Below, piece by piece: positions 1 through 48,722 of a stretch of DNA of 48,722 nt. The stretch comes from Clostridiales bacterium UBA4362 (lineage in GTDB: Bacteria; Bacillota; Clostridia; TANB77; CAG-508): contig DGSM01000045.1 in the NCBI GenBank assembly GCA_002393975.1, forward strand, positions 1-48,722, read 5' to 3'. The notes beneath the pieces are model-generated. The model worked only from the letters and a program-made list of their open reading frames with translations, was not told the DNA's origin and did not search any database. Every line of letters starts with the position of its first letter. Within the stretch, counting starts at the first letter, position 1. The translations under genes were made by a program, and so were the position numbers.

Positions 1-483
1 AACTCCAGTTTGTCCTTCATATTTTAAATAAAAGTCAAATGCAATATATGGTTTTGTTGATTCTGTTCCAAGATTATCTTCTTCAACTAATTCAGAAGTA
101 ATATAATATCCTGAAGTGTTTAAGTTAGCATTTACAATTCCTTTGTACATATTTAAATGACCAGCTGAACCAAGATCTCCTGCTGTTGAGCAAGGTACTA
201 TAGTTTGTGGCAATTGATTCATGTTACCCGACATTGTAATAGCTGAATTAATGTCAGCTTTTGTTATAGATGTTTTCCAATCATTTGCATCAGTACTAAT
301 TTCCAATCCATTAGTAGCTGCAACGTTTACATCAATTTGGTTAATACTAACGATTTGGTTAGCTGTGAACCATGCATAAGTAGATGTAATTAATAAAATT
401 AATGTTAATAATAGAAGAAGCAAAGTTGTTAATACCGATGTTCTTCTTTGATTTTGTTTTGCTTTTGTTTTTTTGTTACTCAT
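1..483 (-). CDS. TasA/camelysin-like secreted protein, N-terminal part only (gene runs off the left edge)
   Basis: Absent from the ORF track because it is truncated. The reverse complement of 1..483 is open in frame from the ATG at 483..481: MSNKKTKAKQNQRRTSVLTTLLLLLLTLILLITSTYAWFTANQIVSINQIDVNVAATNGLE... A GAGGTGGG Shine-Dalgarno lies at 486..493. The basic N-region, hydrophobic core and T-Y-A-W-F motif resemble the TasA/CalY SipW-type signal (TWAAFND / GTFAYFSD). Confidence 0.6.
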   Translation of the reverse strand, partial: MSNKKTKAKQNQRRTSVLTTLLLLLLTLILLITSTYAWFTANQIVSINQIDVNVAATNGLEISTDANDWKTSITKADINSAITMSGNMNQLPQTIVPCSTAGDLGSAGHLNMYKGIVNANLNTSGYYITSELVEEDNLGTESTKPYIAFDFYLKYEGQTGV

Positions 484-521
484 ATCCCACCTCATTTTTA
501 TTTTTTAACTTGACTATAATC

Positions 522-550
522 ATTTTAATATTGCCAAATATTAAAGTCAA
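522..550 (-). promoter_or_regulatory. sigma-A-type promoter for the truncated TasA-like gene
   Basis: Minus strand reads TTGACT (550..545), a 17-nt spacer, then TAAAAT (527..522). It sits ~35 nt upstream of the SD/ATG at 483. Confidence 0.5.
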
Positions 551-609
551 TTGATATCCCTCATTGTAAAACAAGTGTAATTTTTCTGTAAAAAGTTTGT
601 TTATTATCT

Positions 610-1455
610 TTATTCGATATGGCTTAAAACCTCGTTAGTATATACATTTTGGTCTCTATCATTACGTTCAGATTGTATCTCCATATGCATCTTCATTTCA
701 CCACCAATTAATGGATCTAGACACTCTGGATCATCACCTTCTATATAGATTACTATAGTATACTTATCTATTGTTCCTGGATCAAAATGATGTCTTCCAA
801 CTAAGCAAACTCTATTTTCATCTAAAAAAGGTACGGTACCATATTCTGCATTTCCATTTCTTGCACGTTTACCATAAATAGTTCTTTCTCCATTTTGGTA
901 AATCATAATTCTCATTGCATCATCAACATTCTTTATTACATCATCTATATAAATAGTATAGAAATAACTAATAGATGTTGTACCTTTATTAGCTAAATAG
1001 AAAGTATATGCTAGGTAATTATCATCTTTGTTATGGCTACCACCATTTGATTCTTGATCTATAGTTTTTGGAATCCAGTCTACTGATATATTATCAATAT
1101 AATCTATTCTTCCAGCATTAAGTTGCAAAGTATAATTTTTACCAGCTTGTGCATCTTCTAAAGTTTCAAATAAAACAATTCCATATTCTTTCTCTTCATC
1201 ACGAGCAAGTCCAATTACGAATCCACTATTTGCATACCATAGCCTTAATAAATAATAGATTATAATAAGAAATAAGATACATAATATAAGAGCAAATCGA
1301 TACATCTTAATTCTATGTTCTCTACTAGAAATAGTTTTTCCTCTATCTCTAATGTCTTTTCTTTCAGTGATATCATCTGCTGTTAATTCCCTATATTTCT
1401 TAACTTTCTCCTCTTCTTGTTTCTTTTCTTCTTTAGTCTTTCTTGGCATATCCAT
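610..1455 (-). CDS. Membrane-anchored protein of unknown function (charged cytoplasmic N-terminus, one TM helix, ~210-aa extracytoplasmic domain)
   Basis: 281-aa ORF in an AT-rich background. AAAGGA SD upstream of the ATG. TM segment FALILCILFLIIIYYLL. It has its own promoter. I recognise no family. Confidence 0.7.
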   Translation of the reverse strand: MDMPRKTKEEKKQEEEKVKKYRELTADDITERKDIRDRGKTISSREHRIKMYRFALILCILFLIIIYYLLRLWYANSGFVIGLARDEEKEYGIVLFETLEDAQAGKNYTLQLNAGRIDYIDNISVDWIPKTIDQESNGGSHNKDDNYLAYTFYLANKGTTSISYFYTIYIDDVIKNVDDAMRIMIYQNGERTIYGKRARNGNAEYGTVPFLDENRVCLVGRHHFDPGTIDKYTIVIYIEGDDPECLDPLIGGEMKMHMEIQSERNDRDQNVYTNEVLSHIE

Positions 1456-1479
1456 TAAATCCTTTCCATAGATACTTAA

Positions 1480-1508
1480 ATTTTACATTTAGATTTTTTT
1501 ATAGTCAA
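1480..1508 (-). promoter_or_regulatory. sigma-A-type promoter of the 281-aa gene (divergent pair)
   Basis: Minus strand reads TTGACT (1508..1503), N17, TAAAAT (1485..1480). Confidence 0.5.
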
Positions 1509-1512
1509 TATC

Positions 1513-1541
1513 TTGAATAAAAAAAGTCCCTATGCTACAAT
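1513..1541 (+). promoter_or_regulatory. sigma-A-type promoter of the 210-aa TasA-like gene (divergent pair)
   Basis: TTGAAT (1513..1518), N17, TACAAT (1536..1541). GAGG SD at 1561..1564, ATG at 1572. Its -35 lies only 4 bp from the -35 of the opposing promoter. Confidence 0.5.
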
Positions 1542-1571
1542 AATTTTAAATTAGTAGAGCGAGGTATTCAA

Positions 1572-2204
1572 ATGAGAAAAAACAAGAGACGATATTTTAT
1601 AATGCTAGTTATTCTCATAATGTTAGCTTTGATAATTGCTCTTTTACCTACATTATCTAAATATGTAACAACTGCAAATGGTGAAAGCTCAATTAATATA
1701 GCTAGATGGGAAATTAAAGTTAATAGTCAATCTATTAGACAAAATAAAGATATTTCAGGTGTTATCACTCCTGTATTTCCAGGAACCGAACATATAGCGA
1801 ATGATGTAATTGCACCAAGTTCAGAAGGATATTTTGATCTAATCATTAATTTTTCTGATGCTGATGTTTCATGTGATTACGTAATCACTTTCCAAACATT
1901 AAATTCAAATGTTACCGATTTAATAGTAACAAGTTATACAGCTCCAGATGGAACTCCAATTACAGTTTCAGATGCAAGTACAAGAAATAATGTTGATATT
2001 CATGGAACATATAATTATGGAAATACTGCTACAACAAATTTAGTTCAAAACTATAGAATAAATGTTATGTGGAATGATAATCCATCTACAGAAAGTATGA
2101 ACAATACACAAGACACCAATGCAACTGTTCCAACAAATTCAACTGATGAATATGCTACAACAAAAATGAATGTTCAAATTGCATTTACTCAAAAAGTTTC
2201 ATAA
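1572..2204 (+). CDS. TasA/camelysin-like secreted protein (paralogue of 10318..10953)
   Basis: Basic N-terminus (MRKNKRR) and hydrophobic core. After the signal, INIARWEIKVNSQSI matches VRLAKWNIKVNNELV in the 211-aa paralogue. Beta-rich and Thr/Asn-rich. SD and promoter are present. Confidence 0.7.
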   Translation: MRKNKRRYFIMLVILIMLALIIALLPTLSKYVTTANGESSINIARWEIKVNSQSIRQNKDISGVITPVFPGTEHIANDVIAPSSEGYFDLIINFSDADVSCDYVITFQTLNSNVTDLIVTSYTAPDGTPITVSDASTRNNVDIHGTYNYGNTATTNLVQNYRINVMWNDNPSTESMNNTQDTNATVPTNSTDEYATTKMNVQIAFTQKVS

Positions 2205-2270
2205 TAATTAATTATAAATAGTAGTCAATAATTAATAATTGATAATAACTAATATAATAATATAAATATA

Positions 2271-2301
2271 AAAAAATCAGATTCCATTCGAATCTGATTT
2301 T
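2271..2301. terminator. Bidirectional intrinsic terminator between convergent genes
   Basis: Perfect inverted repeat aaaaatcagattc (2271..2283) / gaatctgattttt (2289..2301) with loop cattc. A/T runs flank both sides. It lies between the stop at 2204 (+) and the stop at 2341 (-). Confidence 0.65.
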
Positions 2302-2340
2302 TATTTTTACTTATTATTATATTTGAAAATAAGGTAACTA

Positions 2341-2997
2341 TTATTCAGCTTGTGATGCAATTACATTAATCTTTAAATAAATAGGATATCTAGTATCATC
2401 CGTTAATGAGTTAGTTGGCGCAGTATCATTTGCATGTGTTTCATAATAATCATAAACATTCTCTCCCCAAGCTGTATCTAATTGATCTTTTGCCTCAATT
2501 TCTGATTGATCAGCTGCTTCAAAAGCCCAACTCATTGTTACAGTAAATGTTTCTGAATTGCTGCCTGTAGTATGTCCAAGTGATGTGTCCGAAAAATCAA
2601 ACTCAAAAGTAAATGGCAAATCATTTGTAAGCATTTCTTCTATTTCTTCATGAGTAGGTCCAGCATCATCAGCAATATAACTATCATCAAGAAGTCTTGC
2701 TTCAACTACTGCATATGATAAAGTAGCATCCCTCTCTCCTGTGTTTGTAATTGTAAATACTTTTGTAAAATCCTCCATTCCTGGATAAGCTCTATCAATT
2801 ACAATCTCAAAATATGTACTTTCCACGTCTTCATCATCTTTAAATGTAATATGCCATGAATCAATGTGTACATTCATTGACAATTGTGTTTTAGTATTCA
2901 TTAAGAACCATGCAAACGTATTTACTACTAGTAACACCAATAAAATTACCATTGATCTTAATAGCAAATATTTTTGTTTACGATTTAATTTCTTCAC
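2341..2997 (-). CDS. TasA/camelysin-like secreted protein
   Basis: The start codon is GTG (plus-strand cac at 2995..2997), preceded by AAGGAAAA. The N-terminus MKKLNRKQKYLLLRSMVILLVLLVVNTFAWFLMN carries the T-F-A-W-F SipW-type motif. It is the last gene of operon B, just upstream of the terminator. Confidence 0.7.
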   Translation of the reverse strand: MKKLNRKQKYLLLRSMVILLVLLVVNTFAWFLMNTKTQLSMNVHIDSWHITFKDDEDVESTYFEIVIDRAYPGMEDFTKVFTITNTGERDATLSYAVVEARLLDDSYIADDAGPTHEEIEEMLTNDLPFTFEFDFSDTSLGHTTGSNSETFTVTMSWAFEAADQSEIEAKDQLDTAWGENVYDYYETHANDTAPTNSLTDDTRYPIYLKINVIASQAE

Positions 2998-3025
2998 TTG
3001 TTTTTTCCTTATCTTCTAAAATTTA

Positions 3026-4366
3026 TTATTGTTCATCTGTTGTATTCATTATTCTTATCATATTAATAAATATAATAACTGCAACAGGAATAAATATTGC
3101 AAAAAATAAACCAAAATTGTTACTTGCTACTTTTGAAATAGCACTAAGTATTAATAATTTCTTTACTATTTTACCTTTAATTTGACTAGAATTTATAGCA
3201 GGGTCTTCTACATCATTTTGTACACCTTTTGTAATAATTGTATATGAACCATCTTCATTTTTTGTGATAGCTTGAATTTCATGAGTAATTATTTTTCCTT
3301 CTAATTGTCCTTCTTTTCCGTTATAAGCTATATCATCACCAATTTTCAAAGTTGATGGATCAACATCTTTTGCTAAGATTATATCCCCTACTGAATATTT
3401 TGAAAGCATTGATTCAGTAGAAACGTTATAAATTCTTATTCCACCTATTGATAATTCATTGTTAGAGAATCTTTGTACGCAAACGATAAATAATAAAACA
3501 ACTATAAATATAAATACTAACCAATAAAGAACATCAGATATTATTGTAAATACCTTTGATACTTTAGGTTTTAAAACTCTCTTAGGTCTATTTTCAACAA
3601 TAGGTTCATCTAGTTTAATTTTCTTAGCTTTTATTGTTTTGTTTTCTGAAGTCGTATTATGCTTTTTAGTTTTTGGAGCAGAAACTTCTTTATTCTTTTT
3701 TTCTGCTTCCTTACTACTAGAATTCTTCACCTTAGGAACGCCGAACAAAACATCTGGTAACTTCTCTTTTCTTTTTCCTTTTACTTTGATACTTTCTTCA
3801 TTTATATCGTTTTCTTTATTTGTTCCCTTAGCTTTTTTTGTACTAGTATCATTCTTTTTATTTTTACTTTGTTCTTTTTCTTTAGATTTATTCTTATTTC
3901 TATTATTGCTTATGTTTTCTTCTTGTTTTTTATTATCTACATTTTCTTTCTTAGATTCTTTTTTAGTTTCTTTTTCTTTTTCTATTTTTATTTCTTTTTT
4001 TGCTTTAGGAATCTCTTTTTCTTCCACTTTAGATTTAGTTTCAGGCTCAACATCTACTATTCTCTTTTTGCGATTATTTCTAAAGTTTTTAAGTCTCGTA
4101 CTTAAATCAATATTATTTCTTTTTGGAATATTTTGACTAACTTTCTTCTCTTCTAATTCTTCCTCAAGTTCTTCCTTAATATTGTCCATCATAGAAGGTG
4201 TTTCTGTAATTTCAGAAACATTTGCTTTCCTTCTAACTCTAGACTTAGGTTTATTACTTTCATCAATTTCAGGCTCACTAATATTTACAGGAGCCTCATC
4301 AGTCATCCCCTTTTTCTTAACAACTATTTTTTTCTTTTTAATTGTTTCGTTATTAGAATCAACCAT
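3026..4366 (-). CDS. SipW-like (S26B, ER/archaeal-type) signal peptidase with a ~280-aa Lys/Glu-rich N-terminal cytoplasmic extension
   Basis: The C-terminal ~165 aa align by eye to the SipW copies in this window: TM (VLYWLVFIFIVVLLFIV), VSTESMLSKYSVGDIILAK versus ITSGSMEPTFYEGDIIFVK, IITHEI versus TTHRI, and a C-terminal TM. The GD of the GDxN box is replaced (GVQNDVED). The N-terminal 280 aa are low-complexity K/E/N. The start overlaps the upstream stop by 8 nt. Confidence 0.75.
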   Translation of the reverse strand: MVDSNNETIKKKKIVVKKKGMTDEAPVNISEPEIDESNKPKSRVRRKANVSEITETPSMMDNIKEELEEELEEKKVSQNIPKRNNIDLSTRLKNFRNNRKKRIVDVEPETKSKVEEKEIPKAKKEIKIEKEKETKKESKKENVDNKKQEENISNNRNKNKSKEKEQSKNKKNDTSTKKAKGTNKENDINEESIKVKGKRKEKLPDVLFGVPKVKNSSSKEAEKKNKEVSAPKTKKHNTTSENKTIKAKKIKLDEPIVENRPKRVLKPKVSKVFTIISDVLYWLVFIFIVVLLFIVCVQRFSNNELSIGGIRIYNVSTESMLSKYSVGDIILAKDVDPSTLKIGDDIAYNGKEGQLEGKIITHEIQAITKNEDGSYTIITKGVQNDVEDPAINSSQIKGKIVKKLLILSAISKVASNNFGLFFAIFIPVAVIIFINMIRIMNTTDEQ

Positions 4367-5471
4367 TACTCTCTACCTTATCAATAAATTTATCGAAGCT
4401 TTCCTTAAATACTTTTCTAATTTCTGTAAGAGTTGCAGTATGTGCAGTTCTTATTTGAGCAATTCTACCAGTTATTTTGCTTTCTAGCTCTTCTGGTGTT
4501 AAATCTGGATTAATTACAATTAATTGTTCTATCAATTGATTGGTAATAAAATCTCTAGCTTCTTTATTCTTTTCTTCAGCATTCTCTTCATCAATTCTAC
4601 TTAATGTATTTAATGCAAGATAATTAAGTAAGAATGTCTCATTTCCATATCTAATCATTGCTTGATTATCATCACTTTGATCTTTGTCAGAAGTTCTTTT
4701 TGTTTTATCATCAAGATTTTCTTGAATATAATCCCACAATCTCATTGCATATTGGAAATGTGTGTTTTTCAAAATCATATTTGTCTTTTTTATAGGAGGT
4801 CTAACTAAAGCTGCATGTATTTTGGCTAATGATTTGTAAACTTCCATTTGAGTTAAAATAGTAAACTCTAAATCTAAATGTTCGATTCTATCTAATAATT
4901 CTTTTGTATCATTTTTAGAATCCCCTTGTTTCTTACTAGATATCTCAAAAGAAATTCCAATAGCTTCATTTCCTAAAACAGTATGTCCATTATAAGCGAA
5001 CTTTTTCTCATCTTTTGCTTGTATAGACAATTTACTTAAAAGTGCTTCTTTTCTAACTGAAATAAAGTTTTTAGTGTTCTGTATTAAAGTATATATTAAT
5101 CTATTTTCGTATGTATCAAAAGTTTCTTCTTTATTAATATTCAAGATTTTAGCTGGTTTAACACCTTCTTCATCAATAGCTTGAATAAAGTTAGTATGTT
5201 TAGCCAAATCTTTAATACTTTCAACAGTAACTCTTTTAGCTTTTTCTATTTTAACTACTTCTTCTTCATTTATAATAAATCTGTTTGGATTCTTAAAAAT
5301 TGCATCCAAATGTGGAACTGCCATTTCTATTTCATCAATCCATTCCGTGTCTAACTCGACTTTTTCAAAGTCGGTATTGACACGGATTTCAGATTTAGTA
5401 TTGTTTAGGAATCTTGTAGTTAATTGTTCATTTTCTTGTTCATATAAATCAAAAACACTTAAATTACTCAT
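4359..5471 (-). CDS. McrC-N-terminal/DUF2357-like partner of the McrB-like NTPase; no nuclease motif seen
   Basis: 370-aa soluble helical protein 30 nt downstream of the McrB-like gene. The motifs TYENRLIYTLIQN and VRPPIKKTNMILKNTHFQYAMRLWDYI resemble what I remember of DUF2357, the region preceding the PD-(D/E)xK domain in McrC-like proteins. I find no convincing PD-(D/E)xK. The family call is tentative. Confidence 0.55.
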   Translation of the reverse strand: MSNLSVFDLYEQENEQLTTRFLNNTKSEIRVNTDFEKVELDTEWIDEIEMAVPHLDAIFKNPNRFIINEEEVVKIEKAKRVTVESIKDLAKHTNFIQAIDEEGVKPAKILNINKEETFDTYENRLIYTLIQNTKNFISVRKEALLSKLSIQAKDEKKFAYNGHTVLGNEAIGISFEISSKKQGDSKNDTKELLDRIEHLDLEFTILTQMEVYKSLAKIHAALVRPPIKKTNMILKNTHFQYAMRLWDYIQENLDDKTKRTSDKDQSDDNQAMIRYGNETFLLNYLALNTLSRIDEENAEEKNKEARDFITNQLIEQLIVINPDLTPEELESKITGRIAQIRTAHTATLTEIRKVFKESFDKFIDKVESNG

Positions 5472-5501
5472 TTGTAAAACTTAACAATCCTTTTTATAAT
5501 T

Positions 5502-7040
5502 TTAGGTTAATTTCTTTAATCTTAACATAAATTCAATACATTCATGCATTTTATCTTTGCCAAATGTTTTATTTAAAAAGTCTATATATGGATCGATTTC
5601 ATCTCTTATATAAGCAACGTTTAATTGTTCGAATTTTCTTAAAACTTTACGTGCTAAGAAGTAATCAACACCATCTATTTCATCTCCACCGCATCCAACA
5701 TATACTGGAACGAATTTTCCAATCTGCATTACAATACGGTTACCAAAAGCTATTCTGAAATGTTCAATAACATAGTTGTCCATTTGCTCTATTTTATTCA
5801 TTGTAGATTCTGATACAGGATGATCTTTCATAGCTTGTTGATATAATCCATTCAAATATGAATAGTTTATACTCCATGCATCTGTATCAACTGGATCAAA
5901 AGGTTGTCCTTTATCATTAATGTCTATAGGCATAGCTCTATCGTAAACCTTATCAGTTACCATGAATGTAGAATCATCATTATTGATTGTTCCTATATAC
6001 CATAGATTTGGAGATAATTTTATTTTTCCATCAAATAAATGCTTTGGATCGCCCTTCCAAGCAGATGGAACTAATTCAACTATCCATTCATCTTGGTTTG
6101 GCATTTCTAGAATAGATAGCATCTCTGCAAAATAATACTCAACACGGGCGATGTTCATCTCGTCTAATATTACTGTAAAGATATCATCTGAATATCCTGC
6201 TTTATATATTTCGGCTAAAACTTCACTTTCATTAAACTTCTTTGTGAACTCATTGAAGTAACCAAAAAGTTCTGTTCTATCACGCCATGAAGGCTGTACT
6301 GATGCAACACAAGAATCATGTTGATTAAATTTTCCCCAAGCATAAGCAAGAGATGTTTTACCAGTACCAGAGATACCTTGTAGGATAACTAACTTTGTTG
6401 AAGCTAGAGCAGCTATAAATAATCTCATCATATTTATATTGTAATAAAGTTTAAGTTTAGATGCTGCAAAGTTTCTAAATGCTTCGCATAGTTCTGGTAA
6501 AGTAAATGTATTACCATGATCTTGAATTTTGCTATCTTCAAGACGTTCATCAATTGCAACAAGCTTTGGAAAACGAAGTCCTGCACCATCGACTTTTTCA
6601 CCATTTTCATCTGATGAACCTTCTCCTTGTGGCTCGATTGTATTTGACTCATCAGGTGCTAAACCTAATTGAGAAACTTTCATTGCCATCAATTCATCTT
6701 TTTCTTTCATAAGGTCTACAACCTTATTATTTAATGTAGCAACTTCATCAAGAAGAGCATCTTGGTTTAGACCTCTCTTATTAAATTTAACTTTCTTTCT
6801 AGCAAGTAAGATGCATAATGCAACTACTAAGAAAATTATTAGTGCAGCTATGAATAAAGCTATTACTACTAAAACCCATTCAGGTTTGTCTAGACTAGTT
6901 TTATATTTTTCAAAAATTTCAACATATGCTGGAATATTAAATGTTGCTTTTATTCCTCTGAAAAATCCTTGAATTACTAGTATAAATACTGCTAAAAACT
7001 GTCCTAGAAAATCGTATAGAAATTTTGTAAATGTTTCCAT
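5502..7040 (-). CDS. Membrane-anchored McrB-family AAA+ NTPase (GTPase-type)
   Basis: Two N-terminal TM helices (aa ~14-30 and ~55-80) are followed by a coiled coil. Motifs:
- Walker A: GISGTGKT (aa 222-229)
- SVQPSWRDRTELFGYF
- Walker B plus McrB signature: VILDEMNIARVEYYFAEMLSILE (compare McrB DEINRA..FGEL..LLE)
- NLWYIGTINNDDS (compare IIGTMNTADRS, the NxxD box)
- DKVYDRAM (compare D.AL.RRF). Confidence 0.85.
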   Translation of the reverse strand: METFTKFLYDFLGQFLAVFILVIQGFFRGIKATFNIPAYVEIFEKYKTSLDKPEWVLVVIALFIAALIIFLVVALCILLARKKVKFNKRGLNQDALLDEVATLNNKVVDLMKEKDELMAMKVSQLGLAPDESNTIEPQGEGSSDENGEKVDGAGLRFPKLVAIDERLEDSKIQDHGNTFTLPELCEAFRNFAASKLKLYYNINMMRLFIAALASTKLVILQGISGTGKTSLAYAWGKFNQHDSCVASVQPSWRDRTELFGYFNEFTKKFNESEVLAEIYKAGYSDDIFTVILDEMNIARVEYYFAEMLSILEMPNQDEWIVELVPSAWKGDPKHLFDGKIKLSPNLWYIGTINNDDSTFMVTDKVYDRAMPIDINDKGQPFDPVDTDAWSINYSYLNGLYQQAMKDHPVSESTMNKIEQMDNYVIEHFRIAFGNRIVMQIGKFVPVYVGCGGDEIDGVDYFLARKVLRKFEQLNVAYIRDEIDPYIDFLNKTFGKDKMHECIEFMLRLKKLT

Positions 7041-7081
7041 TTATTTTTCCTTTCGTATATAAAAATTTTATTAACCTTTGT

Positions 7082-8077
7082 TTATTTAATAACTACTAAA
7101 TTATTTGAACGTCTGAGTGCTGGAATATTTTTGTCTGTAATAATATATTTTAAAATTGAGAAAGTTTGAATTTCTGCATCATTAGGTTCGAAATTGTCTT
7201 CTTCAACTTTCATTGCAAAATTAAATCCTTGTGAAACCAAATCATATATTTTTTCTCTATGCATTCTAAATTCTCTATATGTTAACTCTAAAGTTATTCT
7301 ATCTTGCATAGTAGAATTATTAATTATATTTAGTAGTCTTGCAAGTTTAGTCTCTTTATCTAAAAGTGATTCTGGAAAATCTACTACATATTCTTTTCTA
7401 TAATCTGATTGTTCAATATCCTTTATTATTTTTGCACTTAATAAGTAATATTCTACTAATAATTTATCTTCTAAAGTAACTCCTGAATTAAATACATCAT
7501 TAATAGCTTCATTGCTATAAATATATGGGAATTTAACATTTTGTGATATCGATACTTTTTGTAAATTATCTTTATAATTTCTAAACTTTAATTTAAACTC
7601 TTTGGTTTCAAATTTCTTTAAGAAATTTGATTTTTCTTCATTGTTCATTTGAACCATAAGAGTAAAGTTTAATCTAAACTTCATTTCATCTTCTTTGGTT
7701 ATTTTATCTTCACCAAAAAATTCTCTTCTAATATCTAAAATTTCTTCAACTTTATCTTTTATTTCTGATTGTTTATGTGCTGTATCAAAAAAAGCACAAT
7801 CATCATAAAATAAATAAGTATACTCTATCATTCTTTGATATTTTGGATTTTCTTTAACTAATTCAATTTCCTTTTTCTTAAGTTCTTGAAATAATTTATT
7901 CCTAACAGTTAATCCCCTCTTTGGAGTAATTAATCCATTATATCTAATATTAATATATACATCTGAAAATTCATCACAAATAAATTTTCTGTACTTATCT
8001 CCTAAAATTGACTTCATGTACTCATTAAGCTGTCTAATAGTAATTTTAGAATATTCATCCATAACATTTATAGACAT
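7082..8077 (-). CDS. Cytoplasmic protein of unknown function (operon B)
   Basis: 331-aa ORF with no TM or signal sequence. It is tightly packed between a TasA-like gene (19-nt gap) and the McrB-like gene (41-nt gap). I recognise no family. Confidence 0.75.
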   Translation of the reverse strand: MSINVMDEYSKITIRQLNEYMKSILGDKYRKFICDEFSDVYINIRYNGLITPKRGLTVRNKLFQELKKKEIELVKENPKYQRMIEYTYLFYDDCAFFDTAHKQSEIKDKVEEILDIRREFFGEDKITKEDEMKFRLNFTLMVQMNNEEKSNFLKKFETKEFKLKFRNYKDNLQKVSISQNVKFPYIYSNEAINDVFNSGVTLEDKLLVEYYLLSAKIIKDIEQSDYRKEYVVDFPESLLDKETKLARLLNIINNSTMQDRITLELTYREFRMHREKIYDLVSQGFNFAMKVEEDNFEPNDAEIQTFSILKYIITDKNIPALRRSNNLVVIK

Positions 8078-8096
8078 TTGTGTTTTCCTTTCTTAT

Positions 8097-9083
8097 CTAT
8101 ATTGAAGTAAGGTTAACTACGCAAGTTCCCCCTTCAACACTCGAATAAGTGTAATCTTGTGTAACATCATTTTTATAAAATCTAACTGAAGTACTTGTTA
8201 GTGGATTTACATCAAATGTTAGTCCATTAACATATGTATAAGTATTTCCACCTTTATTAATTGTAGTAGTTGTTGTTCTGCTATTTTTTGCTGCCTCAAT
8301 ATAATGTGAATCGGTTATATCCATAACACATGTGTTAGGATTAAAGTTTATCGTTACTCTTGCAGAATAGCATAATGCTTTTTGCTCATCAGAAAGTGCT
8401 TCATAAGCAGAAACAGTAAGTTCTTCTCCAACACTATATGAACCAAAGGCTGTTCCAACTTTATATGATTCCATAGCATTAGTAATATCTACATCAAAAT
8501 ATGGTTGTCCCGGCTCATCTATTATTTTATATGTTAATTGAGCTTTTCCAACTACTAAAGTATAAACAGCTGATAAAGTCTTAACATAAGGCGATGTTGA
8601 AGTAGCCTCCAAAGTAAAGTAAACAGCTTCTCCATTTTGAAGAGCTCTAGTAGGATGTACTCTTACCTCAAAAGAATCTGTGTTTTTTACATCTGAATCT
8701 GATTCAGAGCCATATATGGTACCAGAAGTTTTTGAAAGAAATATTTGTACATCTGCAGATACATCTTTATATGAAATATTATAATCGATGTTATCTCTTG
8801 CTACTAATATATTGTTTTCTCTACTGTTCATTTCAACTGAAATATAATAATCATCAGTTCCTGGCCAATCATTAATAGTAACTGTTTTTCCAGTAGCTAA
8901 TAATTTATTACTATAAAAGTAAAACTCTTTTGATCTTAAATAAAAATCATTAACAAAATTTAGAGCATATCTTCCAAAAGAAGAGGTAAAGTATGAAACA
9001 ATAATTAATATGACTACAATCATAGTAATCAAATTAACTTTGCTTATTTTTTTCCTTCCTGTAATTCTCCTATTCTTCATCAA
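8097..9083 (-). CDS. Secreted beta-rich protein with a SipW-type-like N-terminal signal (looser S-F-G-R-Y motif)
   Basis: MMKNRRITGRKKISKVNLITMIVVILIIVSYFTSSFGRYALNF: a basic N-region and hydrophobic core. The remainder is Thr/Ser/Val/Tyr-rich as expected for beta-sandwich proteins. Confidence 0.65.
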   Translation of the reverse strand: MMKNRRITGRKKISKVNLITMIVVILIIVSYFTSSFGRYALNFVNDFYLRSKEFYFYSNKLLATGKTVTINDWPGTDDYYISVEMNSRENNILVARDNIDYNISYKDVSADVQIFLSKTSGTIYGSESDSDVKNTDSFEVRVHPTRALQNGEAVYFTLEATSTSPYVKTLSAVYTLVVGKAQLTYKIIDEPGQPYFDVDITNAMESYKVGTAFGSYSVGEELTVSAYEALSDEQKALCYSARVTINFNPNTCVMDITDSHYIEAAKNSRTTTTTINKGGNTYTYVNGLTFDVNPLTSTSVRFYKNDVTQDYTYSSVEGGTCVVNLTSI

Positions 9084-9103
9084 AATAGTTATTGCTCCTT
9101 AAT

Positions 9104-9778
9104 TTATTCATCTATTCTTTGTTTTGCATCAACAGTAACTTCTATTCCCTCTATAATATCATCAGACTTATATCTCATTAAGTCTCTATATTTTGAAGGG
9201 AAGGTTACTACTAATGTATAATCGTCTTCTTCATCTTCAGTAAAACCGAAGTATTCTCTTGTTGCTTTTATTGTTCTAAAATATGCAACTTCATTTCCTG
9301 TTACTTCTAAAGTAGATTCATCTGTTGAATTAGTTTCAGAATCACCTGAATCTGTAGCAACATAACGGGCAATTTCATCTGAATCCACACATGAAACTCC
9401 ATCTCTTAGAAGATCAAATTCTAATTCTAAGTTTGTTGTTATTCTTAAAGTTAAATCATAATACATTAAAACTTCCGTTCTACGTTCATCATCATGATTC
9501 ATAACTTTAAAATCGAAATTATAAACTGTTCCATTAGTTTCAGGTGGTGTAAAATTTCCTGGTTCTATTTTATCATTAAGGTTTACTGTCATTGAAAGAA
9601 AGTCTTCATTTAGTACGAAGAATGCAACTCCTAAATCTGCATTAGCTGTTGCTTTTGTTTCATAACTAGAATAAGTCATTCTAAAAACAATGATAGTAAT
9701 AATTAAGCATAAAAAGATAATGAGGATTTTTTTGACATTATCTATTATATGAAGATGCTTAACTTTTCTCCTCTCCAT
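9104..9778 (-). CDS. TasA/camelysin-like secreted protein (looser T-Y-S-S-Y motif)
   Basis: Signal-like N-terminus ...KKILIIFLCLIITIIVFRMTYSSYETKATANADLGVAFF. The start overlaps the stop of the upstream sipW by 20 nt. Confidence 0.65.
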   Translation of the reverse strand: MERRKVKHLHIIDNVKKILIIFLCLIITIIVFRMTYSSYETKATANADLGVAFFVLNEDFLSMTVNLNDKIEPGNFTPPETNGTVYNFDFKVMNHDDERRTEVLMYYDLTLRITTNLELEFDLLRDGVSCVDSDEIARYVATDSGDSETNSTDESTLEVTGNEVAYFRTIKATREYFGFTEDEEDDYTLVVTFPSKYRDLMRYKSDDIIEGIEVTVDAKQRIDE

Positions 9779-10373
9779 CTTTTCTCCTTTTTTTCTCTTC
9801 TTTTTTATACTCTAAAACAGTAAAGCTTGCGAGCATAATTGTAAGTAACATAGGAATATATACCTCTGGTGAAGTAAATACTTTTTTCCATATTCCTATT
9901 TTCCAAATATAGATAACCTTGCCAATAATTTGATCTTTTTTTATAGATTCTTCACCACTATTAGCATTATCTCCTATTGTTATATATGAGTCTTCATTTA
10001 TTTCTTTAAGTCTATGTGTAATTGTATATTCATTATTAAAATAAACTATTATATCGTTTTCTTTTAAATTGCTATTATTAAGTGCCACAAATACTACATC
10101 ATCAGTATCTATAGTAGGTTTCATACTTTCCGTTTGCTCTGATAGCACTATAATTCCAGCAAAATGTTCAAAAGGTGTATGTATAATTTTTATTTGAATA
10201 AATGAATATATGCTAATAATCATAAATAATACTACAAGCACTAATATGATTGTTAAAAATATACTAAAAACCTTTTGTAGTATTGGTCCTCTATTGTCAT
10301 TTGTGTCTTCTTGTTTTTTAAGGACTTGGGACATATTCTTCAATAGTCTCTCCTTTATATTGAATAAAATCAA
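9759..10373 (-). CDS. sipW: Signal peptidase I, SipW/archaeal-ER type (S26B), catalytic residues intact
   Basis: TM helix, then SEQTESMKPTIDTDDVVFV (the SxSMxPT serine box), TITHRL (histidine box), GDNANSGEE (GDN box) and a C-terminal TM (IPMLLTIMLASFTVL). The true start may be the internal Met (MSQVLKK). Confidence 0.85.
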   Translation of the reverse strand: MILFNIKERLLKNMSQVLKKQEDTNDNRGPILQKVFSIFLTIILVLVVLFMIISIYSFIQIKIIHTPFEHFAGIIVLSEQTESMKPTIDTDDVVFVALNNSNLKENDIIVYFNNEYTITHRLKEINEDSYITIGDNANSGEESIKKDQIIGKVIYIWKIGIWKKVFTSPEVYIPMLLTIMLASFTVLEYKKEEKKRRKDGEEKS

Positions 10374-10953
10374 CAGTAACTGGAATTCTTATCACAGCTT
10401 CATCTGATAAAGCTAAATTAGTATCTGACTTTATGGCATTTGGTTCATCACTATTTACCCATTCAAAAGTAACTCTAAGGTGTGCTGTTTTTCCAGCTTG
10501 TATATCTTCTAAAGACATGATACCAGTATAAACATTTTCATCTGTTCTGATAATAGTAACATCATCTGTTAAACTTACTACATCATTTACGGTAATTTCT
10601 GTTCCTTCAACTGCTGATGCATCAACAAATATATCAAACCTTAAAGATACTTGCGTACCATCAGGAAAAATCTCAATGTCGAAGTTTCCTTCTGCACCTG
10701 GTGCAATCTTCTTTTCGACAACTTTATTAGTTGATACAACACTTAAATAATCACCATCAATAGTAAATGTATGATTAGCTGTAGCTGTTACTAATTCATT
10801 ATTAACTTTAATATTCCATTTTGCTAGTCTAACTTCAACTTCTGATTCTGCATCGCTTTGAAACACTGCAAAGGTATGAGCTACCGCATATACAGTAACT
10901 AGAAAAAGTATGATAGTTAGAACTAATAAAGATGTTTTAAAATTTCTCTTCAT
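10318..10953 (-). CDS. TasA/camelysin-like secreted protein
   Basis: MKRNFKTSLLVLTIILFLVTVYAVAHTFAVFQSDAESEV carries the canonical T-F-A-x-F-x-[SD] SipW-type motif (TasA: TWAAFND). It is a paralogue of 1572..2204. Confidence 0.75.
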   Translation of the reverse strand: MKRNFKTSLLVLTIILFLVTVYAVAHTFAVFQSDAESEVEVRLAKWNIKVNNELVTATANHTFTIDGDYLSVVSTNKVVEKKIAPGAEGNFDIEIFPDGTQVSLRFDIFVDASAVEGTEITVNDVVSLTDDVTIIRTDENVYTGIMSLEDIQAGKTAHLRVTFEWVNSDEPNAIKSDTNLALSDEAVIRIPVTVDFIQYKGETIEEYVPSP

Positions 10954-10968
10954 AATACATTTTCTTTT

Positions 10969-11622
10969 TTATTTTGATTTTTTTGTTGTAGTTTTTTTAG
11001 TTACTCTCTTCTTTGTTGTTTTTGATGAAGTTTTCTTTGCAGAAGTTTTCTTAGGTTTAACTTCTTCTTCCTCTTCTTCTTCATCATCCTCATCTTCATC
11101 ATCTGATGAGCCATCTTTTATTTGCATAACTATTGTATATAATTCATATAAGAACAATAGTAATGTTGGTAAAACAACTAAGAATAGATATCCAAATTTA
11201 GATTCTAATACTTTTAAAACATAACCTACTTTAGCCATTTTTGATGCGCCATTAACAGGTCCAATTATGAAATTATAATCTAATGTTCTTCCATCACTAA
11301 GTTCATATTTATTTGTCTTAGATCTTTCATCAACACTTATATTATTTATTTTTGCTACACTGATACTAACTTCTCCATTGTATACTTCATAGCAAAATAC
11401 ATGATCATTTTTATTTAAATTTTTAGATTTAGTCACAAAAACTATATCACCCATAAAGAAAGGTGGTTGATTTTTTTCTAAATCTTTTGAATCGATAATA
11501 ATTAAAGAAGTATTTCCAAAAGTTGAAATGTGACTATCATTATAAGATAGTAAGCAAATTGTTGTAAATATTGCAATAATTGCATAAATAGTTACTAAAA
11601 TTGTTATAATAGTTTTCTTCAT
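10969..11622 (-). CDS. Degenerate SipW-like protein (catalytic Ser and His both lost) with an acidic-then-basic C-terminal tail
   Basis: Same size and topology as SipW: N-terminal TM, a ~120-aa beta domain and a C-terminal TM (GYLFLVVLPTLLLFLY). It aligns at FFMGDIVFV (compare YEGDIIFV). The serine box reads IIDSKDLEKNQPP and the histidine box reads SVAKI. The tail is SSDDEDEDDEEEEEEEVKPKKTSAKKTSSKTTKKRVTKKTTTKKSK. Confidence 0.7.
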   Translation of the reverse strand: MKKTIITILVTIYAIIAIFTTICLLSYNDSHISTFGNTSLIIIDSKDLEKNQPPFFMGDIVFVTKSKNLNKNDHVFCYEVYNGEVSISVAKINNISVDERSKTNKYELSDGRTLDYNFIIGPVNGASKMAKVGYVLKVLESKFGYLFLVVLPTLLLFLYELYTIVMQIKDGSSDDEDEDDEEEEEEEVKPKKTSAKKTSSKTTKKRVTKKTTTKKSK

Positions 11623-11680
11623 TTTTTCCTCCGTGTTAACATAAAGCCGCTTTTTAGGCTTTAATCACAATCTTATAACA

Positions 11681-11709
11681 ATTTTAGCATACGAAAAAAT
11701 CTTATTCAA
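11681..11709 (-). promoter_or_regulatory. sigma-A-type promoter of operon B
   Basis: Minus strand reads TTGAAT (11709..11704), N17, TAAAAT (11686..11681). GGAGGAAAAA SD lies just upstream of the ATG at 11622. Confidence 0.5.
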
Positions 11710-11782
11710 TAATTTTATTCAAGTTAAATATTACTATTAATTTAAGAGTTTATTACAAAATAGTTTCACCTCTTAGTTTTAA

Positions 11783-11811
11783 TTGAATTAATTTATTCCC
11801 TATTTTATAAT
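11783..11811 (+). promoter_or_regulatory. sigma-A-type promoter of the 308-aa plus-strand gene
   Basis: TTGAAT (11783..11788), N17, TATAAT (11806..11811), then a GGAGG SD and the ATG at 11832. Confidence 0.55.
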
Positions 11812-11831
11812 TTTATGTATGGAGGAAGAAA

Positions 11832-12758
11832 ATGATCGTACTTAAAGATGAAAATATCACAAAACAAGAATTAATTAAATTAATAAAAAACGAAATGAAA
11901 AGCCTTAATGAAGATCTTGTTTCACAAAAAGACTTAAAAAAACGTATTATTGCTTATATGCGTAGCTACATATGTGGTATTGATTATTCAGAAACAGATG
12001 ATTTTTATCACAAAATCGCCTCTATAAATGTATATGTTAAAAAAGTTGATGAAAACATTATTGAAGTTGAAAAATTAGTTTCTACTATTTTAGATATTAA
12101 AGTAAATTCTCAACAATTAACATTAATGCAAATTATTGAAGTTATAAAACAATATAATAAAGATTATCAATCTATTTATAAAACAGTTTCAAACAACTAC
12201 AGAAAGATTTCTAGAATATTAGATGATGAAGAAGAAGACATCAAAGAAGAAAGTATTCAAGAAAAATATAAAGAAAATACTTTAATTATTTCTGAGAAAG
12301 ACCAAAAAGTATATTTACCATTTACAATGAATAGAATTTATGACATTTTACAATATGATAATAACTATTCTTCAGTAAGTGAAATAATTAGTAAAATTTA
12401 TACAAGACCACTTGCTATATATAAACATGCAGCAAAAGCTAGATTTAGAGAAGCTTATGATTTGATAATAAACAAGGAACATGGTACTAAAAAACAAGCT
12501 TGGGATTTAGGATTAGAATTAATGTTTAATTCATCATTACATCCTGCTGTAATATCAGCTTGTAAATCTCTTGATGAATTAGATGTATATCTTTCTTGCT
12601 TAGAATATAATGAAATTCAAGATTTCAAATTCTTCAAAGTTGAATATGATGTTCCTTTACAAAAAACAAATAAAAGTTTTGGATTTTTAGATTTATTTAA
12701 GAACTTAAAAAACAATAAAGATGTAGTTCAAGAAATGCCAAATCCTAATGAAGAATAA
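11832..12758 (+). CDS. Cytoplasmic protein of unknown function, divergently transcribed between the two island operons
   Basis: 308-aa ORF with a consensus promoter, a strong SD and a downstream terminator. It has no TM helix and no HTH that I can recognise. Confidence 0.75.
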   Translation: MIVLKDENITKQELIKLIKNEMKSLNEDLVSQKDLKKRIIAYMRSYICGIDYSETDDFYHKIASINVYVKKVDENIIEVEKLVSTILDIKVNSQQLTLMQIIEVIKQYNKDYQSIYKTVSNNYRKISRILDDEEEDIKEESIQEKYKENTLIISEKDQKVYLPFTMNRIYDILQYDNNYSSVSEIISKIYTRPLAIYKHAAKARFREAYDLIINKEHGTKKQAWDLGLELMFNSSLHPAVISACKSLDELDVYLSCLEYNEIQDFKFFKVEYDVPLQKTNKSFGFLDLFKNLKNNKDVVQEMPNPNEE

Positions 12759-12803
12759 TCATAATAACTTAAATATACAATAATATAATTAATATATATT
12801 GAT

Positions 12804-12836
12804 TAAAAAAATAAGAGCCCTATAAGGGCTCTTTTG
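12804..12836. terminator. Bidirectional intrinsic terminator (end of operon A and of the 308-aa gene)
   Basis: Hairpin agagccc (12814..12820) / gggctct (12826..12832) with loop tataa. An A-run lies upstream and TTTGTT downstream. The last codons of the 160-aa ORF overlap the stem. Confidence 0.6.
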
Positions 12837-13302
12837 TTGATTGAGTATATGTTTTTACTCTTTTTATTTTTTCTTGTTTTCTAATATAGTTATCTCTAAC
12901 CTTAAAAACAATTCCTATTGCAATTAGCATAAAGAAAAATCTAGTTATCTTTGATTCAAAGAAAGAAAAGAAGTATTTCAATCTAAAAGAATATAATCCT
13001 ACAATATTATTCTTATCAGATCTAAAGTTTTCGATATAATGTGCATCGTCTTGCTTGGTTAAATAAGTTCCATCTCCATTTGAATTAAAGATATTTGTAA
13101 TAATATAATTTCCAAATTTATCTCTAACTACAACCTTTTCTCCTTCATTATAGATGTCATTGGTTTTATTTGTTTGTACAAATAAAAGGCTTCCTGAAGA
13201 ACGATAAAGTTTTATTCTATTTACTTTAAAAACAATTAATACTAAAACAAATAATAATAGTATTATGGCTACATTAGTCATTTTCTTCTTCATTATTTGC
13301 AA
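12820..13302 (-). CDS. Degenerate SipW-like protein (His box lost, GDN box lost)
   Basis: N-terminal TM and C-terminal TM (FFFMLIAIGIVF). SSGSLLFV aligns with TSGSMEPT, so the serine may be retained. The histidine box is GNYIITNI (no His) and the GDSN box is KQDDA. It overlaps the upstream intact sipW by 29 nt. Confidence 0.6.
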   Translation of the reverse strand: MQIMKKKMTNVAIILLLFVLVLIVFKVNRIKLYRSSGSLLFVQTNKTNDIYNEGEKVVVRDKFGNYIITNIFNSNGDGTYLTKQDDAHYIENFRSDKNNIVGLYSFRLKYFFSFFESKITRFFFMLIAIGIVFKVRDNYIRKQEKIKRVKTYTQSTKEPL

Positions 13303-13828
13303 TTTCCTTTTTTATTTTTCTTCTCTTACTTTTTTCTTTTTTCCTTTTGTAAATTAATCTCCATACTAATAGTAATATTACTACAAGTAATAAATATCTT
13401 AGCTTTTGAGTAACTTCTATACCTTTTCCTATTTTAGGAATTGAATAAACTACTTCTCCAATAATACTATCTTTCGATATAGGATTTGGATCTGCAAAAG
13501 AGTTACTATCTCCTTGAGTTAAAAATGAGTTCTCATTGTATATCCCTATAATTCTATGAGTTGTTGGGTTTTCTTCATTATTCATTGTATATGTAATAAT
13601 GTCACCATTTTCATAACTATTGGTCTCTTTAACAAATATTATGTCACCTTCATAAAAGGTAGGTTCCATAGAACCAGAAGTAATAACAAATAATCTATAT
13701 CCAAATACTTTGGTAGCTTTTTCGTTATTCTTAGTTGCTCCAAAGATAAGGAAAATGTAATAAAGGACAATTATTAGTATTGCAACTAATAAGTATTGTA
13801 AAACTGTCCCAATTCTTTTGCCCTTCAT
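13274..13828 (-). CDS. sipW: Signal peptidase I, SipW/archaeal-ER type (S26B), catalytic residues intact
   Basis: ITSGSMEPTFYEGDIIFV, PTTHRIIG, TQGDSNSFADPNPI, with N- and C-terminal TM helices. An AAAGGAAAA SD is present. It lies 23 nt downstream of the giant gene. Confidence 0.85.
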   Translation of the reverse strand: MKGKRIGTVLQYLLVAILIIVLYYIFLIFGATKNNEKATKVFGYRLFVITSGSMEPTFYEGDIIFVKETNSYENGDIITYTMNNEENPTTHRIIGIYNENSFLTQGDSNSFADPNPISKDSIIGEVVYSIPKIGKGIEVTQKLRYLLLVVILLLVWRLIYKRKKEKSKRRKIKKEIANNEEEND

Positions 13829-13851
13829 TAATCATTTTCCTTTCTAATATA

Positions 13852-16800
13852 TTAATTAACTATGAAATATTCATATGCACTACCGATGTATGTAGTTCCA
13901 TCATAGATGCTATAAACCATTTTATATGTTCCAGGAGGAACCTTTGATTTCATAGTATAATGGTATACTGTCGTATCTTCTGATCCTATGACATCTTTTC
14001 CTGCCACTTTATAAGTATAATCTGAATCAAAAGTCTCTTCATTGAATTTTTCAGTAGGTCCTCCACTTATTACTTCACTTAAGTCAACTGCTTCATAAGA
14101 TTTAGCATAAATAGTATCATAATTTCTTCTTTGCAATGATAATGTAAGCACTGGATTGTCTAGAAGTGAAGAATACTCTACTGTCATATCTAATTTGTTA
14201 TCCCCAGAAACATTTAATCCTGTATTAGTCTTAAATATTTTTTGCTCATCTGGTGAAGTAATCTTTAATCCGAATATTCCACTAATGATTGTCAATGGTA
14301 TATCGTAAACACCTGATGAAATATCTCCATAATAGTAACCATCAACAGAACCATAAGTTTCAATTCTTATTTTGTAATCCCCTGTAACTAAGCTCTGGTT
14401 CTCTTCTGTATGCATAGTTATTTTTGAAATAGAGTTTGCAACTTTAGTACCTATCTTAATTCTGGTTGAACCATCTATTCTTGGATAATACTTATTAGGG
14501 TGTCCTGACGCATCATTATCGCCCTCTACTGTAAAGTAAACTCCAAGCATTGCATCACTATCTTGTTGAGTTCCTAATGCATCTATAAGTGATATTTTAA
14601 CACCCATTTGCTCATCAAAGAAGTTTGTATCATAAATACGTCTTCCATCAGGAGCAGCTTGTTGAGTAAGCATTGTTTCTACATTCAATACTTCATTTGT
14701 TTTTCCTAAATATAATGGATTAACTGAAACATTGCCTTCTACATCTATAACAGCATCGCTATCTGTATATAAAGAATATAATACTTCTGATCTCTGGCTA
14801 GCAATTAATTCTATAATTGTTTTGTCTTCACCAGAAAGAGTTTCTTCTAGTTGTAGCGTAACTAATTTATTTTGTACATTTTCAGTTATACCTGCTTCTG
14901 CAAAATCATAATGGAAAATGTATCTTTCATATAGTTCATCTGATGAAGAATTATAATAGTAATTATTAAAACTATCCGCCTCATTATAGTATTCATCCAT
15001 ACTTCCCATTTTCTTAAATTTGGTAAAGTAGTATTTATATGTTTGATTTGCTCCTGATTCATCTTCAGGTGTTACTATATAATAATATGTTTGATTTGTT
15101 ACTAAATCTAACATTGTAATTTTAGTTCCAGCTTTAAAGTAATATGGAACACCATCTAAATCTGTTGATACTAAAACTCTCTTACTATTTAAATATTGAT
15201 TTGCTCTTTCTTTTTCAGAAACTTTATCAATATAAATAGTATCATATGTAGAAAATACACCATCGCTTACTATTTGTGTTCTTGTTGAAGTGAATATATC
15301 ATATTTTTTACCTGGTTGAATTGATTGTTCAACAAATTCATCATCATATACTTTACGAGTTAATGTAATATCAACACATATCTTTCTGTAATTAAATCCA
15401 TCTGCATTAAGCATTGGTTCAGTGACATCTAGATAAATTTTAACATTTCCAAGGTCACCATCTGTTTGAATATTTTGTGAATGATATAAGTAGAACTCTA
15501 AATCTGGCGTTACATCAGTACTTCCAGCTGCTGCGTTTTCTGTTTTAAATGAAGTAACACTTCCATCAATATCATCTCCAGTATCTGCCTCTCCTTCAAA
15601 TTCAACATTTCCTGCATTAACCCATCCATAGGCTCCTGTTTTCATAGCTAAGCCAAAATGATAATCAGCATCTGTTTTAGGATTTGCTATCTTAGGAATA
15701 GTTGATTTATCTGCTATAGTTACATCATCAGCTAATGCAAATCTACATCCGCTATATTCATAGTATGTATTTGCAACAGCAAAACCTCTAAGTGATAATT
15801 CTTTAGTTCCTAAAGTATCATATTTTGAAGCTTCTATATTTAGATAGTAAGTAGTCATATCTACGTTACCAACACTCCAAATATAGTATGTAGCTTGTGG
15901 AGGTTTGGCCCCTACATAATATGTTCTTAATACTCCAGAAGTACTTCCTGTTACTTCATTATTATTAATCATGTCTTCAAGTTCATCATCAGTTACTCCT
16001 GGAATAGTAAATTTATTTGAGTAGAAGCCTGCTTTAGTAAGATCATGTTCTCCAGTATCTACTATTAAAAATTCTTCTGGATCTCCATTATCTCTCTTCA
16101 TATGTTTTCCAAGTACAGAAGTAAAATTGTATGCCTGATAATTTACGGTTTGTCCGTTACTTGCATTCTCTTTATAGTATGAGCCTATACTATTATAAGG
16201 AGTTGCTCCTGTAGCATAAATTCCCAAGAAAGTCATTCCAATTACTTTTCCATAACCTTCTCCAGCATCCGCTGGTGGGATTACTAATAATTGAAGTCCT
16301 TCCATTAAGTATAGGTTATTTCTTACTGTTGGAGTTCCATTTCCATTGTCATCAATTGTAATTGCCGCTGGAGTTTCGACTCCTGTATCACTTATTGATA
16401 AGCTTTCCCATTTAGATAAGCAGTTACTTGTATTCTCTAAATATAATGTAGAAGAATTTGCAAGTTTCAAATCTCCAATATAGTTTAATGTATATAATTC
16501 ATTAGCGTGGTCATTAGTACTATCACTTACACCATGTAGTGCTAAAGATGAATTCTTAATTGTTAAAATATCTGTTCTTTGAATTGAAATACATTTATTT
16601 GGTTCTTGATATGTTCCAAGATTGTAAATATCAATAGTACTTGTTCCAGAAGATGATGAAGCATTACCACTTCCAAAAACGCTCTTCTCAAATTTAATTC
16701 CTAAAGATTCATAACCTTGTCCATCGATATTAACATCAATTCCTTCAGTAGCTGAGATATAGCTCCAATCATAATGGTCAGATCCACTAGCATTAGCTTC

Positions 16801-19800
16801 ACCTCCACCAAATACTGTTCCATGAATAGTAAGTGCTGTAGCTGTCATATCAGCTGGAATATCATATGCACTATCATTTGCAGCTTTATAATCTTGAATA
16901 GCTTTTAATCCTATATTTACTACTGTAGAGCCCCAAATTTTACTTGTGTTAGCTCCACCATATGCATTTCCAAAGATTTCGCCTCCGGCAATATTTAAAA
17001 TATTCTTTGATCCACCATTTGCTTCAAGTCCTGTTTCTGCTTGGTTTCCTCCTGCAAAAACACTTCCTTTTAGTGGTGGCGTAGAAGAACTATTTCCAAC
17101 TTTCATGTTGTTATAAATATTTACTAAAGTATTTTCGGTAACTGTTGCAAGATTTCCTCCTCCATAGATACTTCCATCTATGGTTCCATCTTTTGCATTA
17201 ACTATAGTTGAGCCTTCAACTAAACCTTCATTTCCTCCTCCGAAAACGTTAGTTTTTATTGTTCCTCCATTGAATAATACTTGAGTAGTTCCTGTAACTT
17301 TGGCTTGATTTCCGCCTCCATATACACATCCACTATTTAAAGTATCGTCATAGTTTTGTCCAATGTTTGCTCCTGAAAGAATTTCAACATATGTCGTACC
17401 ATAAGTTGTAGCCGTTGCACCATTTCCTGCAGCAAAAGCATTTCCTTTAATTGTACAATTGGCAATACTTAAATGTGTTGAAGCATCATGTGTATCATTT
17501 CCAACTGTAGCTTGATTTCCGCCTCCATAAACATTAGTATCAACAATTGAATTATCTGATAAAGTAATATTGGTTGCATTTGTGGTTTCGGCTAATTCTC
17601 CTCCTCCAAATACATTTCCTGTTATGTGGGTACCTTTTATTTGAACATTTGTAGTTCCAGCGTATGCTTTTTCTTGTTCAGGTCCATAACTACTTAGACC
17701 TTTGCTACCACCATAAACATTTTCTATTGTTCCTCTATAAGTTGTAACATTTGTATTAGTAGATGTTCCTCCTTCGTTGTTACCCCCATATACGTTAGTA
17801 ACAGAAAGGTTTGCTCCTGTTGAATCGCTTGCTCCAACTGTTACATTTGTAGTTGCAACATTTCCTTTAGAATTTGATCCACCAAATGCATTAGTTATTG
17901 TTCCTTTTAATAGATTTACATATGTGTTTCCAGAATCACTCATACCTGTTTTAGTAACAATACTTGCTTTATTGCCACCACCATAGATATTTGTGATTGT
18001 TCCACCATTAGTTGTTATATTAGTTTTATTTGAATCAGCTTCGTTTCCACCACCAAATATATTAGTGATTGTTCCATTATTTACATTTATTTTAGTTTCT
18101 GAAGTTATACCACTTTGATTGTTAGCTCCATAAACATTATTAACAGTTCCACTATTAATTGTTACATTTGAAACATCTATAGTTTTTTGATCACTATCAT
18201 ATGATCCACCAAATAAGTTATTAATATTTGTACCATTTACAATTACATATGTTTGTCCACTTCCACTTATGTTATTTGCTGCAGTAACACCAGCTGCTTC
18301 TCCTCCTCCATAAACATTTGGAATCGTATCAGTATTTGTATTTATAGTAACATTAGCTTTATTAGTTATAGCATTAGTACCTTTACCAGCTCCAAATATA
18401 GCTCCATCATTATCATCATTATCTGAATCTGTAATTTTGGCACCATTTACAGTTACATTAGTAATTTGTGATGTACCACCAGCATTGTTTCCACCATATA
18501 CTTTAAATGCTTCTCCAGATGTTAATGTAACATATGTGTTAGGAACTGTTCCTGTTTGATTACATCCTCCAAATATTGAACCTGTTGATGTAGCTCCTTG
18601 TAATTTTACATTGGTTGAACCATTAACAATATTGGCACTATTACATCCACCGTAAACATTTCCCTCAATAGTTCCACTATTTAAATTAACATTGGTAGTT
18701 CCTTCAACATAAGCTAGTTGGCCACCACCATAAACCTCTGTAGATGATCCTAAGTTTGTTTCGATATTAACAGTAGTTATACCTTTTAGGTTAGCCATGT
18801 CAGCTCTATTTGCAATACCCATTCCTGCTCCAAATATGCTTCCATTAATAGTAGGAGAGCCAGAAACGTTTATTACACTATTGCCTTCCATTCTCGCAAG
18901 GTATTGTTTATTAACATTATATCCTCGACCACCGCCATAAATATTTCCATTAATAGTTCCACCAGTAATATTTATATTACTATTGCCATATAGAGCTCCA
19001 CCATCAGCTTGTGTTGTAGCTGTAGTTAAATATTCAGTATATCCATAACCGCCACCATAAACATCAGCATTAATAGTTCCATTTGAAATATTTATATTAA
19101 CTGCTGTAGGATAGCTTTGTCCATAATTTCTATATTGGTCTGATGAATTTGTGCTATATCCAGTTACGCCACCTGCTCCAGCTCCATAAATTGTTCCTTT
19201 ATCAGTACCATTTCCTGAAATTGTTGTTCCAGAAAGATTAATATTTATTTGTCCATAGTGATATATATCACATAATTTTGAAGCAGAATAGTTACCATTG
19301 TTTCCTATAGCACTCATGTTTCTTCCAAGGCTACCACCATATAGTTCTCTTAAGCTACCTCCACTTAAATTCATTGTAGTTGAGCCTATATAAACATTCA
19401 TTGGATAATTCCAATTATTAATATATTGATCTCTAGGATTAACTGTATCACCGATACTTCCACCCAATAATCTTCCGACAGAACCATTTACGAGATTAAT
19501 AGTCATATCTGCATACATATTTCCTGCTGTTGCGCCACCAACTACAAGGTTAATATCATAATCGTATGTTCCTTTTGTAGAAGTTCCTATATCAATGTTT
19601 ATAGTTGCTACATAGTGTTGACCAGTTGTTCCCGTGAAATCATGTGATGTTCCTTGGCATATTCCAGCTGATGTACCAGAACCTCCTCCGCCTAAAACTC
19701 TGGCGTATGCACCACTCTTTATTGTTACTGATCCATTGTTTCTTGGAAGAGTTGTTCTATTATATTGTAAATATCCTCCTAAAACGTGGAATGCAGGAGC

Positions 19801-22800
19801 ATTTCTCGTAATTAAACCTTGGTTTGTGTTTGATTGAGAATAATTATCCATATGTAATGCTTTTCCCATAATCAAGTCATGTCCTTGAGCATATAGGTAA
19901 GCTTGTGATCCATTACCATAAAAGGTTAAGTTTTGGAAAGTAGTGTCTCCATTTATAAAGTTATATGTACTACCATATCCATTTGTATAGTACATATATA
20001 ATCTTCCATTATATTCTGTACCTCTATACTTTCCAGTCAATGTAGCATTCTTTTGATAATTAGCATTTGTAGAATCTTTAGTATTATAGAATACATCTCT
20101 CGCATTATAATTGCCCATTATAACAATAATATTTTCATTTACTTGATAAGAGGAATTTATTATTCGGTATGCAGCTGGTAGTGACTGAACTGCTGTTTGT
20201 GGAGTACGACCATTGTTGTCATCATCTCCATAATAATAATTTCCATCAATGTAATATCTGTAATAATTAACATAAACTACATCTCTGTTTCCATATATAA
20301 TCGAGCCAGAAACATTCATGTAATCATATTCTCTATTAGTTGCTCTTATTTCATATTCATATCCACTTGTAAGATTTGTAAGAGAAGAGTTAGTTTCCCC
20401 TGGCATCTCTTCTGAACCTTCAGCAATATCTACATAGTACCATTGATAATCATAATCACTAGTATTAAAGTCAGGGTCTTGAGTACCAGTTCCTTGTATT
20501 GAAGTATTAATAGTACCGCCAGATACATTAAATACTACATGTAATTCATATTTAACTATTGTTTCTGTATCTATAGCAATACTTCCATCTTGGTTTTTAC
20601 ATATTACCATCAACGTTTTATCTTCAGTCCAACTATGAGCTATATTAGTAATAGTAGCATTTGTTGGTGCTACATTTTGTATTTCTCCATTTAAATACCA
20701 ATAATAATTGTACGCTAAAGCTTGTGAATATGGATCTGGCACCGCTAAATAAGAATCTGTTACTGTTCCTGCTTCAATATTTACAGCAAAGTTCACAAGA
20801 AGATTTAAACTAGATCCTGTATTTTCCCAAGCAGCATAATATGTTGAAGGAACTCCTCCAGGGTTAAATACATTGTCGCTTAATTGTTGATATATTTCGC
20901 TTGTATTATTTACTTTAATACCAGCATTAATTCCATTCCAATATTTTGAGTATGAATCATTTGTTGAAGGATTAACATTGGTATATGCTTCAAATCTATA
21001 ATTATTATTTGTTGGAACCGTAGCTCCTGTAATTGTTCCTATTGTTTGTGTAAATGTACGATTTGTATTTGTTGCATTATTATAATTATTTCTTCCTGTT
21101 CTAACTGTTACAGTATGGCTAGTAATTGAATAATTATAATAATAATTATTAAATGTTACATCTGTTCCATTTCTTAAATAACTTAAACTAAATATCTCTT
21201 CGAAATTATTTCTATAATTATTTGTTGGTGCAGCATTATTTGCATTATTAGCACTATAGGCTCCACCCATTATAGGTCCTGTAAAACCTTCATTTGTTTT
21301 TACATTTCCTGTGTAACTGCAATATTCTGGAGAAGTTCTCTCTCCAATTGTGGCACCTATTACACCACCTACAGCAAAGTTTTGAGAATATTGATGTCTG
21401 TAATTGGTTTGAGTATAATATCCATTCCAGCCACCAGAATAGTTTTCATCAAACTCAACTGTAACATTATCTGCAACAATGTCTACATCTGAATAAATAG
21501 CTTTTACTTGTGGCTTAGAATCATTTCCAGAATCATTATAAGTACGATGTCCTGTTTGAGTTGCTCCAATAGCTCCTCCTACCATAACTCTGGCTGTAGC
21601 ATTAGTTAATACTAATTCTCCTTGATCTCCACTGTCTTTGTCTCCTATTTTAATATTACTATTAACTATTGCACAGTTTTCAGCAGTAGCATTTCTGAAC
21701 AATCCTCCTACTAATGTACCAATATAATATCCTCTATTTCCATCAAGGTTTCCATTACTTGTAAGATTAATGGTAAATTGTTTAATTTCAACATTTTTTA
21801 TAACAGAAGCATTATTGGCATTACCAACACTTCCAAATAATCCTAAATATATGTAATTATTGTTTCCAGGAATAGTACCATTATTTATAATTCCATTTGT
21901 AATATTATGACCTTGTCCATCAAATATTCCTTGAAATGAATTTGTCCCATTTCCTATCGGGGTCCAATTTCTTCCATCTAAATCAATATTAGCTACTAAT
22001 CTAAAATATGATCCTGCATAAGTATTACCAGAATTTACTCTTTGAGCTAAATAAGCTAAATCTGCTCCACTAGAAATTAAATAAGGGTTATTCAATGATC
22101 CAAATGCTCCTGAAGTACCAGAAGGGTCTAGTGGAATAAAGTTTGTAGAAACTGAGCCATCCCATTTATAATTTGATCCATCAGTGCTGGCCGCTTTTAA
22201 AACATTTTCTCCTAATAGAGAAGCTGAAGCAACTGCTTCAATGTTGAATGTAGGATCATATAATAAAGCATATTTGCCTAAAGCAGTGTTATTATATGAA
22301 ATCCTATTACTTTGTTCTTCTTTTGCTATTTCAACAAATGAATAATCTTCATCTGTTTCTTTAACAGAGTAAAGAACATATGCTCCTGTATTATTTAAAT
22401 TTGTTAAAGAAATTGTTAACTCTTCACCTGCAGCAGCTGTATCAAACTCTTGTAAATTACTATCATTTACTGCTGTCATATCTAATTCATTAGTATCAGT
22501 ACTATATAGAATCATTGGTGAATAAGTATCATAAAAAGCATATTTATCATCTGGTTGATTATTTAATAATGATGTAGAAATATTATTCTTTTCATCATTA
22601 GTTAAAGTTTTCAAAACCAATTTAGAATTTAAAGGTGCGTAGGCTGTTACTTCAACAGTAGTAGCCTTTTTATCAAAAGCTGTATTTGCTTTAAAAGTTT
22701 GTTTATATAATGTATTGTCATTTCTTTGCTTAGTTTCATATGTAACTGTAGTAGAAATTTTTCCTGTCTTTCTTTCTGTCTTTGTCAATGTAATTGTGCT

Positions 22801-23376
22801 TCCAGGTAAGTATACTTCTGATTGTGTATTTGTTACTTCTGTAGTATGTGAAACAATGATATTTTCATAAGTTAATTGTGCTTCACTCTTTTCTGTTACT
22901 GGATTTGAAGATTCATTTTCATCTTGTTGATTGTTCTCTTCTTCTGTATTAGTTGTTTCAACTTGGTTACCTTCTTGAGTATCTTCATTTTCTTCAACTT
23001 CTTCATCTTTTTCGATTATTTCTCTAGCTGTAACATTAGCATCAATATCATTAATAGAAATATTTGCTGCTTCCATATCTTTTGAAATAGCTTCATCGTC
23101 AGTTTCATAAGAAGTATATTCCCTAGTTAAACTATATTGTTTTACATTGAAACCATTTATTGATTCAGGAAAAGTTAGAGAATAAGTTCCATCATCATTT
23201 TTGCTAGCTTCTATTTTTTCTTCTTTATTTCCTAAAGCACTTTGGCTATCAATTGCTGTAATCGTTATATCAATTGTTTTACCCGCTCTAGATAAGCCTA
23301 TGGTTATAACTTCTATAATCAATAGACTTAATAAGATTATTGAAATAATTAGTTTGCTTTTCTTAATACGTTTCAT
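13852..23376 (-). CDS. Giant (3174-aa) surface protein: N-terminal signal/anchor, GLUG-type region, long parallel beta-helix-like repeat region, C-terminal beta-sandwich-like region; no LPXTG-type anchor
   Basis: A single uninterrupted 9.5-kb ORF.
- N-terminus: MKRIKKSKLIISIILLSLLIIEVITIGLS.
- GLUG-like segment: NNPYLISSGADLAYLAQRVNSGNTYAGSYFRLVANIDLDGRNWTPIGNGTNSFQGIFDGQGHNITN...YLGLFGSVGN.
- About 30 copies of an ~20-aa repeat centred on [VIF][YF]GG[GSAN]N.
- The C-terminus ends ...GSAYEYFIVN with no sorting motif, TM helix or basic tail. Confidence 0.9.
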   Translation of the reverse strand: MKRIKKSKLIISIILLSLLIIEVITIGLSRAGKTIDITITAIDSQSALGNKEEKIEASKNDDGTYSLTFPESINGFNVKQYSLTREYTSYETDDEAISKDMEAANISINDIDANVTAREIIEKDEEVEENEDTQEGNQVETTNTEEENNQQDENESSNPVTEKSEAQLTYENIIVSHTTEVTNTQSEVYLPGSTITLTKTERKTGKISTTVTYETKQRNDNTLYKQTFKANTAFDKKATTVEVTAYAPLNSKLVLKTLTNDEKNNISTSLLNNQPDDKYAFYDTYSPMILYSTDTNELDMTAVNDSNLQEFDTAAAGEELTISLTNLNNTGAYVLYSVKETDEDYSFVEIAKEEQSNRISYNNTALGKYALLYDPTFNIEAVASASLLGENVLKAASTDGSNYKWDGSVSTNFIPLDPSGTSGAFGSLNNPYLISSGADLAYLAQRVNSGNTYAGSYFRLVANIDLDGRNWTPIGNGTNSFQGIFDGQGHNITNGIINNGTIPGNNNYIYLGLFGSVGNANNASVIKNVEIKQFTINLTSNGNLDGNRGYYIGTLVGGLFRNATAENCAIVNSNIKIGDKDSGDQGELVLTNATARVMVGGAIGATQTGHRTYNDSGNDSKPQVKAIYSDVDIVADNVTVEFDENYSGGWNGYYTQTNYRHQYSQNFAVGGVIGATIGERTSPEYCSYTGNVKTNEGFTGPIMGGAYSANNANNAAPTNNYRNNFEEIFSLSYLRNGTDVTFNNYYYNYSITSHTVTVRTGRNNYNNATNTNRTFTQTIGTITGATVPTNNNYRFEAYTNVNPSTNDSYSKYWNGINAGIKVNNTSEIYQQLSDNVFNPGGVPSTYYAAWENTGSSLNLLVNFAVNIEAGTVTDSYLAVPDPYSQALAYNYYWYLNGEIQNVAPTNATITNIAHSWTEDKTLMVICKNQDGSIAIDTETIVKYELHVVFNVSGGTINTSIQGTGTQDPDFNTSDYDYQWYYVDIAEGSEEMPGETNSSLTNLTSGYEYEIRATNREYDYMNVSGSIIYGNRDVVYVNYYRYYIDGNYYYGDDDNNGRTPQTAVQSLPAAYRIINSSYQVNENIIVIMGNYNARDVFYNTKDSTNANYQKNATLTGKYRGTEYNGRLYMYYTNGYGSTYNFINGDTTFQNLTFYGNGSQAYLYAQGHDLIMGKALHMDNYSQSNTNQGLITRNAPAFHVLGGYLQYNRTTLPRNNGSVTIKSGAYARVLGGGGSGTSAGICQGTSHDFTGTTGQHYVATINIDIGTSTKGTYDYDINLVVGGATAGNMYADMTINLVNGSVGRLLGGSIGDTVNPRDQYINNWNYPMNVYIGSTTMNLSGGSLRELYGGSLGRNMSAIGNNGNYSASKLCDIYHYGQININLSGTTISGNGTDKGTIYGAGAGGVTGYSTNSSDQYRNYGQSYPTAVNINISNGTINADVYGGGYGYTEYLTTATTQADGGALYGNSNINITGGTINGNIYGGGRGYNVNKQYLARMEGNSVINVSGSPTINGSIFGAGMGIANRADMANLKGITTVNIETNLGSSTEVYGGGQLAYVEGTTNVNLNSGTIEGNVYGGCNSANIVNGSTNVKLQGATSTGSIFGGCNQTGTVPNTYVTLTSGEAFKVYGGNNAGGTSQITNVTVNGAKITDSDNDDNDGAIFGAGKGTNAITNKANVTINTNTDTIPNVYGGGEAAGVTAANNISGSGQTYVIVNGTNINNLFGGSYDSDQKTIDVSNVTINSGTVNNVYGANNQSGITSETKINVNNGTITNIFGGGNEADSNKTNITTNGGTITNIYGGGNKASIVTKTGMSDSGNTYVNLLKGTITNAFGGSNSKGNVATTNVTVGASDSTGANLSVTNVYGGNNEGGTSTNTNVTTYRGTIENVYGGSKGLSSYGPEQEKAYAGTTNVQIKGTHITGNVFGGGELAETTNATNITLSDNSIVDTNVYGGGNQATVGNDTHDASTHLSIANCTIKGNAFAAGNGATATTYGTTYVEILSGANIGQNYDDTLNSGCVYGGGNQAKVTGTTQVLFNGGTIKTNVFGGGNEGLVEGSTIVNAKDGTIDGSIYGGGNLATVTENTLVNIYNNMKVGNSSSTPPLKGSVFAGGNQAETGLEANGGSKNILNIAGGEIFGNAYGGANTSKIWGSTVVNIGLKAIQDYKAANDSAYDIPADMTATALTIHGTVFGGGEANASGSDHYDWSYISATEGIDVNIDGQGYESLGIKFEKSVFGSGNASSSSGTSTIDIYNLGTYQEPNKCISIQRTDILTIKNSSLALHGVSDSTNDHANELYTLNYIGDLKLANSSTLYLENTSNCLSKWESLSISDTGVETPAAITIDDNGNGTPTVRNNLYLMEGLQLLVIPPADAGEGYGKVIGMTFLGIYATGATPYNSIGSYYKENASNGQTVNYQAYNFTSVLGKHMKRDNGDPEEFLIVDTGEHDLTKAGFYSNKFTIPGVTDDELEDMINNNEVTGSTSGVLRTYYVGAKPPQATYYIWSVGNVDMTTYYLNIEASKYDTLGTKELSLRGFAVANTYYEYSGCRFALADDVTIADKSTIPKIANPKTDADYHFGLAMKTGAYGWVNAGNVEFEGEADTGDDIDGSVTSFKTENAAAGSTDVTPDLEFYLYHSQNIQTDGDLGNVKIYLDVTEPMLNADGFNYRKICVDITLTRKVYDDEFVEQSIQPGKKYDIFTSTRTQIVSDGVFSTYDTIYIDKVSEKERANQYLNSKRVLVSTDLDGVPYYFKAGTKITMLDLVTNQTYYYIVTPEDESGANQTYKYYFTKFKKMGSMDEYYNEADSFNNYYYNSSSDELYERYIFHYDFAEAGITENVQNKLVTLQLEETLSGEDKTIIELIASQRSEVLYSLYTDSDAVIDVEGNVSVNPLYLGKTNEVLNVETMLTQQAAPDGRRIYDTNFFDEQMGVKISLIDALGTQQDSDAMLGVYFTVEGDNDASGHPNKYYPRIDGSTRIKIGTKVANSISKITMHTEENQSLVTGDYKIRIETYGSVDGYYYGDISSGVYDIPLTIISGIFGLKITSPDEQKIFKTNTGLNVSGDNKLDMTVEYSSLLDNPVLTLSLQRRNYDTIYAKSYEAVDLSEVISGGPTEKFNEETFDSDYTYKVAGKDVIGSEDTTVYHYTMKSKVPPGTYKMVYSIYDGTTYIGSAYEYFIVN
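16640..19810 (-). repeat. Coding tandem degenerate repeats (~60 nt / ~20 aa) inside the giant gene
   Basis: By eye I count 32 motifs of the type NVYGGGNQA, NIFGGGNEA, NIYGGGNKA, NAFGGSNSK, NVYGGNNEG and SVFGSGNAS, running from HVLGGYLQYN to SVFGSGNASSSS. On the plus strand this appears as recurring ccaccaccata/ccgcctccata strings. Boundaries are approximate. Confidence 0.6.
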
Positions 23377-23414
23377 TCTTTAACTCTTCCTTTAGTATTT
23401 TTATTAAAAAGGTT

Positions 23415-25124
23415 TTATTTTGAATCAACTACAACTTTAAGATCAATTTCATCTTCTATAGTATCAACATCTACGTTGTTCTTTGTGATGCAATAGAAGT
23501 TTTCTATTTTATCTAAAGTTTCAATTAATTTTGGTAATTTAGATTCATCTAAATCATCTTTTGCTAGATTAATTCCTAAAAGATTGTATTTATCTTTAAT
23601 TAAGAATGCTATATCTTTTTCTTCTAAAATACTAATATTATTTAGTATTGTGAAATATGGCCATCTAGCGAATTCTTGTAATGTGTCTATATAATCAACA
23701 ATTGCTTCATCGCTCATTGTCTTATCTTTATTAATAAGATGTGTAAATAAATATTCATAAAAAGATGCAGCAAGTTTAATTGCATCGCAATATGTTGATT
23801 GATCGTTTAATTTAGTTGCTATTGTTTGATAAACTTTTTCTTTTGCCATTTGTTTATATAAGTCTTTATTTTGTAATGCAAGTTCTGTTTGTTTTGGCAA
23901 TGCATTCTTAGAGAATATTCCAAAGTTCATCTTTATAATTCTATTATCATCTTTATCTATATTTTTTCTTAATTGTGTATAAGAATTTTTATATTTATCT
24001 TTTTCTTTATAGATTGCAATGATTTCATCAACTATTGGTTTGTATTTTAAATATAATCTATACTCTTCTAAACTATGTTTTAATTTCATTAAGCTATCAC
24101 AAGTTTTGTCTAGCTCTTCATCTTTTATTCTTGGCATTCCTGTATATTCAGAAACTAGTTTAGAAATATTATCTACAGTATAATCACTAGGTCTTATCTC
24201 TTTGTTTCTAAAGCTTTCAACTATTGATTTAGCATCATGTAATTTACTTTCTAGAGACATTGTTTTATATTGAGCATATTTGCCCCAAATTTCATCTTTA
24301 GGAAATTGTTTATATAATGCTTGTTTCTTTTCTTCTAAAGCTTTCTCAATCTTCTTTTCATTTTGATTATAAATATATTGAATATTTAGCTCTATATATG
24401 TGATTATTTCAGGACATTTCCAATATATTTCTTCAAACTTAGTTTTAATCTCTGAACTATTTAAATCGTCTTTATCTAGTCTATCGATAAATACTGTTAG
24501 ATATTCAGTTACATATTTATTATATTTAAAATCTGCTGCAGTGATTTGTAATCCAACACTTCTAAATTTAGTAATAGCATCTGCTATTGCATTATTTACT
24601 ATTCCTAAATCTTTTTTATAATAATATCTTAAAACTAATATATCTTTATCAAGACCTATTTTTTCAAAAGCTGTATTATATTCATTTAATAAATATAGTT
24701 TATCTTCTAGTTCTTCTAATTCTTCATTTGAGTTAGGAGAAGAATTATATTTTATAGAATACAATTCATTATATCTTTTCTTAGCTTCATCATATATTTT
24801 ATCTTTATAAACATAGTATTTAGCAGCAACATCTTCAATTCTTTGAGCATATTTGCTATTAGCTCTAATTCCATTTTTTGGAAGTGCTCCAAGAATTTCT
24901 TTATCTATTCCTACTTCTTCTTGAATTTTTTCAAATTCTCTTTCTAGTAAATCTTTTGCTGCTTCATTAGCTTCAGCTGTCGCTGTTTCATTCATTTTTA
25001 TTGCAGCTGTTAAATCTCCAGAAGTTAAATTGCCTTCTTGAGCTGCGGCTGCATATTCATTTCTTAAGAATATTAGAAAATTGTTGATCTCATTAAATGA
25101 ATTAATTAATCCGATATTTGTCAT
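23415..25124 (-). CDS. Orphan all-helical cytoplasmic protein (569 aa)
   Basis: Long ORF with an AGGAGA SD, 17 nt after the 740-aa gene and 38 nt before the giant gene. It has no TM or signal and is Lys/Glu/Tyr-rich and helical in character. I recognise no family. Confidence 0.8.
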   Translation of the reverse strand: MTNIGLINSFNEINNFLIFLRNEYAAAAQEGNLTSGDLTAAIKMNETATAEANEAAKDLLEREFEKIQEEVGIDKEILGALPKNGIRANSKYAQRIEDVAAKYYVYKDKIYDEAKKRYNELYSIKYNSSPNSNEELEELEDKLYLLNEYNTAFEKIGLDKDILVLRYYYKKDLGIVNNAIADAITKFRSVGLQITAADFKYNKYVTEYLTVFIDRLDKDDLNSSEIKTKFEEIYWKCPEIITYIELNIQYIYNQNEKKIEKALEEKKQALYKQFPKDEIWGKYAQYKTMSLESKLHDAKSIVESFRNKEIRPSDYTVDNISKLVSEYTGMPRIKDEELDKTCDSLMKLKHSLEEYRLYLKYKPIVDEIIAIYKEKDKYKNSYTQLRKNIDKDDNRIIKMNFGIFSKNALPKQTELALQNKDLYKQMAKEKVYQTIATKLNDQSTYCDAIKLAASFYEYLFTHLINKDKTMSDEAIVDYIDTLQEFARWPYFTILNNISILEEKDIAFLIKDKYNLLGINLAKDDLDESKLPKLIETLDKIENFYCITKNNVDVDTIEDEIDLKVVVDSK

Positions 25125-25141
25125 TTTGATATATCTCCTAT

Positions 25142-32784: not shown

Positions 32785-35700
32785 TTATGCAAATAAACTC
32801 ATTTGGTTGCTCTCACTCATTCCTTTTAGACAACCTGCTTCTTTTAAAGTTTCAATTGCACTTTTTCCAATCTTGCTTCGAATTCTTAAGTCATCCATGC
32901 TCATAAATTCACCATCTTTTCTTGCTTCCTCTATTCCTTGAGAAGCTACTGTTCCTAGTCCTGGAATAGAATTAAGTGGTGGTCTAATTCCATCATCTTC
33001 TAATTTAAATTTAGTAGCTGATGATTCATAGATATCTATTGGCATGAAGTTAATTCCTCTTGCATACATTTCATTTACTATTTCCAAAGTTTCATACATA
33101 TCTTCATCAGTTTTAGATGCTTTTCTTTGAGCTTGAAGCATTTCAATTTCCCTCATTTTGCTTAATACTCTATCTCGTCCATGACACATAACATTAGAAT
33201 CAAAAGCATCTGCTCTTATTGAGAAATATGCACAATAATATGCTTTAGGAATATGTACTTTATACCAAGCTATTCTAAATGCGTTTGTAACATAAGCTGC
33301 AGCATGTGCTTTAGGGAATAAGTATTTTATCTTTTCACAAGATTTGATATACCACTCTGGAACTTCATGTTCTTTCATTAATTCAACATACTCTGGCCAT
33401 TCTTTTACTTTACCTTTTGCAACTTTTCCTTTACGAACACCTTCCATAATTTTGAATGCTGTATTTGGTGGAAGTCCTTTAGTAATCAAGTAATTCATAA
33501 TATCATCACGAGTACAAATAACTTCCTTTAAAGTTGCAGTACCACTATTAACTAAATCTTGAGCATTGCCCAACCAAACGTTGGTACCATGTGATAATCC
33601 AGAAATTCTTAATAACTCATCAAATGTAGTAGGCTTTGTATCATTAAGCATTCCTCTAACGAATTTAGTTCCTGATTCAGGAATTCCAAATGTTCCAACT
33701 TCACTTCTTATTTCATCTGGGGTGATTCCTAGTGCAGTGGTAGATGAATAAATAGACATTGTGTCTTTATCATCTAATGGTACTTCAGTTGGATCAAGCC
33801 CTGTAATATCTTTAAGCATACGTATAACTGTCGGATCATCATGTCCTAGAATATCGAGTTTTAACAAGTTTTGATCAATTGAGTGGTAATCAAAGTGAGT
33901 TGTTATAATATCTGAATTAGGATCATCTGCTGGATGTTGTACAGGTGTAAATTCATATATTTCTCTTCCTTTTGGAACAACAATAATTCCTCCAGGGTGT
34001 TGTCCTGTTGTTCTTTTAACTCCTGTGCATCCTTTTGATATTCTATCAGCCTCAGCATTATTTATTGTAAGGCCTTTTTCTTCATAATATTTTTTTACAA
34101 AACCATATGCAGTTTTATCGGCAACAGTACCAACTGTTCCTGCTTTAAATGTAGTTCCTTTTCCAAATATTACTTCAGTATATTTATGTGCTTTGGCTTG
34201 ATATTCTCCAGAGAAGTTTAAGTCGATATCAGGCTCTTTATCTCCATTAAATCCCAAGAAAGTTTCAAAAGGGATATCCATTCCATCTTTTTGCATCATA
34301 TGACCACAATTTGGACATACTTTATCTGGAAGGTCAAATCCATTTGTAACATCACCGACATCTTCAAAATCGCTATGTTTACAATTTGGACATCTATAAT
34401 GTGGTGGAAGTGAATTTACTTCAGTAATACCAGTCATATTAGCAGCAAATGATGATCCAACACTTCCTCTAGAGCCAACTATATATCCATCTTCATTTGA
34501 TTTCCAAACTAGTTTTTGAGCAATAATGTACATAACAGAGAATCCATTAGTAATGATAGAATTCAATTCTTTCTTAAGTCTATCTTCAACTATTTTTGGA
34601 AGAGGATCTCCATATAGTTCATGTGCCTTTTTATATGCTATATCTTCTATTTGTTTCTCACAGCCAGGAATATGTGGAGGACACTTTTCAGGTGATATAG
34701 GTTCAATTCTCTCACACATATCAGCAATTTTATTTGTGTTAGTTACAACTACTTCATATGCCTTTTCTTCACCTAAATATTTGAACTCTTCTAGCATTTC
34801 TTCTGTAGTTCTTAAATATAAAGGTGCTTGTTGATCGCTATCATCGTATCCTTGTCCTGATTGTAAAATTCTTCTATAAATTTCATCTTGCGGATCCATA
34901 AAATGGACATCACAAGTAGCAACTACTAGCTTTTCAAGTTTTTCACCAATTTCAATTATTTTTCTATTGAAGTTTTTCAAATCTTCATCAGATTCTACTT
35001 TACCTTCTCTTACTAAATGCTCATTGTTTCCAATTGGTTGTATTTCTAAATAATCATAGTCTTTTGCTATATTTAAGACATCTTCATCAGGTCTTCCTTC
35101 TAAAATAGCTGAATATAATTCTCCAACTTCACAAGCGCTTCCTAAAATAAGGCCTTCTGAATATTGCTTATATATAGATTTAAGTATTAAAGGATGTTTA
35201 TAAAAATAATTCAAATTAGAAATTGAAATTAATTTATATAAATTCTTTAATCCAACATAATTCTTTGCAATTATTATTGCATGATAGCTTTTAAGTTTTC
35301 TGAAATTTGCCTTTCCATCACTTAATTCATCTATCTCATGAAGCATAGTAACTTTATTTTCTTCAAGTTCTTCACACATTTTATTAAATACTTGAACAGT
35401 AGTATTAACATCATCTAAAGCTCTATGAGCATTTTCAACTTTTATTCCTAATTTCTCTGCAATTATTCCTAACTTGTATTTTGTAAAATCAGGATATAAC
35501 ACTTTAGCTAATGCTAATGTATCTAAATAAGTATTTTTGAATGGTATGTTTCTTTGTTCACAAGCATATCTAATAAATGATGTATCAAAGTTAGCATTAT
35601 GTGCAACTAAGACACTATCCCCAAAAAACTCAAGGATCTTTGGTAATATCTCATCAATTGTTGGAGCATCTTTTACCATGTCATCTGTTATATGAGTAAT

Positions 35701-37299
35701 CTCTTGAACTTCATCTGGTATATGTCTTAATGGATTTACAAAAGATTCAAATTGATCTATTATTTCACCATTTTTTACTTTCATTATTCCAACTTCAGTA
35801 ATAGAGTCTGTTCTAAATGAAGTTCCTGTGGTCTCTAAATCAAATACACAATATGTTGAGTCTTTAAGAGATTGATTCATTTTCACATTGGTCATTACTT
35901 CGCTTTTATCATTAACAATATATGCTTCTACACCATATATTATTTTTATTCCATTAGCTTTATCTCCTAAATCTTGTAAAAGATGATGTGCTTCTGGAAA
36001 TGATTGTACTACACCATGATCAGTAATAGCGATACTCTTCCAGCCCCATTTAATTGCTCTATTAATTAAATCTTGAGCTGGTGTAATACCATCCATTTGA
36101 GACATATTAGTATGCATATGAAGTTCAACTCTTTTAGTTTCTGCTTGATCCTCTCTTTTAACTTTTTTAAGAGGTTCTCCCTCAACAATAGTATTAGCAA
36201 GAAGTGTTACTTCATGGGCAAAATTATCAAATCCAGATTTGCCTCCAATTTTTACTCCTGCGCCTGGATATAATCTTTTTGAAACATCTTTCTTTTGTTC
36301 AGGTGTGACAAAGCATTTACATGTAATAGAATTTGTTCCATCATAAACATCAAAAGAAAGTAAAAACTTTCCTGTTTTCTTTAATTCCATTTCATCGTGA
36401 ACATTACATATTTCACCATTTATTTGGATTTGAGCTTCTTCTGCACCAATATCATTAATCTTTATTAAGGGTTGTGTAATTTTAGAATTTCTTCCATATA
36501 TTAAAGTTGGATCAACTTCTTTTTCAGGGGCAGCTTTTGGTTCACTTTCTGTCTCAGGCTTAATCTCAACTTTTGGTTTGCTCTCAACTTTAGCAGCCTC
36601 TTTATTAGCAGGCGAAGCATTTCCATTGGTCTTAGGTGAAGGATTCTTTTTAAATCCAGAATTACCATTATATTCTTTATTCATCTTTACTGCTTCTTTA
36701 GCTTTAGCTTCACTGGCAGCTTGTGCAGAAACTTTATATGCTTCTTCTATTATTCTTTGTTTCTCTTTATTAAAATCAATATTTAAGCTACTTCCTTCTT
36801 GATGATTAAAAGTAACTTTGCATTTAAAATTATAAATATCTAAAACAATATCAGCTATTAATTTATCTATTTTTTGTTGCTTTAATAAATCAATTCCATT
36901 ATTGATTAAAAATACTTTTAATTCATTATTTACTAATTCACATTTACTAGAATCAATTAAACCATTAATAATAGGATGATTCTTAGAAGCAATTGCAATT
37001 ATCTTCTTAAAATCATCCTTTATTTTATTTTCTATATTGTTATTTCCATTTAAGTTATCGTCTGTATTATTTAAAGGATTTAATTTGATAGTTACATCTT
37101 CAATTTTAAATCGGTTTTTCAAAAAACTAGTAAAAGTAGCTAATTCTTCACTCGTTATATTGCTGTTCGTTATTAAGCAAATTTCTAATTTGTTAGATTT
37201 TCTATAAAAATTAACTTTCTCAATGCGTGATTCAGCAAGACTTTCACTCATTTGTTCAAAGTCTGCAAAAACCGCTTTTACTTGTTTAAACTCTTCCAA
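32785..37299 (-). CDS. polC: DNA polymerase III PolC-type alpha subunit (with intrinsic 3'-5' exonuclease)
   Basis: 1504 aa. PHP domain (VELHMHTNMSQMDG), inserted DnaQ-like exonuclease (YCVFDLETTG...HNANFDTSF...HRALDD), Zn-finger CPNC...CPNC, and the polymerase core (GSRGSVGSS, HPGG). Confidence 0.95.
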   Translation of the reverse strand: MEEFKQVKAVFADFEQMSESLAESRIEKVNFYRKSNKLEICLITNSNITSEELATFTSFLKNRFKIEDVTIKLNPLNNTDDNLNGNNNIENKIKDDFKKIIAIASKNHPIINGLIDSSKCELVNNELKVFLINNGIDLLKQQKIDKLIADIVLDIYNFKCKVTFNHQEGSSLNIDFNKEKQRIIEEAYKVSAQAASEAKAKEAVKMNKEYNGNSGFKKNPSPKTNGNASPANKEAAKVESKPKVEIKPETESEPKAAPEKEVDPTLIYGRNSKITQPLIKINDIGAEEAQIQINGEICNVHDEMELKKTGKFLLSFDVYDGTNSITCKCFVTPEQKKDVSKRLYPGAGVKIGGKSGFDNFAHEVTLLANTIVEGEPLKKVKREDQAETKRVELHMHTNMSQMDGITPAQDLINRAIKWGWKSIAITDHGVVQSFPEAHHLLQDLGDKANGIKIIYGVEAYIVNDKSEVMTNVKMNQSLKDSTYCVFDLETTGTSFRTDSITEVGIMKVKNGEIIDQFESFVNPLRHIPDEVQEITHITDDMVKDAPTIDEILPKILEFFGDSVLVAHNANFDTSFIRYACEQRNIPFKNTYLDTLALAKVLYPDFTKYKLGIIAEKLGIKVENAHRALDDVNTTVQVFNKMCEELEENKVTMLHEIDELSDGKANFRKLKSYHAIIIAKNYVGLKNLYKLISISNLNYFYKHPLILKSIYKQYSEGLILGSACEVGELYSAILEGRPDEDVLNIAKDYDYLEIQPIGNNEHLVREGKVESDEDLKNFNRKIIEIGEKLEKLVVATCDVHFMDPQDEIYRRILQSGQGYDDSDQQAPLYLRTTEEMLEEFKYLGEEKAYEVVVTNTNKIADMCERIEPISPEKCPPHIPGCEKQIEDIAYKKAHELYGDPLPKIVEDRLKKELNSIITNGFSVMYIIAQKLVWKSNEDGYIVGSRGSVGSSFAANMTGITEVNSLPPHYRCPNCKHSDFEDVGDVTNGFDLPDKVCPNCGHMMQKDGMDIPFETFLGFNGDKEPDIDLNFSGEYQAKAHKYTEVIFGKGTTFKAGTVGTVADKTAYGFVKKYYEEKGLTINNAEADRISKGCTGVKRTTGQHPGGIIVVPKGREIYEFTPVQHPADDPNSDIITTHFDYHSIDQNLLKLDILGHDDPTVIRMLKDITGLDPTEVPLDDKDTMSIYSSTTALGITPDEIRSEVGTFGIPESGTKFVRGMLNDTKPTTFDELLRISGLSHGTNVWLGNAQDLVNSGTATLKEVICTRDDIMNYLITKGLPPNTAFKIMEGVRKGKVAKGKVKEWPEYVELMKEHEVPEWYIKSCEKIKYLFPKAHAAAYVTNAFRIAWYKVHIPKAYYCAYFSIRADAFDSNVMCHGRDRVLSKMREIEMLQAQRKASKTDEDMYETLEIVNEMYARGINFMPIDIYESSATKFKLEDDGIRPPLNSIPGLGTVASQGIEEARKDGEFMSMDDLRIRSKIGKSAIETLKEAGCLKGMSESNQMSLFA

Positions 37300-37369
37300 T
37301 TGTATGCCCCTATAAATTAAATCTTATAAATAATTAAATTAAACCATTAAATTGTTATATATTTACAAT

Positions 37370-38236
37370 TTAAATCATTAAAAACAACATGTATGCAAAA
37401 GGTGTAATAAATAGTAAACTATCTAGTCTATCTAATAATCCACCATGTCCTGGTAAAAGATTTGAAAAATCTTTTATTCCACAATATCTCTTTATTGCAG
37501 ATGCTGCAATATCTCCAACTTGTCCTATTATAGCTAGAATAATTGATATTATTAATATTTGCCAATAGCTAATAGTTAAATTAAATATTAAATTAACTAT
37601 TAATATAAATACTAGAGAGAATCCTATTGATCCAAATATTCCTGCTATTGCACCTTCAACTGTTTTCTTTGGAGAAATAGGTGTTAGTTTATGTTTGCCA
37701 AATTTACATCCAATTATATATGCTAAGCCATCTGATCCCCACGATGTAGCAAATAATAAGCCACAATATATTCTATGGATTAAAGCTGGTGTACCCCCTC
37801 TAATTAAAGAAACAAATAACATACTTAGTGGTATATAAAGAATTCCAAATAGTGTTGTCATAACATCTATTATATTTTTCTTTCCTTCGGTTATTATTAC
37901 TTCCAAAGATAAAATGAAAATAATTAAAGGAATCATAAATACCAATAGTTTAAATCCTATTTCTTCTTTAATTAAATGTGTCAGTCCTATCAGCGCACAG
38001 CATGCATAGCTAATCCATGCGGTAGGATTCGCTTTTTCTGTGGATTTAAAACAATGCAAATACTCATGCATCATACAAATAGCAACTAGTGCAAGGGCAA
38101 CATCCATTACATAGTTGTTAGAAAAAACAAAAACTACAAAAACTAATGGTAGACCAACTAATGTTGTTAAGTATCTTTTTAATGTTTTTGTTTTGCTTTT
38201 CTCATTGTTTTCTTCGGTTTTCTTTTTCTTTGCCAA
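37370..38236 (-). CDS. cdsA: Phosphatidate cytidylyltransferase
   Basis: Polytopic membrane protein with the CdsA signature SAIKRYCGIKDFSNLLPGHGGLLDRLDS. Confidence 0.9.
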   Translation of the reverse strand: MAKKKKTEENNEKSKTKTLKRYLTTLVGLPLVFVVFVFSNNYVMDVALALVAICMMHEYLHCFKSTEKANPTAWISYACCALIGLTHLIKEEIGFKLLVFMIPLIIFILSLEVIITEGKKNIIDVMTTLFGILYIPLSMLFVSLIRGGTPALIHRIYCGLLFATSWGSDGLAYIIGCKFGKHKLTPISPKKTVEGAIAGIFGSIGFSLVFILIVNLIFNLTISYWQILIISIILAIIGQVGDIAASAIKRYCGIKDFSNLLPGHGGLLDRLDSLLFITPFAYMLFLMI

Positions 38237-38260
38237 CCTTCTTCTTTCCTTTCAAGAAAA

Positions 38261-38965
38261 TTATTTACCTTTTCTTCTTTTACGACTTGAATACTCTTTT
38301 ATGCAATAATCTATATCTTCTTCAGTAAAATCAGGCCAATATTTATCCATGAATAAAAATTCACTATACGTGATTTCCCATGGTAAAAAGTTGCTAGTTC
38401 TAAGCTCACCACTAGTTCTTACAACTAAATCCGGATCTTTCTTTCCAGCTGTATCTAATGAATTAGTAATTAATTCTTCATTTATATCTTCAATATCAAT
38501 TTCGCCATTTTTTACTCTTGAAGCAATTTTTTGAGTTGCACGAGTTAGTTCATCTCTTCCACCATAATTAAACGCAATCATAAAATCAAGACCTTTATTA
38601 TTTTTGGTCTTTTCTTCAATTTGTTCGATTTTTTCTAAAAGTTTAGGATTAAGATTATCTCTTCTTCCAATAACTTCAATTCTAACATCAGAATCTAATT
38701 TCTTTATAAATTTATCTAAAGCTGAATTTAGAAGAAACATTAAATAATCAACTTCTTCTTTAGCTCTATTCCAGTTTTCAGTTGAAAAAGCATATACTGT
38801 TAAATATTCTAATCCAATTTTATTACAATATCTAACTATGTTTTCTAAAACTTCTTCACCTTTTTTATGACCTAGTTTTTTCTCTAATCCATGTTCAACT
38901 GCCCATCTTCTGTTTCCATCCATTATAATAGCTATATGAGCTGGTTTATTAACTATTTCTTCCAT
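38261..38965 (-). CDS. uppS: Undecaprenyl-diphosphate synthase (cis-prenyltransferase)
   Basis: HIAIIMDGNRRWA, TVYAFSTENWNR, and DLVVRTSGELRTSNFLPWE. Confidence 0.92.
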   Translation of the reverse strand: MEEIVNKPAHIAIIMDGNRRWAVEHGLEKKLGHKKGEEVLENIVRYCNKIGLEYLTVYAFSTENWNRAKEEVDYLMFLLNSALDKFIKKLDSDVRIEVIGRRDNLNPKLLEKIEQIEEKTKNNKGLDFMIAFNYGGRDELTRATQKIASRVKNGEIDIEDINEELITNSLDTAGKKDPDLVVRTSGELRTSNFLPWEITYSEFLFMDKYWPDFTEEDIDYCIKEYSSRKRRKGK

Positions 38966-38987
38966 ACTTCCCCTTTTCTTCTAAAAA

Positions 38988-39536
38988 TTAGACAGTCATA
39001 ATTTCTGATTCTTTTTTCTCTGTTAAATCATCAATTTGAGAAACAAAATTATCAGTAGCTTTTTGAATTTTATCTTCTAAAGATCTTTCTTCATCTTCAG
39101 TAATTTCACTAGCCTTTAAAGCTGCTTTAGCTTCGTCCATATAGTCTCTTCTTACATTTCTTATAGCAACTTTTGCTTCTTCTGCCATTTTATTTATATC
39201 TTTAGCAAGTTCTTTTCTTCTATCTTCAGTTAATTCTGGAAAAGATAGTCTAATTACATTTCCATCATTCATTGGATTAATTCCAATATCAGCTTTTTCT
39301 ATTTCTTTAGTAATAGTTGATAATAAACTTTTATCCCATGGTTGGATAACTATTAATCTTGGTTCAGGAACAGAAATAGAAGCCACTTGATTTAGTGGTG
39401 TAGGTTGTCCATAATATTCAACATTAATTCTATTTAAAATAGTTGGATTAGCCCTTCCTGCTCTTACCTCTGAAAATTTTTGTTTTAAATTATCAAGAAC
39501 TTTTTCCATATCTTGATTAAGACTTTGCTCTTCCAT
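38988..39536 (-). CDS. frr: Ribosome recycling factor
   Basis: 182 aa. RAGRANPTILNRINVEYYGQPTPLNQVASISVPEPR and IRNVRRD. Confidence 0.95.
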   Translation of the reverse strand: MEEQSLNQDMEKVLDNLKQKFSEVRAGRANPTILNRINVEYYGQPTPLNQVASISVPEPRLIVIQPWDKSLLSTITKEIEKADIGINPMNDGNVIRLSFPELTEDRRKELAKDINKMAEEAKVAIRNVRRDYMDEAKAALKASEITEDEERSLEDKIQKATDNFVSQIDDLTEKKESEIMTV

Positions 39537-39545
39537 AATTCCTCC

Positions 39546-40241
39546 TTAATTTACACAAGTTCCTATTGATTCACCATTAACGGCTTTTATAATATTATCT
39601 GTATCTTTCATAGCAAATACTACAAGTGGCATCTTGTTTTCTTTACAAAAAGCTACAGCAGTTAAATCCATTACTTTAAGATTTTTATCTATAATTTCTT
39701 GATAAGAAATCTTATCATATTTTATAGCATCTTTATTTGTTTTAGGATCATCAGAATATATTCCATCTGTTGTTTTAGCAACTAATAAACAATCTGCTCC
39801 AATTTCAACAGATCTTAAAGCTGCTGCAGTATCAGTTGAAAAATAAGGATGTCCAGTACCACCAGCAAAAATAACAATTTTTCCATTATCTAAATGATTT
39901 AGAGCTTTTCTCAAAACAACAGGTTCTGCAATTTGTTTCATTTCTATAGAAGTTTGAACTATAGTTTCAATTCCTCTTTTCTCTAAAGCATCTTGAAGGG
40001 CTAAACTATTCATTGTAGTTGCAAGCATTCCCATATAATCAGCATTATACTTAACCATATTAGGACCATATTTGCCTCTCCAGAAGTTTCCTCCTCCAAC
40101 AACTATAGCAATTTCAACTCCTAAATCGTAAACTTTTTTAATAGAATCGCAAACACTTTCAAGTACATTTTGATCTATTCCAAATCCTTCATCACCAGAA
40201 AGTGCCTCACCACTTAGTTTTAATAATATTCTTTTATACAA
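39546..40241 (-). CDS. pyrH: UMP kinase
   Basis: YKRILLKLSGEAL, VVGGGNFWRG, and FAGGTGHPYFSTDTAAALRS. Confidence 0.95.
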   Translation of the reverse strand: MYKRILLKLSGEALSGDEGFGIDQNVLESVCDSIKKVYDLGVEIAIVVGGGNFWRGKYGPNMVKYNADYMGMLATTMNSLALQDALEKRGIETIVQTSIEMKQIAEPVVLRKALNHLDNGKIVIFAGGTGHPYFSTDTAAALRSVEIGADCLLVAKTTDGIYSDDPKTNKDAIKYDKISYQEIIDKNLKVMDLTAVAFCKENKMPLVVFAMKDTDNIIKAVNGESIGTCVN

Positions 40242-40326
40242 TTTAGTTCCTCCTAAACTTATGTAAATATATAAAATCTATTTAATTCTATCATAAATTT
40301 AGGTAGATATAAATAGAAAATTAAAT

Positions 40327-40366
40327 AAAAAAAGCAAAAAAGACCAAGCACCGAAGTGCCTAGTCT
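40327..40366 (-). terminator. Intrinsic terminator after the small wall-protein genes
   Basis: Minus-strand RNA reads AGACUAGGCAC-UUCG-GUGCUUGGUCU: 11 bp including two G-U pairs, with a UUCG tetraloop. It is followed by UUUUUGCUUUUUUU. Confidence 0.7.
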
Positions 40367-40392
40367 TTAATATATACAAATTAAATTAAAAA

Positions 40393-40671
40393 TTAGTTAT
40401 TTTTCTTAGATAATGCAAAAGCAGTTAATCCAACAATAACAGCAACAGCGCCAACGCCAGCAATGATATAAGTATCAAATTCACCAGTTTGTGGAACTGT
40501 AGTTGTATTTACTACAGGAGCTGTATTCTCTGGAACTGTAGGAACAGCTGTTGAATTATTAGCAACAGTATTAAATGTTATTGTTTGTGATGCTAAAGCA
40601 CTTCCCTTTGCAATAAATAAAACTAACATCATAAAAATAATTGTACTTAAAGCTAAACTTTTTTTACTCAT
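40393..40671 (-). CDS. Very small sortase-anchored wall protein (VPQTG sorting signal)
   Basis: I place the start at Met7 of the track ORF (MSKKSL..., GGAGAG SD 8 nt upstream). A signal peptide ends ...GSALA. The C-terminus VPQTGEFDTYIIAGVGAVAVIVGLTAFALSKKNN has an LPXTG-like motif, a hydrophobic segment and a basic tail. Confidence 0.75.
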   Translation of the reverse strand: MSKKSLALSTIIFMMLVLFIAKGSALASQTITFNTVANNSTAVPTVPENTAPVVNTTTVPQTGEFDTYIIAGVGAVAVIVGLTAFALSKKNN

Positions 40672-40717
40672 CTTTTGAACTCTCCACATATCAAAATTTT
40701 AAATCTTATTTATGTAA

Positions 40718-41065
40718 TTATCTGCTATATCTTTTAGCATTTACAAAAGAAAATGCACCAATAGCTACAACAACTACAGCAATACCAGCTATAATATATG
40801 TATCATATTCACCAGTTTGTGGAACTTTAGTAGTAGTATTTGTTGTTGTGTTTACAACTGGAGCTGGAGTAACTTGGTTATCCTTTGCTACATTTCCGTT
40901 TAAATTAACAGCAGTATTTGCAGTTGCATTTGTAACAGCATTGTTTCCAGTTGGTATAGTTTGCATAGAAACTGTTCCACTAGCAAATACGCCTTTAGTA
41001 AATATAGTTAAAGCGATAGCAATAACGATTAAAGATAAAATAACGTTTCTTTTTAATTTTTCCAT
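40718..41065 (-). CDS. Very small sortase-anchored wall protein (VPQTG sorting signal), tandem paralogue
   Basis: GAGGAGA SD and a signal peptide ending ...GVFASG. It shares the block APVVNTTT...VPQTGEYDTYIIAG with its neighbour. The C-terminal hydrophobic segment is followed by KRYSR. Confidence 0.75.
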   Translation of the reverse strand: MEKLKRNVILSLIVIAIALTIFTKGVFASGTVSMQTIPTGNNAVTNATANTAVNLNGNVAKDNQVTPAPVVNTTTNTTTKVPQTGEYDTYIIAGIAVVVVAIGAFSFVNAKRYSR

Positions 41066-41131
41066 TTTTATGTCTCCTCTTTTAATAATCTGAAATTCTT
41101 TAAGAATCTCTGTAACTCTCTTATATTAGCT

Positions 41132-41160
41132 ATTTTACCTCTATTTGGCAAATATGTCAA
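41132..41160 (-). promoter_or_regulatory. Near-consensus sigma-A promoter of the two small wall-protein genes
   Basis: Minus strand reads TTGACA (41160..41155), N17, TAAAAT (41137..41132). Confidence 0.55.
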
Positions 41161-41246
41161 TGTTTTTTTGCTAAAAAAAGGCATTTTTTCATTACATTTT
41201 TGTCATATTTAGGACATTTGAAGGTAATTTTCCTATTTTTTTCCAT

Positions 41247-42338
41247 TTAAACATTAAATTTAAAATCAACTATATCTCCGTCTTTCATTATATAATCTTT
41301 GCCTTCCATACGAACTAAACCTTGCTCTTTTACTTTTGCCATTGAACCAAATTTCACAAGATCATCATATGAAACGATTTCAGCCTTTATAAATCCTCTT
41401 TCGAAGTCGCTGTGTATCTTTCCGGCTGCTTGAGGAGCTTTTGTACCTTTATTTATTGTCCATGCTCTTGTCTCTTTCTTACCAGCTGTTAAATAACTCA
41501 TTAATCCTAATAAATCATAACTAGCTTTTATTACTACATCTAATCCTGATTCATCTAATCCTAAAGCTTCAAGCATTTCCTTTTTATCTTCTTCATTATC
41601 CAATTTAGATAAGTCTTCTTCTATCTTAGCTGATAATTTAATACAGCCAGCTCCTTCAGATGCAGCTAGTTCTTTTACTTGTTTAACATATTCATTGTCT
41701 TCTCCACCAACTTCATCTTCTCCGATATTCGCAACATAAAGAATTGGTTTTGAGGTTAATAAAAATGCATCCTTGGTTAATTCTATTTCTTCTTCTGTTA
41801 ATTTACATGTTCTAGCAGGTTTTCCATCCTCTAAAACTGTTCTAATTTTCTTAAAAGCATCTTCTTCTGCTAAATATTTTTTATCACCTTTTGCATTTTT
41901 AGCAGCTCTATCTATTCTTTTATTAACAGTATCTAAATCAGCTAAAACTAGTTCTACATTTATTGTATCTATATCTCTTAATGGATCTATAGAGCCATCA
42001 ACATGAACTATATTAGGATCTTCAAAACAACGCACAACCTCTAATATGGCATCTGTTTCTCTAATATGAGATAAAAACTTATTACCTAATCCTTCTCCTT
42101 TACTAGCACCTTTTACAAGTCCTGCAATATCAACAAATTCTACAACAGCAGGAGTAATCTTATCTGAATCAAACATTTTTGCAAGTACATTTAATCTTTC
42201 ATCTGGTACTGCAACTACACCTACATTTGGCTCAATAGTACAGAAAGGATAGTTTGCACATTCTGCTCCAGCATTTGTTATCGAATTAAATAAAGTGCTC
42301 TTACCAACATTTGGTAATCCCACAATTCCCATCTTCAT
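41247..42338 (-). CDS. ychF: Ribosome-binding ATPase YchF
   Basis: 363 aa. GIVGLPNVGKSTLFN, a central coiled-coil insert, and the C-terminal TGS-like YDDL...EGKDYIMKDGDIVDFKFNV. Confidence 0.95.
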   Translation of the reverse strand: MKMGIVGLPNVGKSTLFNSITNAGAECANYPFCTIEPNVGVVAVPDERLNVLAKMFDSDKITPAVVEFVDIAGLVKGASKGEGLGNKFLSHIRETDAILEVVRCFEDPNIVHVDGSIDPLRDIDTINVELVLADLDTVNKRIDRAAKNAKGDKKYLAEEDAFKKIRTVLEDGKPARTCKLTEEEIELTKDAFLLTSKPILYVANIGEDEVGGEDNEYVKQVKELAASEGAGCIKLSAKIEEDLSKLDNEEDKKEMLEALGLDESGLDVVIKASYDLLGLMSYLTAGKKETRAWTINKGTKAPQAAGKIHSDFERGFIKAEIVSYDDLVKFGSMAKVKEQGLVRMEGKDYIMKDGDIVDFKFNV

Positions 42339-42382
42339 ATCTATTTTTCTCCTTATATTAATTATTTTCTATATTACAGCTT

Positions 42383-42416
42383 AAAAGCCCAATCCATTGT
42401 AACACATGGATGGGCT
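42383..42416 (-). terminator. Intrinsic terminator after dnaJ (usable in both directions)
   Basis: Hairpin gcccaatccat (42387..42397) / atggatgggc (42407..42416) with one bulge. A/T runs flank both sides. Confidence 0.6.
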
Positions 42417-42429
42417 TTTTTCTAGTATT

Positions 42430-43584
42430 TTAACTGAAAAATCCTCTCTTCTTAACTGGAGGTTGTTCGTTCATTGTTTGTGCAAGTTTCATAAATAATT
42501 CTCTTTGTTCCTTGGTTAGTCTTTTAGGAGTTTGAACTTTAACTGTAAAAATTAAATCTCCCATTGTTGTTGTAGAATTAATTTTCTTGAAACCTTGTCC
42601 TTTAATAACAAATTCTTGCTCACTTTGAGTTCCTGATGGAATCTCATAATCTGCTTTTTCTCCGGTAACTAGTGGAATTTTTAGGTTGGCACCTAAAGTT
42701 GCTTGTGTAATAGTAATTGGTATATTAACTCTAACATTTAGACTATCACGAGTAAATATACTGCTTTTCTTTACTTTTACATCAACATAGATATCTCCAT
42801 TTGGTCCACCATTTACTCCAGGCTCACCTTTCCCTCTAAGAATTAAAGTTTGACCATCATTTACACCTGCTGGTACTTCAACCTTAATAATAGGATTCTT
42901 TCTAACAGTTCCTTTTCCTTTACACTTATCACATGGATGAGGAATAACTTTTCCTGTACCACGACAATTTTCGCAAGGAACAGTAGATTGAAAAGTTGCA
43001 AATCCACCTAAGCTTTGGATTTTTTTAACTTTTCCAGCGCCATGACAAACAGAGCATGTTTCGACTTTGGTTCCCTTTTCAGCACCAGAACCACCACAAA
43101 CATCGCAAGTTTCATTTTTTACTATATTAAATTCTTTAACACAACCAGTAAATGATTCTTCAAATGAAATAGTTATACTTGCGCGTAAATCATTTCCTTT
43201 TCTAGGGCTATCACTTCTAGCAGTTGAACTTCTTGAAGCTCTGCCACCACCTCCGAAAAATGAGCTAAAGAAGTCATCTACTATATCATCAAATCCACCA
43301 GAATAGGTATATGTTCCTCCATTAAAGCCACCAAATCCTGAACCGCCGCCAAAACCAGCAGGGCCTTCTGCAGATCCAAATTGATCATAGTTCTTTCTTT
43401 TTTGGGTATCGCCTAAAACATTATAAGCTTCACCAACTTCTTTAAATTTTTCTTCGGCTTCTTTTCTATTATCAGGGTTAGCATCAGGATGCCATTTTTT
43501 TGCGAGTTTCCTGTATGCTTTCTTTATTTCGTCTTCGCTGGCATCCTTACTAACGCCAAGAATTTCATAATAATCCTTTGCCAT
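42430..43584 (-). CDS. dnaJ: Co-chaperone DnaJ
   Basis: J-domain with HPD (KWHPDANPD), a G/F-rich linker, and four CxxCxGxG zinc-finger repeats ([32 protein letters not shown]). Confidence 0.95.
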
Positions 43585-43599
43585 TTATTTGTCCTTTAA

Positions 43600-45462
<1,863 letters not shown>

Positions 45463-45548
45463 TTATTTCCTCCTAAATTTAATTCTTACTTAAATAATCT
45501 TTTGTTTTGTAATTTGTAAATATATAAAAAATAAAAATTGATAACTAA

Positions 45549-46088
45549 TTAATTTGCTACTATTACCATTGCATGTCTTAAAACTCTGTCGCCAATCATG
45601 TAGCCTTTTCTATATTCTTGTTGAACAATCTTTTCTCCAAGGTTTGGATCTTGTACCATACTAATTGCTTCATGTAAACTTGGATCAAATGGTTTTCCAA
45701 CAGATTCAATTTCTGTTACTCCATTTTTCTTAAGAGTTTCTTTTAATTGTTCTAATACAAGAATAATTCCATTTTTATACTCTTGATCTTCTGTCTTGCT
45801 CTCTACAGCTTTTTCCAAATTATCAATAACAGGTAATATTTGAAGTATAACATCTCCCATTACTGAACTGTATAAGCCTTCTCTTTCTTTGTTAGAGCGT
45901 TTTTTAAAGTTTTCGAATTCAGCCATAAGTCTTTTGATTCTATCATCTTTTTCATCATTGTCTGCTTTTAGCTTGTCCAATGCATCTTTTAAATCCATTA
46001 TCTTTTTTTCTGTCTCGTTTTCAGGTTCTTTCTCAATCTTCATATTTGGATTTTCTTCATTAACTTCATTAATATTTTCTTCTGACAC
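45549..46088 (-). CDS. grpE: Nucleotide exchange factor GrpE
   Basis: 179 aa. RLMAEFENFKKR and a C-terminal beta domain (FDPSLHEAI...GYMIGDRVLRHAMV). Confidence 0.93.
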   Translation of the reverse strand: MSEENINEVNEENPNMKIEKEPENETEKKIMDLKDALDKLKADNDEKDDRIKRLMAEFENFKKRSNKEREGLYSSVMGDVILQILPVIDNLEKAVESKTEDQEYKNGIILVLEQLKETLKKNGVTEIESVGKPFDPSLHEAISMVQDPNLGEKIVQQEYRKGYMIGDRVLRHAMVIVAN

Positions 46089-46089
46089 T

Positions 46090-47229
46090 TTAATTCCTCT
46101 TTTCTTTTTGTTTTTTCTTTATCTTTTCGATTTCAGTACTATCTGCTATTTTTAATTCCTCTCCAACAACATTTTTTGGTACTGAAAGTTTCTTTATGTC
46201 TGCACCTTTATTTAGTTCTTGATTAATATATTTTAGAACAGATATTACTTTTGAGTAATCCATTCTTGTAGGTCCTATTATACCAATAGTTCCCATATCA
46301 TTACCATTTACTTTATTTTTAAAAGTTACTATACTAATTCCATCTAAACCATTTGAAGAATCTCCAATATAAACATTAAAATCTTCTTCATTATTTAAGA
46401 TTTCAGAAATAACATCTTGTTTATCTAATAACCCATAAAACTCTTTTGCTAAGTCATTTTGTTGAAATTCTGGATTATCTAAAGCTCTGTCAGCACCTTT
46501 AAGATAAAGCTTAGATTCTTGCATGATAGCTTTGTTAATCTGATCAATGATTGTTTTAATTACATTAATCTTAAGCATCATCTCATTCTTAATATATTGG
46601 TCTATTGGTATATCTATTTTAGATAAAGCTTTTCCTTTAAGTTTATTGTTGAATATCATGCTTATAGAATTTACTTGTTCTTGTGTTATATCTTCATCAA
46701 ATTTTATTATTGTTTCTTTTATAACACCAGCTTCAGTAATAATTATAGCCATAAGCATACGTGAGCCTAATAATACAAACTTAAATTCTTGAATAATTTG
46801 CTTACTAGTGTCTGGTCCAATACTTACTGTTGTATAATGTGTAACTTCACTAATAGTACTTGTAGCAATTTGTGTTAAGTCTTCCATTTCAGAGATTGTA
46901 CTTTCTAATCTAGAATTTATATATGAAATCTCTTTGAAATTAAGATCTTTTTCTTTTAACAAATTGTCTACATAAAATTGATAACCTTTAGTTGAAGGAA
47001 TACGTCCACTAGAAGTATGTGTTTTCTCTAAAAAGCCTTCTTTTTCAAGTTCTGCCATCTCGTTTCTAACTGTGGCACTTGAGCAATCCAAATCATATTT
47101 ATTTATCAAAGTGTTTGAACTTACAGGCTCTATTGTGTCTATGTATTCTACTACAATAGCTTTTAGTATTTGTTTTTTACGCTCATCTAAATCTATCTTA
47201 ATTAATCCTTTGGTATTCTCTTTTTTCAA
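46090..47229 (-). CDS. hrcA: Heat-inducible transcription repressor HrcA
   Basis: Winged-helix N-terminus LDERKKQILKAIVVEYIDTIEPVSSNTLINKY...SSATVRNEMAELEKEGFLEKTHTSSGRIPS. It is the first gene of the hrcA-grpE-dnaK-dnaJ operon and lies behind CIRCE. Confidence 0.93.
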   Translation of the reverse strand: MKKENTKGLIKIDLDERKKQILKAIVVEYIDTIEPVSSNTLINKYDLDCSSATVRNEMAELEKEGFLEKTHTSSGRIPSTKGYQFYVDNLLKEKDLNFKEISYINSRLESTISEMEDLTQIATSTISEVTHYTTVSIGPDTSKQIIQEFKFVLLGSRMLMAIIITEAGVIKETIIKFDEDITQEQVNSISMIFNNKLKGKALSKIDIPIDQYIKNEMMLKINVIKTIIDQINKAIMQESKLYLKGADRALDNPEFQQNDLAKEFYGLLDKQDVISEILNNEEDFNVYIGDSSNGLDGISIVTFKNKVNGNDMGTIGIIGPTRMDYSKVISVLKYINQELNKGADIKKLSVPKNVVGEELKIADSTEIEKIKKKQKEKRN

Positions 47230-47259
47230 TATTTCACCTCACTTGAGTAATTAAGTAAT

Positions 47260-47286
47260 TTAGCACTCTTTTATCATGATTGCTAA
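47260..47286. promoter_or_regulatory. CIRCE operator (HrcA binding site)
   Basis: TTAGCACTC-N9-GATTGCTAA versus the consensus TTAGCACTC-N9-GAGTGCTAA (one mismatch). It lies 31 nt upstream of the hrcA ATG. Confidence 0.8.
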
Positions 47287-47308
47287 CAAGCATATCTTAT
47301 ATCTCATT

Positions 47309-47335
47309 TTAGCAATTGTCAATAGAGTTTGCTAA
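47309..47335. promoter_or_regulatory. Second, degenerate CIRCE-like inverted repeat
   Basis: TTAGCAATT-N9-GTTTGCTAA, with two mismatches per arm and the same 9-nt spacing. It lies 22 nt upstream of the first CIRCE. Confidence 0.45.
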
Positions 47336-47394
47336 TTATTTTAAAAATATTTTTATACATCTTTAATCTCATGTAAATAATCATTTAAAGCATA

Positions 47395-47423
47395 CAAAAA
47401 GAGACTAACAAAAGTTAGTCTCT
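47395..47423 (-). terminator. Intrinsic terminator after the SecG-like gene
   Basis: Perfect 10-bp stem agagactaac (47400..47409) / gttagtctct (47414..47423) with a 4-nt loop. On the minus strand it is followed by UUUUUGUAUG. Confidence 0.7.
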
Positions 47424-47452
47424 TAATATTTACTAAAAAATCGATTTAAAAA

Positions 47453-47707
47453 TTACCAAACTATATAAACTATTCCTGTAGCAATAGTTAGAACAGTATA
47501 AAGGATTGAAACTATTAATGTATTTCTAAAAGCTGCTCCTTTTTTAGTTCTTCCTTTATTCTTATCGAAAAATTTATTATATTGAGAATTCTCATATGTA
47601 TCTTCTGCTGAATTCTCGCTCTCTTTAGCTTGGAAAGTTACTATTAAGATTAATATAGCACTTACAGCTAAATATATACCAACTAATACTTTCTTAAAAA
47701 TATCCAT
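47453..47707 (-). CDS. Small two-TM membrane protein, SecG-like
   Basis: 84 aa. The first TM ends in ILIVTFQAKES (compare SecG VVLLQSSKS). A basic loop (KNKGRTKKG) is followed by a second TM. Its size and topology match SecG. Confidence 0.5.
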   Translation of the reverse strand: MDIFKKVLVGIYLAVSAILILIVTFQAKESENSAEDTYENSQYNKFFDKNKGRTKKGAAFRNTLIVSILYTVLTIATGIVYIVW

Positions 47708-47783
47708 CTTCTTCTCTATTGTCCTTTCAAACTATTTAACGAAAGCAATTCTAACACAATTTTTACTAAAAAGCAATAATTGT

Positions 47784-47966
47784 TTAAAGATTGATTTCTT
47801 CAAATCTCTTATATGAGTTATAGGTCTCATCATCAAGACCTCTTACTTGTAATTTATAAAGACTAATTAATTGTTGTCTTTGAACTGGTGTCATCTCTTC
47901 TTCAGTTATTAATCCTGCTTCAAATCTCTTTTGCAAATTTAATAATTCAATATTGGATTCATCCAT
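47784..47966 (-). CDS. Small hypothetical protein (60 aa)
   Basis: ORF only. LLNLQKRFEAGLITEEEM faintly resembles a SHOCT-type motif. The evidence is weak. Confidence 0.4.
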   Translation of the reverse strand: MDESNIELLNLQKRFEAGLITEEEMTPVQRQQLISLYKLQVRGLDDETYNSYKRFEEINL

Positions 47967-48041
47967 AATTTGCTAACCCCACTTTTCTTAAAAATAACAC
48001 ATATTTATTATACAGCTATTTACTCTAAAAGTCAAATTATG

Positions 48042-48722
48042 TTAAGTTCTTTTTCTTCTAATTACATATCCTTCTTTGCATTCTATTGGTAAATGCATTT
48101 TTACTGCTTGACCGATTTTTCCTGGATTAATAGTTTCTATTTCTTCTCCAGATTCTACATCATATAGTTTATCTATTGTAAATTCTACTGGTGCAAGTTT
48201 ATCTGGTAATAATATTTCCATTTTATCTCCAACTGTTAACTTGTTTCCTATCTTAACAATTGATAAATCATCTGAATATTCAAGTACTTGCCCACCAAAT
48301 TCATAATTTGGATTATATTGTTTTCCTTCATATTCTTGATAGTCTCTATTATTTTTATCATTAAAGAAAAATTCAGTTAATCCACGAGTTTTAGTCTTTT
48401 CAATTTCATTTAAATATTTCTTATAATCATATTTATCTGGATTTTCGAAAGCATCATCTATTGCTTGTCTATATACATTTACTATTGATGCAACATAGTA
48501 TTCTGATTTTAGTCTTCCTTCTATTTTTAGAGAAGTTACTCCCATATCAATTATCTCTGGAATTGAACGAATCAAGCATAAATCTTTAGAAGACATTACA
48601 TATGTACCATTTTCATCAGTTTCAACAGGCATTAAGTTACCTGGATTTGCTTGTTCTTCAAAATAAACATTATATTGCCATCTACAACTTTGAGCACAAT
48701 CTCCAAGATTTGCATTTCTACC
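48042..48722 (-). CDS. Peptidase U32 family protein, C-terminal part (gene runs off the right edge)
   Basis: The frame stays open upstream of the track's Met to the window end. The reverse complement of 48722..48633 reads GRNANLGDCAQSCRWQYNVYFEEQANPGNL, the U32 GR.ANRG.CAQ.CRW.Y signature. LKIEGRLKSEYYVA follows downstream. Confidence 0.85.
   Translation of the reverse strand, partial: GRNANLGDCAQSCRWQYNVYFEEQANPGNLMPVETDENGTYVMSSKDLCLIRSIPEIIDMGVTSLKIEGRLKSEYYVASIVNVYRQAIDDAFENPDKYDYKKYLNEIEKTKTRGLTEFFFNDKNNRDYQEYEGKQYNPNYEFGGQVLEYSDDLSIVKIGNKLTVGDKMEILLPDKLAPVEFTIDKLYDVESGEEIETINPGKIGQAVKMHLPIECKEGYVIRRKRT

Follow-up and report, generated by a model that had tools for sequence, protein, structure and literature searches.

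A membrane-anchored McrB-like GTPase and its DUF2357 partner in an operon of SipW-type signal peptidases: a candidate CoCoPALM-type core

Genes for a predicted McrB-like ATPase and a McrC-like partner lie next to a gene for a SipW-like signal peptidase in a 48,722-nt stretch of Clostridiales bacterium UBA4362 DNA (contig DGSM01000045.1; the window). Does such a pair serve defence, as in the McrBC type IV restriction systems of E. coli and Thermococcus, or has a McrBC-derived motor been turned to building the envelope? Both readings had been put forward in an earlier note on this DNA, and the three ORFs that it described (512, 370 and 446 aa) are present (Table 1).

The ATPase and its McrC-like partner

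Direct Pfam and NCBIfam scans gave no AAA_5 or McrB match for the 512-aa ATPase itself. Its family alignment, compared by hhalign, matched E. coli McrB (probability 96%, E 3.9e-9); the match spans 147 columns and includes both Walker motifs and the signature. McrB chains were the only PDB matches of the family profile (E 8e-6), Pfam AAA_5 was matched by 30 of 46 diverse relatives, and the PADLOC model PDC-M26A matched the ATPase region (E 7e-32). Judged by these comparisons, the 512-aa ATPase is a member of the McrB lineage.

The McrB-type motif set claimed for the protein is present in its sequence; INNDDS spans aa 352-357 and DKVYDRAM aa 363-370. The former had been labelled an NxxD box. N353 and D355 are invariant in all 136 diverse relatives, position 354 varies, and 131 of them have D or E at position 356; the motif is present, therefore, but its signature is N-x-D-[D/E]. 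By this signature the ATPase falls in the branch that Bell et al. call 'NxD'.

The earlier note had also proposed two TM helices and a coiled coil at the N-terminus. A single robust TM helix (aa 56-74) is predicted, with a strong counterpart at the same position in nearly all close relatives, and the 6 K/R within aa 81-95, just after it, would place the ATPase domain in the cytoplasm. The segment at aa 5-23 is marginal as a second helix, and its F7, L8, Y9, F11, L12, Q14 and F15 are invariant. The predicted helix after the TM segment, with a partial heptad pattern over aa 93-120, fits a coiled coil and is a putative stalk.

The 370-aa partner matched Pfam DUF2357, the McrC N-terminal domain, with 42.7 bits (cut-off 23.3), as had been proposed, and each of the 120 homologues listed carries PF09823 as a precomputed annotation. 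No PD-(D/E)xK domain was found by Pfam-type profile scans, in agreement with the earlier note, which had held that a nuclease in this protein would speak against a repurposed motor. Its length is 360-410 aa in 84 of 84 orthologues. By hhalign no similarity to E. coli McrC was detected, and PADLOC gave no match. AlphaFold models of the two proteins were poor (pLDDT 54 and 66), and fold searches returned no match, so the missing nuclease fold, the ring and the finger insertion are argued from sequence. The partner is, on this evidence, a DUF2357 protein that is predicted to have lost its nuclease.

Table 1. Features of the cluster; positions are those of the window.
Feature	Position	Strand	Basis
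Membrane-anchored protein, 281 aa	610-1455	-	tblastn
'TYAKY'-family paralogue, 210 aa, opposite strand	1572-2204	+	family comparison
Bidirectional terminator-like hairpin, end of minus-strand unit 11622->2341	2272-2302		hairpin scan
Signal-anchored 'TYAKY'-family paralogue, 218 aa	2341-2997	-	A4 HMM, E 8e-8
SipW/archaeal-type signal peptidase I, 446 aa	3026-4366	-	TIGR02228
Its peptidase domain, aa 276-438	3053-3541	-	TIGR02228
McrC-like partner, 370 aa, DUF2357, nuclease domain undetected	4359-5471	-	Pfam, homologues
DUF2357 match, aa 55-151	5019-5309	-	Pfam scan
McrB-like membrane-anchored AAA+ GTPase, NxD branch, predicted, 512 aa	5502-7040	-	profile and sequence comparison
Signature N353-N-D355-D356 (N-x-D-[D/E])	5973-5984	-	alignment of 136 relatives
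Walker B VILDEMN, aa 290-296	6153-6173	-	sequence, relatives' alignment
Walker A GISGTGKT, aa 222-229	6354-6377	-	sequence, relatives' alignment
Predicted helix, putative coiled-coil stalk, aa 93-125	6666-6764	-	partial heptad pattern; low model confidence there
Robust TM helix, aa 56-74	6819-6875	-	mean Kyte-Doolittle hydropathy 3.5
Marginal hydrophobic/amphipathic N-terminal segment, aa 5-23	6972-7028	-	mean Kyte-Doolittle hydropathy 1.7
Cytoplasmic protein without recognised fold, 331 aa, directly upstream of ATPase	7082-8077	-	tblastn
Signal-anchored protein, 328 aa, S-F-G-R-Y motif after TM	8097-9083	-	TM, motif
Signal-anchored 'TYAKY'-family paralogue, 224 aa	9104-9778	-	A4 HMM, E 1e-7
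SipW-type peptidase, 204 aa, catalytic Ser (TESMKP) and His (THR) motifs	9759-10373	-	Pfam/NCBIfam, motifs
Signal-anchored 'TYAKY'-family protein, 211 aa	10318-10953	-	TM, T-F-A-V-F, IAxWxIxVN, IAPGxxG
SipW-like pseudo-peptidase, 217 aa, without catalytic Ser and His	10969-11622	-	NCBIfam, motifs
SipW-like pseudo-peptidase, 160 aa, Ser/His motifs absent	12820-13302	-	motif inspection
SipW-type peptidase, 184 aa, SGSMEP and THR motifs	13274-13828	-	motifs
Giant signal-anchored protein, 3174 aa, presumed surface cargo/adhesin	13852-23376	-	ORF, TM

The operon and its conservation

The partner's stop overlaps the start of the SipW-like gene by 8 nt (4359-4366, ATGGTTGA on the minus strand), as described before. 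Intergenic spacing in the minus-strand unit is -56 to +41 nt, and strong terminator-like hairpins were found only at its two ends. The unit opens with the gene of the 217-aa pseudo-peptidase, whose C-terminal tail is acidic and then basic, and closes with that of the 218-aa 'TYAKY' paralogue. From this predicted layout, the pair belongs to a densely spaced operon that also encodes SipW-like peptidases and signal-anchored proteins. No similarity of the putative subunits to TasA/Peptidase_M73 or other pilins was detected, and the 3174-aa protein had no Pfam match.

The 446-aa SipW-like protein matched TIGR02228 with 69.2 bits (cut-off 51.85), and its N-terminal ~275 aa are K/E-rich. The charged extension ascribed to it is thus real. 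It is lineage-specific (~270-275 aa): the median length of the orthologues is 198 aa, and 3 of 79 reach at least 320 aa. The idea that the motor acts on this cytoplasmic tail is therefore unsupported.

The ATPase was found in at least 582 GTDB species, and the cluster recurs among uncultured gut Bacilli on that scale (at least 582 species). Synteny was analysed by tblastn in 84 loci from different species. The arrangement around the pair was conserved in all 84, with ATPase and partner in every locus. A SipW-like gene was present in 83 and followed the partner directly in 79, and the signal-anchored proteins were each found in 47-79. Homologues were found for the 328-aa signal-anchored protein in 74 loci, for the 331-aa protein in 72, for the 281-aa membrane-anchored protein in 53, and for the 3174-aa protein in at least 50, a count limited by the retrieved flank length; the 160-aa pseudo-peptidase had zero matches in the 84 other loci. 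No gene of the cluster is as well conserved as that of the ATPase (median identity 64% vs. 28-44% for its neighbours). The pair does not lie in a defence island.

The association of these genes is deeply conserved. Peptidase or 'TYxKY' neighbours are kept by the distant relatives L090, L088 (a weak match) and L091; a homologue of the 331-aa protein lies upstream of the ATPase in L091 too, and one of the 281-aa protein adjoins the distant ATPase in L092.

Known systems compared

The architecture is not new, and the earlier note erred in calling it undescribed. CoCoPALM was named by Bell et al. (eLife 2024, PMC11090510) and linked to pilus assembly in one paragraph, with no experiments. The window shares with it an NxD-branch McrB-like GTPase fused to an N-terminal TM and helical region, an adjacent DUF2357 McrC homologue and a tight association with signal-peptidase-family genes. 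Nothing contradicts membership, as judged against a paper that lacks a gene-level description; two features of CoCoPALM, FtsB homology of the ATPase and coiled coils in the partner, were unconfirmed here.

With McrBC the pair shares the AAA+ core (Walker A/B, a sensor-1-like Asn and a downstream Arg) and a partner gene immediately downstream that encodes the McrC N-terminal (DUF2357) domain. In contrast to McrBC, TM and stalk replace the DNA-binding N-domain, the signature is NxD[D/E] rather than NxxD, the partner has neither a detectable PD-(D/E)xK nuclease nor hhalign similarity to E. coli McrC, and the genes lie in a conserved operon of the core genome rather than in a restriction island. 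Both the DNA-binding domain and the nuclease appear to have been lost from a McrBC-derived GTPase module. CoCoNuT and other soluble NxD relatives, including the PDC-M26A type, have the ATPase module in common with the pair (30-40% identity, GTAN.D[DE]ST signature), but carry soluble N-terminal regions of 400-500 aa and partners of 600-690 aa; PDDEXK_7 was identified in the partner from B. pseudomycoides.

SipW-type peptidases stand beside small signal-anchored proteins in SipW-TasA-TapA of B. subtilis and SipW-BsaA/B/C of C. perfringens, as they do here. Those matrix-fibre operons differ in that McrBC-like genes are absent from the known ones, whereas the operon analysed here has several peptidase paralogues, some inactive, and subunits without detectable TasA/Peptidase_M73 homology. 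Type IV pilus and type II secretion systems would be functional analogues only, in that a hexameric cytoplasmic NTPase, coupled to a membrane platform, may extract signal-anchored subunits once a dedicated peptidase has cleaved them. The PilB/GspE secretion ATPase is unrelated to the AAA+ McrB-like GTPase, and the PilD prepilin peptidase to the SipW type I peptidase.

Possible roles of the pair

On balance, the pair, with one McrB-like and one McrC-like member, is likely to be the core of a CoCoPALM-type system for building a surface structure. It shares an operon with peptidases and secreted proteins, no effector is present, and the flanks are housekeeping genes, namely those for class II aminoacyl-tRNA synthetases (652 and 406 aa), PolC and a CTP_transf_1 cytidylyltransferase. 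These features support a repurposed motor better than the defence role that the earlier note had offered beside it. Defence would here mean that a McrBC-like module at the membrane, acting against phage or by abortive infection, happens to sit among envelope genes, senses invading nucleic acid or envelope damage and works through an unnamed effector. The NxD branch as a whole is otherwise predicted to be defensive, and the matched PDC-M26A is a candidate-defence model. Soluble relatives lie on plasmids beside transposases, with a DUF2357+PDDEXK_7 partner (608-631 aa in the inspected neighbourhoods, PDDEXK_7 being detected in one), and also on one fecal scaffold labelled, without verification, 'Bacteriophage sp.'; the TM-anchored L091 directly follows a prophage holin and endolysin (lysis cassette). 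However, neither a nuclease nor any other recognisable effector was found in or beside the pair, the partner is unknown to PADLOC, and a fixed synteny with an ATPase 60-70% identical across loci is the opposite of what patchy, fast-evolving defence genes show. Plasmid-borne relatives are soluble forms only, no full-length copies were found on plasmids, phages or IMG/VR contigs, and phage collections contained no close relatives. With a locus outside defence islands, conserved synteny and no nuclease, we consider defence improbable.

A role as a MoxR-like AAA+ chaperone or quality-control factor for membrane proteins, which would fold, insert or recycle the 3174-aa protein or the peptidase complex and not power fibre polymerisation, is unlikely, if less so. 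AAA_5, which most of the relatives match, includes both McrB and MoxR-type chaperones. The giant protein is co-conserved, the distant relative L087 has giant LRR and GH3 proteins around it and no peptidase within 8 kb, and the inactive peptidases would suit protein binding. Yet linkage is tightest and best conserved for a SipW-like gene and the small 'TYAKY' proteins rather than for the giant protein, and the chaperone role differs from a surface-structure motor by its product only, which makes it a variant rather than an opposite. Far less probable still is a cell-division or sporulation factor whose FtsB-like TM and coiled coil would bring the GTPase to the septum or to the membrane of the forespore. 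Bell et al. (PMC11090510) reported that the N-terminal domain of the CoCoPALM ATPase is homologous to FtsB, and in related genomes the sporulation genes veg, sipL and yunB are found downstream of the cluster, a few kb away. That likeness was not reproduced: Pfam DivIC was unmatched at E ≤ 10, and hhalign gave a probability of 1.3% against a sequence, possibly inexact, taken as E. coli FtsB. The operon contains no division genes, and the sporulation genes belong to the flanks, beyond the conserved block.

We infer a motor of the following kind for the surface-structure system. By analogy with solved McrBC complexes, the ATPase, tethered to the cytoplasmic face of the membrane by its TM helix and helical stalk, would form a hexameric ring there, and the DUF2357 partner would enter the ring and stimulate GTP hydrolysis. 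SipW-like proteins, active and inactive, would make up a platform in the membrane, physically linked to the motor; the stalk, the helical C-terminus of the partner and the conserved 331-aa protein might relay the nucleotide cycle to it. This platform may gate or drive cleavage, extraction and polymerisation of the four paralogous 'TYAKY' subunits into a surface fibre or pilus, and the 3174-aa protein is perhaps displayed likewise.

The chromosomal operon would thus serve SipW-type processing and export of signal-anchored proteins. C. perfringens offers a precedent for a dedicated export apparatus aiding a SipW-dependent polymer: there, some type IV pilus-associated genes are needed for the BsaA polymer to be exported efficiently (PMC11580942).

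Operon and its gene products

The sequence is AT-rich (about 29% GC) and nearly all coding lies on the minus strand. From 11622 to 2341 on this strand, ten genes follow one another with spacings of -56 to +41 nt, and strong terminator-like hairpins were found at only two positions (see table). The three ORFs claimed in an earlier note are present: those of the 512-aa McrB-like AAA+ protein (here the ATPase), the 370-aa McrC-like DUF2357 protein (here the partner) and a 446-aa SipW-like peptidase (SipW/archaeal-type signal peptidase I). All motif strings quoted there were found, and the partner and peptidase genes do overlap by 8 nt (ATGGTTGA). Downstream of the ATPase gene, the partner gene begins after 30 nt. 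Upstream of the ten-gene unit lie two SipW-like genes (one active, one inactive) and the gene of a 3174-aa signal-anchored protein, and the outer flank is housekeeping (HisS-like synthetase, ThrS, PolC and CdsA). Between the gene of the giant protein and the housekeeping flank, two large ORFs (569 and 740 aa) were observed, neither with a Pfam match; homologues of the 569-aa protein were detected in 23 related loci and of the 740-aa protein in none.

Features of the ten-gene unit and its surroundings
Feature	Position	Strand	Remark
Gene 1, SipW-like protein, inactive	10969-11622	-	catalytic Ser/His motifs absent
Gene 2, 'TYAKY' protein	10318-10953	-	
Gene 3, SipW-like peptidase, active		-	catalytic motifs present
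Gene 4, 'TYAKY' paralogue	9104-9778	-	
Gene 5, 328-aa signal-anchored protein		-	
Gene 6, 331-aa cytoplasmic protein	7082-8077	-	
Gene 7, ATPase, 512 aa	5502-7040	-	
Gene 8, DUF2357 partner, 370 aa	4359-5471	-	
Gene 9, SipW-like peptidase, 446 aa	3026-4366	-	
N-terminal extension of the gene 9 product	3542-4366	-	~275 aa, K/E-rich, low-complexity, lineage-specific
Gene 10, further 'TYAKY' paralogue	2341-2997	-	
'TYAKY' paralogue	1572-2204	+	
Terminator-like hairpin	2272-2302		
Terminator-like hairpin	12813-12833		
SipW-like paralogue	12820-13302	-	catalytic Ser/His motifs absent
Giant protein	13852-23376	-	3174 aa, signal-anchored, G/N/T-repeat-rich
ORFs of 569 and 740 aa	23415-27364	-	

Two of the window proteins passed the TIGR02228 cut-off (69.2 and 55.4 bits vs. 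51.85), two passed that of Peptidase_S24 and one that of Peptidase_S26. Three of the five SipW-like paralogues carry the catalytic Ser and His motifs. The other two, at 10969-11622 and 12820-13302, keep the two-TM architecture; judged from their sequences, their products are probable pseudo-peptidases, and they may act as binding or platform subunits. For the orthologues of the 446-aa peptidase in 79 related loci the median length is 198 aa, with just three at 320 aa or longer. The earlier proposal that a motor acts on the charged peptidase tail therefore fails, because the tail is not conserved.

The four 'TYAKY' paralogues (putative subunits) are ~200 aa long and share a TM, followed by T-[YF]-[AS]-x-[YF], IAxWxIxVN and IAPGxxGYFDL. 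In public data the family makes up 2366 clusters at 90% identity, without a Pfam domain or a name. Searches with 27 members of this family gave no Pfam, NCBIfam or PDB match, and thus none to TasA (Peptidase_M73). The idea that the small proteins are homologous to TasA was rejected on sequence evidence (hhalign probability 2.9%, with the mature part of the TasA query, aa 28-261, confirmed as identical to PDB 8AUR). TasA carries T-W-A-A-F at its cleavage site and the 'TYAKY' proteins carry T-[YF]-A-x-[YF] after the TM, a resemblance of motif only. The giant protein gave no Pfam match at all.

The ATPase and its DUF2357 partner

In single-sequence searches the ATPase gave no Pfam AAA_5, NCBIfam or PDB match, and its sole strong match was PADLOC PDC-M26A (E 7e-32), in which the ATPase core alone (aa 197-320) matched a model of 724 positions. 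The PDC-M26 component set is incomplete: PADLOC matches are lacking for the partner, for the peptidase and for the 331-aa protein. In the PDB, McrB was reached with family profiles only, and single sequences found nothing there. When a 38-orthologue profile was compared with the PDB, E. coli McrB was the only meaningful match (E 2e-3), and it improved to E 8e-6 with a broader profile of 46 relatives, 30 of which individually matched Pfam AAA_5. An hhalign comparison of the family with E. coli K-12 McrB gave an alignment of 96% probability (E 3.9e-9) that takes in both Walker motifs and the Asn/Asp signature. By these sequence comparisons, the McrB kinship of the ATPase is clear at the family level.

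The ATPase has the AAA+ GTPase core of McrBC, with both Walker motifs (A and B) and an Asn/Asp signature of the NxD variant. N353 and D355 do not vary in a set of 136 diverse relatives, and position 354 is variable; at position 356, 99 of them have D and 32 have E, together 131 of the 136. The motif previously read as an NxxD box is N-x-D-[D/E] instead. The NxD-type signature is common to all retrieved relatives, whereas E. coli has NTAD. One major branch of the McrB-like GTPases is defined by 'NxD', after which E or another D usually stands (Bell et al., 2024; PMC11090510).

The TM helix at aa 56-74 is unambiguous, and RKKVKFNKR after it places the ATPase domain in the cytoplasm. The hydrophobic stretch at aa 5-23 is marginal by hydropathy, so that of the two N-terminal TM helices claimed earlier one stands clearly and the other is doubtful; seven invariant residues in this stretch suggest that it is no simple anchor but makes a specific contact. 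A predicted helix at aa 93-120 shows a partial heptad pattern. The N-terminal 160 aa consist of TM, helix and low-complexity linker and gave no DNA-binding family match in Pfam searches, in agreement with the claimed lack of a McrB-type DNA-binding domain. FtsB similarity of the N-terminus was not reproduced (no Pfam DivIC/FtsB match at E ≤ 10; hhalign probability 1.3% against an E. coli FtsB query of unverified sequence). The AlphaFold2 model, built from a shallow alignment, had a mean pLDDT of 53.8, and Foldseek against the PDB returned noise only (best E 0.016).

The partner passed Pfam DUF2357 (PF09823) with 42.7 bits (cut-off 23.3, aa 55-151), which confirms the DUF2357-like motifs recognized before, and PF09823 is carried by all 120 partner homologues listed. 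By hhalign, the partner family resembled neither E. coli McrC nor a plasmid DUF2357-PDDEXK protein; DUF2357 membership thus rests on the Pfam model. The conserved core spans aa 39-294, as aligned with a 668-aa relative by hhalign. Neither the whole partner nor its C-terminal 185 aa alone matched a PD-(D/E)xK family at E ≤ 10, and all 84 orthologues are 360-410 aa long, which upholds the view of a nuclease-less partner: no nuclease domain is detected at the sequence level. In contrast, the 608-aa partner of a plasmid-borne relative matches DUF2357 and PDDEXK_7. The AlphaFold2 model of the partner, also from a shallow alignment, had a mean pLDDT of 66.4 and only noise in Foldseek against the PDB (best E 2.1). 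Its C-terminal ~70 aa are predicted to be helical (pLDDT 38-55), and a predicted hairpin at aa 153-182, with K153 and K156 nearly invariant, is a candidate 'finger'.

Conservation and divergent relatives

At 90% identity the ATPase falls into more than 8000 clusters, almost all of them about 508 aa long and 66-70% identical, and the partner into 2471 such clusters with 45-47% identity. When GTDB was scanned with one genome for each species, at least 582 species were seen to carry the ATPase. Almost all carriers are MAGs of uncultured gut bacteria under the labels Bacilli, Tenericutes, Clostridium sp. CAG or Erysipelotrichaceae, with genomes of 1.2-1.5 Mb; closed chromosomes of 1.26 and 1.55 Mb are among them. 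A tblastn survey of 84 loci, drawn from these genomes and metagenomes, detected both the ATPase and the partner in every locus, a SipW-like gene in 83, the 331-aa protein in 72 and the small signal-anchored proteins in 47-79. A giant-protein homologue adjoins the cluster in at least 50 of the 84, a count limited by the retrieved flank length. Median identity was 64% for the ATPase vs. 28-44% for any neighbour. The survey of homologue neighbours suggested earlier showed that a SipW-like gene directly follows the partner in 79 of the 84 loci. Plasmid, phage and IMG/VR searches found no phage or plasmid carriage of this ATPase clade.

The 331-aa protein, encoded directly upstream of the ATPase, gave no family or structure match. 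It can be recognised upstream of the ATPase even in L091, a distant locus, and is a candidate for a third core component. A degenerate EAL domain in this protein was considered and rejected, with no Pfam or PDB support.

An exhaustive HMMER search for ATPase relatives yielded 8079 representatives at 50% clustering, with three N-terminal architectures: 1-2 TM, 4-5 TM, or a soluble 400-500-aa region. The soluble relatives, whose partners are 600-690 aa long, occur on plasmids and were also seen on an unverified fecal 'phage' scaffold. In IMG/VR no relative was found. The TM-anchored relatives (33-43% identity) keep the peptidase/subunit association in part. Among these distant loci, L090 has the order ATPase, partner and SipW-like gene, and L092 retains a homologue of the window's 281-aa protein. 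L087 (4692-9482) encodes, among giant LRR and GH3 proteins, a 604-aa DUF2357-like protein and a pair of TM-anchored ATPase paralogues, with no signal peptidase within 8 kb. The 4-5-TM class is represented by L088 (59-8915), which encodes, in this order, a 366-aa weakly SipW-like protein, the ATPase, a 464-aa protein (20.4 bits against DUF2357, below the cut-off of 23.3) and an ABC-transporter ATPase, and which may be a different membrane-linked variant.

At L091 (721-8695; logan SRR26557943_27355), a TM-anchored relative with 38% identity was observed directly after a prophage lysis cassette (DUF859, holin and M23-LysM endolysin). It is flanked by a 331-aa-like gene upstream and by a 324-aa DUF2357-like partner and a 'TYYKY'-motif protein downstream. 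The contig ends there, and the relative is either prophage cargo or a mere neighbour.

Relation to known systems and proposed function

McrBC is the textbook GTP-dependent restriction enzyme. McrB carries a modified-DNA-binding N-domain and McrC a PD-(D/E)xK nuclease, whereas neither was found on the window ATPase or detected in the partner, respectively. The cluster resembles SipW/TasA matrix-fibre operons in its SipW/archaeal-type signal peptidase I, but it has no detectable TasA-family (Peptidase_M73) subunit. Of the two readings put forward earlier, a McrBC-derived motor repurposed for the envelope is favoured over a membrane-associated defence module.

Either had been thought undescribed, but the kind was already named CoCoPALM by Bell et al. 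(2024; PMC11090510), who left it to a later publication. Its reported features are an NxD GTPase with an FtsB-like TM and coiled coil, a McrC homologue and signal-peptidase-family genes, usually with coiled coils on the McrB and McrC homologues alike (Bell et al., 2024; PMC11090510). Literature searches (DUF2357, McrB with SipW/TasA, McrBC with pilus assembly) found no follow-up. The window pair belongs to the NxD branch and has an adjacent DUF2357 McrC homologue and signal-peptidase-family neighbours. These testable defining features are present, and it is a member of this named, uncharacterised kind.

Our analyses establish a membrane-anchored McrBC-type pair, with no nuclease or DNA-binding domain detected, that a core-genome operon ties genetically to SipW-type peptidases and to what are likely their substrates. 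By analogy with McrBC, the ATPase would be a ring-shaped GTPase activated by the DUF2357 partner. The stalk, the helical tail of the partner and the 331-aa protein could couple its activity to a platform made up of peptidases, both active and inactive, by which the four 'TYAKY' paralogues would be processed and polymerised and the giant protein perhaps displayed. The SipW-BsaA system of C. perfringens, in which export of the polymer relies on some type IV pilus-associated genes (PMC11580942), is a functional precedent for such a mechanism. The product of the cluster is a putative fibre. Tentatively, and with less than even confidence, we propose that the McrB/McrC pair and the 331-aa protein are the GTP-powered cytoplasmic engine of an unrecognised Sec/SipW-dependent pilus or fibre assembly pathway, with 'TYAKY' subunits and a giant adhesin as tip or cargo, core to a large clade of uncultured small-genome gut Bacilli.

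The kind itself is not new, and the window holds a well-resolved and strongly conserved member of it. CoCoPALM has so far been named without gene-level description or experiments, and what is added here is (i) a parts list, which comprises a cytoplasmic core of three genes, SipW paralogues of both the active and the inactive type, four orphan paralogues as putative subunits, and the giant protein; (ii) an invariant NxD[D/E] signature and conservation statistics from 84 loci; and (iii) the contrast with soluble relatives, which have long partners, one detected nuclease domain and examples on plasmids. If the proposed pathway is true, it would be a new mechanism of bacterial pilus biogenesis, and a McrBC machine would for the first time have been shown to serve a purpose other than defence. 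A membrane-bolted McrBC in a secretion operon, stripped of its nuclease and DNA-binding parts, would show a defence motor re-used as cell-envelope machinery. Since the cluster is conserved across hundreds of uncultured gut species, it is probably important for the attachment or surface building of these bacteria.
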